A DNA stretch of 64,000 nucleotides from Candidatus Cloacimonadota bacterium (lineage in GTDB: Bacteria > Cloacimonadota > Cloacimonadia > Cloacimonadales > TCS61): positions 171,024 through 235,023 of the forward strand of contig JABGOP010000001.1 in NCBI GenBank assembly GCA_018645365.1, written 5' to 3'. The translations under genes and the position numbers were made by a program. The notes beneath the pieces were generated by a model. That model did not search any database. It had not been told where the DNA came from and worked only from the letters and a program-made list of their open reading frames with translations. Positions 1 through 64,000 of the stretch are shown here, piece by piece; positions within the stretch are counted from its first letter, which is position 1; each line of letters begins with the position of its first letter.

Positions 1-521
1 GGTAGGTATTCAATTTGGCTTATCATGAGGAGTCCAGCAAAAAAGGTGGTAATCAGAAAAAAGCGAGCCGAGAGATTTTGATAATTATCAAAAATAATAA
101 ATGAAGCAATAATGCCTGCTCCAGCCGGAATAGGAAGTCCGATAAAAGGCTGTTTTTTATGATTGTCGTGGTGATTTTTTAAAGTAAATCGAACCAAACG
201 ATAGCTTCCCGCAAAAACATAGAAAGCGGCAACGATAATACCGATGGTAGAAAGTTCCGAAAGTTTATATCTGTAAACCATAAAACCAGGAACGACCCCG
301 AAAGCAACAAAGTCAGAAAGCGTGTCAAATTGAGCACCGAACCTACTTTGAGCGTTTAATAAACGCGCAATTTTACCGTCCAAACCGTCGCATAACATAG
401 AAAAGGCAATTAACCACGCTGCTAAAATAAAGTTATTTTCAAAGGTAAAATGGAGTGCTGTTAAGCCAGAAATTAGACTCAAGCCAGTAATTGCATTTGG
501 GATAATTATTTTTTTATTCAT
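1..521 (-). CDS. pssA: CDP-alcohol phosphatidyltransferase, PssA-like (N-terminal 173 codons only; the C-terminus lies beyond the window edge)
   Basis: Absent from the ORF track because it runs off the window. My translation of the minus strand from the ATG at 521..519 gives MNKKIIIPNAITGLSLISGLTALHFTFENNFILAAWLIAFSMLCDGLDGKIARLLNAQSRFGAQFDTLSDFVAFGVVPG... It contains the family motif DG-x2-AR-x8-G-x3-D-x3-D. There is an ATGA start/stop overlap with ORF 518..1123. Confidence 0.7.
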   Translation of the reverse strand, partial: MNKKIIIPNAITGLSLISGLTALHFTFENNFILAAWLIAFSMLCDGLDGKIARLLNAQSRFGAQFDTLSDFVAFGVVPGFMVYRYKLSELSTIGIIVAAFYVFAGSYRLVRFTLKNHHDNHKKQPFIGLPIPAGAGIIASFIIFDNYQNLSARFFLITTFFAGLLMISQIEYL

Positions 522-1123
522 TTTAATTTTGGAATATTTGGTTTATTGAAATTAATGGTATCGATTGAAATTTCTGCGACCACAGATTCATTATTTTGGA
601 AGGCAATGGCTGTGATGAATTCGGCATATTGAAATTTTACCAAATTAGAATTTTTCACAATTTGGGAAATTTCATAATTTTCAGTAAAGTTGAATTCATA
701 ACCATTAATTTTCACTTTTTTATTGGTGATAATTTCATTTTGATATTTCAGTAATTCCGAAATTTCCAGAAAAAAGAGAAAATCATCTCTAGTTATTAAG
801 GGAATTTTCAGATTATTTGGATTTCTGATAATGAGCGTCGAATCGAGAGAAACGGAAAGAAATGGGGTTGGACTTAACCCCAAAAAGCCAGTATCAAAAA
901 TATCTAATCTAAGAATATTTTCGTTTTTGCGGAAGGTAACATTTTTACGAAGTATCAAATTATTATGGTTAACTTGAATAATTCCATCAATGCGAAAATG
1001 TTGCCAACTTTGTAGGTGCATTTGAAGTTGTTTACTTTTTTGCAAATCATTTGGTTTTTGTAAAGTGGCACAACTACTTATCAAAGCAGCAAATAGCAAA
1101 GCACAAAAAAGTTTATTTTTCAT
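518..1123 (-). CDS. Lipoprotein, possibly LolB/DUF4292-like; function uncertain
   Basis: Signal peptide with a lipobox-like LISSC followed by a soluble beta-rich sequence. It overlaps lgt by 11 nt and pssA by 4 nt, so it sits in a lipoprotein/lipid operon context. Confidence 0.55.
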   Translation of the reverse strand: MKNKLFCALLFAALISSCATLQKPNDLQKSKQLQMHLQSWQHFRIDGIIQVNHNNLILRKNVTFRKNENILRLDIFDTGFLGLSPTPFLSVSLDSTLIIRNPNNLKIPLITRDDFLFFLEISELLKYQNEIITNKKVKINGYEFNFTENYEISQIVKNSNLVKFQYAEFITAIAFQNNESVVAEISIDTINFNKPNIPKLK

Positions 1124-1919
1124 TCTTAAAAAGTAAGTTCAATGCCATAATTGCAGACACAATCATAAACGAACTCAAAATTTGTCCCATCGTAAAAGTT
1201 TTTAAAAAGAAACCGAGGTGTTCATCAGGCTCGCGTACAAATTCGATTAGAAATCGAAAAATTCCATAGAAACCGATAAAACTCCAAAAGACAACGCCAT
1301 TTTTTCGGGTATTTTTTAGAATGAAAAATAAAATAAAAAAAAGCAGTAATCCTTCTAAAAGTGCTTCGTAAAGCTGAGATGGGTGACGTGGAAAATCACC
1401 ACCATTTGGGAAAATCATGCCCCACGGTTTCGTGGTAATTCTGCCCCAAAGTTCACAGTTTATAAAATTGCCAATTCGTCCTAAGCCCAAACCAATCGCA
1501 ACGAGTGGTGCGGTTGCGTCGGCGAGTTGATAAAAATTTAATTTATTTTTTTTACAGAAAATCAGCCCCGCAATAATGACGCCAAGTGCACCACCGTGAA
1601 AAGACATACCCTGAAATCCTGTAAATGTGAAACCGTTTGTAAAACTAAAAGGTAAAATAATTTCTAATGGATGATGAAAATAATAGCCAAAATTATAAAA
1701 AACCACATACCCGAGTCGTCCTCCAATGATTACACCCAACATAATGTTAGACAAGAGGTTATCATATCTTTCTTTTGAGAGATTTGTCTCACGATACTTG
1801 AATAGTTTTTTCAAAAAAATGAAACAAATAATAAAAGCAATAATGTATAAAACGCCATACCAGCGAATCTCTAAACTGCCGAGCTTCAATATGGTGGGAC
1901 TGATATTTGGGTAGTTCAT
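1113..1919 (-). CDS. lgt: Prolipoprotein diacylglyceryl transferase
   Basis: Polytopic membrane protein with Lgt signatures GRLGYVVFYN, GRIGNFIN and HPSQLYEALLEG. Confidence 0.9.
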   Translation of the reverse strand: MNYPNISPTILKLGSLEIRWYGVLYIIAFIICFIFLKKLFKYRETNLSKERYDNLLSNIMLGVIIGGRLGYVVFYNFGYYFHHPLEIILPFSFTNGFTFTGFQGMSFHGGALGVIIAGLIFCKKNKLNFYQLADATAPLVAIGLGLGRIGNFINCELWGRITTKPWGMIFPNGGDFPRHPSQLYEALLEGLLLFFILFFILKNTRKNGVVFWSFIGFYGIFRFLIEFVREPDEHLGFFLKTFTMGQILSSFMIVSAIMALNLLFKNEK

Positions 1920-2699
1920 TTACTGTAATTCTTTAATTTTTTGGAAGATAATGTCGGCTGCTTTTTCTGAATCAACTTCATATTTTTCACCACTTTTATG
2001 GTGTTTTGGGGTAAATATTTTGACCACCTGAGTTGGTGAGCCATTCAAGCCGATTATTTTTTCATCAAGCTGGAGATCATCTGCCGTAATGATTTTTAAG
2101 TCTGCTTTTTTGGCACTGCGTTTTCCGCGTAGAGAAGGTAGTCTCGGTGTGTTTATTTCTTTGACAACTGAAAGCACGACAGGTAACGACATTTCTACTT
2201 TATCAAAACCATCCTCCATTAAGCGCTCGACAATAATTTTGCCATTTTCTATTTTTTCAATATTTTTCACAAAACAAGTTTGGGGAATGTTCAAAAATGT
2301 AGCCACACCAGGTCCAACTTGGCCGGTGTCGCCATCAATAGCTTGCTGACCGAATAAGATGATATCGATATTTTCCATTTGTTTAATCATTTCAGAAAGG
2401 ACGATGCTAGTAGCGAGTGTGTCTGCACCGGCAAATTTTCTGTCAGAAAGAAGAATTATTTCGTCTACACCCATTGCAACTGTTTCGCGGAGAGCACTTT
2501 CCACTTGTGGTGGTCCCATGCTAATAGCGGTGATTTTTCCGCCGTTTACCTCTTTCAAGCGAATTGCTTCTTCAATTGCATAAAGGTCGAATGGGTTGAC
2601 GATGCTTTCCACGCCTTCGCGAATTAAAGTGTTTGTTTTTGGGTCTATTTTGATGTCCGTTGTGTCTGGAACCTGTTTGATGCAAACGACAATATTCAT
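1920..2699 (-). CDS. etfB: Electron transfer flavoprotein, beta subunit
   Basis: N-terminus MNIVVCIKQVPDT plus AISMGP, GADTLAT and DGDTGQVGP, typical of EtfB. No etfA gene is adjacent. Confidence 0.85.
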   Translation of the reverse strand: MNIVVCIKQVPDTTDIKIDPKTNTLIREGVESIVNPFDLYAIEEAIRLKEVNGGKITAISMGPPQVESALRETVAMGVDEIILLSDRKFAGADTLATSIVLSEMIKQMENIDIILFGQQAIDGDTGQVGPGVATFLNIPQTCFVKNIEKIENGKIIVERLMEDGFDKVEMSLPVVLSVVKEINTPRLPSLRGKRSAKKADLKIITADDLQLDEKIIGLNGSPTQVVKIFTPKHHKSGEKYEVDSEKAADIIFQKIKELQ

Positions 2700-2708
2700 A
2701 ATAATCTC

Positions 2709-3815
2709 CTAATTTTCGTAAAACTCTTGTATTTTTTTAATCACAAAATCTTGCATGTTTTCAGTCAATTCAGAATAGATTGGAATCGAAATTACTTTTT
2801 GGGCAATCTCTTCCGCAATTGGTAAATCACCGGACTTATAACCGAGATTTGCAAAGCATTCTTGCACATGAAGCGGTTTCGGATAATAGACCGCACATCC
2901 AACATTATTTTTGCGTAAAAATTTGAGAAGTTCATCGCGTTTTTCGGCAAGAAGCGTGAATTGATTGTAGATTGAAATTGCTTTTTCGTGAATAAAGGGT
3001 AATTTTATTTGCGGAATATTTGTCATGTTTTCATAATAATATTTTGCGTTTTGGCGACGTTTTTCGCTCCATTTTTCTAAGTAGGGAAGTTTTATTTTCA
3101 AAACTGCTGCTTGAATTGTGTCAATTCGACTATTTAGCCCAACCCATTTATGAAAATATCTTGGGTTTTCACCGTGAACTCGTAGTTGAAACAATTTTGT
3201 AGCGAGGTCATCGCTGTTTGTCAAACACATTCCAGCATCACCCATTGCACCAAGATTTTTGCTTGGAAAAAATGAAAGTGTGCCAATGTCGCCGATTGTG
3301 CCTGCTACTTTGCCATCAAATCTAGCACCGATACCCTGAGCATTATCTTCAATAACCTTTAAATTGTGTTTTTGGGCAATCTGCATAATTTTATCCATTT
3401 CAGCTGGTTGACCAAATAGATGAACGGCAATAATTGCTTTTGTTTTTGATGTAATTGCTTTTTCAATTTTTTCTGGATTGAGGTTAAATGTATCGGGTAA
3501 AATATCAACAAAAACAGGAATTGCTCCAACGCGTGAAATAGCACCAGCTGTCGCAAAAAAAGTGAACGTGGTTGTAATTACCTCATCATCTTCTTTGATG
3601 TCAAGTGCTTTGAGAGCGAGAACGAGAGCATCAGTTCCAGAAGCGCAACCGATGGTGTGTTTGCACTCACAATAATTTGCTGCCATTTTTTCAAATTCTT
3701 TAACTTGTGGACCGAGAATGTAGTGATGAGAGTCGAAAACTTTTTCAATTTCTTGTTTGATTTTCGGTAAAATTGAAGCATATTGTGCGTTCAAATCTAA
3801 AAGTGGAACATTCAT
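2709..3815 (-). CDS. DegT/DnrJ/EryC1/StrS-family PLP-dependent sugar aminotransferase
   Basis: Family-typical length of 368 aa. Motifs GCASGTDAL and SFFPSKNLGAMGDAG, the latter being the PLP-lysine region. Confidence 0.85.
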   Translation of the reverse strand: MNVPLLDLNAQYASILPKIKQEIEKVFDSHHYILGPQVKEFEKMAANYCECKHTIGCASGTDALVLALKALDIKEDDEVITTTFTFFATAGAISRVGAIPVFVDILPDTFNLNPEKIEKAITSKTKAIIAVHLFGQPAEMDKIMQIAQKHNLKVIEDNAQGIGARFDGKVAGTIGDIGTLSFFPSKNLGAMGDAGMCLTNSDDLATKLFQLRVHGENPRYFHKWVGLNSRIDTIQAAVLKIKLPYLEKWSEKRRQNAKYYYENMTNIPQIKLPFIHEKAISIYNQFTLLAEKRDELLKFLRKNNVGCAVYYPKPLHVQECFANLGYKSGDLPIAEEIAQKVISIPIYSELTENMQDFVIKKIQEFYEN

Positions 3816-3823
3816 ACTTTCCT

Positions 3824-4783
3824 CTATTTTTCGAAGTAATTAATGATTCTTTTTAAGATTTCGTCGAGATTAAGCTTTGGTTCATACCCCACCGTATCTT
3901 TAATTTTAGTGAGATCTGGAATTCTTTTCATCATATCCTCAAATCCCTCTTCGTAAGCGTCTTCATAGCTTATGTATTCGATTTTCGAATTGCTATTTGT
4001 CATCTCTTTTATTTTTTTTGCTAAGTCTTCGATTGTAATCTCTTCGTCATTGCCAACATTGAAAATTTGACCTTCCGCTTTCGGTTCATTCATTAGTTTG
4101 ATGATGCCGTCGGTTACATCATCTACATCACCGAAACAACGAGATTGTTTGCCGCTACCATGAATTACAATAGGGTGGTTTAGCAGGGCGTTTCTCACAA
4201 ATTTTGGAACAACCATTCCGTATTGTCCGGTTTGGCGTGGTCCAACGGTATTGAAGCACCGCACGATTACAACGGGTAATTTTTTTTCACGATAGTAGGC
4301 GAGTGCCAAAAACTCGTCAATTGCCTTTGCACAACTGTAACTCCAACGAGAAATGTTGGTAGAGCCGAGTAATCGGTCATCTTCTTCTTTGAACGGCATA
4401 TTTTCATTTTTACCATAAATTTCAGAAGTGGAAGCAACGAGCACTTTTTTCTTAAATTTATTGGCAAACTCGAGCACATTTTCTGTTCCGCCAATGTTTG
4501 TTTGCAGCGAGAGAAGTGGGTTGTCTATGATGTTTTTTACACCCACCGCAGCTGCAAGATGATATATCTGGTCAGTATCGCTAATCATTTTTTCCAAGAT
4601 TTTTTTATTCAGTATGGAATCTATTGTGTATGTAAAATTTTTGTTTGAAGCCAAATGTTTAATGTTTGCATATTTCCCTGTAGAAAGATTATCTAAAACA
4701 GAAATAAAATGTCCTTCTTTCAATAGTTTTTCACATAAATGAGAGCCGATAAACCCAGCTCCTCCCGTAACTAATATTTTCAA
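3824..4783 (-). CDS. NAD-dependent sugar-nucleotide epimerase/dehydratase (extended SDR, UDP-glucuronate decarboxylase-like)
   Basis: GGAGFIGSH Rossmann motif and the YSCAK catalytic YxxxK. Length is 319 aa. Confidence 0.8.
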   Translation of the reverse strand: MKILVTGGAGFIGSHLCEKLLKEGHFISVLDNLSTGKYANIKHLASNKNFTYTIDSILNKKILEKMISDTDQIYHLAAAVGVKNIIDNPLLSLQTNIGGTENVLEFANKFKKKVLVASTSEIYGKNENMPFKEEDDRLLGSTNISRWSYSCAKAIDEFLALAYYREKKLPVVIVRCFNTVGPRQTGQYGMVVPKFVRNALLNHPIVIHGSGKQSRCFGDVDDVTDGIIKLMNEPKAEGQIFNVGNDEEITIEDLAKKIKEMTNSNSKIEYISYEDAYEEGFEDMMKRIPDLTKIKDTVGYEPKLNLDEILKRIINYFEK

Positions 4784-4795
4784 AATATTCTCCTT

Positions 4796-6115
4796 TTATT
4801 GTGTAGTATTTTGGATAACAATAACAACAGTCGCAATTTCAGCCATTATTTTCATAATATCTTTTGTGATTTGCCAATAATCGTGTTCTGATTTTTCTGG
4901 TACAAAAATCATATCGCCAACCTCGATAATTGTTTTTTTGTTTGGTTTGAGCCATTCACCCGTGCTTGTTTTAATGATGCGAATTTTATTTTTTTTAGCA
5001 TTCCACGCCAAACCGCCACTTTTTTCAATATAGTAAAGATAATTTTGGTTTGGTATAAAAGAGATAAGTCCCGGATTTTTTATAGAGCCGGTAATATTTA
5101 CGGTAGAAATTTGACGTGAGACGTAAATATAATCATTATTTTTTAAAGTGACTTCGGAAGATTGATGATTTTCCCAAATTTTTTCAAAGTTAGCAGAAAA
5201 TTTTCCTCTCAATTCGCGAGATTTAGCTTTAAAATATTCATACTCAATGGTGGTCATTTCATCAATGGTCATTTTTTTTAATCGGTTAAATTCTGGATCA
5301 AGAAGGTCTTCATGACTTTTTCTTTGTAAAAAAGAGTTTTTTAAATCGGCACGATAAGTTGGACCACCAGCCATGTTTAAAACTTCAAATAATGTGCTAA
5401 TGTCTTCTTCAATTGCATAAATTCCAGGATATTTAATTTCTCCAAAAATCTTAATGTGGTTTTGTTTGTGAAATTCAGGAATAGAACGAATGTAAATTCG
5501 ATCATCGTTTTGCAAGAAGATATTTTTATTACTTTCTGGATTTTTAAGAATTTTTTCCAAATTTACGGTAATGGTTTTTATTGAATCAGAGTTATTAACA
5601 AATCGCACAATTTCTACGGCCTGTAAGTCGGCATCGTTTCGTAAGCCGAAAGTTAATCCCAAAATGTCTGTGATTTTGTCATTTTTTGTAATTTCAAAAA
5701 TGCCCTCTTGATGAACCGCCCCCACGATAGAAACGGTACACGATTTTGCTGGAATTACCACCACATCACCATCTAGCAAATATGGGTTTTGCTCAATATC
5801 ACCCAAAATGTAAAATTTCTGTAAATCGAGTGTAGTTTGTTTATTTTGGCGTTTTAAAATGATACCTCTTACTGATGAAATTTCAGATATTTTATCTGAT
5901 TCATCTGCAAGTGAATCTATGACGACATTCGCGATTTTGATAAGCTCTGAAACGCGTGTATTCCCCAAAATGGGATATGTTCCTGGATTATTTATCGCAC
6001 CAACGATAGAGACACTATAGGGCGCATCTGTTTCAAAATCAATTGGTTCTGCTGATAAAACAGCACAAAAAAGCGTGATTATTAGCCACAATAAACTTAT
6101 TTTATTACTATTCAA
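4796..6115 (-). CDS. Polysaccharide export protein (Wza-like, SLBB-type repeats) with a C-terminal TM helix
   Basis: Signal peptide. Repeated V.V.G.V..PG.Y segments (SIVGAINNPGTYPI, IFGEIKYPGIYAI, ITGSIKNPGLISF). It lies downstream of the sugar-modifying genes. Confidence 0.6.
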   Translation of the reverse strand: MNSNKISLLWLIITLFCAVLSAEPIDFETDAPYSVSIVGAINNPGTYPILGNTRVSELIKIANVVIDSLADESDKISEISSVRGIILKRQNKQTTLDLQKFYILGDIEQNPYLLDGDVVVIPAKSCTVSIVGAVHQEGIFEITKNDKITDILGLTFGLRNDADLQAVEIVRFVNNSDSIKTITVNLEKILKNPESNKNIFLQNDDRIYIRSIPEFHKQNHIKIFGEIKYPGIYAIEEDISTLFEVLNMAGGPTYRADLKNSFLQRKSHEDLLDPEFNRLKKMTIDEMTTIEYEYFKAKSRELRGKFSANFEKIWENHQSSEVTLKNNDYIYVSRQISTVNITGSIKNPGLISFIPNQNYLYYIEKSGGLAWNAKKNKIRIIKTSTGEWLKPNKKTIIEVGDMIFVPEKSEHDYWQITKDIMKIMAEIATVVIVIQNTTQ

Positions 6116-6197
6116 AATTAACTCCTCTTTTTATCTTTCAACGAATTGGAAAAATTTTAAGATTGCTTATTTTGTCAAACCTTTTTCAGATAAACAC

Positions 6198-9100
6198 TTA
6201 TTCCTTAAAATTCTGAGCTATAAATTTTATGATTTTGATGCTTTCATTCAAATACAATTTTGCTTTTTTCTCGAAATCGAAAGAAATTTCGAAATTTTTC
6301 ACCGTGCTGAAATGAATTGGTAAATCTATAATGCCAGTCAAACGATACAGCTTATCTCTGCTGGGAAGTGATTTATTGTCGAATTCTAGTGTAATGTTTT
6401 TTTGTGAAATTTTTACAGATTTGAGATGAGTTTGATTTGTGAAAAAGCGAATTTTGTGGTAGATTAAAACGTTTTTTGCTTTTTCTGGTATTTCGCCAAA
6501 TCTGTCTATGAGTGCGCTTTTTAAATTTTCAAATTGCTCTATTTTTTGAAAATTCATGATTTCCCGATAAAGTTTTAATCGTATTTTTTCATCGGCGATA
6601 TAGTTTTTTGGAAAATAATAATCGAAGTCAACTTTCACATTTTCCAATGGTTGTTCTTCAAAATACCAATTTTCAGAAAATTCATTATTCTCAAAGCTTT
6701 CGATAGCTTTTTCTAGAAGTTTATTATAGTAATTAAAACCAATCGAGTGTAAAATTCCACTTTGTTTATTGCCGAGAAGCGTGCCTGCACCACGTAATTC
6801 CATATCACGCATTGCAATCTGATAGCCACTTCCCAAGGATTCATATTCGATTAGTGTTTCCAGTCTTTTGCGTGCGTCTTCATTTATTTTTGAAGGAATA
6901 ATGAAATACGCGTAAGCGCGACGATTACTTCTGCCAACCCTGCCGCGAATTTGATAAAGTTGTGCCAAACCAAACATATCTGCTCGATTAACGATCATTG
7001 TGTTCGCATTAGGAATATCAATGCCAGATTCAATAATCGTGGTGGCAACAAGCACATCAAATTTATGATGGGCAAAATCGAGCGTAACGGTTTCCAGCTG
7101 TTTTTCCGGCAATTGACCATGACCAATCGCAAAGCGAACCGTGGGTAACATTTTACGCAACTCAGCCGTTATTTCTTCAATTGTTTGCACTCGATTATGT
7201 AAGAAAAAAACTTGTCCACCGCGACTCACTTCTCGTGCAATCGCTTCTTTGATGATTTCTCGATCGAAAGGCACGATAACGGTACGAATGGGGAGCCGTG
7301 CTTTAGGTGAAGTACGAATCAGCGATAATTCTTTCAATTTAGAAAGTGCCATCGACATCGTGCGTGGAATCGGCGTAGCACTCATATAAAGTGTATCTAC
7401 GTTACTTTTTAGTTTACGCAAATTATCTTTATGGTGCACCCCAAAGCGGTGTTCTTCATCAATTATAAGTAAGCCTATTTTTTTGAATTTTACATCTTTT
7501 GAGAGTAATCGGTGCGTTCCAATAATGATATCAATTTCGCCACCTGCAACCTTTAACAAATCTTTTTGGATATTTGTTTTAGTGCGAAAACGGCTAATCA
7601 TCGCAATTTTAACAGGATATTGTGCTAATCTTTCCTTGAAAACCAAAAAATGTTGTTCTGCTAGTAATGTTGTGGGGACGAGAATTGCTACCTGAAATCC
7701 ACTTAAAACAGCTTTAAATGCGGCACGAATAGCCACCTCTGTTTTCCCGAATCCTACATCACCACAAAGTAAACGTTCCATCGGTTTTGCCGTTTCCATA
7801 TCTTTTTTTATTTCCGTGATGCTTTTGATTTGATCAGGTGTTTCTTCGTAAATAAAAGAATTTTCCATCTCAATTTGCCACTCGGAATCGCGTTCAAACG
7901 CAATGCCACGCCTGATTTTGCGTTCGGCATAAAGTTTCACTAAATCTTTTGCGACCAATTCGATTTGTTTCCGTGCGCGTTTTTTGGCTGATTCCCATTT
8001 CTTGCTTCCAAGTTTGTGGATTATAGGAACGATTCCTTCTTCCGAAACAAACTTTGAAACCATCGAAAGTTGAAAATTTGGCACATAAACCACATCTTTT
8101 TGCGCGTAATGTAAGACTAAACATTCCACCTTATTTCCTGTGAAAGACATCTTTTTTAAACCAGCATAAATACCAATTCCGTGATTGATGTGAACGATAT
8201 AATCGCCTGGTTTTAGCGATTCGTAGTCGATTAATGCTTCATTTTTTGAAAATTTTGAGGGTCTGTTTTTGTTTCGGTATCGATTAAAAATTTCGTGATC
8301 GGTATAAACTGCAAATTTTGTGTCCTTTAAGTCAAAACCGTGCTGAAAAACACCCACCGTAAAATCGATTTTTTCGTCGAAATTCGGTAGTAAATTCATC
8401 ATTCTTTTGCGTTGGCTTTCGTTGTCAGATTGAATAAAAATTCGGTATCCTTGGGCAATTTTTTCCGCAATTTTTTTATCTAAGACGCCTAAGTTGCCGT
8501 GTAAATTTTCATGAATAGCAAAGGGGGTTTCCTTTTCTCTACTAACTTCTGCAAAGTCTTGAGCGGTTGCTGCAAGAAAATAATTGCAATGACTTTTGAG
8601 TGTTTTCTGGATAAATTTTTCATCTTCAAAAATGTCTTGTGGTTGTGTTTTTTTGTCTTTTGTAGATTTTGCGAATAGATCTGTTGTTTCCGCCAAAAGT
8701 TCTTGATGGTACGATTTGAAAAAATGGAACTCATCCCAAAAAATAAGGCAATTTTCATTATCGAAATACTCCACAAATGAACTAATGTTTGGGAGTAAAA
8801 ATGAGATGTCAAGCTCGATACCATCATAAAATCCATTTTGGTGAATTTTATTCCAAAAATATTCATCGGTTTCGATGTCGTGAAGCGAAAATTCTCGAGA
8901 TGGAATAATTGTAATTGCCCCCAAATCTTCATTTTCAGAGCGTTGTGTGGTTACATCAAATGGTCGAATTGATTCAATTTCATCATCAAAAAATTCGATA
9001 CGAATCGGTTGGTAAAAATTGGGACTGAACACATCAATGATACCACCGCGTCGTGCAATTTCACCAACTTTTGAAACTTGAAATTGATTTTCATAACCCA

Positions 9101-9590
9101 TTCCCACTAAGTTTGAAACGAGTAAATCGGGGTTGTAATTTTTTGATTTTTCTAAACGGATAATGTTTTTCGTAAAAATTTTTGGGTCAGTGATTTTGCG
9201 TAAAAATGAGCGAACGGAAGTTGTGAAAATAGCTGGTTGAGCGGAAGTGGTGGCGGTTAGAGTTTTAATTCTTTGTGCTCGAATCATAAAATGTGGTGAA
9301 CGCTGTTCGTATGGTAAAACCTCAAAATCTGGTAAAAAATGAGCATTTTCTTCACCAACTAATAGATGTAAATCATCTAAATAATCTTCGGCAATTTTAT
9401 CGTCAGCGGTTACAAAAATGATATTTTTGTGGCTTTTTTTAAAAGCGTGAGCGAGCAACAAACTTTTGGAAGTTTGATTCAAATTATGAAAAAGAGAACG
9501 GTCGTTGTTATTTTTTATATCATTTTCAAATTCTTTTAAAAAAGTAGAATTTGAAAGAATGGATTCAATTTTACTGTAAAAATTACTCAT
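6198..9590 (-). CDS. mfd: Transcription-repair coupling factor
   Basis: 1130 aa. Walker A GDVGFGKTEVA, IIDEEHRFGV, a superfamily-2 helicase core, and a CarD-like segment GDYIVHINHGIG. Confidence 0.95.
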   Translation of the reverse strand: MSNFYSKIESILSNSTFLKEFENDIKNNNDRSLFHNLNQTSKSLLLAHAFKKSHKNIIFVTADDKIAEDYLDDLHLLVGEENAHFLPDFEVLPYEQRSPHFMIRAQRIKTLTATTSAQPAIFTTSVRSFLRKITDPKIFTKNIIRLEKSKNYNPDLLVSNLVGMGYENQFQVSKVGEIARRGGIIDVFSPNFYQPIRIEFFDDEIESIRPFDVTTQRSENEDLGAITIIPSREFSLHDIETDEYFWNKIHQNGFYDGIELDISFLLPNISSFVEYFDNENCLIFWDEFHFFKSYHQELLAETTDLFAKSTKDKKTQPQDIFEDEKFIQKTLKSHCNYFLAATAQDFAEVSREKETPFAIHENLHGNLGVLDKKIAEKIAQGYRIFIQSDNESQRKRMMNLLPNFDEKIDFTVGVFQHGFDLKDTKFAVYTDHEIFNRYRNKNRPSKFSKNEALIDYESLKPGDYIVHINHGIGIYAGLKKMSFTGNKVECLVLHYAQKDVVYVPNFQLSMVSKFVSEEGIVPIIHKLGSKKWESAKKRARKQIELVAKDLVKLYAERKIRRGIAFERDSEWQIEMENSFIYEETPDQIKSITEIKKDMETAKPMERLLCGDVGFGKTEVAIRAAFKAVLSGFQVAILVPTTLLAEQHFLVFKERLAQYPVKIAMISRFRTKTNIQKDLLKVAGGEIDIIIGTHRLLSKDVKFKKIGLLIIDEEHRFGVHHKDNLRKLKSNVDTLYMSATPIPRTMSMALSKLKELSLIRTSPKARLPIRTVIVPFDREIIKEAIAREVSRGGQVFFLHNRVQTIEEITAELRKMLPTVRFAIGHGQLPEKQLETVTLDFAHHKFDVLVATTIIESGIDIPNANTMIVNRADMFGLAQLYQIRGRVGRSNRRAYAYFIIPSKINEDARKRLETLIEYESLGSGYQIAMRDMELRGAGTLLGNKQSGILHSIGFNYYNKLLEKAIESFENNEFSENWYFEEQPLENVKVDFDYYFPKNYIADEKIRLKLYREIMNFQKIEQFENLKSALIDRFGEIPEKAKNVLIYHKIRFFTNQTHLKSVKISQKNITLEFDNKSLPSRDKLYRLTGIIDLPIHFSTVKNFEISFDFEKKAKLYLNESIKIIKFIAQNFKE

Positions 9591-9603
9591 TATTTTTTCT
9601 CAT

Positions 9604-11145
9604 TTATTCCCAAAATTTTTTATCTAAACTACGGTATTGAACGGCTTCGCTAATGTGGCTTACTTGAATATCTTTGGTATTTTCCAAATCTGCAATTGTA
9701 CGTGAAACCTTTAAAATCCTATCGTAAGCACGCGCCGAAAGTCCTAATTTATCCATCGCCAATTTCAAAATAGATTTGCTTTCTGCATCAAGTTGACAAT
9801 ATTTCCGAATTTGTTTAGGGTTCATCTGTGAATTGCTATAAATATTTTCATTTGAAAAACGATTTGTTTGAATTTGACGAGCTTCATTTATTCTATCACG
9901 AATATTTTCCGATTTTTCGCCGGTTGGCATACTGCTAAGTTCTTCATATTTTACCGCTGGAACTTCCAAGTGGATATCTATTCTATCCAAGAGTGGACCA
10001 GAAATGCGAGAGCGATAGCGTTGAATATTTGTGATTGAACACGTGCACTGGTGTCCTTTTACATTGCTTCCAAAATAGCCGCAAGGACAAGGATTCATTG
10101 ATGCTACGAGCATAAATTTTGCGGGAAATTCCAAACTTTGGGTCGCGCGTGAAATGGTAACAACTTCATCTTCGAGCGGTTGGCGGAGCACCTCTAAAAC
10201 CGATTTTTTAAATTCAGGGAGTTCGTCTAAAAATAGGACACCGTTATGTGAAAGTGAGACTTCGCCAGGTTTTGGGTAGCTGCCACCACCAATTAAGGCA
10301 ACATCACTAATGGTATGGTGCGGCGAGCGAAATGGCCGGCAAGTTATGATACCTTTTTTGTCACTAGTTAGTCCGGCGACCGAATGGATTTTTGTGGTTT
10401 CGAGTGCTTCTTCTAAAGCTAAATTTGGCAAAATTGTTGGAATTCTGCGCGCTAACATTGTTTTTCCAGAGCCGGGTGGTCCAATCATCAAAAGGTTGTG
10501 TCCTCCTGCGGCTGCTACCTCTAAGGCACGTTTCACATGAAATTGCCCCTTCACATCGAACATATCAAGTTGGTTATTATCGAGTCGAGTGAACAGTTTT
10601 TCTTTATTTACCTTGAAGGGTTCTATATTAATTTTACCTTCCAAAAAGTTAACAATTTCATTGAGCGAATTTACCGGAAACACATTCAAACCGTCAATAA
10701 CAGCAGCTTCTTCTGCGTTTTCTGGTGGTAAAATTAAACCCTCTAACCCATCTTTCCAAGCGGCAATTGCTATCGGCAAAACACCTCGAACTGGTCTTAG
10801 GGTTCCATCCAGCGAAAGCTCGCCGATGAACGCATATTTTTCTAATTTGTTACTTTTGATTTGATTTAAGGCAGCGAGTAATGCAAGTGCGGTTGGAACA
10901 TCGAGTGCAACGCCATCTTTTTTGATGTCAGCCGGCGCAAGATTAACCGTATAAAGGTGGTTTGCAAAACGAAAACCAGAATTTTTGATTGCCGCCGAAA
11001 CCCGATTTCTGCTTTCTTTAACGGAATTAGAAGGCAATCCAACAATAAAAAATTTGTAGATTCCACCTTTTACATCTGCTTCAACGGTAATTTTTTCGGC
11101 ATCAATTCCTTGAATTGCGTAAGAATAAGTTTTTCCGTACATCAC
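9604..11145 (-). CDS. comM: YifB/ComM-family Mg-chelatase-like AAA+ ATPase
   Basis: Lon-protease-like N-domain, Walker A GPPGSGKTMLARR, and LFLDELPEF. Length is 513 aa. Confidence 0.9.
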   Translation of the reverse strand: MMYGKTYSYAIQGIDAEKITVEADVKGGIYKFFIVGLPSNSVKESRNRVSAAIKNSGFRFANHLYTVNLAPADIKKDGVALDVPTALALLAALNQIKSNKLEKYAFIGELSLDGTLRPVRGVLPIAIAAWKDGLEGLILPPENAEEAAVIDGLNVFPVNSLNEIVNFLEGKINIEPFKVNKEKLFTRLDNNQLDMFDVKGQFHVKRALEVAAAGGHNLLMIGPPGSGKTMLARRIPTILPNLALEEALETTKIHSVAGLTSDKKGIITCRPFRSPHHTISDVALIGGGSYPKPGEVSLSHNGVLFLDELPEFKKSVLEVLRQPLEDEVVTISRATQSLEFPAKFMLVASMNPCPCGYFGSNVKGHQCTCSITNIQRYRSRISGPLLDRIDIHLEVPAVKYEELSSMPTGEKSENIRDRINEARQIQTNRFSNENIYSNSQMNPKQIRKYCQLDAESKSILKLAMDKLGLSARAYDRILKVSRTIADLENTKDIQVSHISEAVQYRSLDKKFWE

Positions 11146-11153
11146 TCCTCCTC

Positions 11154-12791
11154 TTAATTTCCAATTACGACGGTTGTTTTATTTGAATAAATTTTTTCGG
11201 TATTTAGTGCGGTAGCTTCCAGTAAAATTATGTAAATTCCGATTGGAAGATTAAATCCATCATTGTCGGAACCATTCCAAATAATGTTGCCGTCACATGC
11301 TTGTAATGCCTGATTGAGAATGGTTTTGACTAATCGTCCCTTCAAATCGAAAATGCGAATAGTTACAGTGCTGATGATTTCAGGTAGTTTGAAACTGATA
11401 ACAGTAGGAATTCCACTTTGTGACGAAAAGGGGTTTGGATTAACGCTTAGTTTTGAAGATGGTGGTAAAATTTCCACAAAGATGCTATTTTTTTCGCAGG
11501 GAGTAGCCCCCAAATTTGAAACTGATGGTCCCCAATTTTCTTCAAATGACGGTAAATATGGATTCACTCTTTCAATTGAGATATTATCTTCACAATTATC
11601 GCCAGAATAAAAAATGGAATCAAGTTTTGTATTAAAATTATCAATCAATTTTAGTGATTCATCGGTGTTATTTAACGATGTCCAATATTCTGCTTCAATC
11701 ACTTTATCAGAGTTAACATTTGGATAAGAATTTAATAGTTTATTTTTATCTTCGCAAATTACCAAAAAGTCAACAAGCTGAATAGTGTCGCAAACGCTTA
11801 TAATTCCACCAGCTGTATCAATAATTTGGAGGTTATCCACACGATATGCACAATTTGTTCGATTAAAAATTTCTAGCCATTCTTGATTGCTCTCAAGTGG
11901 CTTAAACATTATTTCATTAATAATAATGGGCGAATTTCCGAGCAATATTGATTCCGAGACAAAATTATTATCTAAATAGTTATCAAACGGGTAATTAACG
12001 GCAGTTGTTATAGTATTGTACCCAGTCTCAATTTGGTCAATTTTGTATTTAACAAAAATGGAATATTCAGCAAAAATTTCTGGGAGTAGGTATGTGTTTA
12101 CAATGTGGTCGTTTAGCCATATTTCAAGAGTTGCTGTTAAGTTATCCACATTTGCTGTGGATAAATTCCAGATAGTGGTTTCAAGCCAATATACATCATT
12201 TTCTAACACTATGTTTGTGAAGTAAATAGCCAAATCTGTGGGGTATAAATTGGCTTCGTTTGGAGTTAGATTTTCGCACTCAAAAAAATCGATTTCGCAA
12301 TTATTTGAATCAACTCCATCTTGCTTTCTTGCGAGTGAATTTCCACTGGAAACATCTGGGGCAAAATTTATTGCTGGGTTATCCAAATCATCGGGTAAGT
12401 TGTTTGAGTTTGGAGAATCATATAAAACGGTATCGGAGTAAAGCCCATCTGGTGAAACAAGTTGGATTCCGTCAGTTGCAGTCCCACCATTTTGAAAAAC
12501 TAAAGTTTCGATTAAATCGGTATTTGGCACAAATTCTTCGCCAATCAAAAAATAGGAGTAGGGTTGAATAAGGTTAGCTTCAAAAACAAAAATAGTCTCA
12601 AAACTACTTCCAGCTTTCGATAAAACCCAATTGTTTAAATCAACAACATTATCACCATTATTATAGAGTTCAATCCACTCAAAACCTGTGTCTGCTCCGT
12701 CAGGATCGTACATAATTTCATTAATTACAATCGTTTGAGCTATAATTAAGTTTGTGATAATTAGAAATAAAAAAAAGATTATTTTTTTCAT
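11154..12791 (-). CDS. Secreted protein with two lamin-tail-like domains and a C-terminal T9SS/FlgD-Ig-like sorting domain
   Basis: Signal peptide. VINEIMYDPDG..EWIELYNNG and a second IINEIMFKP..EWLEIFN (lamin-tail signature). The C-terminal roughly 80 aa (TVTIRIFDLKGRLVKTI...GIYIILLEA) resemble a sorting CTD. Confidence 0.6.
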   Translation of the reverse strand: MKKIIFFLFLIITNLIIAQTIVINEIMYDPDGADTGFEWIELYNNGDNVVDLNNWVLSKAGSSFETIFVFEANLIQPYSYFLIGEEFVPNTDLIETLVFQNGGTATDGIQLVSPDGLYSDTVLYDSPNSNNLPDDLDNPAINFAPDVSSGNSLARKQDGVDSNNCEIDFFECENLTPNEANLYPTDLAIYFTNIVLENDVYWLETTIWNLSTANVDNLTATLEIWLNDHIVNTYLLPEIFAEYSIFVKYKIDQIETGYNTITTAVNYPFDNYLDNNFVSESILLGNSPIIINEIMFKPLESNQEWLEIFNRTNCAYRVDNLQIIDTAGGIISVCDTIQLVDFLVICEDKNKLLNSYPNVNSDKVIEAEYWTSLNNTDESLKLIDNFNTKLDSIFYSGDNCEDNISIERVNPYLPSFEENWGPSVSNLGATPCEKNSIFVEILPPSSKLSVNPNPFSSQSGIPTVISFKLPEIISTVTIRIFDLKGRLVKTILNQALQACDGNIIWNGSDNDGFNLPIGIYIILLEATALNTEKIYSNKTTVVIGN

Positions 12792-14275
12792 AACTTAAAG
12801 ATATTTTCAATAATGTCAGATGGAATGATAGATGGTGTTTTTCGGTAATCTGCCAATTTTTCCGCAGTTTTTCCCATCAAAAATGAAGCTGAAATAGCGG
12901 CTTCATTTAGAGGAAGTTTTTGACCGACAAAAGCTACGATTATTCCCGCTAAGACATCACCGCTCCCACCGGTCGAAAGTCCGTCATTTCCAGAAATATC
13001 AAAGGTAAACAGTTTTCCATCATAAAAGATAGTTGTTGCGCTTTTTAGTAGAATGCTACATTTGTATTTTTTTGCAAAAGATTGCATAATATTTAATGTG
13101 TTGTTTTGAATTTCTGCAATTGATTTTTTGGTTAAACGGGAAAATTCACCTAAATGTGGTGTGATAATTGCAGTGTTTTTCAAAAGTTTGAATAAGTTTG
13201 GATTTTTTGCTAAAATATTAAGGGCGTCGGCATCGAGAATTAATGGTTTTTGCCAAAATTTCAAAAGAGCTTCAATTAATTTCGTATTTTTTGAATTAAC
13301 GCCGATTCCTGATCCAATTAGTAATGTATCCATTTTTTCAAGTTTTTTGAATAATTTTTCTAATTGTATTTCTTCATTTTGTTCGGGAATAGATTGCGTC
13401 ATAATTTCCACGAGTTGCGTTTCAAAAATTGTTTCCATTCCTTGTGGATGAAAGAGAGTTATTGTGCCAGCACCAGCTCGCAGAGCAGCTTTTGATGCTA
13501 AAATCGCTGCCCCAGAAAATCCTATCGAACCAGCAATTATACCAATTTTCCCATAATAACCTTTATGTGAAAATTTATGACGTTTGGGATATTGTACATT
13601 TTTTTGCGTAACTAATTTTGTTTTTGGAGGGAATGTGATAAAAAGATTTGAGGGGATTCCAATATCGATAATTTGTAGGTTTCCTGTTTTTTTTTGACCA
13701 CTTTCCAAAAAATGTCCGTACTTCGGAGCGGCTAACGTGAGGGTAACATCTGCATTTATGGCGATTTTTGCTAATCCTGTTTCGGCATCAACGCCACTGG
13801 CAATGTCGACGGAAACAGTTTTGATTTTTGCATCGTTAATTTTTTTGATTATTTCACCGATAAAACCACGAACGTCACCCTTTAAGCCAATTCCAAAAAT
13901 AGCGTCGATAATTAAATCGAATGGTTTCAAATTTAGCAATCTGGAATTGGAGTCTATTTCGCTAATCTGTAGATTTTTGCATTTTTGAAAATTCGTAAAA
14001 GTTTCAGGGGACATTTTATTTGTTTTGCCGACAAGGAATATTTCGGGTTGGTGTCCTGCTTTTTTTAGATAGCGAGCAATGACAAAACCATCTCCGCCAT
14101 TATTGCCGCTTCCGCAAAAAATAGCGATTTTACTTTTTGGTTTCAGTAAGTTTTTGTCGATAAACTCAGCACAATTTTTTCCAGCATTTTCCATGAGTTG
14201 TGCACTGGGAATCCCAAGTTTTTCAGTCGTATAATTATCGAAAAAATACATCTCTTCACGCGAGAGAATGTGCAT
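12788..14275 (-). CDS. nnr: Bifunctional NAD(P)H-hydrate repair enzyme (epimerase + ADP-dependent dehydratase)
   Basis: YjeF-N motif GSGNNGGDG and C-terminal kinase-fold motif GGSGDVLAG. Length is 495 aa. Confidence 0.9.
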   Translation of the reverse strand: MHILSREEMYFFDNYTTEKLGIPSAQLMENAGKNCAEFIDKNLLKPKSKIAIFCGSGNNGGDGFVIARYLKKAGHQPEIFLVGKTNKMSPETFTNFQKCKNLQISEIDSNSRLLNLKPFDLIIDAIFGIGLKGDVRGFIGEIIKKINDAKIKTVSVDIASGVDAETGLAKIAINADVTLTLAAPKYGHFLESGQKKTGNLQIIDIGIPSNLFITFPPKTKLVTQKNVQYPKRHKFSHKGYYGKIGIIAGSIGFSGAAILASKAALRAGAGTITLFHPQGMETIFETQLVEIMTQSIPEQNEEIQLEKLFKKLEKMDTLLIGSGIGVNSKNTKLIEALLKFWQKPLILDADALNILAKNPNLFKLLKNTAIITPHLGEFSRLTKKSIAEIQNNTLNIMQSFAKKYKCSILLKSATTIFYDGKLFTFDISGNDGLSTGGSGDVLAGIIVAFVGQKLPLNEAAISASFLMGKTAEKLADYRKTPSIIPSDIIENIFKL

Positions 14276-14276
14276 T

Positions 14277-15503
14277 TTATACCTCCGGTAAACTTATCTC
14301 AAATGTAGTGCCAATCTCGACTTCGCTCTTCAAAACACGGATGTTACCATGATGATATTTTTGGATAATGCGTTTTGCTAAACTTAAACCGAGTCCCCAT
14401 CCACGCTTTTTGCTAGTTGCACCTGGTTGAAAAATTTCCTTAAACATCGATTTCGTCATTCCTGTACCCTCATCTTTAATGTGAATGATGATTTTATTTT
14501 TCTGTGAAAATGTTTCAATTTTGATGTTGCCATCTCTATTTTGCATCGCATCGAGCGCATTTTTAATTAAATTTTCAAAAGTCCATTTCATTAAATCTGG
14601 GTCCAAATTTACCATTTTATTATCGATGTTATTTTGGAAATGTAGTTCTATTTTTTCTGGCAATTTTCGCCGAAAATCAGCGATGGTTTCTGTGATAATA
14701 TCAGCAAGAATAACATTTTGAAATTTAATGGTAGAGCCAACTTTTCCAAAACGAGAGGCGATTTTATTGAGCTTATTTAAATCATAATTCATATAATTCA
14801 AGGTTTCTTCAAAATCATCGTGAATTCCCAGTTTTTCCAATTTGGTAAGCAAAATATTTAGCCAGCCAGAAAGTGATGAGAGTGGCGTTCCAAATTGGTG
14901 TGCCGTTTCTTTTGCCAATCCCACCCAAATAATATTTTGTTCATCTTTTTTGATAGAAATCATTCCATAAAATCCCCAAAAAATAAAGATGAAAATTAGC
15001 CCCATTCCAACATATGGTAATTGCTTCAAACGGACAACAATAGCGGAATCGCCATAATAGATATAGCCGTAAATTTGGTTATTTTTTTTGCTGTGGATTA
15101 GTGGAATTACTGATTTGTGGGCGACCATTTTTCGCATCATTTTTTGAATAATTATTTTTTGGTATTTCTCCAATTTTTCAAATTCTAATTGAGGAACATC
15201 TATGTTTTGCCACGAAAATGGTGTTTTTAGGCTATCTGTTAAGATAATTGGATAATCTACTTTTGGAATAATTTCGTCCATAAAATATTGAAAAAGATAG
15301 TGTTCCAAATTTACATCTTGTGGCAAACTAATGAATTTTGAATAAAGATCTGGCACAATTTCAATCTCTTTTTTAATATTTTTAATCACATAATTTGTGT
15401 AAAAAATAAATGAAACTATCATAATAATTGAGCCGATTAAAAAGTAGATTTTTATAAAACGACTTCTATTTTTCGTCTTTTTTTGCAAGATTCCAGAGTT
15501 CAT
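14277..15503 (-). CDS. Membrane-anchored sensor histidine kinase
   Basis: Two TM segments, an H-box ETAHQFGTPLSSL, an N-box NLIKNALDA and a G-box GWGLGLSLAK. Confidence 0.85.
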   Translation of the reverse strand: MNSGILQKKTKNRSRFIKIYFLIGSIIMIVSFIFYTNYVIKNIKKEIEIVPDLYSKFISLPQDVNLEHYLFQYFMDEIIPKVDYPIILTDSLKTPFSWQNIDVPQLEFEKLEKYQKIIIQKMMRKMVAHKSVIPLIHSKKNNQIYGYIYYGDSAIVVRLKQLPYVGMGLIFIFIFWGFYGMISIKKDEQNIIWVGLAKETAHQFGTPLSSLSGWLNILLTKLEKLGIHDDFEETLNYMNYDLNKLNKIASRFGKVGSTIKFQNVILADIITETIADFRRKLPEKIELHFQNNIDNKMVNLDPDLMKWTFENLIKNALDAMQNRDGNIKIETFSQKNKIIIHIKDEGTGMTKSMFKEIFQPGATSKKRGWGLGLSLAKRIIQKYHHGNIRVLKSEVEIGTTFEISLPEV

Positions 15504-16242
15504 CTAATCTCTCCAAGTTTGTCTGGTAAATATCTTCGTTATTATTTTTTAAAAATTGTTCAATTTTTTTGAATCTTCGTTCAAATTTATTATTTGTCAA
15601 TTTTATAGAAGATTCTGCATCGAAACCTAATTTTCGTGCTAAATTTACTAAAACAAATAAAATATCACCTAATTCAGCTTTCATTTCGGGCAGATTATTT
15701 TGCTCGAAAGCCACCATAAATTCGTCAATTTCTTCTTTTAATTTAGCAAAAATAGGCGTCGTGGTTTGCCAATCGAAACCCACTGAACTTGCTTTATCTT
15801 GCAGTCTTTGTGCTATAATTAACGCAGGCATTGTTTTGGGGATTCCATCTAAAACAGAATTTCGTGTTTCTTTTTTTTCCTTCTGTTTTATCTGTTCCCA
15901 ATTTATTTTCACCTTTTCTGCATTTGAAATTTTTTCATTGCCAAAAATATGTGGATGTCGTCTAACTAATTTTTCATTAATTTTTTTTAAAGCTGTTTTG
16001 ATGTCAAACCTTGTTTCTTCTTTTGCAATTTGGGCTTGCATCACGATGTGCAAAAGGATATCGCCTAATTCTTCCGAAAGGTGTTCACCATTATCATTTT
16101 CTATTGCTTCAATTGCTTCGTGTAATTCCTCAATAAAATTTGGAATTAATGAGCGTGAAGTTTGTTTGGTGTCCCAAGGGCATCCATCTTTTGGGTGGCG
16201 TAATTTTTCTACAATTTCAACTAATTCATCAAATTCTTTCAT
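15466..16242 (-). CDS. mazG: Nucleoside triphosphate pyrophosphohydrolase MazG (tandem MazG domains)
   Basis: CPWD, EELHEAIEA and EELGDILL in the first half, with a second ELGDILFVLVNLAR repeat. Confidence 0.9.
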   Translation of the reverse strand: MKEFDELVEIVEKLRHPKDGCPWDTKQTSRSLIPNFIEELHEAIEAIENDNGEHLSEELGDILLHIVMQAQIAKEETRFDIKTALKKINEKLVRRHPHIFGNEKISNAEKVKINWEQIKQKEKKETRNSVLDGIPKTMPALIIAQRLQDKASSVGFDWQTTTPIFAKLKEEIDEFMVAFEQNNLPEMKAELGDILFVLVNLARKLGFDAESSIKLTNNKFERRFKKIEQFLKNNNEDIYQTNLERLDELWNLAKKDEK

Positions 16243-17122
16243 CTTTTATCTCTTTAATTGCTTGCCAATTTTTCACAATTTTTCTGTTTTTTATCTTTTT
16301 GCGGACAAATCCAATGATGAGTACAATCGGTAAAATACCCCAAATTACCGAAGAAGATGCCATAAAAACTTCTGCGTGGAAATGATTTCTTGCATATTCT
16401 TCGAAAAGTGCGGAAAAATCTTTTTGCGTAAAGAAGAAACTTTCATTAAACGCAGAGTTAAAATCTTTTGACTGTTCCAAGCAATCCCAAAATGAGAAAA
16501 AACTTTTTTGCCTATTTATGACAAGGTATTTTAACGCAAGAGTTGATTTTGCGTAAAAACTTCCCCACTCAATCTGATTTTTTGGATAGCCATATTTCAT
16601 CATTTCGAGTGGTACGGTGTTGCCCAGAAAGTAGTTTTTGATAAAATTAAATTCTCTATTTAGATTCCAGCCACCTGAAAAATAAACAGCCATTCCTTCA
16701 TTGAACCAAAGTGGTGTTTTATTTGCGTGATTATTGATGAAATGATGAATGTATTCGTGTAAAATAATCGTTCTAATTTTAGTTAAATTATGCAAATTGC
16801 GAATATTTTTTAGATAAATCACCTTGTCGTGATTACTGTAAAAAGCGTCGCTAAATTCTATAATAGTTGCGTGATTTTTTGTCCAAGAAAGATATTCATC
16901 TGCATTTTTTGCGATAAGAATATTTATTTTTTCATCATCGTAAAATCCAATTTTTTTTTGAAAATCAGCAATGTCTTGGTCCAAGTTTATGGCGATAATT
17001 TTCGCTATTTTTTCATCTTTTTGAGCAGCTACAATTTGGATATTTTTATATTGAAGATTAACAGCATTACTCCACAGGTGGACGGAAAATAAAAAGATAA
17101 AAAGAAAATTAATCAAATTCAC
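16229..17122 (-). CDS. Putative zinc metallopeptidase (HExxH, MA clan) with a C-terminal TM anchor
   Basis: Signal/anchor at the N-terminus, ILHEYIHHF followed by NEGMAVYF (gluzincin-like third ligand), and a hydrophobic helix near the C-terminus. Confidence 0.5.
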   Translation of the reverse strand: MNLINFLFIFLFSVHLWSNAVNLQYKNIQIVAAQKDEKIAKIIAINLDQDIADFQKKIGFYDDEKINILIAKNADEYLSWTKNHATIIEFSDAFYSNHDKVIYLKNIRNLHNLTKIRTIILHEYIHHFINNHANKTPLWFNEGMAVYFSGGWNLNREFNFIKNYFLGNTVPLEMMKYGYPKNQIEWGSFYAKSTLALKYLVINRQKSFFSFWDCLEQSKDFNSAFNESFFFTQKDFSALFEEYARNHFHAEVFMASSSVIWGILPIVLIIGFVRKKIKNRKIVKNWQAIKEIKDERI

Positions 17123-17490
17123 TTTAGACCTAATTTAAATTTTATCAATGCAAGTAATTTTTCCATATTAAATGGCTTAAAAACCACATCGGTCAAGCCT
17201 TTTTGTTTTGATTTTACCACGATATGGTTTGGGTCGTAACCAAATCCAGTCATCATAATTATCGGCATTTTTGGGTCATATTCTTGGGCACGTGAAAATA
17301 GTTCATAACCATTCATGTCTGGCATTGCGAGATCTGTTAAAAGCAGATGAATTTTACGCGTCATGATTTGGTTAAGTGCTTCATAGCCACCGTTTACACA
17401 AATAATATTAAGCTCAGCACAGCAATCCGAGAGTTCTCTTTTGAGAGAATTTGTGACCGCTATTTCGTCATCAACTATTAAAATATTCAT
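17119..17490 (-). CDS. Stand-alone response-regulator receiver domain (CheY-like)
   Basis: MNILIVDDE..., phospho-acceptor context LLLTDLAMPDMNG, conserved VFKPF, and no output domain. I chose the start at 17490 rather than the track's 17616 because the receiver fold begins there and the extension is low-complexity. Confidence 0.8.
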   Translation of the reverse strand: MNILIVDDEIAVTNSLKRELSDCCAELNIICVNGGYEALNQIMTRKIHLLLTDLAMPDMNGYELFSRAQEYDPKMPIIMMTGFGYDPNHIVVKSKQKGLTDVVFKPFNMEKLLALIKFKLGLK

Positions 17491-18322
17491 AAATTTTTCT
17501 CTTCTCATCTTCGTAAATATTTTGTAAAATTTCAGGGTAAATATTTTGTAAATATTGAAAAATAATTTGGCGTTCAGCAAGTTGATTTTTTTCGAATGCA
17601 AGTAACTCATTATCACGATAATCTATGTTTAAAATAGGAAAAAAATCATCTTTAATTTGAGCAATTAACCCATTTTGGATAACTACGGATTTTGCTTTTA
17701 TTTCGATGTTAATGTTTTTTGTAACGATTAAAAAAAAGAGAAAATTTTGATAATTTTCAGCGATTTTTATTTGCCACTTAATATTGTTTTCTTTTTGAAA
17801 TTCCAATTTGTCAAAAGCAACATGTTGCATACTTCTAAGTAGTGAAATTACTTTATGTGGTCGTAGGGATTGTTCCCAAAAAATAATTTTGTTTTTAGGA
17901 GTATTTTTTATAATATCTAAAAAATCTAAAAGCGAAAAACGATTTTCAAAAGGTCCTAGATAGAATGATTTTTTTTGAGTATCTTCTGTTAATTTTAGGG
18001 ATTTGTTTTTTGGATTTATTGCCAAATAACTGTTGTTTTTCCAAAAATTAAAGTTGAATGGTTTTACATTATCTAGGGCAAATGACTTTTCTTGTAAAAG
18101 TGCATCGAGACTCAATTCTGTTGTTTTAAAATAAATGGAATCTGTGAGGAATTTTAACTCGTCAAAATCATCACTATCTTGCTCTTCAAATAAAAAAAAG
18201 TTAATACTTTTTTTTAGATTTGTTGTTTTTGAGAAATAGAGTACTTTTCCTTTTTGGTAAAATACGAAAAAACCATTTTTCGTGGGTATTTCATCTGAGT
18301 TCAAATTTTCAATTTTAATCAT
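17471..18322 (-). CDS. Hypothetical protein, UvrC/Cho N-terminal-like with a degenerate GIY-YIG motif
   Basis: NGFFVFYQKGKVLYFSKTTNLKKSINFF and later SFYLGPFENR mirror the UvrC N-terminal pattern (PGVY...YVGKA.NL..R...YF ... YFGPF). The conserved Arg and the first Tyr are substituted. Confidence 0.4.
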   Translation of the reverse strand: MIKIENLNSDEIPTKNGFFVFYQKGKVLYFSKTTNLKKSINFFLFEEQDSDDFDELKFLTDSIYFKTTELSLDALLQEKSFALDNVKPFNFNFWKNNSYLAINPKNKSLKLTEDTQKKSFYLGPFENRFSLLDFLDIIKNTPKNKIIFWEQSLRPHKVISLLRSMQHVAFDKLEFQKENNIKWQIKIAENYQNFLFFLIVTKNINIEIKAKSVVIQNGLIAQIKDDFFPILNIDYRDNELLAFEKNQLAERQIIFQYLQNIYPEILQNIYEDEKRKIYEYFNS

Positions 18323-18371
18323 AAAATGAAAAAATGAAGTGAAAACAAGGCTGTCAACCTAAATAACGAAT

Positions 18372-19001
18372 TTATTTTTTTGCAGCAGGTAAAATGACTA
18401 CTCTTTTCTCTCTACCACCGCCGACACTCATTGTTTTCAGAGAGCTATTTTTCTCGATAAATTGATGCACCGTTTTACGGTCAGTTGCAGTCAGGGGCTC
18501 CATTGTGATACTTTTCCCATTTTTCTTTACTTTGCCAGAAATGGTTTTAACTTTTGCTAAAAGTGATTGTTTGCGGCGGTTGCGATAGTTTTCGATATCA
18601 ACATTAATTTTGAGTTTTTGCTTTTCTTGTTTGTTGATCATTTGATTCAATAAACTTTGAAAACTATCAAGCATTTTTCCATCTTTGCCGATGATAAATC
18701 CCGCATTTTCAGAACTTTCAAGAGTAACAAAATACTTATCTTTTTTCTTTGTTACCTTAACGCCACAACTGTCTATGGTCATCAGCCTGAGCATCTCTTC
18801 TGCATATTGTTTTATCTTTTCTGTAATGTCTGGAAGGATAAATTTCACGGTAGTTGGTTTACTGCCGAATAATCCCAAAAATCCTTTTGCGCCTTCATCA
18901 ATTACTTCAAATTTGAAGTCTTCAAGTTGAAGGTTATTTTGCTTCATAAAGTGAGCAATAACAGTGGATGTTGATTTTCCAATTTTAATAATTTCACGCA
19001 T
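18372..19001 (-). CDS. jag: Jag/KhpB RNA-binding protein (Jag-N, KH, R3H)
   Basis: Immediately downstream of yidC. There is a KH-like GFIIGKDGKMLDSFQ and an R3H-like region DRKTVHQFI. Confidence 0.85.
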   Translation of the reverse strand: MREIIKIGKSTSTVIAHFMKQNNLQLEDFKFEVIDEGAKGFLGLFGSKPTTVKFILPDITEKIKQYAEEMLRLMTIDSCGVKVTKKKDKYFVTLESSENAGFIIGKDGKMLDSFQSLLNQMINKQEKQKLKINVDIENYRNRRKQSLLAKVKTISGKVKKNGKSITMEPLTATDRKTVHQFIEKNSSLKTMSVGGGREKRVVILPAAKK

Positions 19002-19013
19002 TTTTTCTAATTC

Positions 19014-20600
19014 CTAAATAAATTTTTTCTTAATATAATATTGTTGTACCGAGCCGATTATTGAAAAAACAGTCCAGTATAAAACGAGACCAGAAGCCAA
19101 TCCTTTAAAAATAAAGAACATCATAACAGGCATTAAGTACATCATCATTTTTTGACTTTGCTGAGTTGCTTTTGCTTTTTCGTCCATATTATCGAGTGTA
19201 TTTTTCGAAGGTGCCATCAGCTTTTGTTGCACAAACATAAACACAGACATCAAGATGGGAAGTGCCCAAATTGGGTCTGGTTCGGAAAGGTCTGGTAACC
19301 ATAAAAACTTTGCCTGTCGCAACGAAATAGAATAGCGTAAAATCGGATAAAGTGCAAAAATAATGGGCATTTGCAACAACATTGGCAAACAGCCACCGAG
19401 TGGATTTACGCCGTGCTCTTTGTAGAGTAGTCGCATTTCCACATTCATTTTTTGAGGATCGCTTTTGTATTTTGCTTGAACTTCTTTAATGAGTGGTTGG
19501 ATTTTCTGCATTTTAGTGGTTGACTCAAAAGATTTATGGGTAAGTGGATACAAAACCATTTTCAAAATTATCGCAAAAATAATGATTACAACTCCCCAAT
19601 TTGAAATGAATCCACTCAACATATTTAGGAACATTTTGAATAATTTTCCAATCCATTGGAGTGGTCCCCATCCTAGCTCTACCACATTTTCCAATCCGAT
19701 TTTGTAAGCAACTAAGTTATCATAATCTAGTGGTCCAAAATATAAATCAAAGTGATGGTTGAGAAATGTTTTATCGTGTGTAATAAATATGTTGGCAGCA
19801 GGACTTTCGTTGTTTTTGAAGATGTTCAATTTGCGAGTGTTTATTAAATTATTTGGAATGATGGCCATCGTAAAATATTTGGATTTTATCGCTGCCCAAT
19901 CTACCTTTCCTGCAAGTTTTAGTTCTTCTTTTAGTTTGCTAAGTTTTGTTTCTTTTTGCTCGTTTGCTACCTGATAAACCGCTTGATAGTCGGTTGTTTT
20001 CATTTTTAAATATTTTTCTGAATCTGCAATACCACTATCAAAGGCCAGCTCATATCCTTTCATATTCTCAAATTGATCAATCCGAAGATCTAGCTCGACA
20101 TCATATTTTGCACCGAGAATGAATTTTTTTTCAATTGTTTGTTCGTCGATTTTTGTGAAAAAATAGAGAGTATTTTCTGTTATCGAAAAATCGAAAACAG
20201 TATTCTGTAAATTAATAATTGATTCAGAATGATCAATTAATTTAATGTTTAATAACTGGGCACTTTCAGGAATGACTTCAACAAGTTGTGTTTTATCGTT
20301 GAGAAAGAATTTTTTTAATTGAATGGATTTTACAACACCGCCCAAATTACTGAAATGAATTGAGAGAAAATCATTTTCTAAAACGAGACTATCATTTATT
20401 TTGATGTCAGAACTTGATTTTGCTTGAAATTCAATCGGTGGAATGTCATTAGCATCCACAATTTCAGACACAGGGTTTTCTATTTCTATTTGTTCCGTTT
20501 CTTGAATATTATTTTGTTGTTTTGGTTTCCAAAGAAATTGTGCACTAATCCAATACACAACGAGTATTAATAGCAATGCAACGATTGTTTTTTTGTCCAT
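19014..20600 (-). CDS. yidC: Membrane protein insertase YidC
   Basis: N-terminal TM segment, a large periplasmic domain, and the conserved core NPLGGCLPMLLQMPIIFALY. Confidence 0.95.
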   Translation of the reverse strand: MDKKTIVALLLILVVYWISAQFLWKPKQQNNIQETEQIEIENPVSEIVDANDIPPIEFQAKSSSDIKINDSLVLENDFLSIHFSNLGGVVKSIQLKKFFLNDKTQLVEVIPESAQLLNIKLIDHSESIINLQNTVFDFSITENTLYFFTKIDEQTIEKKFILGAKYDVELDLRIDQFENMKGYELAFDSGIADSEKYLKMKTTDYQAVYQVANEQKETKLSKLKEELKLAGKVDWAAIKSKYFTMAIIPNNLINTRKLNIFKNNESPAANIFITHDKTFLNHHFDLYFGPLDYDNLVAYKIGLENVVELGWGPLQWIGKLFKMFLNMLSGFISNWGVVIIIFAIILKMVLYPLTHKSFESTTKMQKIQPLIKEVQAKYKSDPQKMNVEMRLLYKEHGVNPLGGCLPMLLQMPIIFALYPILRYSISLRQAKFLWLPDLSEPDPIWALPILMSVFMFVQQKLMAPSKNTLDNMDEKAKATQQSQKMMMYLMPVMMFFIFKGLASGLVLYWTVFSIIGSVQQYYIKKKFI

Positions 20601-20612
20601 ATTATTCTCCTT

Positions 20613-20831
20613 TTATGGAAGTGGATCGTCGCCACCAGCATGAAATGGGTGGCATTTCAAGATTCTAATTATTGTCAGTTTTGTTGCCTTGAAAAACGGA
20701 AATTTTTGGAAAGCGAGATATGAATATTTGCTACAGGTTGGCGTAAATCTACAGGTTGAAGGCAGGTAAGGTGAAATCACCTTTCTGTAAATGCCAATAA
20801 AAAAAAGAGCAACTTGATTAAATATTCTCAT
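20613..20831 (-). CDS. yidD: Membrane protein insertion efficiency factor YidD
   Basis: 72 aa with CRFTPTCSKY and HPFHAGGDDP. Canonical position between rnpA and yidC. Confidence 0.9.
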   Translation of the reverse strand: MRIFNQVALFFIGIYRKVISPYLPSTCRFTPTCSKYSYLAFQKFPFFKATKLTIIRILKCHPFHAGGDDPLP

Positions 20832-21142
20832 CTATTTTTGAAGAATGTAAGAAGTTCTTCGTTGATATTTTCCCAATTTGAATTCCCAGATTTCGGTTTA
20901 GCAACCACGATTATGCAGACTTTCGTTGGATGTAATTCTTTGTTTTTATGCAAAAACGACTTTACGCGACGCTTCACTTTATTTCTGATAACGGCGTTTC
21001 CAACTTTTTTACTGACAACAATTCCGATTTTAAAAAGATCTTCAGGTATACTTTGTTTTAAAAAGATAAAGAGGTCGCGTTCTATTTTAAGATTATTTCG
21101 ATATATTTTGCGATACTCCTCTTTTGATGTGACGAAATTCAT
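20828..21142 (-). CDS. rnpA: Ribonuclease P protein component
   Basis: 104 aa and basic, with KKVGNAVIRNKVKRRVK (RNR-type motif). There is a 4-nt overlap with yidD and a 1-nt overlap with rpmH. Confidence 0.85.
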   Translation of the reverse strand: MNFVTSKEEYRKIYRNNLKIERDLFIFLKQSIPEDLFKIGIVVSKKVGNAVIRNKVKRRVKSFLHKNKELHPTKVCIIVVAKPKSGNSNWENINEELLTFFKNR

Positions 21143-21282
21143 TAGTCACTAACAGTGAGACGAGTTCTTCCTTTTTTGCGACGACGCGCGAGAACTTTAC
21201 GACCGGATTTTGTGCTCATTCTCAAGCGGAAACCGTGTTTGTTTCTGCGTTTGCGATTATGAGGTTGATATGTTCTTTTCAT
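21142..21282 (-). CDS. rpmH: 50S ribosomal protein L34
   Basis: Too short for the ORF track. My translation is [46 protein letters not shown] (46 aa), a textbook L34. An AGGAGA Shine-Dalgarno lies upstream (tataaggagaaaaaaATG on the minus strand). Confidence 0.92.
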
Positions 21283-21479
21283 TTTTTTCTCCTTATAACA
21301 TCAATATATTTAACACATAACTTTCTTTTATTACCCAACTGTAACGGGTTACGACAAAATTGATATGGTGGTTTGAGCGTCAAGATATTTTTGTAAGGTG
21401 GATATTTATGGACGATTTACTTGACACGCAACACCAAAAAATAAAAGAAATAAATTCGTCAAAATTAAGGAGTAAAACT

Positions 21480-22922
21480 ATGAAATTATTGTTGCAAATA
21501 ATTGACATTGCCAAAGAAATGGGAGTTGATTATGCTGACATCCGCATTCAAAAAACAAAGATTGAAACAATTTATTTGCGTAATCTCAGCCTGAAAAATA
21601 CTTCGTTAAAAGAGATTTACGGTTATGGAATTCGGGTGTTTAAAAATGGAGCTTGGGGTTTTTCACATAACAATGAATTTACCGAAGATGCTATGCAAAA
21701 AACACTGAAAAATGCCATTAAAATTGCCGAGCAATCGGCTCGAATTCAAAATGGAAACGGACTAAAGTTGTCTTATGAACGCAGTTACATGGATACATTT
21801 AGGACATCGTTTAAGATAGATCCATTCGAAATTCCAATTTCAGAAAAAGTGGATTTAATGATGGAAGTAAACAAAACACTTCTTAATTATGATAAGATAA
21901 AACAAGCACAATTTTTCTTTGAGTGCCGCAAAGATGAAAAATTATTTGCCTCGACTATTGGCACGATGCTTGATATTACGACACTTTACATTGAGCCAAC
22001 TTTTACGGCAACTGCAATTGATAAGGGCGATAGTCAGTCACGTACATTCAGCTTGGGTGGGCATGCCAAAGGTTGGGAGTGGATGCAGAAGATAAATTGG
22101 AATAATGAAGCAGTTCGTATTGCAGAAGAAGCAATTATGAAGGTTCAGGCTGATACATTGGGTGCTGAAACTCGTCGTGATTTAATTTTAGATCCAGATC
22201 ATATGTCGTTGACAATGCACGAATCTGTTGGGCATCCGACCGAGTTGGACAGAGTCATGGGTTGGGAAGCAGATTTTGCGGGCATATCATTTGCCACTCC
22301 AGAAAAATTAGGTAATTTCCAATATGGTTCTAAAATTGTAAACTTTATTGCGGACAACACCTTGACAGACGGCCTTGCTTCTAGTGGTTATGACGATGAT
22401 GGTGTTCCAGTTCAAAAATGGCACATTATTAAGGATGGTATTTTGAATGAGTACGGTTCGACGCGTGATACTGCCCCACTGATTGATTTGAATGCCAGTA
22501 GGGGGTGCAATCGTGCGACAAACTATTATGATGTGCCGATCAACAGAATTCCAAATTTATATCTTCAACCTGGAAGGGTAAAGCTCTCTCCTCAAGATTT
22601 GATTGCTGACACAAAAGATGGGATTTACATCGAAGGTCGTGGTTCATTTTCGATTGATCAACATCGTGTTAATTTCCAATTTGGTGGTGATATGTTTTGG
22701 GAAATTAAAAATGGTAAAAAAGTGCGTCCACTCAAAAAAGTTTTATATAAATCGAGCAATCCAGAGTTTTGGAATAGTGTTGATGCTATTTGTGATGACC
22801 GCTTTTTCCAAACCTTTGGTATTACGAATTGTGGAAAGGGGCAGCCGGGGCAGAGAGGTCGGATGACGCATGGCGGTGCAACGGCACGATGTAGAAAAAT
22901 TCGCGTGGGAGGTTCGCAATGA
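21480..22922 (+). CDS. tldD: TldD-family zinc metalloprotease
   Basis: HESVGHPTELDR motif. The start is set at ATG 21480, preceded by AAGGAG at 21467..21472. The track's TTG start at 21360 would add 40 non-conserved residues. Confidence 0.85.
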   Translation: MKLLLQIIDIAKEMGVDYADIRIQKTKIETIYLRNLSLKNTSLKEIYGYGIRVFKNGAWGFSHNNEFTEDAMQKTLKNAIKIAEQSARIQNGNGLKLSYERSYMDTFRTSFKIDPFEIPISEKVDLMMEVNKTLLNYDKIKQAQFFFECRKDEKLFASTIGTMLDITTLYIEPTFTATAIDKGDSQSRTFSLGGHAKGWEWMQKINWNNEAVRIAEEAIMKVQADTLGAETRRDLILDPDHMSLTMHESVGHPTELDRVMGWEADFAGISFATPEKLGNFQYGSKIVNFIADNTLTDGLASSGYDDDGVPVQKWHIIKDGILNEYGSTRDTAPLIDLNASRGCNRATNYYDVPINRIPNLYLQPGRVKLSPQDLIADTKDGIYIEGRGSFSIDQHRVNFQFGGDMFWEIKNGKKVRPLKKVLYKSSNPEFWNSVDAICDDRFFQTFGITNCGKGQPGQRGRMTHGGATARCRKIRVGGSQ

Positions 22923-24205
22923 TGATGAACGAAAAAATGCAAAAGATAGGTAAATTTATCAGGGAAAATTGTGCAGCAGATGATTTTACTTTACACATCA
23001 ATAATTCGCAAACTTCGGCAACCAGGTTTGCACAAAATGCAATTACCCACAATATGGGAGGCGAAAATACGAATCTCTATTTGGAGGTTACATTTGGTAC
23101 AAAAACAGGTGCTGTTTCAGGCAATATTTTTGATGAAAAATCGTTGCAACAACTAATAAAAACAGCAGAATCAATTGCAAGCCTAAATCAACCAGATCCT
23201 GAATTTGTAGCTTCAGAAGGTGCCCACAAATTACCAGAAACTACCAAAACTTCTCACGAAACAATAAGTTTAAGTTCAGAGAAAATGGTAGATAATATTG
23301 CCAAGTGCGTTGAAAACGCAAAACACAAGGACGCAAATATTTCTGGTATTTCCGAAAAAGAAATTTCCAAAAATTATATGTTAACAAAAAATGGTTTCGA
23401 AGGTTTTGACGAAGAGGCTGTTTTTTCCCATTCGATGACGATGAAGAAAGACGGAAAAGAAACAAAAGTCTCGAAATCTGTGAATGATTTTAATAATTTT
23501 TCAATGGAAAACCAACTTAATCAACTGAACCTACAATTTGATTCTTTGGATAATCCAGTTTCAATGGAAAAAGGCAGAATGCCGGTTATTTTGCGTCCGG
23601 CGGCTGTTTTAAACTGGCTTCACTATCTTGCTTGGGGTTTCAATTTGCGTAGTGCAGACGATGGCTTAACGCCATTTACAGGCAAATTGGGCAAGCAGGT
23701 TTTCGGTGAAAAGTTTAATCTCTATTCACGCCAAAATCAAGCCAAAATTTCTGCGCCAAGTTTTTTTTCTAATGGTTTGCCGGTACGAGATATCGATTGG
23801 ATAAAAAATGGGGTAATTCAAACGATGAGTTCAAATCGATTTTACGCAAATAAAAAGGGGATTTTACCTGCTCAGTTTTATAATTTCATTGTCGATGGCG
23901 AAAATATTTCCGAAAAAGAGATGATGAAAAAAGTAAAACGGGGCGTAATTGTGAATAGTCTGTGGTACATTCGCTCTACGGATCAAAAAGTGGGTGAGCA
24001 AACAGGCTTGACGCGTGACGGCGTGCTTTATTTTGAAGATGGTGAAATCGTAAAATCTGTAAAAAACTTTAGATGGAACGAAATTTTACACGATGCTACC
24101 AAGCGGATAATTGCCCTTGGTGAAAGCGTTCATCAGAGTTATTATGCCAAGATTCCAACAATGTTAATTGACGATTTTAACTTTGTAGATGTAACTACTT
24201 TTTAA
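22919..24205 (+). CDS. pmbA: PmbA/TldE-family protein (partner of TldD)
   Basis: Same fold family as the upstream gene but without HExxH. The ATG overlaps the tldD stop (ATGA). Length is 428 aa. Confidence 0.8.
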   Translation: MMMNEKMQKIGKFIRENCAADDFTLHINNSQTSATRFAQNAITHNMGGENTNLYLEVTFGTKTGAVSGNIFDEKSLQQLIKTAESIASLNQPDPEFVASEGAHKLPETTKTSHETISLSSEKMVDNIAKCVENAKHKDANISGISEKEISKNYMLTKNGFEGFDEEAVFSHSMTMKKDGKETKVSKSVNDFNNFSMENQLNQLNLQFDSLDNPVSMEKGRMPVILRPAAVLNWLHYLAWGFNLRSADDGLTPFTGKLGKQVFGEKFNLYSRQNQAKISAPSFFSNGLPVRDIDWIKNGVIQTMSSNRFYANKKGILPAQFYNFIVDGENISEKEMMKKVKRGVIVNSLWYIRSTDQKVGEQTGLTRDGVLYFEDGEIVKSVKNFRWNEILHDATKRIIALGESVHQSYYAKIPTMLIDDFNFVDVTTF

Positions 24206-24221
24206 CTGATATACGATAACG

Positions 24222-24259
24222 ACCTCTGCTTCTAATGTTTAGAAGTGGAGGTGTTTTTT
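24222..24259 (+). terminator. Rho-independent terminator after pmbA, between convergent genes
   Basis: Stem acctctgcttctaa / ttagaagtggaggt with two mismatched central positions and a 3-nt loop, followed by gtttttta. Confidence 0.7.
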
Positions 24260-24267
24260 ATATCAAC

Positions 24268-24618
24268 TTACTCATTGTTTTTTCTATAACTTTTCCGTTC
24301 AGAATAGCGAGTGCCACCAGCTTGTTCATATTCGTTACTGTCTCTACCATAGAGCCCCTTGATAGCTGACAATATTTCGGTGTTAAATGCACATAGGATG
24401 TTTTCTTTGGCACAGAGAGCATTGTATAACTCATCTAATTCTGCTAATTTTTGGTTGTAGATTGCTAATGCATCTTCCATCTCTTTAATTTTGTTTTTGT
24501 AAGCGGGAACATCTTTTCCGTTACCAAGATCCAAGGCGGGGTTAATCGCAATTATGCCCGCTAACCTTGTTTTTGCTAACCTTAGAATCCTTGACCTGGT
24601 TTTTCTTAATCTACCCAT
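24268..24618 (-). CDS. Hypothetical small protein (116 aa) with a basic N-terminus and a coiled-coil-like centre
   Basis: Strong Shine-Dalgarno (aaAGGAGGagacaATG on the minus strand). N-terminus is MGRLRKTRSRILRLAKTRLAG, followed by a heptad-like KNKIKEMEDALAIYNQKLAELDELYNAL. I recognise no family. Confidence 0.5.
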   Translation of the reverse strand: MGRLRKTRSRILRLAKTRLAGIIAINPALDLGNGKDVPAYKNKIKEMEDALAIYNQKLAELDELYNALCAKENILCAFNTEILSAIKGLYGRDSNEYEQAGGTRYSERKSYRKNNE

Positions 24619-24660
24619 TGTCTCCTCCTTTATTCTCTTTTCTGTTCACTATGTAGGTTT

Positions 24661-24910
24661 TGCATAGTAAACAAAGACTAATGCACAGTTAACAATCTCT
24701 TCTGCGAAGTACTATGAAATTTATACACAGTTAATGATTTTCCTTGCACAGTACCCTGAAGTTTGTTCACGGTTGGCAGTTTTCTTTACACAATACCATG
24801 AAGCTTGCTTGCGGATAGCAATTTCTTTTGTATGGTATCCTGAAGTTTATTCATAGTTAATGATTTCTTTTGCATAGTACCCTGAAAAGCATGCACGGTT
24901 AACGATTTTT

Positions 24911-24912
<2 letters not shown>
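24661..24912. repeat. Array of 12 phased TGCAYAGT-like cores at exact 21-bp register, equivalent to 6 degenerate 42-bp tandem units
   Basis: Core starts are 24661, 24682, 24703, 24724, 24745, 24766, 24787, 24810 (weak, 2 bp off register), 24829, 24850, 24871 and 24892. Odd cores are followed by ACCCTGAAGTTT-like sequence and even cores by TAAYGATTTYCTTT-like sequence. No ORF spans the array. Confidence 0.85.
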
Positions 24913-27386
<2,474 letters not shown>

Positions 27387-27398
27387 ATTTTTTCTCCG

Positions 27399-28334
27399 TT
27401 ACTTTCGCGGCACTAAAACTCTTATTCTGTGGCGATGAAAAGTGATTTCTAAAGTAGATATAATTAACATAATTGCACCTAACATTTGAAAAAACGAAAG
27501 TGAATTTTTATTGATAAAAAAATCAAATAAAACAACTGAAAGTGGGAAGAAAAGCTCGCAAATAGAGGAAGCCATTGCCTTCACCTTTTTCAAACCAAAG
27601 TAGTAGAGGAAAACTCCGCTACCGCCAGTCGTGAGTGCGATAAGCAAAAAGAATTTCCCATTTTGGGTTGTGATATTTTGAAATTCGCCAATTTTTCCAG
27701 CAAAAATAATGTAAAATAACATTAAAAAAGCGGTAAAACCGAACCGATAAAAAGCAACTGTTTTAATAGAAAATTTTGTGAGTGCCGCTTTTCCTAAAAC
27801 GGTTGCACTACCAAATGAAATAGCGGCAAGAAGTGACCACAACGTGGCTTGAATGAGATTGGCATGTTTGTCTAGGCTTGGTGTTGCTCTGCCGAAAGTG
27901 AGAAAATAGCTGGCGAGAATAGCAACAATTGCCCAAACTACAAAATCTTCCCTAAGTCTTTCATTCAAAAATACGGCTGCTAAAATAATGGCAAAAACAG
28001 GTTGTAGTTTTTGGATAAGCACAATAACGGATAAATGGTCAAATTGCGTTAAAGATAGTGCTTTAATGATTGCCATTGTTCCCAAAGAACCGCCAAACAG
28101 TGCAATTCCGAAAAGGAGTAAAAAATCATTTTTGCGGAAAGATTTCAACTTTTTGTATTCCTTAAAAAGAAAAAGATTCATTAATGAAAATGGTATTAAG
28201 TGTAACATGAAAACAACGAAGCCAATATCAAGGTTAAAAAATTTTGGGGTGAATACAACTCCGTCTAATCCCCACATTGTGGCGGCAAGGATTATTGCTA
28301 ATGCACCCACAACTTTTTTATGATAACTATTCAT
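27399..28334 (-). CDS. EamA/DMT-family transporter
   Basis: About 10 predicted TM helices arranged as two similar halves. Length is 311 aa. Confidence 0.7.
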   Translation of the reverse strand: MNSYHKKVVGALAIILAATMWGLDGVVFTPKFFNLDIGFVVFMLHLIPFSLMNLFLFKEYKKLKSFRKNDFLLLFGIALFGGSLGTMAIIKALSLTQFDHLSVIVLIQKLQPVFAIILAAVFLNERLREDFVVWAIVAILASYFLTFGRATPSLDKHANLIQATLWSLLAAISFGSATVLGKAALTKFSIKTVAFYRFGFTAFLMLFYIIFAGKIGEFQNITTQNGKFFLLIALTTGGSGVFLYYFGLKKVKAMASSICELFFPLSVVLFDFFINKNSLSFFQMLGAIMLIISTLEITFHRHRIRVLVPRK

Positions 28335-28391
28335 GAATTCTCCTATTTTATCTTTAGCAGAATAATTCTGCTAATCATTTGTGTTTTCATT

Positions 28392-30605
28392 TTAAATCAT
28401 TTCGCCGGCAAATTTTTCGCCGTTACGCACGAATATGGTTGTTTTTAATTTATCCGAAAGCTCGATCAATCTATCTGCATATTCGCTTTCTTCATTTTCG
28501 AGAGGTAAATTCAATCCCATAAATACTAAATCTGCGTCTTTGCTATGTTCATGAATGATTTCCGTAATCGTATTTTCATTTGATTTGACGATGATTTTAG
28601 GTTCCGCTTTGATGCGTACTTCACTAATCATTTCATTCAAATTTTTCAGCATAAATTCGCGATCTTCTTCCATTAAAATAACGGTATGAATAATGACATT
28701 TGCGTTTTTCCACTCGTTATTTAGCGTGAGTAAGTGTGCCAAAAGAAGCATCAAGTCCCCGTTGCTGTGTTTTCCACGCCACCAAAGGTCTATTCTGTTT
28801 TTGGTGGAAAACTCCATGGTTTCATTCATACGAACCAAAAGTGAGCTTTTTTGTAACTTGGAAACGGATTGCACAATTTTCAATAGTGAAACAATGCGTT
28901 CTTTTGAACCAGCCCAACTGAGCATTATGGTATTTGAATGTAGTCCTGCGATGCCGTTTGCTTGCGTAATGTTGGCAACTCCGCTTTCAAAACGAGCAAC
29001 GATATTTATTTCATTGAATGCGTTAATGCCTTCTTTTTTGAGGAGCATATTCATCTGTTGTGTTTCATTTTTAATGTCTGTTTTATTGGTTTTCAAATTA
29101 CCGATTTTCAAATTACAAACAGTCAAAATTCCGCGTCTTTGATTTAGGTAATTGGCTAATTTAATCAAAGGTAATCGTTTTTTGATGTCATCTGCAAAGA
29201 CCAAAATATTTGGTCGCCAATTTCGTGGAGCCTCTTTGTGTTGCTTTAATTTTAGCAATGCGAACCTTGCTAAGCTTCCCCAAAATCCGGCTCGCACATC
29301 TCCCCATTCATTTTTCATCGTGCGGCGTTGCAACAGTAAAAAGAGTGCAACTTCAAATAAAATCCCCAAAACGCAAGCAAGTGGACTGATGAGGAACATC
29401 ACCGCGATGGCACCAAATGACCCCAATAATGAGATAAACCAAGGCACTTTGATTTTGGGACGATAAGATGCATCACCGGTTAAATTTTCTAAAGCAGCAC
29501 TGAAATTTATCATGACATAAAGGGTGAGAAATAAGATAGAAACAAATTGGGCAACCGTGTTTAAACCACCCAACATTACAGCGATTAATGCTATTCCGCC
29601 GCTTATCCATGTGGAAATTGTTGGTTGACCTGTTTTGGAAAGTTTAGCTAAAAATTTGGGAGCTAAGCCATCTTGTGCGAGTGATTGTAAAACTCGTGGA
29701 CCACCCAAAATACTTCCAAAGGCGGAAGATAAGATTGCACCAAAAATTCCAGGAACAATTAAAATCCCGCCAAGAAAGGCAATTTTACTCCAAGTTTTTA
29801 CACCAGTATTTGCTAAATCTTCTGGAAGCATTTTACCTGTAATTGAAAGAAAAACAGGAATCATTAGGTAGATTAATGTTCCGGAAACAACCGCCAAAAG
29901 AGTTCCTTTGGGGATTGATTTTCGTGGATTTTTTAAATCGCCACTCATACCAATTCCAGCAGTAAAACCAGTAACTGCCGGAAAAAAAACAGCAAAAACA
30001 TACCAGAATCCTTTTGGTGCGGTGCGATAGGTAGCAATCATTTCTGGTGCGTGCAATTCTCCCAAAAAAATGCCAATTAAAAGAGCAACAATGGATAATC
30101 CAACTGCGATTAAAATTGGGACTTGCAGTTTCAAAACTAAACTAGCACTTTTTCCTGAAATAAATGTAATGAAGATGATGATGGCTGCTGTAATTATTTG
30201 AATTATGTATGTTGACATTTCACCCAAAGACGCAGGCCAAAACATGGCGATAGTTTCCGCTAAACCAAAACTGTAAAAGGTAATGCTGAGAGTTCTACAC
30301 AAATAGAGAGGAATTCCGATTGTGCCACCTAATTCCAATCCTAAACTGCGCGAAACCATAAAATATTCCCCGCCCACACCAACACTCATATTGGTAGAAA
30401 TTGCGGAAGCACTTAACGCTGTTATAAAGGTGATAGAGCTTGCCAAAAGCACGATGAGTAGCGTGAGTGGTAGCCCAACATTACCCACAACCCAACCAAA
30501 ACGAAGGTACATAATGAGACCCAAAATGGTAAGGACACTGGGCGTGTAAACGCCCAAAAATGTCCCAAATTTTTCTACAACAGGTAAATTATTTTTATTT
30601 TCCAT
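28392..30605 (-). CDS. APC-superfamily permease of the cation-chloride-cotransporter (SLC12)-like type with a large cytosolic C-terminal domain
   Basis: N-terminal roughly 470 aa are polytopic (FGTFLGVYTPSVLTILG, GMSGDLKNPRKSIP, typical of CCC/APC). The C-terminal roughly 260 aa are soluble. The gene starts 14 nt after the thiolase stop. Confidence 0.65.
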   Translation of the reverse strand: MENKNNLPVVEKFGTFLGVYTPSVLTILGLIMYLRFGWVVGNVGLPLTLLIVLLASSITFITALSASAISTNMSVGVGGEYFMVSRSLGLELGGTIGIPLYLCRTLSITFYSFGLAETIAMFWPASLGEMSTYIIQIITAAIIIFITFISGKSASLVLKLQVPILIAVGLSIVALLIGIFLGELHAPEMIATYRTAPKGFWYVFAVFFPAVTGFTAGIGMSGDLKNPRKSIPKGTLLAVVSGTLIYLMIPVFLSITGKMLPEDLANTGVKTWSKIAFLGGILIVPGIFGAILSSAFGSILGGPRVLQSLAQDGLAPKFLAKLSKTGQPTISTWISGGIALIAVMLGGLNTVAQFVSILFLTLYVMINFSAALENLTGDASYRPKIKVPWFISLLGSFGAIAVMFLISPLACVLGILFEVALFLLLQRRTMKNEWGDVRAGFWGSLARFALLKLKQHKEAPRNWRPNILVFADDIKKRLPLIKLANYLNQRRGILTVCNLKIGNLKTNKTDIKNETQQMNMLLKKEGINAFNEINIVARFESGVANITQANGIAGLHSNTIMLSWAGSKERIVSLLKIVQSVSKLQKSSLLVRMNETMEFSTKNRIDLWWRGKHSNGDLMLLLAHLLTLNNEWKNANVIIHTVILMEEDREFMLKNLNEMISEVRIKAEPKIIVKSNENTITEIIHEHSKDADLVFMGLNLPLENEESEYADRLIELSDKLKTTIFVRNGEKFAGEMI

Positions 30606-30619
30606 CGATGCCTAAAATT

Positions 30620-31822
30620 TTAAACTTTTTCAAGTACCATAGCGATACCTTGTCCAACACCTATACACATTGTACAGAGTGCCATTTTAGAATTTGTACG
30701 CTGCAATTGATAAAATGCTGTCGTAACTAATCTTGCACCGCTCATTCCAAGAGGATGCCCGAGTGCTATTGCACCACCGAGTGGATTTATTCTAGGATCA
30801 TCATCTTTAAGACCAAATTCCCTAGAACATCCTAACGATTGTGAAGCAAAAGCTTCATTAAGTTCGATAATATCTATATCATCAAAAGTTAGACCTAAGC
30901 GTTTTAGGAGTTTATTAGTAGCCGGAACAGGTCCCATTCCCATTATGCGTGGTGGAACACCAGCTACATCCATTCCAAGAATTCTAACTTTTGGAGTTAA
31001 TCCATGTTTTTTTACAGCACTTTCCGAAGCTATAATTAAAGCTGCAGCACCATCATTAATGCCGGAAGCATTGCCAGCAGTAATTGATCCGTTTTCACCA
31101 GTAAGAACTCTTAGTGTTGCCAATTTTTCTGGTGATGTAAGTCTTAGATGTTCATCTTTATCAAATATGACTGGATTACCTTTACGTTGAGGAATAGAAA
31201 CAGAAACAATTTCTTCTGCCAGTAAACCATTCTCTTGAGCATCATTGGCTTTCTGCTGGCTCCAATGAGCAAATTTATCTTGATCTTCACGACTAATATT
31301 ATGCTCTTTTGCTATGTTTTCTGCAGTCATTATTAATGGATCGGTACCAAATTTCTTATTGAAAATCTTATTTACAAAACGCCAGCCAATAGTTGTATCA
31401 TGCACTTCTGGTGCTCTTGAAAATGCTGCTAAAGGCTTTCCCATAACATAAGGAGCTCGTGACATACTTTCGATTCCACCAGCAATTATCAAGTCCGCTT
31501 CACCTGCTTTAATTGCTCTGACAGCAGTGCCTATTGCATCCATCCCCGAACCGCAAAGTCTGTTTATTGTCACCCCAGGAATAGCTTCTGAAAATCCAGC
31601 AAGTAGGGAAGCCATTCTGGCAACATTACGATTATCTTCACCTGCCTGGTTTGCACACCCCATAAGGATATCATCAACTGCAAGCCAATCAACATTAGGA
31701 TTTCTTTTCATGATTTCTTTTAGTGGGATTGCACCCAAATCATCCGGTCTGATAGATGAAAGACTACCGCCATATCTTCCTACAGGAGTTCTAATTGCAT
31801 CACATATAAATACATCTGTCAT
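30620..31822 (-). CDS. Thiolase, closest by eye to 3-oxoadipyl-CoA thiolases (PaaJ/PcaF type)
   Basis: FICDAIRTPVGRYGG, GCANQAGEDNRNVARMA, active-site NRLCGSGMDA, DTTIGWRFVN, GNASGINDGAAA and C-terminal CTMCIGVGQGIAM. The long identities are to E. coli PaaJ as I remember it. Confidence 0.8.
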   Translation of the reverse strand: MTDVFICDAIRTPVGRYGGSLSSIRPDDLGAIPLKEIMKRNPNVDWLAVDDILMGCANQAGEDNRNVARMASLLAGFSEAIPGVTINRLCGSGMDAIGTAVRAIKAGEADLIIAGGIESMSRAPYVMGKPLAAFSRAPEVHDTTIGWRFVNKIFNKKFGTDPLIMTAENIAKEHNISREDQDKFAHWSQQKANDAQENGLLAEEIVSVSIPQRKGNPVIFDKDEHLRLTSPEKLATLRVLTGENGSITAGNASGINDGAAALIIASESAVKKHGLTPKVRILGMDVAGVPPRIMGMGPVPATNKLLKRLGLTFDDIDIIELNEAFASQSLGCSREFGLKDDDPRINPLGGAIALGHPLGMSGARLVTTAFYQLQRTNSKMALCTMCIGVGQGIAMVLEKV

Positions 31823-31837
31823 AAATTTTACCTCAAA

Positions 31838-33184
31838 TTATATATTTTCTAGTTCTGATTTTATTAGTTTGAAACCATTGAGTATTGCCGCTGAAAGTAT
31901 ATCAACTTCCTTTTGTTTAAGAGCTGTTGAAAACATGCAGGTGCAAGTGTTAACCATCATTATTCTTTCATTAATAAAAAGATAATCGAGTAATTTTTTT
32001 ATCAATAATGTTTTTTCTTTAGTTTGGAACGCTTCGCGGTAAGTAGTTGGTGGTGTTGCTGTTAGGTGAATGCGGAACATTGAGCCTGCACCAGTAATGG
32101 AAACAGGAACATCTGCAATTTTTATCGCTTCTTTAATTTGACTGATTGCTTTTTGAGTTAAGGCATTTAATTTTAAAACAGCATCTTCATCAAATAATTC
32201 CATAGCAACACGTCCTGCAGTCATGGTTATTGGGTTTGCAGAAAAAGTACCAGAATGAGGGAAGAGTAGTTTACTTTCGCTTGGATCGAGCACTTTCATA
32301 ATATCACCCCTTCCAGCAAGAGCTCCAACGGGAAATCCGCCACCTATCATTTTTCCCATTGCGGTAAGGTCTGGTTTTACTGAATAATTATTTTGTGTAC
32401 CACTATAATTTACACGTAGGGTCACTACTTCATCAAATACTAGCAATGCACCATTTCTACGAGTCCAATTGTACATAGCTTCTATGAAATCAGAATGTGC
32501 TTGGATTAGTCCTACTCTGTGTGGAACAGGATCGATTAAAATGCAAGCTATGTCATTAGCATGTTGATCTAAAATTGCAATAGTTCTTTCAATATCATTA
32601 AAAGGAAAAATAATAACATCATCCAAAACTCCTTGCGGAGTGCCGTTTGCCAGCGGAACACTGTTGGGATTATTTATATCACCCCAATTTGAAGGATTAG
32701 CAGTTTGGCTAATTTCGGCAAAATCATAAGTGCCGTGGTAAGCTCCTTCTGCTTTAGCAATTTTCGGTCTACCTGTATAAGCTCTAGACGCTTTTATCAT
32801 TGCCATTACTGCTTCAGTACCCGAGTTCATAAAACGGATTTTATCAAAAGTTGGTACTCTATTACACAGTAATTGGGCAAAAGCAACTTCAGCTTCAGTT
32901 GCCATAGTGTAGGCAGTTCCTTTTCGTAATTGTTCGGTGACTGCATCAACGATCTGCGGATTTGCATGACCATGGATTAAAGATGCCATATTATTAGCGA
33001 AGTCTATTCGCTGAACACCATCAATATCGTTTACGTAGCACCCAGAAGCACTAGAAACATAAAACGGATGCGGTTTCCTAAAGATAGTATTTCTGCTTAC
33101 GCCACCAGGAAGCACATTACAAGCTTGTTTATAAATCTCTTTACTTGAATGTTTTTGTTCTGTTGAATTAATATTATTATTCAT
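31838..33184 (-). CDS. Class-III PLP aminotransferase of the glutamate-1-semialdehyde-aminomutase-like branch
   Basis: LPGGVSRN, MNSGTEAVM, and the PLP-lysine context DLTAMGKMIGGGFPVGA that parallels GSAM. Confidence 0.8.
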   Translation of the reverse strand: MNNNINSTEQKHSSKEIYKQACNVLPGGVSRNTIFRKPHPFYVSSASGCYVNDIDGVQRIDFANNMASLIHGHANPQIVDAVTEQLRKGTAYTMATEAEVAFAQLLCNRVPTFDKIRFMNSGTEAVMAMIKASRAYTGRPKIAKAEGAYHGTYDFAEISQTANPSNWGDINNPNSVPLANGTPQGVLDDVIIFPFNDIERTIAILDQHANDIACILIDPVPHRVGLIQAHSDFIEAMYNWTRRNGALLVFDEVVTLRVNYSGTQNNYSVKPDLTAMGKMIGGGFPVGALAGRGDIMKVLDPSESKLLFPHSGTFSANPITMTAGRVAMELFDEDAVLKLNALTQKAISQIKEAIKIADVPVSITGAGSMFRIHLTATPPTTYREAFQTKEKTLLIKKLLDYLFINERIMMVNTCTCMFSTALKQKEVDILSAAILNGFKLIKSELENI

Positions 33185-33223
33185 AATTTTAAGTAATCCT
33201 CCATAAGATTAGATGACAATATT

Positions 33224-33880
33224 TTAATATTGATGCAGTTTTGCACCAGTATTTTGCTGTAGATATTCAAAAGTAACATCAGGTGCAAGTTCTCTTACAA
33301 AAAGACCTTTATCTGTAACATCGATTATAGCAAGATTACTATAAATTCTATTAACAACCCCTTTTCCAGTGAGGGGATATGTACATTCTTTAATTATTTT
33401 AGAATCACCATGTTTAGTGGTATGCTGAGTTATAACAAATATTGTCTTCACTCCCGCAACCAGATCCATTGCTCCACCAACAGCTGGGATGGCACCAGGT
33501 TTACCTGTTGACCAATTAGCTAAATCACCTTCTTGGGAAACCTGCATGGCACCTAAAACACAGATGTCGATATGACTTCCGCGGATCATTGTGAAGCTGT
33601 CTGCATGATGAAAGAAACAAGCACCAGGAATAGCAGTTATACATTTTTTCCCGGCATTAATTAATTCGGGATCTTCCTTGCCACTCTCTGGAACCTGACC
33701 CATACCAAGTAAACCATTTTCTGTATGATAAATAACTTCTCTTCCATCGGGTACGAAATCCGCAACTAATTCTGGCATACCAATTCCAAGATTTACATAA
33801 GATCCATCGGGAATATCAAGAGCAGCTTTTTGTGCCATTTGATTTCGATCCCAACCAATTTTCTTTTCTGTTATCGACAT
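33224..33880 (-). CDS. 3-oxoacid CoA-transferase, subunit B
   Basis: 218 aa. The catalytic-Glu region is HTENGLLGMG. There is a 10-nt overlap with subunit A. Confidence 0.85.
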   Translation of the reverse strand: MSITEKKIGWDRNQMAQKAALDIPDGSYVNLGIGMPELVADFVPDGREVIYHTENGLLGMGQVPESGKEDPELINAGKKCITAIPGACFFHHADSFTMIRGSHIDICVLGAMQVSQEGDLANWSTGKPGAIPAVGGAMDLVAGVKTIFVITQHTTKHGDSKIIKECTYPLTGKGVVNRIYSNLAIIDVTDKGLFVRELAPDVTFEYLQQNTGAKLHQY

Positions 33881-34587
33881 GGATACCTCCTGTCTTCAGC
33901 AACGAGTTTAGATTCAGCTTCGGGATTTGTAACTTCTATAACTTTTGTTACAAAGATTCCAGGAGTGACTACGATTTCTGGGTCTATCTCACCGGGTTCG
34001 ACTATTTTTTTTGTCTGAACAATTGTTGTTTTGGCAGCAGTGCACATGATTGGACCAAAATTTCTGGCAGTTTTATGATAGGTTAAATTTCCATATCTAT
34101 CCGCAAGATTACATTTTACTAATGAAAAATCTGCTTTTATTGCATATTCCATAACATAAGTTTTACCTTCAATAATACGAATTTCTTTTCCCTCGGCAAG
34201 TGGAGTATTTACAGAACTTGGTGTAAAAAAGGCAGGAATACCTGCACCTCCAGCTCTGATGCGTTCTGCAAGTGTTCCTTGCGGAACAAGCTCAAGTTCG
34301 ATCTCGTTTTTATAATACAAATCTGGAAATACTGTAGAATTAGCAGTTCTTGGAAATGAACAAATCATTTTTTTTACTTGCTTATTCTCAATAAGTGCTG
34401 CAAGTCCGACATGACCGCTTCCGGTATTATTACTCACAACAGTAAGGTCTTTTGCACCATGATCTATTAATGCATGAATTAATTCTATGGGGCTGCCTGC
34501 TTCTCCGAACCCGCCAATTAAAACAATAGCTCCGTCAAAAATATCAGCAACAGCTTCTGCTGCTGAATTTACAATTTTATTAATCAT
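33871..34587 (-). CDS. 3-oxoacid CoA-transferase, subunit A
   Basis: 238 aa with IGGFGEAGSP, VSNNTG and QGTLAERIRAGGAGIPAFFT. Confidence 0.85.
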   Translation of the reverse strand: MINKIVNSAAEAVADIFDGAIVLIGGFGEAGSPIELIHALIDHGAKDLTVVSNNTGSGHVGLAALIENKQVKKMICSFPRTANSTVFPDLYYKNEIELELVPQGTLAERIRAGGAGIPAFFTPSSVNTPLAEGKEIRIIEGKTYVMEYAIKADFSLVKCNLADRYGNLTYHKTARNFGPIMCTAAKTTIVQTKKIVEPGEIDPEIVVTPGIFVTKVIEVTNPEAESKLVAEDRRYPCR

Positions 34588-34618
34588 AAATTATTCTCCT
34601 TTGAAATTGATTAATTTA

Positions 34619-36226
34619 TTATTTTTTTAATCTTTTTTCTAAAGTTTCCTGAAGAGCATCTTCTTTGTTTTTTAAATCATCTTCGTAGAAATGTTTATCT
34701 GTATCAAATGGTTTAAGATTTGCAATTGTGTTTTCTTTCTCATCATATTTTGTTAGGAAAACCTTATCTAACCATTCCATATTTCTAGCTTCGTTAAATT
34801 TTAAAGCAAATGCTGTTTTGCCGTTCACTTCAACTGTTCCCAATAAAGATACTTTTCCTGCTGAAGATGTCATGGTGATATATCTTGATGGACGGTTTAT
34901 TGAGGGTAGGGAACGGTAAACTTTATTGAAAACTCTATTTATGTCTGCAAGTGGGACAGTGAAATAATGATGTTCACCGGTTGGTCGTGCACAATACATA
35001 GAATGAAATCCAATAGACAATATTGCAAGAATGTTGCCTAAATCTATCCAGTTTTGAGCAGAGCGTTCAACATCAATTTTACCATTTTCATCAGTGAATA
35101 AGCTGATGTGATTCATTATGGGACTCTGGCTTTTAATGACTACTCCCGCAGCTCTAAGCCTACGGACTGCTGCAATTGTGCTAATGTTCAAAAGTTCTTT
35201 TGGAGTAGAAATATGAGCCATCCACACAACTTGAATTCCATTGTTGTTTAGTTTTTTAAATAAATCTAACATATTGTTATAATCATTACTTAAAATCATT
35301 TCTGGAGAAAAAGTAAGAGCCCTAGTTCCAAGACGCAAAGTTCTAATGTGCATAAGGTTTGGGTTTTCAATTAACGGCAGAACATATTGTTCTAACCTCT
35401 CAAAACTCATTTTACTAGCATCTCCACCGGTTATGAGTACATCAGTAATCTCTTTATGTAGTGCTAAATAATTATGAACTTGTTTAATCTCTCTCTGGAT
35501 GAACATATCTTCATCACCACGAACCTGAGCATGACGGAAGCAGTATGTACAGAATGCAAAACAGCTTTGTGTTGTTTTGTCAAAGAGAAGAATGCATTGC
35601 GGATATTTATGCTGACAACCATCAAGAATTTCTAATTCACCATCTTCATTTTTGAACCATGGTTTGTTTAATAGTTGCTTGCCATCATGAGGGTTTGTCA
35701 TTTTCATATATTCATCAATTATTGTTTTTCTTTCATCGTCAGATTTTGCTTCAGTATATAAATTAACTGTTTCGGCTTGTATCATTTCCAGTTGAGGAAA
35801 AACAAGTTGGAAGAGAGAGTCATCAGTAAAATTATTCCAATTTATTGTGTTGAGAACATGCTTGGTTGCCAAAAAGCGATAAACTTGAATAAAAAGCTCG
35901 CGTGCTTTGATATGTCCGATATTGATTCCACTTTTGTGTAATATTTCAACTATTTCTCTAAAACCGCTTAATCCTGCATAATGTTCTTTGCCAGTGAATA
36001 AAAATTTGGAAGACTCCATTATGTCTGAATGATGAGTAAAGCAGGAATGCAATCTTGATAACACACCAGCAGGCAGAAGATTTTCTTTCATAATATTCGA
36101 TTTTATATCATCAGAATAGTGATAGCGATCCATCATTTTTTTAACATCAGAAACCTGAATATCAATTTTTTTGACAGAATTTTTTGTGTCAGATTTCTCT
36201 TCTCTTGCGTTTTGAATTGTAGCCAT
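34619..36226 (-). CDS. KamA-family radical-SAM / PLP amino-acid 2,3-aminomutase-like protein, long form (535 aa)
   Basis: CFAFCTYC (Cx3Cx2C), DVLITGGDA, LRLGTRAL, and YCARPTGEHHYFTVPL paralleling KamA YQCDLSLGLEHFRTPV. The PLP-lysine context is SSAGK. There is an extra N-terminal region of roughly 130 aa. Confidence 0.75.
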   Translation of the reverse strand: MATIQNAREEKSDTKNSVKKIDIQVSDVKKMMDRYHYSDDIKSNIMKENLLPAGVLSRLHSCFTHHSDIMESSKFLFTGKEHYAGLSGFREIVEILHKSGINIGHIKARELFIQVYRFLATKHVLNTINWNNFTDDSLFQLVFPQLEMIQAETVNLYTEAKSDDERKTIIDEYMKMTNPHDGKQLLNKPWFKNEDGELEILDGCQHKYPQCILLFDKTTQSCFAFCTYCFRHAQVRGDEDMFIQREIKQVHNYLALHKEITDVLITGGDASKMSFERLEQYVLPLIENPNLMHIRTLRLGTRALTFSPEMILSNDYNNMLDLFKKLNNNGIQVVWMAHISTPKELLNISTIAAVRRLRAAGVVIKSQSPIMNHISLFTDENGKIDVERSAQNWIDLGNILAILSIGFHSMYCARPTGEHHYFTVPLADINRVFNKVYRSLPSINRPSRYITMTSSAGKVSLLGTVEVNGKTAFALKFNEARNMEWLDKVFLTKYDEKENTIANLKPFDTDKHFYEDDLKNKEDALQETLEKRLKK

Positions 36227-36239
36227 AATTGCTCCGATA

Positions 36240-37529
36240 TTATTTTATTTTTATAAATTTTTCTAAGTATTTAAAATCATCTTCCAATTTTCCGCGGTGC
36301 GTAATGCACGCTTTTTTAATTTCATCTGGCAGTGTTGAATCTGCGATTGATTTTGTGTAATCATTCAAAAGCATCTCTTTTATAAATGGCATTAATGCTT
36401 CCGAAAATGTATCAGACGCTTCTTTTGGGAATTCGCATGGAAGGTTGTCAACGGCACAATTAGCTATTCCATCACCAGCAAATCCATCGGTAATTTTACC
36501 CGTTTTTGGATTGAAAATAAAGGTGGAATTATCGGGATAAGTTGCTTTTAATGTAGCTTCTACTGAGCCACCAATATCGCAAGTGATATCACCGATAATG
36601 ATGAGTTTTTGCCATTTTTCGAGTTCGGCATTTCTCAGGAAAACAGGATAGCCCGGTGCCCAGTAAATAGCGTTCATATAAACGCTACAGTGTGGCAAGT
36701 ATTGCTCCATATTTGAAAGATATTTATCACCGTTTTGGAAATAATCTGAAAGCTCAAAGGGTTGTCCATCGGCGCGTTTTACCATATCTTTTTCTTTGAA
36801 AACCGTAAGATAAATCTTGTTGTTCTTGTGGTTTTTTGAATGTGCCCCTAATTGGTTTGGCTTTATCTCTATTATTGGTAATTTTGCCAAAATTTCTTTG
36901 CAACCGCTAGCCACATGACCATATCCCATCAGAAAAATATTAAGTGGAACAATCTCGTCAGGTAACCCAGTTTTTGCTATTTCTTTACCAATTTCACCGA
37001 TGTGTTCAATCGCTTTCTGTAAAGATTCGTATTCAAATGAACGCTTAATTTTCAAAAAAGGTGTATCTATTTTGAATTGTCGTTTCAACCTTTGACCCAG
37101 CCCCCAAAGTGTGTCCACCATACCTGCATCGCCGGCAAATTTCCCAAAAAAGACTAATCTGCGATTTTGAATATCTGCAATTTTTTCATAATCAAAAAGG
37201 GTAATGTTTTGGTCTAAAATATTTTGCAGAAGTGGCATGTTGTAATCTTGCCCTTTGATTGTGTGCGAAAAAAATAAGTGTGGTTTATTAGGAATTAAAT
37301 CATCAATAGGAATCTCTTTCACGCCGATAATTAAGTCACATTCCGATAAATCAGCAGAAATTTGAGCACCCACATTTAGGTACTCGTCATCTTTATAAAT
37401 CCGAATTTGGGAGGGTTGTACTATTACTTCAAAGCCGTCATTAACCAACTTTTTGACCGCTGTTGGATTTAGTGGAACGCGTCGTTCCCATTTATTTTTT
37501 GTCTCAATTTTTATGCCTAATTTTCTCAT
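36240..37529 (-). CDS. Lysine-ketoglutarate reductase-like (saccharopine dehydrogenase, L-lysine-forming; AASS N-terminal half homologue)
   Basis: By-eye alignment to the LKR half of animal AASS: NKWERRVPLNP, FFSHTIKGQDYNMPLL, LFDYEKI, GDITCDIGGSVE and VDNLPCEFPKEAS. Confidence 0.75.
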   Translation of the reverse strand: MRKLGIKIETKNKWERRVPLNPTAVKKLVNDGFEVIVQPSQIRIYKDDEYLNVGAQISADLSECDLIIGVKEIPIDDLIPNKPHLFFSHTIKGQDYNMPLLQNILDQNITLFDYEKIADIQNRRLVFFGKFAGDAGMVDTLWGLGQRLKRQFKIDTPFLKIKRSFEYESLQKAIEHIGEIGKEIAKTGLPDEIVPLNIFLMGYGHVASGCKEILAKLPIIEIKPNQLGAHSKNHKNNKIYLTVFKEKDMVKRADGQPFELSDYFQNGDKYLSNMEQYLPHCSVYMNAIYWAPGYPVFLRNAELEKWQKLIIIGDITCDIGGSVEATLKATYPDNSTFIFNPKTGKITDGFAGDGIANCAVDNLPCEFPKEASDTFSEALMPFIKEMLLNDYTKSIADSTLPDEIKKACITHRGKLEDDFKYLEKFIKIK

Positions 37530-37541
37530 TTATCTGTCTTC

Positions 37542-38861
37542 CTAAAAGAATTTTTCGATTAATTTAATGTTGAGGTTTTCAAGTTCAGCCAAAACGGGTT
37601 CATAAATTTCTGGGAGAGTAGGCATGTAAACGCCAGTCAAATTTATTTTGTTTTCCAAAATTATGCGAACAGCAATTGCCGCAGGCAAAGAGACCGTTCT
37701 TGCCATCGAACTGTCGCCGTTTGGAATTCCATAATCTATCATTGTGGATGTTATTTTTTGGGTTTTATTTGGATATTTAGCGACAAATTTATGATGTAGA
37801 ACAAGTAAATCTCGTTCGCCTTTTTCGTACGACATTTTTTCGAGCATAATGGCGGTGAGAACATCGATTGCTCCACCTTTTTTGATTGGAATTTTTGAGT
37901 CATCGAAAAAACCAAGCCACTCAAATTTTTTCAAGATAATGCCATTTTTGGAAAGATTAAATTTTTCTATTAAAAAAGTCTTAAGGCATTCACCTTTGTT
38001 TAATTTGAACATTTTAGTTAAAATAAATTCCTTCACGGTTCCTGTTAAATTCTCAAAAATTTCGTCCTCTTTATAGAACCCCATTTGCGATAACGTAAAC
38101 CATGTGTCGCAATGGCTAATATTTCGGAAGGTTCCTCTGTACATTGTTTTCACATCTTTCAAATTGTATAAATCAACGTAGTCTAGCGAGTTACGGTTTG
38201 GGTATGCTTCTAGGGTTCCGATGCCATCTACATCAACGAGCCAATAGTTAGCAAAAAGATTTTTACCCTCTACCTCGATAATTTCACCATTTTTCATATA
38301 TTTAGCGCCATTTCCAGCTGCCTTTAGAACACCCTTGGGAGCCCACGAAAATTTATATCCGAGTGGGTTTGTGTTTGCTTCTGGAGCCGGAAGTCCGCCA
38401 CAATAACTCATAAAGCTGATGACCTTTCCACCGTTTTCTTCCACTTGATGAAAAATTTTCATCGCACTCATGTGGTCTATACCAGGATCAACGCCAATTT
38501 CATTCAAAATAATGATGCCAGCTTTTTTTGCCGCTTCATCAAGTTGGCGCATTTCGGGACTAATGTAGGAAGCCGTAACCATATTTTTTTTATGCTTGAT
38601 GCATTTTTTGGCAATTTTTACATGAAAAATAGCTGGCAATAAACTAACCACAATGTCGCTATTTTGCACCAGATTGTCAAGCTCTTCAGCATTGTTTATG
38701 TTGAATTGAAAAGGGGTGGCGTTTGTGTGGTTATCGGTAAGTTTTTTTGCTTTTGAGAAAGCAATGTCTGCAACCGTAATTTCATAACCGTGTTTAGCTA
38801 AATAATCCACCATCGGTTTTACTACTAATCCCGCACCGAGAATAGTCACTTTTTTATTCAT
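37542..38861 (-). CDS. Saccharopine dehydrogenase (L-glutamate-forming; Lys9 / AASS C-terminal half homologue)
   Basis: VTILGAGLV Rossmann motif, MVTASYISPEM, GVDPGIDHMSAM, YCGGLPAPEANTNPLGYKFSWAP and LEAYPNRNS. Confidence 0.8.
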   Translation of the reverse strand: MNKKVTILGAGLVVKPMVDYLAKHGYEITVADIAFSKAKKLTDNHTNATPFQFNINNAEELDNLVQNSDIVVSLLPAIFHVKIAKKCIKHKKNMVTASYISPEMRQLDEAAKKAGIIILNEIGVDPGIDHMSAMKIFHQVEENGGKVISFMSYCGGLPAPEANTNPLGYKFSWAPKGVLKAAGNGAKYMKNGEIIEVEGKNLFANYWLVDVDGIGTLEAYPNRNSLDYVDLYNLKDVKTMYRGTFRNISHCDTWFTLSQMGFYKEDEIFENLTGTVKEFILTKMFKLNKGECLKTFLIEKFNLSKNGIILKKFEWLGFFDDSKIPIKKGGAIDVLTAIMLEKMSYEKGERDLLVLHHKFVAKYPNKTQKITSTMIDYGIPNGDSSMARTVSLPAAIAVRIILENKINLTGVYMPTLPEIYEPVLAELENLNIKLIEKFF

Positions 38862-38948
38862 TTATATTCTCCAAATTTTCATTAATTTTTACGAAAACAA
38901 AATTATAATTTGAAAATTTGTGTCAACCTTAATAAATCATTTTTTTAT

Positions 38949-38954
38949 TTGACA
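38949..38954 (+). promoter_or_regulatory. Candidate -35 hexamer (TTGACA) for groEL
   Basis: Perfect TTGACA lies 20 nt upstream of the CIRCE element. The expected -10 region (AAGATT/AGATTA) is weak and overlaps CIRCE. Confidence 0.35.
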
Positions 38955-38974
38955 AAAATATTCACAAAAAAAGA

Positions 38975-39001
38975 TTAGCACTCGATATGTGTGATTGCTA
39001 A
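38975..39001 (+). promoter_or_regulatory. CIRCE operator (HrcA binding site)
   Basis: TTAGCACTC-N9-GATTGCTAA against the consensus TTAGCACTC-N9-GAGTGCTAA, one mismatch. It ends 36 nt upstream of the groEL ATG. Confidence 0.8.
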
Positions 39002-39036
39002 AAAATAAAAAAATAAAGATAAATTAGGAGGCTTAA

Positions 39037-40668
<1,632 letters not shown>

Positions 40669-40682
40669 TCAATTTTAAAAAA

Positions 40683-40712
40683 AACCTTCGAGATTTTCTC
40701 GAAGGTTTTTTT
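40683..40712 (+). terminator. Rho-independent terminator of groEL
   Basis: Perfect 11-bp stem aaccttcgaga / tctcgaaggtt with a 3-nt loop, followed by a T-run. Confidence 0.85.
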
Positions 40713-40781
40713 ATTTATCTGCAAAAAATCTTGACCTTTTAATATGATTAAAAAAGTTTGTTTATCATAGATGTTTATCGT

Positions 40782-40868
40782 GCCGAAGTGGTGAAATTGG
40801 TATACGCAGTGGATTCAAAATCCTCCGAGCTTATGCTCGTGCCGGTTCGATTCCGGCCTTCGGCACCA
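40782..40868 (+). tRNA. tRNA-Leu (anticodon CAA), type II with a long variable arm and encoded CCA
   Basis: Acceptor GCCGAAG/CTTCGGC, discriminator A, CCA. The anticodon loop is TTCAAAA on stem GTGGA/TCCTC with one U-U mismatch. The T-arm is CCGGTTCGATTCCGG. It is near-colinear with E. coli tRNA-Leu(CAA) as I remember it. Confidence 0.9.
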
Positions 40869-40946
40869 AATTATTTTGGAGGTTTTTTTCGTAAATTTGT
40901 GCGTTTATAAGTTACAATTTTTAATCAATTTATTCTGGAGGAATTT

Positions 40947-42005
40947 ATGAAAAACAAAACGATTCTTTTGACGCTAGTATTAGCGTTCGTACTGCCTATT
41001 TTTATTTATGCGACTACCAATGCTGCTGTGATTTTTCTATTGATAGAACCGAGTGCACGTGCAAGTGCAATGGGTGAAGCATATGTTGCCCAAGTTGACG
41101 ATGGCTTTGCCGGATATTGGAATCCTGGAGCGATGGCATTCAACCGTAAAACACAATTTGCCAGTATGTACTCAAATTGGTTTGGTGAAATTTTTTATGA
41201 CATGTATTATTTTCATGCTGCCGGGAACCAATACATTGATGGCGTGGGAAATTTGGGTGTTAATTTCACCTATATGACTTATGGTAGTCAAGACAAAACA
41301 GATGAAAATGGTGAAACGATTTATTCATTTGAAAGTTATGATTTGTCTATTGCGACCACCTACGCATCTCAAATTACCTCAAACATAGGTTTAGGAACAA
41401 CATTTAAATTTATCCTGAGTGACCTTGACCCAGAGGCTACAAAAGGGTTGGGATTAAGTTATGCATTTGACATTGGCTACAAACAGAAAAATATTTTTAC
41501 AGTTCCAAATTTAGCTTTTGGTTTTAATTTACAAAATATAGGACCCGACATTGTTTATCTTGATGATTCAAATGCAGATCCACTTCCAATGAATTTCAGA
41601 ATGGGTTTTTCTTTTATTCCAGTAAATAGTCAACTTAGCAAACTTACGATCAATGCAGATATGAATAAGGTTTTAGCAAATCGTGATCCACTTTACAAAC
41701 GCTTTTTTACAGCGTGGATAGATGACAACACTTACGCAGATTTTGATTCTTTTAATAATTTTATTAATTCAACAGAAATTCGTGAAATTGTGTGGAGTCT
41801 CGGTGCAGAGTATGACTATTTAAATCTTTTATCATTGCGTGGTGGCTATATTTTAGATAGAGCTGGCGAGATAAAAGGTCCAAGTTTTGGTGCTGGCTTT
41901 CATTATGAATTGAATGAATATTTGGTAAAAATAGATTATTCATTCCAACCAGCTGGCGGTTTGCAAGATTACAACCAAACTCTTTCAGTTGGTGTAGATT
42001 TCTAA
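40947..42005 (+). CDS. Outer-membrane beta-barrel, PorV/LptO-like (FadL-fold)
   Basis: Signal peptide. The N-terminal motif SARASAMGEAYVAQVDDGFAGYWNPGAMAF resembles the PorV/UPF0164 signature. The sequence shows an alternating beta-strand pattern and a C-terminal aromatic residue (VDF). Confidence 0.5.
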   Translation: MKNKTILLTLVLAFVLPIFIYATTNAAVIFLLIEPSARASAMGEAYVAQVDDGFAGYWNPGAMAFNRKTQFASMYSNWFGEIFYDMYYFHAAGNQYIDGVGNLGVNFTYMTYGSQDKTDENGETIYSFESYDLSIATTYASQITSNIGLGTTFKFILSDLDPEATKGLGLSYAFDIGYKQKNIFTVPNLAFGFNLQNIGPDIVYLDDSNADPLPMNFRMGFSFIPVNSQLSKLTINADMNKVLANRDPLYKRFFTAWIDDNTYADFDSFNNFINSTEIREIVWSLGAEYDYLNLLSLRGGYILDRAGEIKGPSFGAGFHYELNEYLVKIDYSFQPAGGLQDYNQTLSVGVDF

Positions 42006-42008
42006 AGA

Positions 42009-45000
42009 ATGAAGAAGATTTTGTTTGTTCTCGTGCTATTTTTTGCATTTTTTTTAAATGCAGAAAAGATAGCCGTTTCCAAAAAATATCAGAAAGAAAT
42101 TACGCACAAACAGGAAACACATCCATTAGAAAAACGGTTTGGTGGCGTCAATAAAAATAATAATCGGATGCCAAATTCTGATAAATTACTCATTTTATTA
42201 CTCGAGTTTTCAGGTGAGGAAGAAATCGATAATTCAGAAACAACAGGCAATGGCTGTTTTGTGCAAGATCCAGCAAACTACCCCATTTCCATCGGAAAAC
42301 CACCGCATGATTATGGTTATTTTATGGATATTTCAGAAGCCTTAAAGGAATATTATCTTGCTGTGAGTTATGAAACATATTCACTAAATATTGATGTTTG
42401 CCCTATTTCTGAAAGTGGTGATTTTCACGCTTACAAATTACCTGAAACAATGAGTTACTATAACCCAGGAATGTCAGATTCAGACTTGATGGTGGAAAGA
42501 TTCCAACAATATTTTTACGATGCGTTTGCCGTTGCTGAACAGGATTCAACGCTAAATTTTAGCGATTATGGACACTATATGTTCATTCATGCAGGCTCAG
42601 ATTGGCAACACGATGTTTTGGGCGACACGCCACACGATATTCCATCTTTTTTTATTGAGATGGACGAAAATCCTTTTGTTACCGAGAGTGGTTTTGAAAT
42701 TACACACGCTTGCAATATTCCCGAAACAATTACCCAAGATGTGGAAGTGGATTCATCAGATGTCGATTTTCTGCAATACAGCAGATATGGTGTTATAAAT
42801 GCTGTAATGGTACACGAATTTGGTCACTCTATTGGCTTTGTAGATTTATATAACACCAAAAATCACACTCCCCAAGTTGGTTATTATGACATAATGGATA
42901 GCGGTGGAAGCACTATTTTGGGGTTTGGGCTCGATGAAGATGGAGATGGAACTGCTGATGCTGCTTATTATTTTGAAGGTGTATTTCCAGCGTTACCATC
43001 AGTATTTTCAAGGCTTATCCCCTTTGAAGATGTTTTTCGCCAAAACAATATATTAAAAGATATTTCTGAATTATATTTTGGTGAGAAAATTACCATTTTT
43101 CCTGCTGAATCAAAGGATAATTTTATTGGTGCAAACTCTACACATTTTGTTAAAATTCCAATAAATGACGACGAATATTATCTCATCGAAAATCGACAAG
43201 TTGACCCAGATGGCGACGGAGGAACTTATGTTTGGGCAACCGATGATGGGCGCGTTATTCTGCATCCAACTTATCCTCCTCCAAACCCCGATGAAAGCAA
43301 TAATTATGAATATGACTATCTACTTCCGGGTTGGGTAGATGAGCAATATCGTAGCATTGGTGGTGGGCTTCTCATTTGGCATATTGATGAAAAAATTCTC
43401 TATCAAAATAATAATTTTGAAAACAATACCGTCAATATTTACCACGATTATCGGGCGGTAAAAATTGTAGAAGCAGATAACATTGACGATATCGGAAATC
43501 CCTATTCGATGTATTGGAAAGGGACAGCTTATGAACCATTTTACAAATATAAACCGCTCATAAATGAAGATGGTTTTTTCACTGGTTGGGATGATGATTA
43601 CATTGTAAATCCTGAAGGTGAGATAGAATTTATTGGCAAAATTTTCAACAATGAACTTTCTGCAACTTCAAATCCAGCATTTGTGGATAATAGCGGAAAT
43701 CCGTCAATCTTTTCTATTTACGACATCAGTAGTTATGCAATAGATCCATTTCAACAACGAAATATGAGCTTCAAATTTGGCACAAATCTATTTGATGAGA
43801 CCCATAAAATTGCTGAGTTTGACTCCATTAAAGCAATCGGCTTAGTTGGTCAATTTGAGAATTATCCAATTTTCCCAGTTGTCGCAGATGAGGAACTAAA
43901 ATTTTTCACACAATCTGGCAATAGCTGGCAAAATATTTATGAAACAGCATATTTGAACGATGTGGATTTTCCGATTGCAACTTGTTTTGATAACGAAAAT
44001 GACCGTGATAAATTTACATTCGTTAGTGAAAATAGCATAAATTTTGTTAATACCGAAAATTCGGAAATGCAAATATTTTTCTCAAATGTTTCAGGTGCAC
44101 CACTTTTAATTGAAAACTGGTATTCGCCACTCACGGTAATTCCAACCGAAGATTCACTTTTTGTGGGTGATTTTGCATTAAATATTCAAAATGCGAAATG
44201 TACATTTGATGGTGAACATTTAATTGTGGCATCAGAGAATAAGATTCAATTTATTCCAGATTTAGATTTAGAGGGAGCACCATATTACGAAGTGGAAATT
44301 GCGAATTATGACCCCAAATTTCTGCCGGTTAGTTTTGACGAAATTGGCGGTTCACAAAATGATGCAACTTTTGTACAAAATGCGAATGGCGATATTTTCA
44401 AGATTAAAGATGATGTAGCGGAAAAGATTTTTAGCTTAGCCCCATATTCGGATAAGGCACCATCTCAGCTTGCGTTGTGCAAAATGGATGAGCAGATTTA
44501 TCTCACTTTCGGAGCTGAAAATCGTGTTTTTGCTATTACCTTAAATGGTACTTTGAAAAGTGGTTTTCCGACATATTTAGAACACAAATCTATAAAATCG
44601 GAAAAATTTCCGCGTGTCATAAAATTTGGCGAAGATATAATTACTCTCTTGGAAGAGGAAAATGGTGGCTATGTTGCCATCGATCAAAATGGCGATTTTA
44701 GAATGGAATATTCATTTTATTGGCGTAAAAATAATTTAGATGACCATTTTTATTGGGACGAAATAACTTCTCGACTTTACTACATTTATGCTGATAAAGA
44801 GCATAAATTATACTCCGCATTTTTAGGAAATATTACGGAAAATCCAATAATGTGGAATGGTTTTCGAAATGGAAAATACTCGATTTTTGAGAATGAAATT
44901 ACCACTTTCGAACCAGAAACCGAAACACTTGTTGCTTTCGCTTTTCCAAATCCAGCACGAAACGGTGAAGTGCGTATCAGAGTTGAGAATGCGGCAGAGA

Positions 45001-45182
45001 AAATTGAGATTAAAATTTTCAATATTGCTGGAAATTTATTGGAAAATGTTAAAATTTCAAAAGAAAATAATTTGCATCAAGATTTTCGGTGGGATGTACA
45101 GAATATTGCATCTGGCGTTTATTTCGCGATTGTAAAATCTGGTAGTGAAATGGTGAAAATTCCGTTTGCGGTGATTCATTAG
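42009..45182 (+). CDS. Large secreted zinc metalloprotease (M6/InhA-like HEFGH) with a C-terminal T9SS-type sorting domain
   Basis: Signal peptide. MVHEFGHSIGFVDLYN resembles the M6 HExxHxxGxxDxY motif. The last roughly 80 aa (AFPNPARNGEVRIRV...GVYFAIVKSG...IPFAVIH) look like a Por-secretion CTD. Confidence 0.6.
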   Translation: MKKILFVLVLFFAFFLNAEKIAVSKKYQKEITHKQETHPLEKRFGGVNKNNNRMPNSDKLLILLLEFSGEEEIDNSETTGNGCFVQDPANYPISIGKPPHDYGYFMDISEALKEYYLAVSYETYSLNIDVCPISESGDFHAYKLPETMSYYNPGMSDSDLMVERFQQYFYDAFAVAEQDSTLNFSDYGHYMFIHAGSDWQHDVLGDTPHDIPSFFIEMDENPFVTESGFEITHACNIPETITQDVEVDSSDVDFLQYSRYGVINAVMVHEFGHSIGFVDLYNTKNHTPQVGYYDIMDSGGSTILGFGLDEDGDGTADAAYYFEGVFPALPSVFSRLIPFEDVFRQNNILKDISELYFGEKITIFPAESKDNFIGANSTHFVKIPINDDEYYLIENRQVDPDGDGGTYVWATDDGRVILHPTYPPPNPDESNNYEYDYLLPGWVDEQYRSIGGGLLIWHIDEKILYQNNNFENNTVNIYHDYRAVKIVEADNIDDIGNPYSMYWKGTAYEPFYKYKPLINEDGFFTGWDDDYIVNPEGEIEFIGKIFNNELSATSNPAFVDNSGNPSIFSIYDISSYAIDPFQQRNMSFKFGTNLFDETHKIAEFDSIKAIGLVGQFENYPIFPVVADEELKFFTQSGNSWQNIYETAYLNDVDFPIATCFDNENDRDKFTFVSENSINFVNTENSEMQIFFSNVSGAPLLIENWYSPLTVIPTEDSLFVGDFALNIQNAKCTFDGEHLIVASENKIQFIPDLDLEGAPYYEVEIANYDPKFLPVSFDEIGGSQNDATFVQNANGDIFKIKDDVAEKIFSLAPYSDKAPSQLALCKMDEQIYLTFGAENRVFAITLNGTLKSGFPTYLEHKSIKSEKFPRVIKFGEDIITLLEEENGGYVAIDQNGDFRMEYSFYWRKNNLDDHFYWDEITSRLYYIYADKEHKLYSAFLGNITENPIMWNGFRNGKYSIFENEITTFEPETETLVAFAFPNPARNGEVRIRVENAAEKIEIKIFNIAGNLLENVKISKENNLHQDFRWDVQNIASGVYFAIVKSGSEMVKIPFAVIH

Positions 45183-45193
45183 GTGGAACAAAA

Positions 45194-45865
45194 ATGAAAA
45201 AAATATTTTTTGTAATTTTGTTAATAACATTATTTTCGGGACTTTTCGCACAGGAATATTCCAAACTAAAGGCAATGGCATTTTCTGTAGTTTTGCCTGG
45301 TACGGGGGAGCTTTACACCAAAAAATATAACAAGGCGGCAACATTTTTTGTGGTGGAATTGGCTACTGTTTTTGCTTATTTGAGATTAAAAAATGAGACC
45401 GAATGGGCGACTAATTCTTTTCAGCAATTTGCCAATTCAAATGCCGAAGTTCCAATAAATAGTGATGATGAATATTATCAACAAATTCAAGATTACGAGA
45501 GCAGTGACGCGTATAATGAAAATATTATTTTAGCGGCTCGTAACTATTTTCTTATTTACAAAAATGACCCAGAAGGATATGAAAATTACCTTGCGAATAA
45601 TTTGATTTCTGGTAATCAAGAGTGGGATTGGGGAACGGAAAGAAATTGGGTAAAATACCAAAATATGCGACGAACTCGACAAAATTTATTAATTTATACC
45701 AAATTTACTTTTGCCGCAGCAATTTTGAACCGTCTTGTCAGTATGGTGGATTCCGCCATTTCTGCACGCAATGCAAATAATGAAAAGTCAGTTTTAAGTA
45801 ATTTGAAAATTAAGCCAGATTGGCAGAGAAAGGGTTTTCAGATTTCTTATGAACATAAATTTTAA
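45194..45865 (+). CDS. Hypothetical membrane-associated protein, DUF5683-like
   Basis: Signal peptide, then SVVLPGTGELYTKKYNKA and a hydrophobic helix. Length is 223 aa. Confidence 0.4.
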   Translation: MKKIFFVILLITLFSGLFAQEYSKLKAMAFSVVLPGTGELYTKKYNKAATFFVVELATVFAYLRLKNETEWATNSFQQFANSNAEVPINSDDEYYQQIQDYESSDAYNENIILAARNYFLIYKNDPEGYENYLANNLISGNQEWDWGTERNWVKYQNMRRTRQNLLIYTKFTFAAAILNRLVSMVDSAISARNANNEKSVLSNLKIKPDWQRKGFQISYEHKF

Positions 45866-45894
45866 AAACAAAAAATAAAAAACGGAGAGAAAAA

Positions 45895-47424
45895 ATGTCA
45901 TTGGTAATTACAGGAAACGATCTTAAAATCGAAGATGTCTATCGTGTAGCACACGGTTTGGAGAAAGTGGAGCTTCATCCAGAAGCAAAAGAGAGAATTG
46001 TAAAATGCCGTACTTTTATCGAAACAAAAATAGAAGAAGGCGAAACTATGTACGGCGTGAATACTGGTATCGGTGAATTTTCAGAAATAAAATTAGACGG
46101 TGAACAAATTAAACAATTTCAAAAATATCTGATTTATAACCATTCAGCTGGAATTGGAAAACCTGCTCCGGTCGAACATGTTCGTGGTGCGATGTTAGGC
46201 AGAATCAATGTCCACGCGCATGGGCATTCGGGTTGCAGACCAATAATCACCCAAACCTTAATTGAAATGCTGAACAAGGGTGTTACCCCAGTTGTTTGTG
46301 AAAAGGGTAGTGTTGGAGCGAGTGGTGACCTTGCACCGATGAGCCAAATCGCTCTTCTCTTGATGGGGGAAGGTGAAGCATTTTTTGAAGGAAATCGTTA
46401 TTCTGGAAAAGAAGCACTCGAAAAAGCAGGAATTGAAATTCCAGGTTTACAAGCTCGCGATGGGCTCGCAACTATTAATGGTAGCAATCTTTTAACTGCA
46501 ATGTCAGCACTCATTATTTATGAAACTGAACGATTTTTCAAACAGGCAGAAATTGCTGCGGCAATGACATTGGAAGCTTTGATGGCAAACCTCAAACCTT
46601 ATGATGAGCGACTTCACGAATTGCGTGGGTTTCAAGGTGCAGTTACGTCTGCTGGAAATATTCGCCGTATTATCGAAGATTCTGATCTTCTCAAAGGTAA
46701 AGTTAAGGTTCGTGTTCAAGATGCTTACAGTATGCGTTCCACTCCGCAAGTTATCGGTGCTGCTCGCGACCAATTGCGTTGGGCTCGTAGTCAAGTTGAA
46801 ATTGAATTAAATGGTGTTGGCGACAATCCTATTTTTCTTCCTGAAGATGGAATTGTTTTGACTGGTGCAAATTTTCAAGGTTCACCAGTTGCCGTCCCAA
46901 TGGATATGTTAGGCTCGGTTATCACAATGGTTTGTGTTATTTCGGAAAGAAGATTAAATCGTCTTTTGAATCCAGCTCTCAGCGTTGGATTACCAGCATT
47001 TCTCACTAAAGGCGCAGGAATGTTCTCGGGGCATATGCTCAGTCAATATACCGCAGACATGATGATTGTGGAACAGCGCATTCTATCTACGCCAGCTTCA
47101 ATGCATTCTATCCCAGCTGCTGCGGATCAAGAAGATTTCGTTAGTATGGGAATGAATACAGCTCTCAAAACTCGCCAAATTTTGGAAAATGCTTATGGGA
47201 TTTTGGGAATTGAATTTATCGCGGCGGCACAAGCTCTTGATTTTCGTGAATATACACCGGGCGCCGGAACGCGTGCTGGTCATAGAGCAGTTCGTAAAGT
47301 GGTAGATCATCTCGATGTGGACCGTCCTTTGTTCGATGATCATAACAACATGATGGAATTGGTAAAATCTCGTGCAATTTTACATGCAGTAGAAGCAGAA
47401 ATTGGCACATTAAAAATTTACTAA
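45895..47424 (+). CDS. hutH: Histidine ammonia-lyase (MIO-dependent lyase family)
   Basis: The MIO-forming triad lies in GSVGASGDLAPMS. NHSAGIG retains the His typical of HAL. Length is 509 aa. Confidence 0.8.
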   Translation: MSLVITGNDLKIEDVYRVAHGLEKVELHPEAKERIVKCRTFIETKIEEGETMYGVNTGIGEFSEIKLDGEQIKQFQKYLIYNHSAGIGKPAPVEHVRGAMLGRINVHAHGHSGCRPIITQTLIEMLNKGVTPVVCEKGSVGASGDLAPMSQIALLLMGEGEAFFEGNRYSGKEALEKAGIEIPGLQARDGLATINGSNLLTAMSALIIYETERFFKQAEIAAAMTLEALMANLKPYDERLHELRGFQGAVTSAGNIRRIIEDSDLLKGKVKVRVQDAYSMRSTPQVIGAARDQLRWARSQVEIELNGVGDNPIFLPEDGIVLTGANFQGSPVAVPMDMLGSVITMVCVISERRLNRLLNPALSVGLPAFLTKGAGMFSGHMLSQYTADMMIVEQRILSTPASMHSIPAAADQEDFVSMGMNTALKTRQILENAYGILGIEFIAAAQALDFREYTPGAGTRAGHRAVRKVVDHLDVDRPLFDDHNNMMELVKSRAILHAVEAEIGTLKIY

Positions 47425-47443
47425 AAGAGTAATATAATTATAG

Positions 47444-47470
47444 AAAAACCCCACTAAACGTGGGGTTTTT
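47444..47470. terminator. Bidirectional rho-independent terminator between convergent hutH and the U32 gene
   Basis: aaaaaCCCCACtaaacGTGGGGttttt, with an A-run on one side and a T-run on the other. Confidence 0.8.
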
Positions 47471-49444
47471 CTAATTTAGACCATTCTTGAAATTAAAATT
47501 TGAACTTGGTTGTTCGGCTGTCGAATTGTGAAATTTTTTCAAAATCCGATTAAACCTTTTTTGGGATGGTTTTTCAAAAGAGAAATCTAACAAAAAGTTG
47601 CGAAATCCAACTTTGTAATAAGAATCTTTATACTGTAAAAGGGAAGTTGGCAATGGTGAGATAACGCGTGTAATGTTATTTTTAATCACTTTTTCATACT
47701 CGTAATCTTTATCGCTAAAAGGATTTTCAGCCTCGACAGGCATTCTCGAATAAAAAAGTTCGGGATGAAAAAATAGCGGTACAATTCCTTTTCTATCTTT
47801 ACCTTTTTGTAGATTTTCAGCATCATTTTCGAGTGGATAAATGTAGGAATCAACATTGTTTTCTTTCAAAAATTGAATTGCCACATCATTGAGAGAATAA
47901 ACATTTTCACTTGCTAAAATAGTAATGTCATTGCGTTTTGGCAAAGCATCTAATTGTGAAATATGACTAATCATAAACTTTCTCACTCCGTTTTTATAGA
48001 AAAGTAGACATAAACTTTTGTAGAAGCCAATGTTGTTTTCGGAGATAAATTTTGGCAATTGTAAAACTAATTTAGCAATCTGTTTTTGTAAAAAGGGATT
48101 TTGTAAATCAAAATCAGCCCACTCTTTTTTGGGTAAATTCAAAATGAGATAATTAATATTGTCAAAATAAATTTTCCGTAACCATTTCAGCGAATCAATG
48201 CGTGCATAAATAGTGAAGATTTTTGGTGTTTTTATGGAACCGATTTGAGCTAAAATGTTTTGTTTTTGCCTTTTTGGCATTTGAGTTTGAAGGCGTTTTC
48301 CATCTTTTGAAAATTTATTTTTGAATCTTTTTTCAGAAAGCCCAATTAAAAAAACCTTATCATTAACTGTAAAATTATGGTTTTCAGAAACGATAGTCGT
48401 GCTTTCATCTATGTGGTGTAACTCTTTAATTTTAAGGGCATTAGTATTCATTCCATCTTGTGTTTGAACGCGTATTCTGTCGCGAATTTTGAGAGAATGA
48501 TTGTTCTGGAAAGTGAAGTTATTCTTAGATATTTCGGAAATGTTGCCGAGATGAATTCCAACAAATGGATTTTCAGTAATGGCATTTTTTACGTTTTGCC
48601 CGAAAAAATAGGTAGTTTTTTCGCGACCAAAATCGTATTGCAAAATTTGTTTTGCTTCTTCAATTTTATGCGGATTGTCAATCACCATTCGATATGCTTT
48701 TGCTACTCGATAAACATATTCTGCCGACTTCATTCTGCCTTCTATTTTTAGTGATGAAATACCGATTTCCATGATTTTTGGAACTTGTTCGATGAGTTGA
48801 ATATCTTTTAATGAAAAGAAATATTTTCCTTTTGCATTATTTTGGTAAATGCGACGACATGGTTGTCGACACTTACCACGATTTGCACTCATTCCACCGA
48901 GATAACTACTAAAAAGACACATTCCTGAAAAAGAATAACAAAGTGCACCGTGTACAAAAGTTTCTAGCTCAATGTTCGATTTTTTTTTGATTTTCACAAG
49001 TTCTTCAAAGGTTAATTCGCGTGCTAAAATTACGCGTTCAAAATTCAGTTTTTCAGCAAAATTTGCTCCGATTGAATTATGAAATCCCATTTGGGTAGAA
49101 GCATGAAGTGGGATTTGTGGAAAATATTTTTTCAATAAATAATACACCCCTAAATCTTGAACAATAATTGCAGAAATAGTGGTTTGAGAAAGGAGATAAA
49201 GAGTGTCTAAAAGCTGTGATAATTCATTGTTCTTGATAAGTGTATTCAAGGTAAGATACACTTTTTTGTTTTGTTTTTCACTTTCTTTTAGAAGAGCTTG
49301 CAATTGATTTAGTGCAAAATTTTTGGCTCGATCCCGTGCATTGAAATTACGCAAACCAAGATAAATAGCATCTGCACCACCTTCGAGTGCCGCAAAAAAA
49401 GCTTCGGTATTTCCAACGGGGAGAAGTAATTCTGGTTTATTCAT
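47471..49444 (-). CDS. Peptidase-U32-family protein, long form (657 aa)
   Basis: [12 protein letters not shown]..., conserved GADAIYLG, Cys-rich core [15 protein letters not shown] and GKCRQPCRR. There is an 8-nt overlap with ispF. Confidence 0.8.
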
Positions 49445-49910
49445 TTGTTATAATTATGCCCACTGTTGCAGAAATAGCATTGCCATTTCCGGTAGTGCCG
49501 ACACCCTCTTCAGTAGTTGCTTTTACAGAAATGTTTTTTATATTAGTGTGAAGATCGTGAGAAATGTTTTCTCGCATCTGTAAAATAAATTTTTGTAATT
49601 TTGGTTTTTCTGCACAAATGGTAGCATCCATATTTCCAACCTTATAGCCCTCTTGGGACATTAATTTTGCAACATGTCGCAATAAAATACGACTGTCAAT
49701 ATTTTTGAAATTTTCATCAGAATCAGGGAAAAGTTGCCCAATATCACCTTTTGCCAAAGCTCCTAAAATTGCGTCAATAATTGCGTGAATTAATACATCC
49801 GCATCCGAGTGACCGAGTAAACCTTTTTCAAAGGGAATTTCAATTCCACCCAAAATTAGTTTACGATTTTCCACTAATTTGTGTACATCATACCCATATC
49901 CTATTCTCAT
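49437..49910 (-). CDS. ispF: 2-C-methyl-D-erythritol 2,4-cyclodiphosphate synthase
   Basis: [21 protein letters not shown] and PKL..F signatures. Length is 157 aa. Confidence 0.93.
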
Positions 49911-49915
49911 ATTTT

Positions 49916-52594
49916 TTAGTCCACCGTAATGGATTTTGAAACATTTTTGGGAACATCGGGGTGAACGCCGTGGTCGGCAATTCCCAGAATGTCCAATTTT
50001 TCCATTTTCCTGATACTCATTTTAAGAGCCAGTAATTGCAAGACTATCGTCGAAGAAAAAACGGTCATCAATGCATCTCCAGTTTTTGGAAGTGGAATAT
50101 ATCCCCAACCATAATAACCGTTGTCATGCGGATTTGTACGAACATTTTGCAACAATTCTTCATTTTCTTCTGCAATAATAAAACCATCTGCGCCTCTAAT
50201 TTTATGAGTATTAATTTGTGAAATTGTTAAATTTACATCTCTATCATCTGGTCCTGTGATATATATAATTGGGTAATTTCGATATCCTTCTTCAAAAAAA
50301 TCAAAATCCGTAACAATCTCATTAAATAATTTTGTTCCAATTTTTGTAAGGTTAAACGGTTTTATTTTTTTAAATGAATATGTGCTAATTGCCTTAGCTA
50401 TTTTTCTGCGTTCGCCACTTGGAATTTTACGTTCTTCGGCAAGTTTTTCCATCTTATCAATGGTGTTGTTGTAGTGTTTCATCATTGCTTTAATATGCTT
50501 AATTCCAAATACTGTATTTTTCCCTAAAATTGTGTTTGGACCATGTTTGAACTCAGAAGCTTCACCCCCCTCAGTGTGATTTAAAACAGTTTCACGAATT
50601 TTTAATGCTCCCTCTTTTGCCACACCCGTAATTTTGGTGGCAGCAATATGAATAGATGGCTCCATGTATATTTTTGAAGAGACATACTCAATTTGTTCTT
50701 TTGTGTTATTTATTGTTGCTTCAATTAAAGTAGGAATATCATTTAACGATTTAAAACGAGCTTCTAGTTTTTTGGAAGCAGCTTCATCATCAACATTTTT
50801 TAAGATCATTTCTGAAACCTTAATGGCAAGATAGTAGAAAAGAGTTAGTTGATTTATGAAGCTTTTAGTGGCGGGGACGGCAATTTCTGGTCCACAATAA
50901 ATTGGAATTGACACATCACTTTTTTCTTGCCCCAAAGTGGAATTCATGTTGTTAGCTAAAACAATTAATTTGATATCTAATCCGGAGCTTTCGACATCAT
51001 TGAAAATATCGATAAGGTCTTTTGTTTCACCGCTTTGCGAGACACCAATAATGACATCATTATCTCTTAAACTTTTCGAATATTGCCCTCTAAAATCACC
51101 CGGCAAAATAGGAATAATTTCAATTCCTGCAATTTCATTAAAAAATAAAGAGGCTGTTTTTGTTGCGTGAAATGAAGTTCCGCAAGCGATAGTGTAAATG
51201 TTTCGATTTTCATTTGCCGTATTTTCGATTAATTCGATAAAATGAGCAACACTTTCATTGAATTCATCGACATCATTTTTTTCAATAATTGCATCTAATG
51301 CTTTTGAAATAAGAAATTTTTTCTTATCGAATTTTGAGTTTAAAAGATCAATAAATGTGTTTTTTTCGGAAGAGAAAAAATATTTTTTCTCAAAATTTTC
51401 TTTGACAACTTCAGCGTATAATGGATAGCATTTTTCAATAACTTTTTGATAATATTTATCTGCAATTTCTGTTTGATTAAACTCTAAAAATAATTTATTT
51501 TTAGCTTCATAATTTTCTGTTTGAATGATAATTTCAACTAATTCATTAAATTTTTTCAACAGATTTTCTTTTATTAAAAGATTAACTATTTGTTTACCTG
51601 TATTAGAGCCACCTTGAAAAAGTTTTATCAATTTCCCTGAAGATTCAATTTCAGCATTAATTTCTTGTTCCATAAAGTATTTAAATTGAGGTAGAAGTTC
51701 AGTGTCTTCGGCGCGAAGCTTAGAAAACACTGCTTTTTTCTTTATTTTTTCGCCAGTATTAATTATTAAATCAGGTTTATTAGAACGCTTTATTTTTAAA
51801 TCTTTAAAAGCAAAAACAAAAAAAGTATTATTGCTAAACTCAATGCATTCACCTTCCCGAAGAGTTATTAAATTTTTGGTAAAGCGTAAAACTGCCGTAA
51901 GGTCGGAGGATGCTAAACCAAAATTATTTCCATCAATTTCTCCAACGCCAAAATATAAGCTACTGCCAGCTTTTATTGCGTAAGAAATTTCCGTAATTGG
52001 ATCTACAATTACAGCCGCATAAGAACCAACCATTTTTACCGAAGCATTAATGATTGCAGCTCGCATACATTTTTTCCTAATTTCAGTTTGATTTTGTTTT
52101 GAGATAGAATATTTATCCAATTCATTATCAAAATAGTGCTCAATTGTATGAACAAGCATTTCTCCATCATTGTCCGAAACAACATTATGACCTTCCGAAA
52201 GGAGAAAATTTTTTAGTTCACGCGTGTTGGTGATATTGCCATTGTGTGCACCGTAAATATGTTTTTTGCATTTAACTTCGTGCGGTTGGGCATTTTTCTT
52301 TGTTACTGCTCCAAAAGTAGCCCACCGTACTTGACCACAAAAGATTTTGCCACTTTCATTTTCAATGCCAAGAGTTTTTACAAGTGTGCTTGGAGCGCCA
52401 ACATCTTTTAAAAGTGTTATATTTGTACACCTTTCTTTTTGGAAAGCTGCGCCAGTTGAATCGTAGCCACGATATTCGAGAGCTCGCAAAAGAGTAGATG
52501 CATATTTCCCCAAATTTAGGGAAACTTTTGCTAAACTCATTCCCAAAACGCCACAACCAACACCTAAAATAGGTATGTAAAATATGAATTTCAT
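49916..52594 (-). CDS. Oversized GlmS-like protein: class-II (Ntn) glutamine amidotransferase + two SIS domains (892 aa)
   Basis: CGVLG nucleophile context, RGYDSTG, NGNITN, SIS motifs ACGTSFHA and [10 protein letters not shown], and a C-terminal [11 protein letters not shown] that parallels the GlmS ...AKSVTVE. Confidence 0.7.
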
Positions 52595-53256
52595 TATTTA
52601 TCTCCTAAGATATATTTGGCAATTTCTAAGTCAAATGGCTCTGTAATTTTAAAGTTTTTTGAAGAACATTCCAAAACTGCCACAGAATAATCAAAATGCT
52701 CCAAAATTGCCGCATCATCGGTAAAATTATTTTTTGCTTTTTTGTGGCAATCAAAAATTAAATTAAAATCAAAAACTTGCGGTGTAAGTGCATTCACAAG
52801 GTTTTCTCGCGAAACAGTTTTCACTATCTTACCACGCTCGATTTGTTTAACGGTATTCTTGATTTTACTAATTGGAATTACTGCTTTTTCAGTTGTTACT
52901 TTGATTAAAAGTTGCGAAATTTCTTTTGCCGAAACAAACGGTCGTACACCATCGTGAATTAAAACAAAATCTGTATCAACTGGACATTTTTTGAGTGCAT
53001 TAAAAACGGAATCTTGTCTCTCTTTTCCACCTTCCACAAAGGTTATTTTCGGAAATTCAGCAAGTATTTTTTTTTGCCATTTTTGTTCATCTGGTGGTAA
53101 ACTGACGATTATTTCATCAATTTCGGGGTGATTTACAAAAACTTCAATAGTCCAAAAAATAAGTGGTTTCCCACTAATTTCAAGGAATTGTTTTTTTGTT
53201 TTATTTTGCAAGCGGCTTCCGTTTCCACCTGCTGTAATTATCGCGATATTTTTCAT
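52594..53256 (-). CDS. ispD: 2-C-methyl-D-erythritol 4-phosphate cytidylyltransferase
   Basis: ITAGGNGSRL, VLIHDGVRPF and TPQ motifs. Length is 220 aa. There is a 1-nt overlap with the downstream GlmS-like gene. Confidence 0.9.
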   Translation of the reverse strand: MKNIAIITAGGNGSRLQNKTKKQFLEISGKPLIFWTIEVFVNHPEIDEIIVSLPPDEQKWQKKILAEFPKITFVEGGKERQDSVFNALKKCPVDTDFVLIHDGVRPFVSAKEISQLLIKVTTEKAVIPISKIKNTVKQIERGKIVKTVSRENLVNALTPQVFDFNLIFDCHKKAKNNFTDDAAILEHFDYSVAVLECSSKNFKITEPFDLEIAKYILGDK

Positions 53257-53291
53257 ATTCTACAACTCTTAGAAATATCACGATTTTATGT

Positions 53292-53329
53292 CAAGAAAAA
53301 AGGCTTGTGTTGTTAACAACACAAGCCTT
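53292..53329 (-). terminator. Rho-independent terminator after the oxidoreductase gene
   Basis: Perfect 13-bp stem aaggcttgtgttg / caacacaagcctt around ttaa, followed on the minus strand by TTTTTTCTT. Confidence 0.85.
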
Positions 53330-53337
53330 AAATAATG

Positions 53338-54693
53338 CTATTTCTGTATTTTTGAGATTGCCATTTCGGCAGCTTTAATAAGTGGATATTTTGTCGGAGC
53401 TGTTGTTAATAGCGGATGTGTTCCTATTTGGTAGGAAACTAATTCATAAACCGTTACCTCTTTTTGAATTGCTAAACCAACCACATTAATAAGTTCACCG
53501 ACTGATTTTCCACCGTACATTTCTCCACCAATAATAGTTCCAGTACAAGGTGAAACAATTAATTTTACCATCAATGTGCTTGTGTCTGCAATAGTAGCTG
53601 GATGTCTATCTACATCGGTAAATTTTCCCACGACATAATCGATATTTGCATATTTTGCACTTTGTTCAATTGCACCCGCAGATGCGAAAACTACGCCATT
53701 TATTTCTGTAGAAAATACTGAAAGTGTACCGACAAAATTTCGGAGAAGCTTAATTCCAAAAAGGTTATAGCCCAAAATTCTAGCTTCAGCAGTAGCGGTA
53801 GAAGCAAGCATAATGTTGTCGGTTCTACCCGTTACGAAACCAATTGTTTGAGAGCAATCTCCCACTGCAAAAATGTCTTTTTGGGTGGTACGAAGATAAT
53901 TGTCGCATCGAATGGCATCATTGCTATTTATCTCTAAACCAATATTTTTTGCTAACTCACTATTTGGTTTGTAGCCAATTGCGGCAATCACAATTTCTGC
54001 ATCCAATTTTTCTCCACTCGTAAGTTTTACACCTGTTACTTTCCTGTTTTCGCCAAGAATTTCTTCGATTTTGTTGTTTGTATAAAGATTTACATTAGCA
54101 TCTTTAATTACCTTATCTGCTTTTTCTACGACTTCTTTGGAGAAAGCACGATAAAGGCAAAAATTTCCCATTTCTACAAGTGAAACTTTTTTATCTTTAA
54201 ATTTTGCAAGTTGTTCCGCAACTTCTACACCAATAAATCCACCACCGATAACCACAATATTTTTGGCTTTGTCTGTTTTTTGTCTCAATAAATCAATGTA
54301 ATCATAGCTTTTTTTGATGTATTCTACACCATCTAAATCATACCCTTTGATGAATTTTGGAATAGTCGGAGTGGAGCCGGTCGCAATTACTAATTTTCCG
54401 TATTGGAAAGTTTTTTTGCCATCTGTTTTTAGTGTTTTCTGAGTTGTGTTAATTTCGATAACTTTATCGATCAATACTTCCCCACCCGCATCAATAAAAG
54501 GTTTTGGTCCCATTGCGTTTTGAACCACACCTTCTAAATCGTGGAAGACATAAGGGATTCCACACGGCACTAAACCTTTTTCTTCCTCTTTAATAATTAA
54601 AAAACTTTTTTCTTGATTTTGTTTTTTCCCAGTTACTCCAGTGATGATTCCCGAAGGACCGCCACCAATAATTATTACATCATAGTTCTTCAT
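53338..54693 (-). CDS. FAD/NAD(P)-dependent pyridine-nucleotide-disulfide oxidoreductase, single-Cys Nox/CoA-disulfide-reductase type
   Basis: IIGGGPSG, the single redox Cys in LVPCGIPY, a second Rossmann motif VIGGGFIGVE, and FAVGDC. Confidence 0.75.
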   Translation of the reverse strand: MKNYDVIIIGGGPSGIITGVTGKKQNQEKSFLIIKEEEKGLVPCGIPYVFHDLEGVVQNAMGPKPFIDAGGEVLIDKVIEINTTQKTLKTDGKKTFQYGKLVIATGSTPTIPKFIKGYDLDGVEYIKKSYDYIDLLRQKTDKAKNIVVIGGGFIGVEVAEQLAKFKDKKVSLVEMGNFCLYRAFSKEVVEKADKVIKDANVNLYTNNKIEEILGENRKVTGVKLTSGEKLDAEIVIAAIGYKPNSELAKNIGLEINSNDAIRCDNYLRTTQKDIFAVGDCSQTIGFVTGRTDNIMLASTATAEARILGYNLFGIKLLRNFVGTLSVFSTEINGVVFASAGAIEQSAKYANIDYVVGKFTDVDRHPATIADTSTLMVKLIVSPCTGTIIGGEMYGGKSVGELINVVGLAIQKEVTVYELVSYQIGTHPLLTTAPTKYPLIKAAEMAISKIQK

Positions 54694-55856
54694 TTTGAAA
54701 TTCCTCTATTTTTATTTTTTAACATCAATATAAACGGAATTGAAGCAATTGAAATGATTGCACAAAACCGATAGGTTATAATTAAACCAAATTTGTCACC
54801 CAAAAATCCAATTAATAAAACCATTAACGAACTGACGCCGAAACTGATGGTCATATAAATTCCATTGATAAAAGCCGGATGTTCGGAATTTGTGTCTTGC
54901 ACTAGTGCCAATAAAACAGGACCAGAAGCAAACAGGAAAAATCCCATTATAAATAGCAGTGGAATCATAAAAGTGCTGTTCGAAGAGATAAATATCCACA
55001 TCAAAACGGGGTTGATAACGGAGGTAATCAGCAAAATATTTTTTCTGCCAAATTTATCTGAAATAGGACCTGCAAAAAAAGTGCCGATTGCTCCCGAAAA
55101 TTGTAAAATAGCCAATGAAATTCCCGCTAACCACAAGCTATTCCCTTGCTTGGTTAGGAAAGTGGGAAGGTAGAGTGTGAGAGATAATTTCATTGCTGCC
55201 CTAAAGATGGTAATACCAAAAATTATCACGAAAAACGGGATTAGTTTTTTGAATGTTTCAGAGGCTCCAATCTCTTTTTTCTTTTTCTGAAAATCTTGGC
55301 TGATGCTAATATTTCGTAACTTCAAATAAAGAATAAAAGATGCGATAATTCCCAATGGCATTACACGCCAGGAACCTTCTAATCCCCACCAAGAAATGGC
55401 AGCAGTAATTAAAAGTGGTCCCAAAGTTCTGGCAATTTCACCACCTAACATATAGTAGCTCATGCCCTTACCAGTTTGATTTGCGGAAACATGCTTAATC
55501 ATTACCGGAGTTGGTACATGAAAAAGAGTACTGCTAATTCCTGCGACGAACAACAAAATTAGTAGTGTTGGGTAATTGGATATATTTCCCAATAAACTCA
55601 TTGTAATAGCGGTAATTGCTGGTGTTAGAATAATGAAATAACGCACACAGATGCGGTCTGCCATTAAGCCCACAAATGGATTTAAAAGCGATGGAATTTT
55701 TCTGATAACATCTAAAAGCCCAGCCATAGAAAGTGAGATGCCTAATTTATCTATGAGAAGAGGTAAGATTGGTGCCAGAAAAGCCGTGAATATATCGTGT
55801 GAAAGATGTGCAAATGAGATTGTCAATACCTTTCCAACTTCAAATTTTTTCTTCAT
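54690..55856 (-). CDS. MFS transporter
   Basis: About 12 TM helices with an MFS loop motif GLMADRICVR. There is a 4-nt overlap with the downstream oxidoreductase gene. Confidence 0.75.
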   Translation of the reverse strand: MKKKFEVGKVLTISFAHLSHDIFTAFLAPILPLLIDKLGISLSMAGLLDVIRKIPSLLNPFVGLMADRICVRYFIILTPAITAITMSLLGNISNYPTLLILLFVAGISSTLFHVPTPVMIKHVSANQTGKGMSYYMLGGEIARTLGPLLITAAISWWGLEGSWRVMPLGIIASFILYLKLRNISISQDFQKKKKEIGASETFKKLIPFFVIIFGITIFRAAMKLSLTLYLPTFLTKQGNSLWLAGISLAILQFSGAIGTFFAGPISDKFGRKNILLITSVINPVLMWIFISSNSTFMIPLLFIMGFFLFASGPVLLALVQDTNSEHPAFINGIYMTISFGVSSLMVLLIGFLGDKFGLIITYRFCAIISIASIPFILMLKNKNRGISK

Positions 55857-55862
55857 ATTTTC

Positions 55863-56891
55863 CTAAAATCCCAATAGTAAACCAATTATTCCAGCGATTG
55901 CACCAAAAACAAGATTAACAGCTTTCACTGATAAAAATCCTCGTTTAGACTCAGCCAATAGCGGCAACATTCCGTGTCCATCTTGCACAATTGAGCTCGC
56001 CAACAGAATACTGAATGGAATTGTTCCCGATGCAAATAATGTAACAAAAACAAGATGCGGTCCCGATTCGGGAATAATGCCGATTAGCAATGCAACGGCC
56101 AAAACAACAAACATATTATTTGCAATCCAACCGTTTATATCCATAAATTGCAGTAAAATGTGAACGACAAGTAATGTGCCGAATGTCCAAAAAAATATTT
56201 TTGGAATATGAGTTTTGGCAATGTGTTCCCAAAGATGTTCTTCTAAAAAATGTTCGGGAACGGTAACAACGATGAATAAAGCGATTATGGATGTGAGCGT
56301 AATAGTTATTCTTATCCAATTCCATTGTTCTGGACCGATTTCGCCGAGAACGGTTCCCACCAAAAAAATAGAGATAATGATGAGCAGTAAAATGCGATGA
56401 GTGGAAGGCTTTCTTAAATGAATCAGAAGATTGCTTTTAGGAAAACAATCACATTTTTCTTCTTCGTGAAAAGGTAATTTATTGTTGGAAAATTTTATCT
56501 CAAAATGCTTTTTTGAAATTACTTTGTCAGTGATGAATCCAGCAATAATTCCAACTACAAAAATAATAGCTGTAAGCAGAATTGCCTTTTGCGGGAACAT
56601 TGCCAACATTATAAAAGCTTCATCTCCACTGGTTGCTATCATAGCAGTTACTACTGCTCCAAAAGAAATGATACGATGAGAAAATAAAGTTACGGCTGTA
56701 AAAGTACCAAGACATCCCGGGATAGCACCTAAAAATGCTGCTAGAAAATATTGTTTCCATTTGGATTCAGCAAGATTATTTTGCCACAATCCTTTTGTTT
56801 GAACATTAATGTACTCAATTATAAGCATCATCACGAACACAAAACCTGTTATCATTAATGCATGCTTTAGAACTTCGATTATTATTCTCAT
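55863..56891 (-). CDS. Polytopic membrane protein, resembles the putative 10-TM heavy-metal/arsenical exporter family (ArsP_2-like)
   Basis: 342 aa and almost entirely hydrophobic. It has a central cytosolic loop with HEEEKCDCFP. The family assignment is from memory only. Confidence 0.4.
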   Translation of the reverse strand: MRIIIEVLKHALMITGFVFVMMLIIEYINVQTKGLWQNNLAESKWKQYFLAAFLGAIPGCLGTFTAVTLFSHRIISFGAVVTAMIATSGDEAFIMLAMFPQKAILLTAIIFVVGIIAGFITDKVISKKHFEIKFSNNKLPFHEEEKCDCFPKSNLLIHLRKPSTHRILLLIIISIFLVGTVLGEIGPEQWNWIRITITLTSIIALFIVVTVPEHFLEEHLWEHIAKTHIPKIFFWTFGTLLVVHILLQFMDINGWIANNMFVVLAVALLIGIIPESGPHLVFVTLFASGTIPFSILLASSIVQDGHGMLPLLAESKRGFLSVKAVNLVFGAIAGIIGLLLGF

Positions 56892-56909
56892 TTAATTTTT
56901 CCTATGAAG

Positions 56910-57248
56910 TTAGAATTCTTTTAAATCTCCATTCTTGTATGCATTGTAAGCTTCTTTCACAGTCATTTCGCCTGCCCCGATAAATACTTTTATACCTGTC
57001 TGGTTAACAACAGCAGCTGCATTTCCACCCGGTCCATTTCCTGTTATAAGAACATTAATGTTGTACTCAGACATTTTCTGAGCTGTTTTTGGTCCAGCAC
57101 CGTGTGCTTCATTGGCGATTGCACGATTATCGTAAGTTTCAATTTTTTCCGTTTCTTCATCGTAAATAAAGAAAAATTCCGTTCTACCGAATCGTGGATC
57201 CATTTTAGAATCCCATTCTATTCCCTTTGCTGTTAATAATATTTTCAT
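56910..57248 (-). CDS. NifB/NifX-family (dinitrogenase FeMo-cofactor-binding-like, COG1433) small protein
   Basis: MKILLTAKG...FGRTEFFFIYD...VLITGNGPGGNA, a typical Nitro_FeMo-Co fold pattern. The start is set at 57248, preceded by AGGAGA, rather than the track's 57281. Confidence 0.7.
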   Translation of the reverse strand: MKILLTAKGIEWDSKMDPRFGRTEFFFIYDEETEKIETYDNRAIANEAHGAGPKTAQKMSEYNINVLITGNGPGGNAAAVVNQTGIKVFIGAGEMTVKEAYNAYKNGDLKEF

Positions 57249-57256
57249 TATTTCTC

Positions 57257-58126
57257 CTATTTGGTTTTTATTTTTTCCCAACTGTTTTCTAAAATTTGTT
57301 TGATTTTTCCATTATCAAACTCGACGATTGTTTTGCCCATCGTCATAGCTTTTGTGAAATTTTCATTATAGGGAATATCTGCGATAAAATCGATATTTTC
57401 TGCTTTTAGAAATTCGTGAATATCGTTAGATTTTTCCATATTTATATCCGCTTTATTGATGATACATCCAGCTTTAATTCCGAATTTTTTCACAAGTTCA
57501 TAAACTCTTTTTAAATCGTGAATGCCGGAAACAGAAGGTTCGGTTACTAACACAACATAAGTTGCTCCGGAAAGTGAAGAAACCACAGGACATCCAATTC
57601 CGGGCGAGCCATCAACAATGATGATTTCCTTCCCTTCTTTCTCCGCAATGGCTTTCGCTTCATTCTTTACTTTGGCAACTAATTTTCCAGAATTTTCTGC
57701 ACCAATTCCCAATTTTGCGTGCACCATTTTTGTGCCTGTTTTTATGTTAGATAAAAACCAATTCCCCACATTTTGCAGATTCATACTTATTGCATCGGTA
57801 GGACAAATTATCGCACAATATCCACAACCTTCGCAATCGAGAGGCTGGACAATGTATTTTTTGTCAATTACTGGGATTGCATTCCAGCGACAAACTTCAG
57901 CACATTTTCCACATTTAATGCATTTTTCTTGGTCTATTTTTGCGAGTAATCCACTGTGAAAATTTTCAGATTTTCCCCAATCTGGTTGCACTAAGAGATG
58001 CATGTCGGCTGCATCTACATCACAATCTGCCACGATTACATCTTTATCACCAAGATAGGCAAAAGAAGCAGTAATCGATGTTTTTCCGGTTCCACCTTTC
58101 CCTGAAATTATAACAATTTCTTTCAT
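57257..58126 (-). CDS. MinD/ParA-superfamily P-loop ATPase with an inserted 2x[4Fe-4S] ferredoxin domain (COG1149-like)
   Basis: Deviant Walker A GKGGTGKTS. Two ferredoxin motifs, CIKCGKCAEVC and CEGCGYCAIICP. Confidence 0.8.
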   Translation of the reverse strand: MKEIVIISGKGGTGKTSITASFAYLGDKDVIVADCDVDAADMHLLVQPDWGKSENFHSGLLAKIDQEKCIKCGKCAEVCRWNAIPVIDKKYIVQPLDCEGCGYCAIICPTDAISMNLQNVGNWFLSNIKTGTKMVHAKLGIGAENSGKLVAKVKNEAKAIAEKEGKEIIIVDGSPGIGCPVVSSLSGATYVVLVTEPSVSGIHDLKRVYELVKKFGIKAGCIINKADINMEKSNDIHEFLKAENIDFIADIPYNENFTKAMTMGKTIVEFDNGKIKQILENSWEKIKTK

Positions 58127-59028
58127 AATGCATTCTCCTGTTGATATTTGGAAATGAAAGTAATTATGTTTTCAAGTTGAACTTTTACTTCTGGGATTTC
58201 TTTGTAAAGCAGGTTTCCGGTAGAATATAATTCTGCTATCTTTCGCATATTGGGGATTTTGGCTATAAATGGAATTTTGTTTTCTGAACAATATTTTTCT
58301 ACTTTATTGTCGCCAATTCCAAACCGATTAATGATTATTCCGAAATTTTTTTTTAATTTTCGCATCGTATCCACCGCTAATTTCAGATCGTGTAAACCAA
58401 ATGGAGTTGGTTCGGTTACGAGTAAAATCAAGTCTGCATCCTTGGTCGCTTCGATTACCGGACAAGAAGTTCCAGGCGGAGCATCAAAAATTTTGATTGT
58501 ATTTTTGGGAAAATTATTATTAACATAATCCAAAGTTTGCTTTATAAGTGAAACAGCCTGCTCTTCACCGATGATAAGCTTACTCTCAATAAAATCTAAA
58601 TTATCGGATTTGAAATATTTCAATTCACCCATTTTTTTGGGTATCATTGGCAGAGATTTTGTGGGGCATAATTCGCTGCACGCATAACATCCGTGACACA
58701 ATTCAGGGAAGACCATAATCATCTCACCGAGTTTCATCACGGCGTTAAAGTTGCATACTTTCTGACAATTCCCACAAAGAATGCAATCAGTTTTTTCCCA
58801 TTTTGGAATCATTTTGAATTTATTTTCTTGATGGACTTTTTTACCTTCGATGAATAAACCTGAATTCGGTTCTTCCACATCCAAATCGGTTAAAACGATA
58901 GTTGTTTTTTCCGCCCAAAAAGAAGCTAAATTTGTGGAAAGAGTAGTTTTTCCTGTACCACCCTTTCCACTTGCAATTGCTATTTTCATTATTGATTTTT
59001 CGTTAGTGACCGCAGAGGTTATCTCCAC
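58123..59028 (-). CDS. MinD/ParA-superfamily P-loop ATPase with an inserted 2x[4Fe-4S] ferredoxin domain (paralogue)
   Basis: SGKGGTGKTT, CILCGNCQKVC and CHGCYACSELCP. There is an ATGA overlap with the downstream paralogue. Confidence 0.8.
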   Translation of the reverse strand: MEITSAVTNEKSIMKIAIASGKGGTGKTTLSTNLASFWAEKTTIVLTDLDVEEPNSGLFIEGKKVHQENKFKMIPKWEKTDCILCGNCQKVCNFNAVMKLGEMIMVFPELCHGCYACSELCPTKSLPMIPKKMGELKYFKSDNLDFIESKLIIGEEQAVSLIKQTLDYVNNNFPKNTIKIFDAPPGTSCPVIEATKDADLILLVTEPTPFGLHDLKLAVDTMRKLKKNFGIIINRFGIGDNKVEKYCSENKIPFIAKIPNMRKIAELYSTGNLLYKEIPEVKVQLENIITFISKYQQENAL

Positions 59029-59362
59029 CTCCGCAGAGATTATCGCCAGATTCTAATCCTTCTGAAATGTAGGTTTCCACGAGTCCTTTGAGATTATCTG
59101 ATTTGAGACCAATAATCACTTCGATATTATTCTGTGCAAATAAATTTTGTGCTCTCATTCCCATTCCACCAGCGATAATTGCATCACAGCCAAGCTCGCG
59201 CAAAAATGCAGGATGTGAACCTGGTTCGTGTGGTGGTGGGGTGATAAATTTTTCTTTGATGATTTTGTCGTTTACAACTTCATAAATTGCAAATTTTTCA
59301 CAATGCCCGAAATGAGCACTTAAAATTCCCTGTGTTGTTGGTATAGCGATTTTTTTGTTCAT
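59003..59362 (-). CDS. NifB/NifX-family small protein with a Cys-containing C-terminal tail
   Basis: MNKKIAIPTTQG..HFGHCEKFAIYEV...AIIAGGMGMRA. The start is set at 59362, preceded by AGGAGA, rather than 59416. The C-terminus is GDNLCGGGDNLCGH. Confidence 0.7.
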   Translation of the reverse strand: MNKKIAIPTTQGILSAHFGHCEKFAIYEVVNDKIIKEKFITPPPHEPGSHPAFLRELGCDAIIAGGMGMRAQNLFAQNNIEVIIGLKSDNLKGLVETYISEGLESGDNLCGGGDNLCGH

Positions 59363-59372
59363 TTTGTTTCTC

Positions 59373-59822
59373 CTATTTTTCTGTTTTTTCATTTCTGCAA
59401 CATTTTCCGTGACCAAAATTTCCAGCCATATCGATTAAATTTGTGGAATCGCAAGCTGGACATTTTGTGATATTTTTTTCAAAAGTTATATTGAACATAT
59501 GTCCGCAAGTACTACATTTTAAGATATTTCCGCGAAAATGTATATTGCCACCATCTATTTGTATGGCCTTGCCATTGATGATGAAATCGGCGATTTTTTT
59601 GCGAGCTTTTTCAATTAATCGGCTAAATGTAGGACGAGATATTTCCATTTCAATGGCTGCTTCAGAGTGTTCCATACCGAGATAATCAGCTAATCTGATT
59701 GCTTCATATTCATCTAATGAAAAGTTTACTTCCGACAATGTGCGAATAGGTATTCCCACAGGTTTAAACCCACAATAAAGCGGTGGCTGTTTGACAATTC
59801 TCTTTTTTTCAGGTCTCGACAT
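59373..59822 (-). CDS. DUF134/UPF0251-family predicted DNA-binding protein with a C-terminal zinc-ribbon
   Basis: FKPVGIP...SLDEYEAIRLADYLGMEHSEAAIEMEISRPTFSRLIEKARKKIA is a sigma-70 region-4-like HTH. The C-terminal part carries CSTCGH...CPACDS. Confidence 0.75.
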   Translation of the reverse strand: MSRPEKKRIVKQPPLYCGFKPVGIPIRTLSEVNFSLDEYEAIRLADYLGMEHSEAAIEMEISRPTFSRLIEKARKKIADFIINGKAIQIDGGNIHFRGNILKCSTCGHMFNITFEKNITKCPACDSTNLIDMAGNFGHGKCCRNEKTEK

Positions 59823-59886
59823 ACTAACTCCTTAAATTTTCTGCGGGCAGAGTTATGAGCATATGTTCATATGTCAAGAAAAAAGA

Positions 59887-61152
59887 TTATGTCGAAATGT
59901 GTTGAGTATTTTGTTTGAAACTGATAAACTTATTGTATTCTTCTAACGCTGATTTGTCGGCATTCAAACAGAGCGAATGGAACAAATCAAAATTTTTCTC
60001 AATAACATTCGCAATATCGGCATCAATGCTATAGTTATTGGCGGCAGAATGGAGAATTTTGAGAATTTTGTCTCGATCAAAGCCTTTTCTGTAAACACGA
60101 TCTTCCACAACTGCGGCAAAAATATCTGCTACTGCCATTATGCGTGAACCGAGTGTTAAGTTGTGGGCATTATGGTGGAATGGATAACCGTTTCCGTCTA
60201 ATCTTTCGTGGTGAAATGCTGCCCAAGTTGTGATTAAGTTTAGTTCCGAAATGGGTTCTAGAATGGTGTAAGTATAGTAGGCGTGACTTCGCATAATATC
60301 GAATTCTTTGGTTGTCAATTTTTCTGGTTTATTTAAAATTTCGAGCGGAATGGCAATTTTTCCAAAATCGTGTAGATTACCAGCAATTTCCATAAATTGG
60401 CTTTCTCGTTTGGAAAATCCGATAAAATCAGCCAATTGTTTTGCGGTCAAAGCAACGCGGCTGGAATGGGTTGCGGTGTGTTCCGACCTAAAATCGATGA
60501 GTACTTTTATCATGTGAGAAAAATCTAAAAGTTCATCTGAATTGAGTTCCACAATATTAAGCGGGATTCTTTGTTTGAGGAGGATGGAGAGTGAAGGTGA
60601 AGCAATATCAAACCAAAAATATTCTTTTTGCGAAAGATGCATAAACGCATTTACGATTTTTGGGTTAAAAGTAGTTCCAGAAAATTGTTGGATTTTTTTG
60701 CGAATATTTTCAGCTTGTGGTAAAGTGTATTCTTTTATGTTTAGTAGAATTGCTACTCTATCCGCCAAGTGAATGATTTGGCTTTCCAATCCTACGCCAA
60801 CCGAATGCTTCCAAACACAATGGTGGTCTCGAACAATTTCTGCCACTTTGGAAAATGGTTTGAACATTTTGAGAACATAATAACCAAATTCGGTGTGATT
60901 GTGTTCATCGACATAATCAAAATTTTTGATTTGTAATCGTTCTTTCAACGAAAAAGCACCAATATCATGAAGTGCACCAGCCAAAAGCAGATTGTGTTTT
61001 TGTTCGGAAGTTAGCTCCATTTCAGTACCGATTGCGTAAGCGATGTAGGCAACTTGAAGCTGATGATTACTGATGTCTGGATTTAGAAGCTCAAAAGCTT
61101 GTGAGCTACTAATGATAAGGTCAAAAAGGGAAACATGCAATTCTCTAATCAT
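59887..61152 (-). CDS. Tandem HD-domain protein with a C-terminal HD-GYP (c-di-GMP phosphodiesterase-like) domain
   Basis: The first HD has GALHDIGAF. The second has NLHDFGKIAIP and HHERLDGNGYP. Confidence 0.75.
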   Translation of the reverse strand: MIRELHVSLFDLIISSSQAFELLNPDISNHQLQVAYIAYAIGTEMELTSEQKHNLLLAGALHDIGAFSLKERLQIKNFDYVDEHNHTEFGYYVLKMFKPFSKVAEIVRDHHCVWKHSVGVGLESQIIHLADRVAILLNIKEYTLPQAENIRKKIQQFSGTTFNPKIVNAFMHLSQKEYFWFDIASPSLSILLKQRIPLNIVELNSDELLDFSHMIKVLIDFRSEHTATHSSRVALTAKQLADFIGFSKRESQFMEIAGNLHDFGKIAIPLEILNKPEKLTTKEFDIMRSHAYYTYTILEPISELNLITTWAAFHHERLDGNGYPFHHNAHNLTLGSRIMAVADIFAAVVEDRVYRKGFDRDKILKILHSAANNYSIDADIANVIEKNFDLFHSLCLNADKSALEEYNKFISFKQNTQHIST

Positions 61153-61558
61153 TTTTTTCCTTCAGATATTTTTGTTCAAAATCAGCATTATCACCAAATT
61201 CCGCAAAATTTTTTTGATGTTTTGGTTCTGCAAAATTTTTGTCTTTTTCGTGTTTAATACCGCACCAATATTTTTCGGTTTCTCCTGTAACTTTGACGGC
61301 ATAAGCCAAGATTCCATTTCCATACCCGCAATAAACACAGCGCATTTTGTCTAAAAAAGAAAGATATTTTAATTTATGACGGTCAATTTTCACATATTTT
61401 TTGCGATTTACAAGCGGAATTTTATATAACCTAAAACAAATTTGATGATAAATTTCGAGTGCAACATCAAAAGCAATAAAAAAGAATAACATTCCCCAAA
61501 TAAATGGAATTGAAAGAATGTGTCCTAGTTCTCTTTGCGGATATTTTTTAAAATTCAT
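61145..61558 (-). CDS. Hypothetical small membrane protein with a CxxC motif
   Basis: One or two TM helices (ILSIPFIWGMLFFFIAFDVAL), then RCVYCGYG. There is an 8-nt overlap with the HD-GYP gene. I recognise no family. Confidence 0.45.
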   Translation of the reverse strand: MNFKKYPQRELGHILSIPFIWGMLFFFIAFDVALEIYHQICFRLYKIPLVNRKKYVKIDRHKLKYLSFLDKMRCVYCGYGNGILAYAVKVTGETEKYWCGIKHEKDKNFAEPKHQKNFAEFGDNADFEQKYLKEKND

Positions 61559-61578
61559 AATTTTCTCCTAAATTTAAA

Positions 61579-62343
61579 TTATTCAATCGTACCGTAAGGG
61601 CACAATCTATTAAAATTAAAGATATTACACATTCCTGCAGCAGTTACTCCGAAAACATAATAATCTTTCTTCAAAGAAATGATTTTTTTCAAAAGACATT
61701 CAAAACTGTCATTTACTATTATGGTTCCAGTCATCACGACCACATCGACACTCTCAATTAGATATTGATTGAATTTATGACCGTCAAGTATTTTTATCCT
61801 TTTTTTGTTCAAATTATCTTTATTTAAATCCGTAATCATCACATTTTTTTCTCCAAAAGTATCGATAAGTTCGTCGGCAATTGCAGGATTTAAACCAATG
61901 AGTCCAACTTTGATTTTTCCATATTTTTCAAACAAATTTTTGGAAATATCTTTTGCACATTTTTCGGGTTTATCATTTTTACAATGGACAGTGCCTTTCG
62001 CAATTTTCAAATAATTTAAGACGGCGTTAAGTGCTGCAGTATAGATTGCTCTATTTTGATTTGAATCGAGTGAAAGTTCTAAAATTTGTTGCAAATTCCC
62101 ACTAAATTCTTTGGCAGAGTCGGTAAAGGCGTGTCCTTTTGCATCAATAAATTTTGCTTCCAAAATTCTTTCTTTACCCTCAATTATCGGATAGTCTCGT
62201 CTACCAGGTTTACCAATTGCTTCTTCAGCAGAAAGAGGATTAGCTAAAACCAAAATATTCTCTTTTTCTAAGTTGTAATTTTGGACTATTTTGAAAAAAT
62301 ATTTTCTTGATTTTTCTAAATATGTCATCTTTTCACCTTTCAT
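61579..62343 (-). CDS. DUF364/DUF4213-like protein (family annotated as putative heavy-metal chelation; Rossmann-like C-domain)
   Basis: 254 aa. The N-terminal EEAIGKPGRRDYPIIEGKE and the C-terminal VGLIGLNP...VVMTGTIIVN pattern match my memory of COG2014. Confidence 0.45.
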   Translation of the reverse strand: MKGEKMTYLEKSRKYFFKIVQNYNLEKENILVLANPLSAEEAIGKPGRRDYPIIEGKERILEAKFIDAKGHAFTDSAKEFSGNLQQILELSLDSNQNRAIYTAALNAVLNYLKIAKGTVHCKNDKPEKCAKDISKNLFEKYGKIKVGLIGLNPAIADELIDTFGEKNVMITDLNKDNLNKKRIKILDGHKFNQYLIESVDVVVMTGTIIVNDSFECLLKKIISLKKDYYVFGVTAAGMCNIFNFNRLCPYGTIE

Positions 62344-63482
62344 TAATAGATATCTATTTTAAGAAGACGACCGTCTAAATTTCCATTTTTAAGTGGTATT
62401 TTGCGTGATGGTTTTAAGCCAATTGCTGGAATTAATGTGCGATCACCAACATAAATATAGGCGGTTGAATTTTTGCATCTTTGTTTAAGAAAATCACCAA
62501 ATTCTTTGTAAAGTTTTGTAACACTTTCTTCATCGCCCAAACGAATTCCATAGGGTGGATTACAGACGATTATTGCGTTGTGAATTTCTGGTAAATTTTT
62601 GAAGTTAGATTGTTGGAAATTAGCTAAATTTCCAGAAGGTAAAGTGCTTGCATTTGCGATTGCGTCTTTAATTGCGTGAAAGCTAACATCACTTCCAAAA
62701 AGTAAATTTTTGGGTAATTCACGTAAATTTCGATTACTGTTTTCTTTTACTTTTAACCATTCAGTTTCATCAAAATCTGGCAAGTTTTCAAAACCAAATT
62801 TGGCTCTTTTGTGATTTGCGGGAATTCTGCAATAGTGCATCAATGCTTCGCAGAGCAGCGTTCCGCTACCACACATTGGGTCGTAAAGAGGTGTTTTGCC
62901 ATTCCATCCAGAAAGCCGAATGATAGTAGCTGCCAAGGTTTCTATCATCGGAGCAGAACCTTTGGAGGTGCGATATCCTCTTTTATGAAGCGGTTGACCG
63001 GATGTGTCTAAGCTTATTGTGGCACGATTTTGATGGACAAATAGGTTGAAAACCACATCAGGATTTTCGGTGTCAATGTTCGGTCGTTCACCGTATTTAT
63101 CTTTGAAATAATCGGCGATTGCATCTTTCAAAATAAGCGAAGCGTACTTGGAATGTTTGATTTTACTATTGGCAACATTTGCGTAAATAGCGAAAGTTTT
63201 TTTCAAATCAAGGATTTTGTCCCACTCTATTTTTACCGCTGAATTGTAGAGATATTTGGTGGAATGGCAATCGAAAGTGAGGAGCGGTGCCAAAATTCTG
63301 CTGATAACTCTACTTTGGAGATTAATGCGATAAATGTGAGACAAATCAGTTTCAAAGTGGATGCCACGATAGACCGTGTTGATTTTTTTTGCGCCAAATT
63401 CTTTCAATTCTGTTGCTCCGATTTCTTCCATTGAACCGGCAATTTGGGCGAAAAATTTGTGATGTTTTTGATATTCAAACAT
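62343..63482 (-). CDS. THUMP-domain class-I SAM-dependent RNA methyltransferase (RlmL/RlmK-like)
   Basis: N-terminal THUMP-like region. SAM-binding DPMCGSGTL and catalytic NPPYG. Confidence 0.8.
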   Translation of the reverse strand: MFEYQKHHKFFAQIAGSMEEIGATELKEFGAKKINTVYRGIHFETDLSHIYRINLQSRVISRILAPLLTFDCHSTKYLYNSAVKIEWDKILDLKKTFAIYANVANSKIKHSKYASLILKDAIADYFKDKYGERPNIDTENPDVVFNLFVHQNRATISLDTSGQPLHKRGYRTSKGSAPMIETLAATIIRLSGWNGKTPLYDPMCGSGTLLCEALMHYCRIPANHKRAKFGFENLPDFDETEWLKVKENSNRNLRELPKNLLFGSDVSFHAIKDAIANASTLPSGNLANFQQSNFKNLPEIHNAIIVCNPPYGIRLGDEESVTKLYKEFGDFLKQRCKNSTAYIYVGDRTLIPAIGLKPSRKIPLKNGNLDGRLLKIDIY

Positions 63483-63484
63483 AT

Positions 63485-63988
63485 TTATTCCTTTATTTTT
63501 AGTTTTTTGTAAATCATTATTTTTTCTAGCATTAAAGATGAAATTATGATAAGCGGAAGTGAAACAAATAATCTAATTAAGGTGAATTTCATACCTAAAA
63601 ATGATGCTTCAAAAATTGTCATTGGGACGCGACAAACAGCAGCAGCACCGATATAAGTAAAGATAATGCTCAATTTAGCACCTTTATTATATAAAACGGC
63701 GGCAATCGGAAACGAAATGTAAATTCCGCCAACGGTGGTTGTGGAAAGTAAAATTGCCCAAAAATAACCTCGCCAATTTGAATTTTCTCCCAGGTGTTTT
63801 TCGATGGTTTGGCGTTTTATCCAAACTTCAAATAATCCAATTAAAATAAAAGCTGCGGGTAAAATTTTTAGCATTGCAACTGTGAATTTTATGAAATTTC
63901 TGGAAATTGATTGTCCGATTTCAAAATTAAAAATTTGGGCAAAAATAATGAAAATCAGAAAAATGATAAAAGGAGTAATTTTTTTCAT
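63485..63988 (-). CDS. Small polytopic permease (half-size, DUF318/ArsP_1-like?)
   Basis: 167 aa with about 5 TM helices. The family call is tentative. Confidence 0.35.
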   Translation of the reverse strand: MKKITPFIIFLIFIIFAQIFNFEIGQSISRNFIKFTVAMLKILPAAFILIGLFEVWIKRQTIEKHLGENSNWRGYFWAILLSTTTVGGIYISFPIAAVLYNKGAKLSIIFTYIGAAAVCRVPMTIFEASFLGMKFTLIRLFVSLPLIIISSLMLEKIMIYKKLKIKE

Positions 63989-64000
63989 ATTGTAATCTCT

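Follow-up and report, generated by a model that had tools for sequence, protein, structure and literature searches.

A conserved five-gene module beside saccharopine-pathway genes in Cloacimonadota suggests a lysine catabolic route through 3-aminoadipate and 3-oxoadipate

Results

Organization of the locus

The window analysed here, a 64,000-nucleotide stretch of contig JABGOP010000001.1 from a Candidatus Cloacimonadota bacterium, contains seven closely packed open reading frames on the minus strand between positions 30620 and 38861 (Table 1), all of which lie exactly where the first-pass annotation had placed them. The intergenic distances from SDH to THL are, in order, 12, 13, 31, -10, 39 and 15 bp, the negative value being the overlap of the CoTB start with CoTA. 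The run is bounded upstream by a divergent GroEL gene and extends, with like spacing and on the same strand, past position 30620 through an SLC12-like permease, which begins 14 bp beyond THL, an EamA transporter, purB and purA. The permease is kept at the equivalent position in three Cloacimonadota loci, two of which also have the EamA transporter downstream; it is possibly the transporter of the pathway considered below.

Table 1. Features of the gene run and its immediate flanks
Gene	Family or predicted product	Coordinates	Strand	Length (aa)	Remark
SDH	Saccharopine dehydrogenase, glutamate-forming	37542..38861	-	439	
LKR	Lysine-ketoglutarate reductase	36240..37529	-	429	
AM	KamA-like radical-SAM/PLP aminomutase	34619..36226	-	535	
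CoTA	3-oxoacid CoA-transferase subunit A (PcaI/ScoA family)	33871..34587	-	238	
CoTB	3-oxoacid CoA-transferase subunit B (PcaJ/ScoB family)	33224..33880	-	218	
AT	Class-III aminotransferase, GSAM-like/beta-transaminase branch	31838..33184	-	448	
THL	Thiolase, PcaF/PaaJ type	30620..31822	-	400	
	SLC12-like amino-acid permease	28392..30605	-		Pfam AA_permease and SLC12; operon membership uncertain
	EamA-family transporter	27399..28334	-		Pfam EamA; operon membership uncertain
	GroEL	39037..40668	+		Divergent; upstream boundary of the run

Five of the seven genes form the conserved unit

The order AM-CoTA-CoTB-AT-THL is fixed in 94 of 97 informative non-redundant loci, and a chance arrangement can be excluded because this core is syntenic to such an extent. 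Carriers of the module belong to the Bacteroidota, Ignavibacteriota, Cloacimonadota and other groups, and are mostly anaerobes. The seven-gene cluster first described needs correction in this respect: the evolutionarily conserved unit is the five genes, whereas the seven-gene version, with SDH and LKR upstream of the module, is specific to the Cloacimonadota, in which SDH adjoins the module at four loci. Lysine-related neighbours occur at only ~10 of 148 non-redundant module loci and are lacking at about 90%, where the substrate is thus inferred by orthology only. Most module loci stand alone with an XRE-cupin regulator as sole companion, and a carbonic anhydrase gene lies downstream of the module in nine. 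It should be emphasized that these counts describe loci and not co-occurrence at the level of genomes.

SDH and LKR resemble the two halves of AASS

Profile searches agreed with the families initially proposed for all seven proteins. SDH contains the Pfam domains Sacchrp_dh_NADP and Sacchrp_dh_C, and its top relative of known structure is the saccharopine reductase of Magnaporthe (1E5L, 314 bits), with the yeast enzyme (2AXQ) and the human AASS SDH domain (5L78) also near. LKR contains AlaDh_PNT_N and AlaDh_PNT_C and, among proteins of known structure, scores highest against the human AASS LKR domain (8E8U, 265 bits), whereas fungal lysine-forming SDH reaches ~72 bits. The two genes therefore correspond, as first suggested, to the separated halves of AASS, a single protein with both activities in animals and plants. 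On the strength of this homology LKR would condense lysine with 2-oxoglutarate to saccharopine, which SDH would split into glutamate and 2-aminoadipate semialdehyde (AASA). Among relatives the LKR and SDH genes are invariably paired. The pair is also found without the module, joined to another putative aminoadipate/oxoadipate-processing gene set, an arrangement that fits a modular design of upper and lower pathways.

The transferase and thiolase point to a C6 dicarboxylate

CoTA exceeds the cut-off of TIGR02429 (pcaI_scoA; 343 against 128.5 bits) and CoTB that of TIGR02428 (pcaJ_scoB; 300 against 243.55 bits). CoTA falls below the AtoD equivalog threshold (199 against 315 bits), and in comparisons with the PDB it matches ScoA (3CDK, 217 bits) better than AtoD (168 bits). 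Of the assignments initially entertained for the transferase, AtoDA is thus disfavoured, but the available models cannot separate PcaIJ from ScoAB; membership of the PcaIJ/ScoAB family is secure, while 3-oxoadipate as the substrate is inferred. THL passes both the pcaF equivalog TIGR02430 (660.7 bits, cut-off 597) and NF006551 (680.9 bits, cut-off 605), and scores 549 bits against the beta-ketoadipyl-CoA thiolase of P. putida (6PCA) compared with ~310 bits against acetoacetyl-CoA (AtoB-type) thiolases, which confirms the PcaF/PaaJ assignment first proposed. The family of THL is firm; its role as a 3-oxoadipyl-CoA thiolase is inferred. A PcaF-type thiolase combined with a succinyl-CoA-type transferase points to a C6 dicarboxylate.

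AT, an Aminotran_3 protein, is not a GSAM by the hemL equivalog cut-off (342 against 527 bits). Its top solved relative is the omega-transaminase of Sphaerobacter thermophilus (6K8H, 388 bits), the substrates of which are beta- and gamma-amino acids, and it also matches the beta-transaminases of Mesorhizobium (2YKU) and Variovorax (4AO9) with 195-202 bits, all within the same GSAM-like class-III branch. AT is predicted to be a 3-aminoadipate transaminase, an activity that has not been measured. Work on the known transaminases of this type has dealt with beta-amino acids that are aromatic or simple aliphatic, and no member is known to use 3-aminoadipate or to belong to such a catabolic operon.

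AM belongs to a separate KamA-like family

The only solved homologue of AM is the lysine 2,3-aminomutase (LAM, KamA) of Clostridium subterminale (2A5H), which is also the sole full-length fold match of the predicted AM model (pTM 0.79; TM 0.60 over 413 columns). AM retains the Fe-S motif (C222-x3-C226-x2-C229), the alpha-carboxylate arginine (R231, equivalent to R134 in LAM) and the PLP lysine (K458, equivalent to K337). It differs from LAM in sharing only 18% identity and in an N-terminal extension of ~100 residues. AM reaches no NCBIfam KamA-family cut-off; its scores are 67 bits for the lys_2_3_AblA equivalog (cut-off 525) and 59 bits for TIGR04368, the equivalog of glutamate 2,3-aminomutase (cut-off 650). 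With its homologues it makes up a separate, tight KamA-like family that has the full LAM fold but no name. Certain sources label members of this family 'L-lysine 2,3-aminomutase'.

In the LAM structure D293 and D330 reportedly hold the epsilon-ammonium group of lysine. In tool-made alignments D293 aligns with R414 of AM, an arginine that is invariant in the family, and D330 corresponds to T451, a position occupied by Thr or Ser; the mapping of D330 and K337 relies on a gapless extension of 14 residues past the LAM sequence printed by the tool. These substitutions speak against lysine and favour a substrate that carries a distal carboxylate, although glutamate is not excluded. AM is predicted, from genomic context and these two active-site positions, to be a 2-aminoadipate 2,3-aminomutase representing a new KamA-like subfamily; its activity is unmeasured.

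The missing dehydrogenase is encoded beside the module in Prolixibacteraceae

The absence of an AASA dehydrogenase from the cluster had been identified as the main gap in the pathway. Indeed, no aldehyde dehydrogenase gene was found in the cluster, in the rest of the window or within ~10 kb past either end of it, and no AASA dehydrogenase was found at the sibling Cloacimonadota loci. The missing step is, however, represented in Prolixibacteraceae, where a divergent SDH gene lies upstream of the module and an L-piperideine-6-carboxylate (P6C)/AASA dehydrogenase gene, directly adjoining THL in the same cluster, lies downstream together with a second SDH-family gene. This arrangement was seen in cultured Maribellus luteus and in Draconibacterium (a Draconibacterium-type contig). 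By its score against NF050084 (802 bits, cut-off 730) the ALDH7A1-like protein is a bona fide P6C/AASA dehydrogenase. Such enzymes work in the oxidative direction and yield 2-aminoadipate. That the enzymes leading from lysine to 2-aminoadipate join the module differently in different lineages favours a route from lysine to 3-aminoadipate.

Discussion

We consider it fairly likely that in this anaerobic, Cloacimonadota-like bacterium the genes of the cluster act as an operon for lysine catabolism via 2-aminoadipate, 3-aminoadipate and 3-oxoadipate, a proposal that is in silico only. After the LKR and SDH reactions, an aldehyde dehydrogenase encoded outside the cluster, unidentified in the Cloacimonadota lineage, is inferred to oxidize the semialdehyde to 2-aminoadipate. 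AM would then shift the amino group by one carbon (C2 to C3), AT would convert the resulting 3-aminoadipate to 3-oxoadipate, the CoA-transferase would activate the latter with succinyl-CoA as donor, and THL would cleave 3-oxoadipyl-CoA to succinyl-CoA and acetyl-CoA. Since thiolysis would restore the CoA donor, the five-gene module would be self-contained, giving a net conversion of 2-aminoadipate, an amino acceptor and CoA to succinate, acetyl-CoA and an amino acid. The first-pass annotation knew of no pathway linking the saccharopine branch to the lower beta-ketoadipate branch through an aminomutase; no description was found in the literature searched, and the route is probably previously undescribed.

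Parts of this scheme are familiar. The saccharopine pathway (AASS with ALDH7A1, or bacterial LKR/SDH) likewise yields 2-aminoadipate, which it then takes through 2-oxoadipate to glutaryl-CoA, or to 2-hydroxyglutarate via HglS. The cluster, in contrast, has no 2-oxoadipate-processing enzyme, but an aminomutase and a beta-transaminase-like protein. With the beta-ketoadipate lower pathway (PcaIJ and PcaF) it shares the transferase and thiolase families and the logic of succinyl-CoA recycling, but not the aromatic ring-cleavage genes; 3-oxoadipate would derive from an amino acid, in hosts that are mostly anaerobes. Classical lysine fermentation is also an anaerobic amino-acid catabolism begun by a 2,3-amino shift, but it yields butyrate and acetate rather than the succinate and acetyl-CoA predicted here, and profile searches of the cluster found none of KamDE, Kdd, Kce and Kal, leaving a KamA relative alone, as previously noted.

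It could be argued that the module degrades glutamate, through beta-glutamate, 3-oxoglutarate and 3-oxoglutaryl-CoA (or acetoacetate after decarboxylation) to acetyl-CoA plus malonyl-CoA or acetyl-CoA, the adjacency of SDH and LKR reflecting use of the glutamate released by SDH. The arginine at the D293 position suits any substrate with a distal carboxylate, and glutamate 2,3-aminomutase (Eam of Clostridioides difficile), also of the KamA family and active on an acidic amino acid, reportedly has Lys and Asn in place of the two aspartates. Stand-alone loci with an XRE-cupin regulator would be expected of a common substrate, and the downstream carbonic anhydrase is in keeping with this alternative. 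THL, however, is of the PcaF type by a curated cut-off and ~240 bits closer to that group than to acetoacetyl-CoA thiolases, the linked P6C dehydrogenase yields 2-aminoadipate and not glutamate, AM lies far below the glutamate 2,3-aminomutase cut-off, and the genes that accompany AM indicate a C6 rather than a C5 substrate. Moreover, although malonyl-CoA would be expected via 3-oxoglutaryl-CoA, no malonyl-CoA-handling gene recurs near the module. Glutamate degradation, raised at the outset as an alternative, is thus weakened and in our judgement unlikely, but it is not excluded.

The substrate of AM could also be another amino acid, such as 2-aminopimelate, or a derivative, for instance the semialdehyde. 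The assignment of 2-aminoadipate rests solely on context and two residues in a protein remote from all characterized KamA enzymes, and the lack of an aldehyde dehydrogenase gene at the Cloacimonadota loci could mean that 2-aminoadipate does not arise in these bacteria at all. The C6 preference indicated by the transferase and thiolase, and the P6C dehydrogenase gene abutting THL in Prolixibacteraceae, render this improbable. It is very doubtful that SDH-LKR and the module are merely unrelated neighbours: lysine-related genes flank few module loci, the clearly unrelated purB and purA share the strand run and the SDH-LKR pair exists without the module, but different lineages join the module, in differing arrangements, to 2-aminoadipate-forming enzymes, and the gaps here are merely 12-13 bp.

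Two readings are scarcely tenable. The first, likewise raised at the outset, that AM is a lysine 2,3-aminomutase feeding beta-lysine through 3-oxo-6-aminohexanoate to 4-aminobutyryl-CoA and acetyl-CoA, draws on the database label and on LAM being the only solved homologue, but it conflicts with the loss of both lysine-holding aspartates, the low AblA score and a thiolase suited to dicarboxylates, and were lysine itself the substrate of AM then LKR, SDH and the P6C dehydrogenase would be pointless. The second is lysine biosynthesis from succinyl-CoA and acetyl-CoA through 3-oxoadipate, 3-aminoadipate, 2-aminoadipate and saccharopine; every step except aldehyde oxidation is reversible in principle and fungal lysine synthesis employs the same SDH and LKR families, but aminoadipate reductase is absent, the P6C dehydrogenase is oxidative and LKR is much nearer to the catabolic AASS domain than to the fungal Lys1-type enzyme.

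Support for the route from lysine to 3-oxoadipate thus comes from the lineage-varied linkage, the substitutions at D293 and D330 and the PcaF-type thiolase, without biochemical proof. The presence of the module in cultured anaerobes such as Maribellus luteus leaves the route open to experiment. If it is correct, lysine-derived 2-aminoadipate would enter the end of the beta-ketoadipate pathway after a 2,3-amino shift.

Organization of the cluster and its surroundings

The first-pass annotation had described a run of seven minus-strand genes, and this is borne out by the positions of the open reading frames (ORFs), whose families match Pfam and NCBIfam profiles (see table). In transcription order the intergenic gaps are 12, 13, 31, -10 (an overlap), 39 and 15 bp. 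A divergent GroEL gene forms the upstream boundary of the run which, past the thiolase, goes on along the same strand with an SLC12-like permease, an EamA transporter, purB and purA; G+C content is ~35% across the whole region. Scans for sigma-70 promoters and intrinsic terminators were uninformative, promoter-like sites being rarer than in shuffles and none falling within an intergenic gap of the cluster. Pfam and NCBIfam profiles detected no KamDE, Kdd, Kce or Kal family among the cluster and flanking genes, and the earlier statement that the classical lysine-fermentation genes are absent thus stands for the cluster and its flanks. Elsewhere on the plus strand of the window are a TldD/PmbA metallopeptidase pair (21360-24205), a homologue of PorV (type IX secretion; 40947-42005) and a gene of the aromatic-amino-acid/histidine ammonia-lyase family (45895-47424), which fit an amino-acid fermenter of the FCB group.

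Genes of the cluster in transcription order, with window coordinates and profile matches
Gene	Position	Strand	Profile match
Saccharopine dehydrogenase (SDH)	37542-38861	-	Pfam Sacchrp_dh_NADP + Sacchrp_dh_C
Lysine-ketoglutarate reductase (LKR)	36240-37529	-	Pfam AlaDh_PNT N + C
Aminomutase (AM), 535 aa	34619-36226	-	residues 197-375 weakly match KamA-family models
CoA-transferase subunit A (CoTA)	33871-34587	-	pcaI_scoA, above cut-off
CoA-transferase subunit B (CoTB)	33224-33880	-	pcaJ_scoB, above cut-off
Class-III aminotransferase (AT)	31838-33184	-	top model hemL, under its cut-off (342 < 527)
Thiolase (THL)	30620-31822	-	pcaF equivalog (TIGR02430) passed, 660.7 bits vs 597

A distinct subfamily of radical-SAM aminomutases

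As judged from its sequence, the aminomutase represents a distant, unnamed subfamily of the KamA-family radical-SAM/PLP aminomutases. The protein does not reach the cut-off of the KamA-family model TIGR00238 (81.7 bits against 199.2), to which the core residues 197-375 alone align, and it meets neither the equivalog for lysine 2,3-aminomutase (EC 5.4.3.2; TIGR03820, 67.1 bits against 525.4) nor that for glutamate 2,3-aminomutase (EC 5.4.3.9; TIGR04368, 59.4 bits against 650). The sole significant full-length fold match of its AlphaFold model (pTM 0.79, mean pLDDT 75.7) is the lysine 2,3-aminomutase KamA of Clostridium subterminale (LAM; PDB 2A5H), with E = 3.8e-12, a target-normalised TM of 0.60 and 18% identity over 413 aligned columns, and the modelled structure shows the overall LAM fold. 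A helical N-terminal extension (residues ~20-110), confidently modelled (pLDDT 87-96) and containing invariant residues, is missing from shorter relatives of 30-36% identity and is covered by no family model.

A word-indexed search returned 1,564 homologues, at least 64% identical among the 120 listed and labelled 'hypothetical' or 'lysine 2,3-aminomutase' at source; the closest came from Candidatus Cloacimonadota metagenome-assembled genomes (MAGs; 86-88% identity), which makes this phylum the most likely origin of the window. An exhaustive search of 50%-identity representatives found one full-length representative at 61%, the next full-length relatives being at 40% and then at 30-36%. None of these 40% and 30-36% relatives passed an NCBIfam equivalog, and P0244 and P0250, the nearest outgroup relatives, lie in unrelated gene contexts, with no CoA-transferase, transaminase or thiolase. 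These contexts are therefore uninformative on substrate; together with the gap in identity and the lack of an equivalog, they indicate that the family is tight and well separated.

The CxxxCxxC [4Fe-4S]/SAM motif is present as the invariant C222, C226 and C229, which align to C125, C129 and C132 of LAM, and R231 aligns to LAM R134. When aligned directly with LAM, by sequence or by family profile, the aminomutase could be followed only as far as LAM residue 264, short of the side-chain pocket, and two bridges were made through the relatives of 30-36% identity, the first a profile aligning to LAM 97-323 (130 bits) and the second a pairwise LAM alignment from one such relative. In both, LAM D293 is paired with the Arg of an x-R-D/P-T-G motif, an Arg that corresponds in the window's family to the invariant R414, within SMYCARPTG. 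K458 (in SSAGK), invariant in both alignments, lies 17 residues past the position aligned with LAM S320. Its equation with LAM K337, and that of T/S451 with LAM D330, were obtained by a gapless 17-residue extension from S320, in which LAM residues 324-337 lie past the sequence aligned by the tools, and on this extension K458 would qualify as the PLP-binding lysine. We take the LAM residues to have the roles reportedly assigned in the 2005 structure paper of Lepore et al., in which R134 binds the alpha-carboxylate, D293 and D330 the epsilon-ammonium of lysine, and K337 the PLP. Neither Asp is kept in the window aminomutase, D293 being replaced by R414 (by alignment) and D330 by T/S451 (by extension). 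As both lysine-binding Asp residues are gone, and one is now an invariant Arg, lysine is disfavoured and a substrate with an anionic side-chain end is predicted. 2-Aminoadipate is nearly isosteric with lysine and carries a carboxylate at the position of the ammonium. Glutamate, one carbon shorter than 2-aminoadipate, is not excluded by this residue-based argument.

Enzymes predicted to act after the aminomutase

The two CoA-transferase subunits, whose genes overlap by 10 bp, meet TIGR02429 (CoTA; 343.1 bits against 128.5) and TIGR02428 (CoTB; 300.3 bits against 243.55). CoTA does not reach the AtoD equivalog (199 < 315) and, among solved structures, scores 217 bits with 3CDK, a succinyl-CoA:3-ketoacid transferase, against 168 bits with AtoD. 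The comparison with PcaIJ and AtoDA/ScoAB that had been proposed was thus decided only in part: the AtoD cut-off was missed, but PcaIJ could not be separated from ScoAB, as one NCBIfam model spans both and only ScoA-type structures (217 bits) are in the PDB.

The aminotransferase fails the hemL equivalog TIGR00713 (341.8 bits against 527.3). Its top solved relative, at 388 bits, is 6K8H, an omega-transaminase of Sphaerobacter thermophilus for beta- and gamma-amino acids, followed by ForI and then by glutamate-1-semialdehyde aminomutases (GSAMs) and the beta-transaminases 2YKU and 4AO9. The window enzyme is thereby placed, by similarity, nearest a beta/gamma-amino-acid transaminase and not GSAM. 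The earlier reading of the thiolase as PcaF/PaaJ was confirmed both by equivalog cut-off, NF006551 (680.9 bits against 605) being passed as well as the pcaF model, and by structure scores, which were 549-561 bits with the beta-ketoadipyl-CoA thiolases 6PCA (549) and 8GQH and ~310 with acetoacetyl-CoA thiolases. The protein meets the models of 3-oxoadipyl-CoA thiolase (PcaF/PaaJ), and its activity on 3-oxoadipyl-CoA is inferred.

Conservation of a five-gene module

Loci (designated L) were sampled from species-representative genomes (80) and metagenomes (80), with a few added by exact-protein look-up. After de-duplication 148 contained the aminomutase, 97 of which had enough downstream sequence to be judged. 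The order AM-CoTA-CoTB-AT-THL was kept in 94 of these 97, and the conserved unit thus comprises five genes. Co-occurrence of the cluster as a unit in relatives holds for this core, SDH and LKR being immediately upstream only in Cloacimonadota (the window and L004, L006, L007 and L008/L088). The hosts include Bacteroidales, Lentimicrobiaceae, Marinilabiliales, Prolixibacteraceae, Balneolales, Ignavibacteriota/Melioribacteraceae, Edwardsbacteria and Cloacimonadota, together with MAGs labelled Acidobacteria and Chlorobiaceae and the isolate Ancylomarina salipaludis. Some 90% of module loci have no lysine-related neighbour within 10 kb. In 39 non-redundant loci, many of them from Bacteroidota, a ~184-aa XRE-type HTH + cupin regulator is encoded just upstream of the aminomutase on the same strand (for example, L072 9386-9940); the window lacks it, having SDH-LKR at that position, and it is probably a dedicated sensor and regulator of the module.

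Variations on this arrangement were also seen. Nine Bacteroidales loci carry a beta-class carbonic anhydrase gene (Pro_CA) directly downstream of the thiolase gene (for example, L034 15608-16261). In one Cloacimonadota MAG (L006 2769-4811) a 680-aa Peptidase_M23 + FlgD_ig ORF between the LKR and aminomutase genes breaks the tight operon. In L037 (10001-12946), L111 (6805-9785) and L104, one of which is labelled Roseivirgaceae, the gene directly after the aminomutase is that of the aminotransferase, and neither a CoA-transferase nor a thiolase is encoded nearby, which suggests that AM and AT form a minimal pair; the route may there be completed by generic PcaIJF-like enzymes encoded elsewhere.

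Proposed supply of 2-aminoadipate from lysine

Among solved structures the SDH is most similar to 1E5L, a fungal saccharopine reductase (314 bits), and to the SDH domain of human AASS (270 bits). For the LKR the best match is the corresponding domain of human AASS (8E8U, 265 bits), the fungal lysine-forming SDH scoring only ~72 bits. By homology the pair meets what is expected of the LKR and glutamate-forming SDH of the saccharopine pathway. The first-pass annotation had identified the lack of a 2-aminoadipate semialdehyde (AASA) dehydrogenase as the main gap in the proposed route. In the window's own lineage the gap remains: a search of the window, of sibling Cloacimonadota loci and of ~10 kb past each end of the window found no aldehyde dehydrogenase, and thus no AASA/piperideine-6-carboxylate (P6C) dehydrogenase of the ALDH7 type. 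A P6C dehydrogenase gene (509-515 aa) does, however, adjoin the thiolase gene downstream in Prolixibacteraceae-type loci (L050/L118, L069, L154 and L157), and the AASA dehydrogenase step is thus encoded beside the module in another lineage. This aldehyde dehydrogenase passes NF050084, the L-piperidine-6-carboxylate dehydrogenase equivalog (802 bits against 730); among solved structures it is closest to ALDH7A1/antiquitin and Pcd. The next gene in these loci encodes a 448-aa protein of the saccharopine-dehydrogenase family, and a second SDH, which shares 44-46% identity with that of the window, is divergent upstream in L157, L126 and L159. An eight-gene cluster, in which a divergent SDH is followed by AM-CoTA-CoTB-AT-THL-P6CDH-SDH2, is found in cultured Maribellus luteus (GCA_003576475.1; L170) and on a contig (L169) that carries a protein assigned by NCBI to Draconibacterium orientale. 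The proteins of both are 59-78% identical to those of the window, with the aminomutase motifs intact; the M. luteus aminomutase gene lies at L170 4411-5997.

Downstream of the cluster in both L169 and L170 (~15876-20408) is an unusual gene set, which encodes two proteins with a GCV_H (lipoyl/H-protein) domain (555-561 aa and, last in the set, ~237-239 aa), a ferredoxin-like protein (Fer4_11) and a membrane protein resembling NrfD. In L004 (17066-18193), and at the matching position in L006, an extra 375-aa ORF of the saccharopine-dehydrogenase family lies between the SLC12-like permease and EamA genes, and may encode an enzyme of the lysine 6-dehydrogenase-like or the polyamine type; the window lacks it, its permease-EamA gap being only 57 bp.

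The SDH-LKR pair also occurs in a sister cluster (L084 8585-20756, L085 8633-19865 and L086 8542-19859), with an LKR 59-62% identical to that of the window. On the same strand follow genes for a CitE/ACP fusion, CitF and an Iso_dh-family dehydrogenase, then a small gene that is either HD-domain or unassigned, and finally genes for two aconitase-family proteins of ~600 aa; this set has no aldehyde dehydrogenase and no aminotransferase. It reads like the alpha-aminoadipate pathway in reverse, from lysine through 2-oxoadipate, homoisocitrate and homocitrate to acetate and 2-oxoglutarate, and is possibly a second, undescribed lysine route. Parts of the set are also found next to the five-gene module, in L011 (12462-16040, minus strand) and L057 (6095-7153), and in L136 (15748-21361), likewise beside the module, a 744-aa HMGL-like::CoA-transferase-III fusion is encoded between the Iso_dh and aconitase genes. 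We take the sister cluster to support a putative modular design in which an upper lysine-to-aminoadipate part is combined with alternative lower parts.

Discussion

In the route proposed here LKR would condense lysine with 2-oxoglutarate to saccharopine, which SDH would split into glutamate and 2-aminoadipate semialdehyde; oxidation of the latter to 2-aminoadipate would be catalysed by the P6C dehydrogenase in Prolixibacteraceae and is a gap in Cloacimonadota. The new aminomutase would then convert 2-aminoadipate to 3-aminoadipate, which the beta-transaminase would turn into 3-oxoadipate. Finally, the CoA-transferase, with succinyl-CoA as donor, would form 3-oxoadipyl-CoA, to be cleaved by the thiolase to succinyl-CoA and acetyl-CoA. 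Because the thiolase would regenerate the CoA donor, five genes should suffice to take 2-aminoadipate to succinate and acetyl-CoA, a self-sufficiency that fits the occurrence of the module as a stand-alone operon. The two saccharopine steps and the predicted CoA-transferase and thiolase reactions are based on strong homology; the aminomutase and transaminase steps are inferred from gene context and active-site residues. There is no biochemistry for the seven-step route through 3-aminoadipate, which we nevertheless consider probable. We also lean towards the broader view that the widespread, self-contained module is built on an unrecognised radical-SAM 2-aminoadipate 2,3-aminomutase, to which different lineages add either LKR and SDH or SDH paralogues and P6C dehydrogenase.

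It could be argued that the module instead takes glutamate through beta-glutamate to 3-oxoglutarate, a reading that suits the invariant Arg and the stand-alone operons. It sits poorly, however, with a PcaF-type thiolase and with the linkage to P6C dehydrogenase, no gene for malonyl-CoA handling accompanies the module, and we regard it as unlikely. There is a still slighter chance that the substrate is some other compound. That SDH-LKR and the module are merely unrelated neighbours is very improbable given their differing arrangements across lineages. The beta-lysine route, which the first-pass annotation had offered as an alternative, is rejected on the active-site residues (D293 to invariant R414, D330 to T/S451) and the failure to meet TIGR03820, and we give it hardly any credence. 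Operation in the biosynthetic direction is scarcely tenable, and is rejected, as Prolixibacteraceae have the P6C dehydrogenase, no aminoadipate reductase is present and the LKR is closer to the catabolic type.

Every enzyme family in the cluster is already known; what is new is the predicted specificity of the aminomutase and the junction of the saccharopine branch with the beta-ketoadipate branch. To our knowledge, a step from 2-aminoadipate to 3-aminoadipate occurs in no EC entry and in no lysine pathway described so far, the described lysine routes that pass through 2-aminoadipate all proceed via 2-oxoadipate, and the radical-SAM 2,3-aminomutases to date act on lysine, glutamate or arginine. 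A literature search, in which most subscription journals lay outside coverage so that a prior description is possible, retrieved no paper that deals with a 2-aminoadipate aminomutase or places 3-aminoadipate in lysine catabolism and, within the same scope, nothing relevant on beta-aminoadipate or on Cloacimonadota with saccharopine. The nearest matches were a review of synthetic adipate routes only and a metabolomics paper in which 3-aminoadipic acid appears as an untargeted annotation ascribed to a plant extract; this does not count as evidence for the pathway.

The hypothesis is directly testable, as cultured Maribellus and Draconibacterium hold the complete cluster. As intermediates, 3-aminoadipate and 3-oxoadipate also attract interest for the bio-based production of adipate and levulinate. 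Anaerobic digesters, sediments and similar habitats commonly harbour the module, for which the searches gave over 1,500 homologues and 148 non-redundant loci. It could thus alter the annotation of lysine fermentation and syntrophic amino-acid oxidation in metagenomes, in which the aminomutase gene is presently called 'hypothetical' or 'lysine 2,3-aminomutase'. If the proposal is true, radical-SAM 2,3-aminomutases would be extended by a new substrate class, the branch that leads through 3-aminoadipate to the beta-ketoadipate end pathway would count as new, and anaerobic and facultative bacteria of the FCB group (Cloacimonadota, Bacteroidales, Ignavibacteriota and others) would gain an oxidative lysine route that bypasses 2-oxoadipate dehydrogenase and glutaryl-CoA.

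Follow-up and report, generated by a model that had tools for sequence, protein, structure and literature searches.

A 64,000-nucleotide stretch of a Candidatus Cloacimonadota genome (the window) encodes a 535-amino-acid protein that we think is probably a radical-SAM, PLP-dependent 2,3-aminomutase for L-2-aminoadipate. It would be the entry enzyme of an anaerobic branch of lysine degradation. Its gene lies between two saccharopine-pathway genes and a cassette for a CoA-transferase, an aminotransferase, and a thiolase (Table 1).

Table 1. Features of the window, in the order of transcription.
Feature	Position	Strand	Details
Saccharopine dehydrogenase (SDH)	37542..38861	-	First gene of the run; PF03435 and PF16653
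Lysine-ketoglutarate-reductase-like protein (LKR)	36240..37529	-	AlaDh/PNT fold; directly upstream of the aminomutase
Radical-SAM/PLP 2,3-aminomutase-like protein, probable 2-aminoadipate 2,3-aminomutase	34619..36226	-	535-aa ORF
Clade-specific N-terminal extension, residues 1-61	36044..36226	-	Disordered 1-16; helices 25-34, 39-47, 53-62
[4Fe-4S] motif C222-x3-C226-x2-C229 and R231 (KamA R134)	35534..35563	-	
Arg414, at the KamA Asp293 position	34985..34987	-	R in 78/78 clade rows; putative partner of the side-chain carboxylate
T451-M-T-S-S-A-G-K458	34853..34876	-	Thr at KamA Asp330; PLP lysine (K337)
3-oxoacid CoA-transferase A, PcaI type	33871..34587	-	TIGR02429, 343 bits over 128.5
3-oxoacid CoA-transferase B, PcaJ type	33224..33880	-	TIGR02428, 300 bits over 243.55
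Class III aminotransferase, β-transaminase-like, putative 3-aminoadipate transaminase	31838..33184	-	Arg31 in GGxSR
3-oxoadipyl-CoA thiolase PcaF	30620..31822	-	TIGR02430 equivalog, 660.7 bits over 597

The AlphaFold2 model of the aminomutase (pLDDT 87.6) has KamA, the lysine 2,3-aminomutase of Clostridium subterminale (2A5H), as its top Foldseek match. VIA-align superposes 333 residues of the model on 2A5H with Z = 27.6 and an rmsd of 3.5; the runner-up entry has Z = 11.8. As an earlier note on this DNA had described, the protein has the radical-SAM triad (CFAFCTYC, residues 222–229, on a partial TIM barrel), a GGD motif (267–269), and a PLP lysine within SSAGK, which is K458. The three cysteines are invariant. 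In KamA, K337 holds the PLP and R134 binds the α-carboxylate of the substrate, and the equivalent residues, K458 and R231, are present in all 78 aligned members of the clade. The 535-aa protein presumably catalyzes an amino shift, as predicted from the fold and the kept residues. Among the 1,564 homologs, the best 120 are 65–87% identical to the aminomutase; 118 of these 120 were alignable, with a mean column identity of 67%. The nearest relatives are labelled Cloacimonadota.

NCBIfam's KamA-type models match only residues ~197–375 of the aminomutase, and every score is far below the cutoff: 81.7 vs. 199.2 for TIGR00238 (KamA family), 67.1 vs. 525.4 for TIGR03820 (lysine 2,3-aminomutase), and 59.4 vs. 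650 for TIGR04368 (glutamate 2,3-aminomutase). The cutoff for the arginine aminomutase is likewise far above the score. The protein presumably has KamA-type chemistry; by these scores it is outside the lysine and glutamate families, and by its pocket it is outside the lysine family.

To compare the pocket with that of KamA, we used a joint alignment of 78 rows from the clade (80 loci minus two short ones), 28 KamA rows, and 60 + 11 sister rows. Residues were mapped to 2A5H via a Cloacimonadota KamA, whose alignment to 2A5H is gapless up to residue ~368; direct searches of the PDB, with the single sequence or with a profile, aligned the central barrel only. The aminomutase is just ~19% identical to 2A5H, but the clade retains the cluster cysteines (C222, C226, and C229, for C125, C129, and C132) along with R231 (R134), D269 (D172), R298 (R198), H338 (H230), Q367 (Q258), Y411 (Y290), and K458 (K337). 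Other positions differ: H131 of KamA is replaced by Tyr, R116 by Cys, and Y287-Y288 by His-Ser.

The most telling differences are at Asp293 and Asp330, which bind the ε-amine of lysine in KamA. Both are Asp in 28/28 KamA rows, and neither is kept in the clade. The loss of the acidic residue at Asp330, which the earlier note had pointed out, is borne out: the position is T451 (Thr in 71 and Ser in 7 of the 78 clade rows), and in an alternative register it is T453, which is also Thr (78/78). The note overlooked that the Asp293 column is Arg414 in every clade row. Arg414 is one of three invariant arginines close to the last strands, with R445 and R448. Glutamate 2,3-aminomutase replaces both of the lysine-binding aspartates by one basic and one neutral residue, and Ruzicka and Frey reportedly placed, in 2007, the basic residue at the Asp293 position. 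The clade has Arg and Thr (or Ser) at these positions; a search for a reference glutamate 2,3-aminomutase in five relatives found none.

Arg414 points to an acidic rather than a neutral side chain on the substrate. Of the earlier proposal that the substrate is not lysine and is either acidic or neutral, the first part is supported, as both aspartates are lost, one of them to an invariant Arg, and the family scores are so low; the neutral option is disfavored by the Arg. Arg414 alone cannot name the substrate as 2-aminoadipate or glutamate, because a sister family, without the cassette in the eight contexts checked, also has Arg there.

The aminomutase is 119 residues longer than 2A5H (416 aa), close to the excess of ~120 residues that had been noted before. 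The earlier note assigned this excess to an N-terminal extension of ~130 residues and gave it weight, but the extension is only ~60 residues long. The structural alignment begins at residue 71 of the model, which matches residue 3 of 2A5H (the aligned ranges are 71–485 and 3–391), and residues ~70–145, which were included in the 130, are the ordinary N-terminal domain of KamA. By counting from anchor residues, we found 61 extra residues at the N terminus and another 60 spread over internal insertions; the C terminus is 2 residues shorter. The offsets are +61 before T121 (T60 of KamA), +33 between P144 and G203, and +12 between Q367 and R414; small pieces contribute +15, and the part after K458 contributes −2. 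The three-helix extension has conserved residues (E48, L50, and R58) and, folded alone, has a pLDDT of 90. Against 48,161 PDB chains it had no structural match above Z = 4.0, which neither identifies the extension nor would demonstrate a new fold. It says nothing about the substrate.

In a quick tree, which came with long-branch warnings, the clade (SH-aLRT support of 100) is nested in an unnamed family of long KamA-like proteins and is far from KamA. These long proteins (~430–460 aa, from bacteria and fungi) are the nearest kin, at ~33–38% identity. Like the clade, they have a helical insertion and Arg at the Asp293 position (38/60 and 11/11 of the sister rows), but they lack the three-helix N-terminal part and the insertion at 375–393. 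We looked for a characterized member and found none, and none of the eight Cloacimonadota contexts that we checked has the cassette. KamA itself is a separate clade without the added N-terminal helices and insertions; the neighbors of the gene studied here are pcaIJF instead of lysine-fermentation genes.

In this wide sister family (L177–L189, L198–L205, and P0129–P0245), a GPSMS-x-x-PGK-like motif accompanies the Arg at the Asp293 position, and the genes are solitary in varied contexts. It is probably another acidic-amino-acid mutase. Some short KamA-family proteins of ~370 aa (L117:1504-2616 and L118:1498-2604) have Arg at this position too (FQCRP). KamA-like proteins in L113–L116 have both aspartates and score below the TIGR03820 cutoff; the next gene downstream is labelled, from its sequence, as a D-Ala-D-Ala-ligase-like ATP-grasp protein. 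P0124, a divergent sister of the clade (608 aa), has both the clade's N-terminal extension and its R414.

Downstream of the aminomutase, the 80 loci that we fetched contain CoA-transferase A (77), CoA-transferase B (76), the class III aminotransferase (74), and the thiolase (64). Among the 58 loci with at least 4,300 nt of downstream sequence, 57 have the order aminomutase-pcaI-pcaJ-transaminase-pcaF. The lone exception (L025:7399-10952) has a regulator, the aminomutase, and the transaminase, with no pcaIJ or pcaF in the locus. A gene labelled, from its sequence, as an XRE-type regulator with a cupin-like C terminus is upstream in 23/80 loci.

The PcaI-type subunit is 62.9% identical to a Rhizobium protein that is annotated as 3-oxoadipate CoA-transferase and whose context is IclR / CoA-transferase / 3-oxoadipyl-CoA thiolase. 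The thiolase is a PcaF equivalog by TIGR02430, and it matches the β-ketoadipyl-CoA thiolase 6PCA at 549 bits. Thus, the CoA-transferase and the thiolase are of the same types as in the lower β-ketoadipate pathway. There, the feed is ring cleavage, whereas here we propose an amino acid. Of the 50 cassette genomes that we searched (from 50 of the 80 loci), only 3 gave a match for an intradiol dioxygenase domain. Because the thiolase is a PcaF equivalog and so few carriers have the dioxygenase, the 3-oxoadipate needs a non-aromatic source.

The class III aminotransferase is below the HemL cutoff (342 vs. 527). It is nearest to 6K8H, which we take to be the β/γ-transaminase of Sphaerobacter, and to ForI, with HemL and β-transaminases next. 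Its R31, in a GGxSR motif, is found in 73/74 homologs and aligns with an Arg of 6K8H and not with one of HemL (3K28). In the β-transaminase of Variovorax paradoxus, the N-terminal R41 binds the substrate carboxylate (PMC9850050). R31 may be the equivalent of R41.

Cassette genes have a GC3 of 0.20–0.26, vs. 0.31–0.36 for the flanking genes. We set aside the idea of gene transfer, for which this is weak evidence: the values are at the 4th–23rd percentile of the genome, and the pattern is not repeated in four relatives. Promoter-like sites were not above chance. After pcaF, the window has genes for a cation-chloride-cotransporter-like permease (28392-30605) and an EamA protein (27399-28334). Between the permease and EamA genes of L005 (13741-17139) and L006 lies a gene for an SDH-family protein of 375 aa that is possibly lysine 6-dehydrogenase.

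The upstream genes suggest where the amino acid comes from. The name LKR is our assumption, from the protein's family and from the neighboring SDH. SDH and LKR precede the cassette in this window and in 4/80 loci (L001, L005, L006, and L007). In three other loci (L054, L065, and L080), the cassette is followed by an ALDH7-type aminoadipate-semialdehyde/P6C dehydrogenase (NF050084, 796 bits against a cutoff of 730) and SDH. More broadly, SDH is in 46 of the 50 cassette genomes, and we did not see it in the other 4. An ALDH7-type gene is in 27/50, but in none of the 6 Cloacimonadota. No aldehyde dehydrogenase was found in the genome studied here, which has two genes for aldehyde:ferredoxin oxidoreductases (AOR); a ferredoxin-linked AOR probably fills the semialdehyde oxidation step. 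We also searched this genome for canonical KamA and KamD and found neither. Canonical KamA is in 5 of the 50 hand-picked cassette genomes. Elsewhere, at L216:4663-8274 (G000:C27), an AOR gene is followed by genes labelled DapA-like and homoserine-kinase-like; that genome (G000) has LysA and no DapB match.

The textbook exit from 2-aminoadipate is transamination to 2-oxoadipate, followed by oxidation through glutaryl-CoA. The pathway proposed here has LKR, SDH and, in many carriers, the ALDH7/P6C dehydrogenase in common with saccharopine-type lysine catabolism, but its exit would be a β-shift.

In relatives without the cassette, a different module follows LKR. In seven of eight such SDH regions, the genes there are a CitD-CitE fusion, CitF, and one like homoisocitrate dehydrogenase; in the eighth, the contig stops within LKR. 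A homoaconitase-like gene is next wherever the fetched stretch extends far enough. This rival module (L190:2854-7355, L196:404-7779, and also L191, L193–L195, and L197) also encodes an unnamed protein of 181 aa, and its homoaconitase-like genes are fused. It is possibly a reverse aminoadipate (homocitrate lyase) route. It is below all of the NCBIfam cutoffs, and its best matches among PDB sequences are labelled isocitrate dehydrogenase; the module could instead act on citrate or isocitrate. Queries for CitF, for the LeuB/ICDH-family dehydrogenase, and for aconitase-family or homoaconitase proteins had no match in the genome that has our cassette.

We quantified this pattern in 201 Cloacimonadota genomes, in which we found canonical KamA in 119, SDH in 70, the rival dehydrogenase in 62, and the cassette in 7. 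SDH is present in every one of the 7 cassette genomes, and neither the rival dehydrogenase nor canonical KamA is in any of them; the rival dehydrogenase is in 59/63 of the other SDH carriers. Six of the seven appear to be L001, L002, and L004–L007 (coordinates and scores match), so these six are not added evidence. Within one genus, 5 of 12 genomes have the cassette and the other 7 have the rival dehydrogenase. The second sample was 251 genomes from the order of a chosen center (the Bacteroidales MAG G201), of which 18 have the cassette. SDH is in all 18, as compared to 129/233 of the others, and the rival dehydrogenase (109/251 overall) is in 1/18, as compared to 101/129 of the other SDH carriers. 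The Fisher p-values for both samples overstate the case, because related genomes are not independent. The anti-correlation recurs in two phyla, and one marker gene or the other is present in 66/70 SDH-bearing Cloacimonadota and in 119/147 SDH-bearing genomes of the Bacteroidales-centered sample. The exclusion is not strict: 13/50 of the hand-picked cassette genomes also have the rival dehydrogenase. The simplest reading is that the cassette and the rival module are alternative ways to dispose of one product of the saccharopine pathway. As a side observation, SDH and canonical KamA are mostly in separate lineages of Cloacimonadota: in family f3, SDH is in 0/88 genomes and a TIGR03820 match is in 87/88 (nearly all above the cutoff), and in family f1, SDH is in 45/51.

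From the observed gene, fold, residues, cassette order, and co-occurrence, we infer the substrates and the direction of the following pathway. LKR and SDH would convert lysine via saccharopine to 2-aminoadipate semialdehyde, which would be oxidized to 2-aminoadipate by an ALDH7-type enzyme in many Bacteroidota and probably by a ferredoxin-linked aldehyde oxidoreductase here. The aminomutase would convert 2-aminoadipate to 3-aminoadipate. As in KamA, SAM on the [4Fe-4S] cluster would give a 5'-deoxyadenosyl radical, while the PLP held at K458 carries the substrate as an aldimine and R231 grips the substrate's α-carboxylate. The radical would abstract a hydrogen from C3, and the amino group would move from C2 to C3. 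In place of the Asp that holds the ε-amine of lysine, R414 would bind the C6 carboxylate. The class III transaminase would then yield 3-oxoadipate, PcaIJ would activate it to 3-oxoadipyl-CoA, and PcaF would cleave that to succinyl-CoA and acetyl-CoA. With succinyl-CoA reused as the CoA donor, the net products would be succinate and acetyl-CoA. Methylmalonyl-CoA mutase was found in one of five genomes checked.

We favor the catabolic direction. The same enzyme could instead be biosynthetic, with succinyl-CoA and acetyl-CoA converted via 3-oxoadipate, 3-aminoadipate, 2-aminoadipate, and saccharopine to lysine, which would substitute for that half of the fungal-type pathway which runs through homocitrate. 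The module that is replaced does look like the upper aminoadipate pathway, LysA was not found in 4 of the 5 Cloacimonadota checked (G146, G183, G155, and the single-contig G033), and DapB had no match in this genome. But thiolysis is downhill and thiolase condensation is uphill, and ALDH7, which is operon-linked in three loci, is oxidative. Also, neither HisD nor IlvC was found above the cutoff in any of the 5 Cloacimonadota checked, and therefore these are amino-acid users. This genome lacks matches to the LeuB/ICDH and aconitase families, and the separation of SDH from KamA, a fermentation enzyme, argues against biosynthesis as well. Finally, of 4 cassette genomes from Bacteroidota, 3 have LysA above the cutoff and the fourth has it slightly below. 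Overall, a biosynthetic role seems unlikely. A similarly low probability attaches to another acidic substrate, either saccharopine, whose α-amine is free and which would become β-saccharopine before SDH acts, or a dicarboxylic amino acid such as 2-aminopimelate. R414, R445, and R448 could grip more than one carboxylate, this genome has no ALDH, and PcaF-type thiolases accept related dicarboxylic acyl-CoAs. However, the product of the operon-linked ALDH7 is 2-aminoadipate, SDH is unaltered in relatives with the rival module, and we saw no source of aminopimelate in the loci examined.

The earlier note had suggested 2-aminoadipate or glutamate, and gene context favors the former. Glutamate 2,3-aminomutase (from Clostridium difficile and from methanogens) is the same kind of enzyme with an acidic substrate, and the basic residue reported at its Asp293 position, together with the release of glutamate by the saccharopine route, would fit a pathway from glutamate via β-glutamate and 3-oxoglutarate to a CoA ester. 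The rival module would then be a citrate/isocitrate route for 2-oxoglutarate. We doubt this even a little more, given the TIGR04368 score (59 bits against 650) and a thiolase whose equivalog acts on a C6 substrate. Since glutamate is universal, the tie to SDH (25/25 cassette genomes in the two samples) would be left without an explanation, and the rival dehydrogenase has Ile at the position of Asn115 of E. coli ICDH. The roles reported for the glutamate enzyme (bioRxiv 10.1101/2025.11.21.689712) are glutamate fermentation and osmolyte synthesis, as opposed to the entry to 3-oxoadipate that we propose. Least probable is a divergent lysine 2,3-aminomutase whose β-lysine is deaminated at C3 and then cleaved via the CoA-transferase and the thiolase. 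Some databases do label homologs this way, and most carriers lack canonical KamA, but Arg at the ε-amine site would repel lysine, β-lysine 5,6-aminomutase was absent from the 5 cassette genomes checked (in which positive controls scored), and the tie to SDH would serve no purpose.

We found no description of a 2-aminoadipate aminomutase or of this route in the literature that we searched, which mostly lies outside subscription journals. Passages of PMC9081730, PMC6411801, PMC6522883, PMC9850050, PMC7228992, PMC2821294, and bioRxiv 10.1101/2025.11.21.689712, which concern lysine and glutamate aminomutases, EpmB, and β-transaminases, do not describe the clade. The known radical-SAM 2,3-aminomutases, going by NCBIfam's models, have lysine, glutamate, and arginine as substrates. 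A cultured bacterium, Ancylomarina salipaludis SHSM-M15 (L062), carries the cassette.

On balance, we lean towards the view that this is the first 2-aminoadipate 2,3-aminomutase, that the cassette and the reverse-homocitrate module are two interchangeable and hitherto undescribed anaerobic ways out of the saccharopine pathway, and that they form a second lysine fermentation beside the KamA route. If so, the radical-SAM 2,3-aminomutases would gain a new substrate and a new EC activity, and the presence of pcaIJF in anaerobes without ring-cleavage enzymes would be accounted for. 3-aminoadipate and 3-oxoadipate are of interest as precursors of adipate and nylon, and the aminomutase would link lysine to both of them enzymatically. 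In sediments and digesters, Bacteroidales and Cloacimonadota that degrade protein would have a short, oxygen-free pathway from lysine to acetyl-CoA and succinate.

Follow-up and report, generated by a model that had tools for sequence, protein, structure and literature searches.

An ORP-type gene cluster with a candidate palindromic operator in an uncultured Cloacimonadota anaerobe

The ORange Protein (ORP) complex is encoded by a gene cluster that the published reports place in Desulfovibrio vulgaris, D. gigas, and D. alaskensis, attributing its first description to Fievet et al. 2011 (PMC6345978, PMC8359166, PMC3897727). Orp3 and Orp4 are two paralogous MinD-like proteins with 2×[4Fe-4S] motifs, Orp8/ORP holds a non-covalent [S2MoS2CuS2MoS2] cluster, and a [2Fe-2S] cluster is bound by the homologue of Orp5. 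Orp3, Orp4, and Orp8 of D. vulgaris Hildenborough were co-purified, and all three receive Fe-S clusters from MrpORP (PMC6345978). OrpR was reported to be restricted to Deltaproteobacteria (PMC8359166), so that sigma-54/OrpR control would characterise the model organisms, not the family as a whole. In 2021, its authors described what the complex does physiologically as “still unclear” (PMC8359166).

On sequence grounds, the cassette described here is an ORP-type cluster, carried by an uncultured Cloacimonadota anaerobe. It lies in a 64-kb window, i.e. the whole stretch of DNA that was analysed, where the five cassette ORFs were found on the minus strand at the coordinates of the original prediction. 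The anatomy given there was also correct: a DUF134 HTH/zinc-ribbon protein, two NifX-fold proteins, and two paralogous MinD-like ATPases with a 2×[4Fe-4S] insert. The start of ATPase A was moved from 59028 to 58989, its most likely position. The GTG at 59028 merely defines the longest ORF, while three out of four public gene calls begin at the ATG at 58989 (MKIAIASGKGG), which places the Walker A motif at residues 7–15, as is conserved across 66 orthologues. This choice leaves no overlap between ATPase A and the upstream NifX-like gene, and the intergenic gaps along the five genes become 10, 13, −4, and 8 nt. As originally stated, no nitrogenase genes were present in the 64-kb window; scans of the window found no nif-related genes beyond the two NifX-fold proteins, and no Mrp-like P-loop gene or further P-loop homologue was found in it.

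The cassette shares with the orp genes of D. vulgaris Hildenborough (orp3-4-5, orpR, and orp7-8-9) two paralogous MinD-like 2×[4Fe-4S] ATPases, an ORP/Orp8-type NifX-fold protein (assigned by homology only), a second small Cys/His NifX-fold protein, and an anaerobe-restricted distribution. Likewise, a DUF134 gene heads a collinear cluster (DUF134, RG-rich protein, ORP, ATPase, ATPase, His/Cys NifX) whose ORP orthologue is 75% identical to D. gigas ORP. The two systems differ in several respects. The D. vulgaris genes form two divergent operons under sigma-54/OrpR/IHF control, whereas a single co-directional array, probably one operon, with a candidate sigma-70-like promoter and palindromic operator was found here; MrpORP/Orp9, an Mrp P-loop fused to a Di-Nase domain, is absent within 64 kb; and genes for an ArsP_2 permease, an MFS transporter, and a CoADR-like protein are appended. 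The original prediction had held that none of the three protein families had an experimentally defined role, which is incorrect, the Desulfovibrio ORP complex having been published (PMC6345978). It had also allowed for a defined function already being in print; the complex is, whereas in 2021 what it does in the cell was still termed “unclear” (PMC8359166).

Both small proteins have the NifX fold. NifX-like 1 (59003..59362, minus strand; Nitro_FeMo-Co, E = 3e-19) is of the His/Cys type, and its best NCBIfam match was the C-terminal (Di-Nase) domain of MrpORP (E = 9e-34). It exhibits an AHFGHCE motif, and H17, C21, H45, and C110 were kept in 89–96% of 53 orthologues. Judged by its motif and the MrpORP-domain match, not by the Orp5 sequence, it appears to be the second small Di-Nase protein, Orp5-like and with putative Fe-S ligands. 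NifX-like 2 (56910..57248, minus strand; Nitro_FeMo-Co, E = 2e-18) is of the ORP/Orp8 type, i.e. a homologue of the orange protein. Its PDB matches were 2wfb, the D. gigas ORP (E = 5e-12), TM1290 (E = 4e-14), and MTH1175 (E = 3e-10), and a 107-aa alignment with D. gigas ORP showed 36% identity (E = 1e-18). Across 66 orthologues of NifX-like 2, not one Cys or His was conserved, as would be expected if the cluster is bound non-covalently. The same small fold is found in NifX, NafY, the C-terminal part of NifB, and IssA (IPR003731), proteins whose cargo consists of complex anionic metal-sulfide species, in many cases held without Cys ligation (PMC5524996). Unlike the Nif representatives, the cassette has no nif genes nearby, and its NifX-fold proteins lack the cationic C-terminal tail of IssA. 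The nitrogenase carrier NifX itself was rejected (TIGR02663, 17 bits versus a cut-off of 112; nif context absent in the window).

ATPase A (58123..58989, minus strand; CbiA/ParA and Fer4 matches) is an Orp3/Orp4-like SIMIBI/MinD-like P-loop ATPase with an inserted 2×[4Fe-4S] ferredoxin domain. Its paralogue, ATPase B (57257..58126, minus strand), contains the CbiA/ParA P-loop and Fer4 domains of Pfam. The two proteins are 33% identical, and their genes overlap by 4 nt. Each contains the deviant Walker A motif SGKGGTGKT and two CxxCxxCxxxCP motifs. Walker A, the eight ferredoxin Cys, and a switch-II Cys (Cys176 in A and Cys179 in B) were kept in 99–100% of 66 and 68 orthologues, respectively. 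A and B belong to distinct orthologous groups, each present in more than 65 species; fusions of A to B were observed in two loci, and one protein fuses B to an ORP-type protein. These data directly support two ancient paralogous ATPases of the MinD/NifH class, with a signature-lysine Walker A and two [4Fe-4S] sites each. In the AF2 model of ATPase B (pLDDT 83), the core matched MinD, FleN, NifH, BchL, Cfd1, and HypB, and the ferredoxin insert was placed at residues 49–127, after switch I, although with low confidence for the insert (pLDDT 55–63).

Neither ATPase could be assigned to MinD proper, given scores of 48 and 65 bits with TIGR01969 (cut-off 201.75) and of 28 and 48 bits with TIGR01968 (cut-off 212.9). 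The Mrp/NBP35/ApbC carriers, including MrpORP, are similar in their SIMIBI P-loop fold, deviant Walker A, and handling of Fe-S clusters, but A and B are distinguished by the inserted di-cluster ferredoxin domain, and they scored 36–45 bits with the MrpORP model against a 450-bit cut-off. In Mrp/NBP35, two C-terminal Cys bridge a [4Fe-4S] cluster (in MrpORP, C215 and C218 were mutated; PMC6345978). Such a pair was rejected for the ATPases, which have a single conserved Cys (C176/C179) after Walker B/switch II. With NifH, BchL, and CfbC, the ATPases appear to share a dimer-dependent ATPase fold (TM 0.55–0.64 for the model), a switch-II Cys, and nucleotide-coupled Fe-S clusters. They differ from these proteins in holding the clusters in an inserted ferredoxin domain and in having no NifDK-like partner, and no equivalent of NifH Cys97 was identified in A or B.

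To describe the neighbourhood of the cassette, we surveyed 80 loci, each from another GTDB species, across many anaerobic phyla. In 67 out of the 80 loci, the genes for ATPases A and B formed a tight tandem or were fused. Within 3 kb, at least one NifX-like gene was present in 62 of these 67 loci and at least two in 49, and DUF134 was found within 5 kb of the pair in 26. Such a gene arrangement is far from chance. Mrp-like or Mrp-NifX genes belonged to the cluster in 22 of the 67 loci. Other recurrent neighbours were NifU_N (18 loci), radical SAM proteins (21), DUF364 (at least 6), ArsP_2 (8), and CoADR-like proteins (10–14).

The five-gene unit originally proposed was too narrow, with three further minus-strand genes following at gaps of 18, 6, and −4 nt. 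The first, 18 nt downstream of NifX-like 2, encodes an ArsP_2 permease with 10 TM segments (55863..56891; Pfam ArsP_2, E = 2e-38) of the “arsenic efflux protein” subfamily (NCBIfam NF037962, 154 bits versus a cut-off of 100). Members of this family were also observed in or beside the cluster in Calditrichota, Bacteroidales, Methanocellaceae, Desulfobacterales, and Acidobacteriota. An MFS transporter gene (54690..55856; Pfam MFS_1, E = 2e-34) lies 6 nt 3' of ArsP_2, the spacing suggesting co-transcription. Its end is overlapped by 4 nt by a gene for a CoADR/NADH-oxidase-like single-Cys flavoprotein disulfide reductase (53338..54693; Pyr_redox_2, E = 2e-57). This protein contains a VPCGIPY motif and scored 218 bits with CoA-disulfide reductase models, under their 458-bit cut-off; in several surveyed loci, a CoADR-like gene lies directly beside a NifX-like one. 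A strong intrinsic-terminator-like hairpin with a 13-bp stem and a T-run (53300..53329, minus strand) begins 8 nt past the CoADR-like stop and is the sole long-stem site of this kind on the minus strand between 59822 and 53300, which makes it the probable operon end. Based on gene spacing and this pattern-matched terminator, an eight-gene transcription unit, not described before, probably runs from DUF134 to the CoADR-like gene. Across loci, the cluster does not always come with ArsP_2, MFS, and CoADR-like genes.

The first gene of the operon encodes a DUF134/UPF0251 protein whose HTH is followed by a zinc ribbon at the C-terminal end and by a GHGKCC tail (59373..59822, minus strand; Pfam DUF134, E = 8e-23, with a sigma70-r4-like HTH). 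C103, C106, C121, C124, H138, C141, and C142 were invariant in 38 homologues, and Pfam zinc-ribbon matches scored below gathering thresholds. In the AF2 model (pLDDT 75), the HTH (residues 36–83) superposed on sigma-70 region 4 and on DeoR HTHs at 0.7–1.0 Å. Relatives of the protein were found fused to an ORP-like domain in two loci and to DUF5320 in two other proteins. DVU2107/Orp7 is presumably a DUF134 protein, and the protein found here would be a candidate autorepressor in an Orp7-like position.

Upstream of this gene, a perfect TTGACA −35-like hexamer (59872..59877, minus strand) was read from the sequence as part of the candidate operon promoter, and no sigma-54 −24/−12 element matched between 59823 and 59960. 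Next to the hexamer lies an 18-bp palindrome, TATGAACATATGCTCATA (59854..59871), with eight out of nine symmetric pairs and a PWM score of 26.6 bits. This candidate DUF134 operator is the sole strong PWM site in the window and an exact match to ATGANCATATGNTCAT. In three other loci, the palindrome was located inside the spacer of a TTGACx-17 nt-TATAAT promoter. The PWM found 58 sites in 1.09 Mb of loci, versus 1.8 in shuffles. Among the genes starting just 3' of these sites, DUF134 was counted 23 times (some genes having two sites), and NifX, ATPase, DUF5320, or DUF364 genes at the head of cluster operons added 15. In a reverse test with the exact 16-mer ATGAACATATGTTCAT, 38 out of 80 metagenomic occurrences were located at most 300 bp upstream of cluster-family genes, with DUF134 in 23 cases. 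The palindrome is conserved across phyla upstream of ORP-type clusters, and the same core also marks ArsR/SmtB autoregulators; both observations are new. The modelled sigma-r4/DeoR-like HTH and the presence of the palindrome upstream of DUF134 genes would be compatible with a regulatory role for DUF134, its candidate site sharing a core with ArsR/SmtB sites.

We propose, as the probable explanation of the whole locus, an ORP-type operon in which an ATPase heterodimer handles a metal-sulfide cluster on NifX-fold carriers, with DUF134 as autorepressor and a membrane-transport component. ATPases A and B, whose genes are so often adjacent and sometimes fused, would form a nucleotide-dependent heterodimer that uses ATP and low-potential electrons from the Fe-S domains to build, remodel, or pass on an anionic metal-sulfide cluster. 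A physical complex of the pair with ORP is hinted at by the A-B and B-ORP fusions and by the co-purification published for D. vulgaris Hildenborough (PMC6345978). The latter, either Fe-S or a Mo/W-Cu thiometallate, may be carried by the two NifX-fold proteins. A DUF134 dimer would bind the 18-bp palindrome just downstream of the TTGACA hexamer as a local autorepressor, and its zinc-ribbon/GHGKCC tail may sense metal, cluster, or redox state. All eight genes would share one transcript ending at the terminator (53300–53329). As a general idea, the ATP-driven metallocluster machine with small carriers and a dedicated regulator foreseen by the original prediction agrees with the published ORP work and with our survey, DUF134 being the candidate regulator. 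Because ArsP_2 and MFS permeases and a putative persulfide/disulfide reductase belong to the same operon, the cluster or metal may cross the membrane in this host, and the system may be placed in thiophilic-metal/sulfide homeostasis or cofactor trafficking, not in cell division. Other Cloacimonadota loci (L022 and L025) carry Mrp in place of ArsP_2, MFS, and CoADR-like genes; export might therefore be confined to one lineage, or the idea might be wrong. A bolder version, which we consider speculative and rather doubtful, is that DUF134/UPF0251 proteins are widespread metal- or cluster-sensing autorepressors acting on an ArsR/SmtB-type TGAACA-N2-TGTTCA palindrome, and that the thiometallate or metal-sulfide cluster assembled by the ORP ATPase-carrier module is exported or imported by the co-transcribed ArsP_2 and MFS proteins in this lineage. 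If true, the DUF134 operator would wire ORP systems of bacteria and archaea into thiophilic metal(loid)/sulfide homeostasis.

Other roles for the ATPases have to be weighed against cluster handling. The first proposal for Desulfovibrio was a spatial or cell-division device of the MinD kind, in which the ATPases would direct the placement of a division or polar complex, with metal centres serving as redox sensors only. In both sequence and fold, the ATPase core indeed comes nearest to MinD and FleN, inactivation of OrpR led to morphological defects, and MrpORP localised to the pole (PMC8359166, PMC6345978). We nevertheless regard this as quite improbable: MinD models reached 48–65 bits against a cut-off of 202, the defining extras of the cassette are Fe-S and NifX-fold domains, and the Desulfovibrio authors themselves left the role “still unclear” (PMC8359166). 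The recurrent neighbours were NifU, Mrp, radical SAM, DUF364, permeases, and flavoprotein reductases, with no division-related family among the ten annotated in 81 loci. It is also unlikely that the pair is an ATP-gated low-potential electron donor to some reductase, similar to NifH/BchL or a dehydratase activator, with the NifX-fold proteins as substrates or cofactor carriers and no cluster assembly or trafficking. The position of the ferredoxin insert directly after switch I, the invariant switch-II Cys, the NifH/BchL-like fold, and the CoADR-like reductase in the operon are consistent with such a donor, but no candidate catalytic partner was conserved beside the pair in the surveyed loci, Pfam Fer4_NifH scores were below the gathering threshold, and the frequent scaffold or carrier neighbours (NifU_N, Mrp) point to cluster handling.

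The palindrome raises a separate question. ArsR/SmtB operators are 12-2-12 inverted repeats, and their 16-bp core in metagenomes is the one found here, which leaves DUF134 as a candidate binder. The site might be the operator of a metal sensor of the ArsR/SmtB family encoded in trans, with DUF134 acting, e.g., as an adaptor or DNA-binding accessory. About 10 of the 80 metagenomic matches have the 16-mer directly 5' of an ArsR/SmtB-like gene, in one locus the site lies between DUF134 and a divergent ArsR-like gene, and the operon contains a permease of an “arsenic efflux” family, all of which would fit such a sensor. We consider it an improbable account, since the 64-kb window contains no ArsR-like gene, only 6 such genes were present in 83 loci (one of them beside a site), DUF134 was the commonest gene directly 3' of the site in both the forward and the reverse test, and the site was retained in loci of high-GC Desulfovibrionaceae-like genomes. 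The flanks differ subtly, tending towards TTATGA...TCATAA at the cluster sites and ATATGA...TCATAT at ArsR/SmtB operators, and the HTH of the site-adjacent regulator is sigma-r4-like, not a winged helix.

Finally, a gene upstream of the operon (61579..62343, minus strand) encodes a DUF364 protein (“putative heavy-metal chelation”). This assignment comes from the precomputed PF04016:DUF364 annotation of the same gene in two surveyed loci, the window gene having no match in the NCBIfam scan. It is probably linked to the cassette in function, yet outside the operon; DUF364/DUF4213 genes were embedded in the cluster itself in five other loci.

Five minus-strand open reading frames were found where the original prediction had placed them, and its description of their products was correct in nearly every respect. 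The gene at 59373-59822 encodes a helix-turn-helix (HTH) protein that matched Pfam DUF134 (E 8e-23), with an HTH resembling sigma-70 region 4. The zinc ribbon attributed to this protein was upheld on the basis of four cysteines that are invariant in 38 homologues and are followed by an equally invariant GHG-CC tail; Pfam zinc-ribbon matches on the protein were below threshold. Both NifX-like proteins matched Pfam Nitro_FeMo-Co (NifX-like 1, 59003-59362, E 3e-19; NifX-like 2, 56910-57248, E 2e-18). The two ATPases, A and B (57257-58126), are paralogues as had been proposed, with 33% identity, and each combines Pfam CbiA/ParA P-loop and 4Fe-4S ferredoxin domains, the deviant Walker A motif SGKGGTGKT and two CxxCxxCxxxCP motifs. 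The ATPase A gene (58123-59028) was also recovered, except for its start: the GTG at 59028 merely gives the longest reading frame, and we corrected the start to the ATG at 58989, since this codon is used in three out of four public gene calls and places Walker A at residues 7-15, a position kept across orthologues. With this start, the intergenic gaps of the cassette are 10, 13, -4 and 8 nt. The window derives from the genome of an uncultured Candidatus Cloacimonadota bacterium; an identical protein was found on contig JABHMI010000109.1 of GCA_018693745.1, and the nearest homologues are named Cloacimonetes.

The cassette had been regarded as a set of uncharacterised families. This view did not stand, as the five genes very probably form a cluster of the ORP (ORange Protein) type, a known kind that has been studied in Desulfovibrio. 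NifX-like 1 matched the C-terminal 'Di-Nase' domain of MrpORP (NCBIfam, E 9e-34), and NifX-like 2 matched the orange protein ORP of Desulfovibrio gigas (2wfb; PDB search, E 5e-12), with 36% identity across 107 residues. As a direct check, we ran the D. gigas ORP sequence as a query and inspected the locus (L084) of a 75%-identical orthologue. This locus, which is collinear with the window cassette, contains in order DUF134, an RG-rich 112-aa protein, ORP, two ATPases, a His/Cys-type NifX protein and a Zn-ribbon protein. Orp7 is probably the DUF134 protein, in keeping with this collinearity.

Orp3 and Orp4 of D. vulgaris Hildenborough are paralogues with two [4Fe-4S] ferredoxin motifs each, a homologue of Orp5 binds a [2Fe-2S] cluster, and Orp8/ORP holds a non-covalent [S2MoS2CuS2MoS2] cluster; Orp9/MrpORP, a Mrp-Di-Nase fusion, passes Fe-S clusters to Orp3-Orp4-Orp8, and Orp3, Orp4 and Orp8 co-purify (PMC6345978). 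The Desulfovibrio orp genes are organised in two divergent operons, orp5-4-3 and orp7-8-9, controlled by sigma-54, IHF and the redox-sensing activator OrpR (PMC3897727, PMC8359166), and the proposed role of ORP in cell division was termed unclear by the authors (PMC8359166). The protein set of the Desulfovibrio complex is the same as that of the window cassette, except that Mrp and OrpR are absent from the latter, and the two systems differ in regulation and accessory genes. Filing the cassette correctly as an ORP cluster spares its rediscovery as an orphan; what remains of interest is what this anaerobe-specific and very widespread system does, together with the candidate DUF134 operator and the overlap of this operator with those of ArsR/SmtB proteins.

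To describe the distribution of the cluster, we scanned one genome per GTDB species using an alignment of the ATPase A/B paralogues as query. At least 398 relatives were confirmed among the first 600 pattern matches, and 80 loci were kept, in which neighbours were assigned by HMMs built from the window proteins. These loci came from Bacteroidales, Calditrichota, Neomarinimicrobiota, Spirochaetota, Campylobacterota, Dehalococcoidia, Planctomycetota, Desulfobacterota, Atribacterota and Omnitrophota, and, among the archaea, from Methanocellaceae, Methanophagales, Methanosarcinales and Altiarchaeota. ORP-type clusters in the sample also span Bacteroidota, Cloacimonadota, Chloroflexota, methanogens and ANME-related archaea, and are among the most widely conserved anaerobe-specific gene sets. 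Besides D. vulgaris, candidate carriers are D. alaskensis G20 and Clostridioides difficile, whose CD2169 has been described as an ATPase of this type (PMC3445491). ATPases A and B were in tight tandem or fused in 67 out of 80 loci, two of which encode a fused A-B protein. Within these 67 loci, at least one NifX-like gene lay within 3 kb in 62 and at least two in 49, DUF134 lay within 5 kb in 26, and an Mrp-like P-loop gene lacking the ferredoxin insert was present in 22. Six Mrp-like genes were fused to a NifX domain, as in MrpORP (L024, L029, L037, L038, L041 and L068).

ATPases A and B fall into two distinct orthologous groups. Walker A and all eight ferredoxin cysteines were kept in 99-100% of the orthologues (66 for A and 68 for B), as was one cysteine just past Walker B/switch II (C176 in A, C179 in B). 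NifX-like 1 orthologues (n = 53) conserve H17, C21, H45 and C110. NifX-like 2/ORP orthologues (n = 66) share no conserved Cys or His, a pattern that fits putative non-covalent binding of an anionic cluster. Moreover, fusions were observed between ATPase B and ORP (P0104), DUF134 and an ORP-like domain (L064 and L080), and DUF134 and DUF5320 (P0128 and P0207); together with the A-B fusion, they predict contacts between the corresponding proteins. The invariant switch-II cysteines, the His/Cys tetrad and the fusions, with the binding partners they predict, provide handles on the system.

ATPase B, as modelled by AF2 (pLDDT 83), resembles MinD, FleN and FlhG, as well as NifH, BchL, Cfd1 and Mrp-type HypB (TM 0.55-0.64). 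Its ferredoxin insert, modelled with low confidence, comprises residues 49-127, directly past switch I; among solved structures, we found neither this insert nor a whole ferredoxin-inserted ATPase. In the DUF134 model (pLDDT 75), the HTH corresponds to residues 36-83 and superposes on region 4 of ECF sigma factors and on DeoR DNA-binding domains (0.7-1.0 Å), and the modelled beta strands that follow would fit a zinc ribbon. No whole-protein structural match and no solved DUF134 structure were found.

Within the 64 bp that precede the DUF134 gene, TTGACA (59877-59872) is followed at once by an 18-bp palindrome, TATGAACATATGCTCATA (59871-59854). In many phyla, this palindrome recurs, with the consensus TTATGAnCATATGnTCATAA, 20-45 nt ahead of the DUF134 start codon. 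In a forward test, a position weight matrix built from 19 sites and applied at a threshold of at least 14 bits to 1.09 Mb of loci detected 58 sites, versus 1.8 in shuffled sequences. Among genes that begin just downstream of a site, DUF134 was counted 23 times (several genes having two sites), and NifX, ATPase A, DUF5320 and DUF364 genes at the head of cluster operons, in loci lacking an adjacent DUF134 gene, another 15 times; pairs of sites 22-34 bp apart were common. At the high-GC locus L084, which was outside the training set, a site scoring 22.8 bits precedes DUF134 by about 30 bp. In the reverse test, we examined 80 metagenomic contigs with the exact 16-mer ATGAACATATGTTCAT; in 38 of them, the 16-mer preceded a cluster-family gene by at most 300 bp (DUF134, 23; DUF5320, 9; NifX, 5; ARMT1, 1). 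Searchable literature yielded no functional study of DUF134, UPF0251, COG1342, COG1149, PF11449 or the palindrome sequence. The most economical reading is that the DUF134 protein would regulate its own gene through this candidate operator, a defined 18-bp element that gives a handle on this regulator family.

Other forms of control were weighed against DUF134 autoregulation. Sigma-54 control, as in Desulfovibrio, was rejected, as no -24/-12 match is present upstream of the cassette. The palindrome is unlikely to act as an RNA hairpin, since in L017, L019 and L021 it lies within a TTGACx-17 nt-TATAAT promoter, in the -35/-10 spacer, and is hence untranscribed, which argues for a DNA element. 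No Moco or other riboswitch was detected in the window by Rfam, whose lone match was a tRNA (40782-40865, plus strand). A different regulator recurring beside the sites was discarded too, the divergent genes being mutually unrelated save one ArsR-like gene (L028). A second operator at 35499-35514 was dismissed: it has one mismatch, scores 11 bits, lies inside the KamA-like coding region, and 0.52 such sites per window are expected by chance. A weaker copy (13.2 bits) was observed within the DUF134 gene itself (59490-59507), exactly over the codons for the conserved zinc-ribbon motif C-G-H-M-F-N, with the same arrangement in L012 (6232-6249); it may be a by-product of the coding sequence or serve as an auxiliary operator.

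About ten further occurrences of the 16-mer in the metagenomic contigs were located directly upstream of ArsR/SmtB-type winged-helix genes (L089, L097, L121, L124, L128, L129, L131, L134, L145 and L159), usually flanked by ATATGA...TCATAT. The DUF134-associated palindrome therefore has its 16-bp core in common with classical metal-sensor operators, and one operator core appears to serve two unrelated HTH families, which may reflect cross-talk or convergent evolution. The remaining metagenomic sites, with neither a cluster gene nor an ArsR gene, had no informative common neighbour. There is no ArsR-like gene in the window, and only six were found in 83 loci, only one of which (L028) adjoins a site.

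Downstream of NifX-like 2, three minus-strand genes follow closely: an ArsP_2 permease after 18 nt (NCBIfam 'arsenic efflux protein', 154 bits, cut-off 100), an MFS transporter after a further 6 nt, and a CoADR/NADH-oxidase-like flavoprotein with a single redox Cys motif (VPCGIPY), whose gene overlaps the MFS gene by 4 nt. Because these genes precede a strong terminator-like hairpin (53329-53300, minus strand; 13-bp stem and T-run), the only long-stem one in the region, we think that the transcription unit comprises eight genes. In one Methanocellaceae locus, translational coupling links ArsP_2 to the cluster, and in Calditrichota ArsP_2 adjoins NifX genes. The accessory genes are variable, as other Cloacimonadota carry Mrp in their place. 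In L005, L008, L010 and L018, genes for CoADR-like flavoproteins of two sizes (450 aa and 620-655 aa) directly adjoin or overlap those for NifX-fold proteins (gaps of -3 to 36 nt), which suggests a recurring module of NifX and a persulfide/disulfide reductase, distinct from the ATPase pair.

We propose that ATPases A and B would form an ATP-dependent SIMIBI-class heterodimer, with opposed switch-II cysteines, an arrangement known from NifH, Cfd1-Nbp35 and CooC-type proteins, and that ferredoxin domains hinged on switch I would supply low-potential electrons. This module would build, remodel or pass on a metal-sulfide cluster on both NifX-fold carriers, one using His/Cys ligands and the other non-covalently binding an anionic thiometallate-type cluster. 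DUF134 would keep the promoter repressed until its Zn-ribbon/GHGKCC tail senses a metal, cluster or redox signal. Taken as a whole, this mechanism is somewhat favoured. Directly shown are the domain make-up, the invariant ligands, the conserved gene order with its fusions, and sequence homology to ORP proteins whose metal centres and co-purification have been published. In this genome, the two permeases and the persulfide/disulfide-type reductase, probably co-transcribed with the cassette, suggest thiophilic-metal homeostasis or trafficking in a sulfidic habitat, and this operon context marks metal/sulfide stress as a condition of interest. That the genes extend the ORP module towards export or detoxification seems doubtful.

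When neighbour families were clustered without prior bias in 81 loci, the recurrent partners were radical SAM (21 loci), DUF5320 (20), NifU_N scaffold (18), ARMT1/DUF89 (16), Zn_ribbon_8 (15), metallo-beta-lactamase fold (13), sigma-54 activators (11), TrmO_N (10), CoADR-like (10-14), ArsP_2 (8) and DUF364/DUF4213 (at least 6) proteins. None of the ten annotated partner families in these loci was related to cell division. DUF5320 proteins (L062, L005, L008, L012, L084 and others) are rich in Gly and Arg and have a coiled-coil-like segment at the C terminus, and their gene often directly follows DUF134, sometimes as a fusion, and often has its own palindrome copy. Similar RG-rich tails occur on several DUF134 proteins. 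The window operon lacks DUF5320.

Directly upstream of the operon (59887-61558, minus strand) are genes for a 421-aa HD-GYP-type protein, with HD/HD_5 matches along its full length and a weak HDOD match, which is possibly a c-di-GMP phosphodiesterase, and for a 137-aa predicted membrane protein with a CVYCGYG motif, overlapping the former by 8 nt and matching no Pfam or NCBIfam family. On the same strand, from 61579 to 63988 and beyond the window, follow DUF364 ('heavy-metal chelation'), RlmL and an ArsP_1 permease split into two genes of about 160 aa each. The array, which reaches past the window end (L002, 2223-4642), goes on with genes for an uncharacterised 172-aa protein and, just outside the window, a radical SAM protein; the latter gene (2223-3158) belongs to the family recurring near ORP clusters (E 1.5e-99). 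The functional neighbourhood may extend over some 20 kb. No narrower NCBIfam name scored above cut-off for the radical SAM, DUF5320, DUF364, 137-aa or 172-aa proteins.

Elsewhere in the window, IspD-like (52594-53256) and IspF-like (49437-49910) genes stand on either side of an 892-aa GATase/SIS-domain protein, and a U32 peptidase gene follows them (49437-53256), as given by Pfam calls precomputed for the identical contig L001. Finally, a minus-strand run at 33224-38861, assigned from translations only, encodes CoA-transferase A/B-like subunits, a 535-aa KamA-like radical SAM aminomutase and two dehydrogenase-like proteins (429 and 439 aa), and looks like a putative amino-acid (lysine-type) fermentation cluster.
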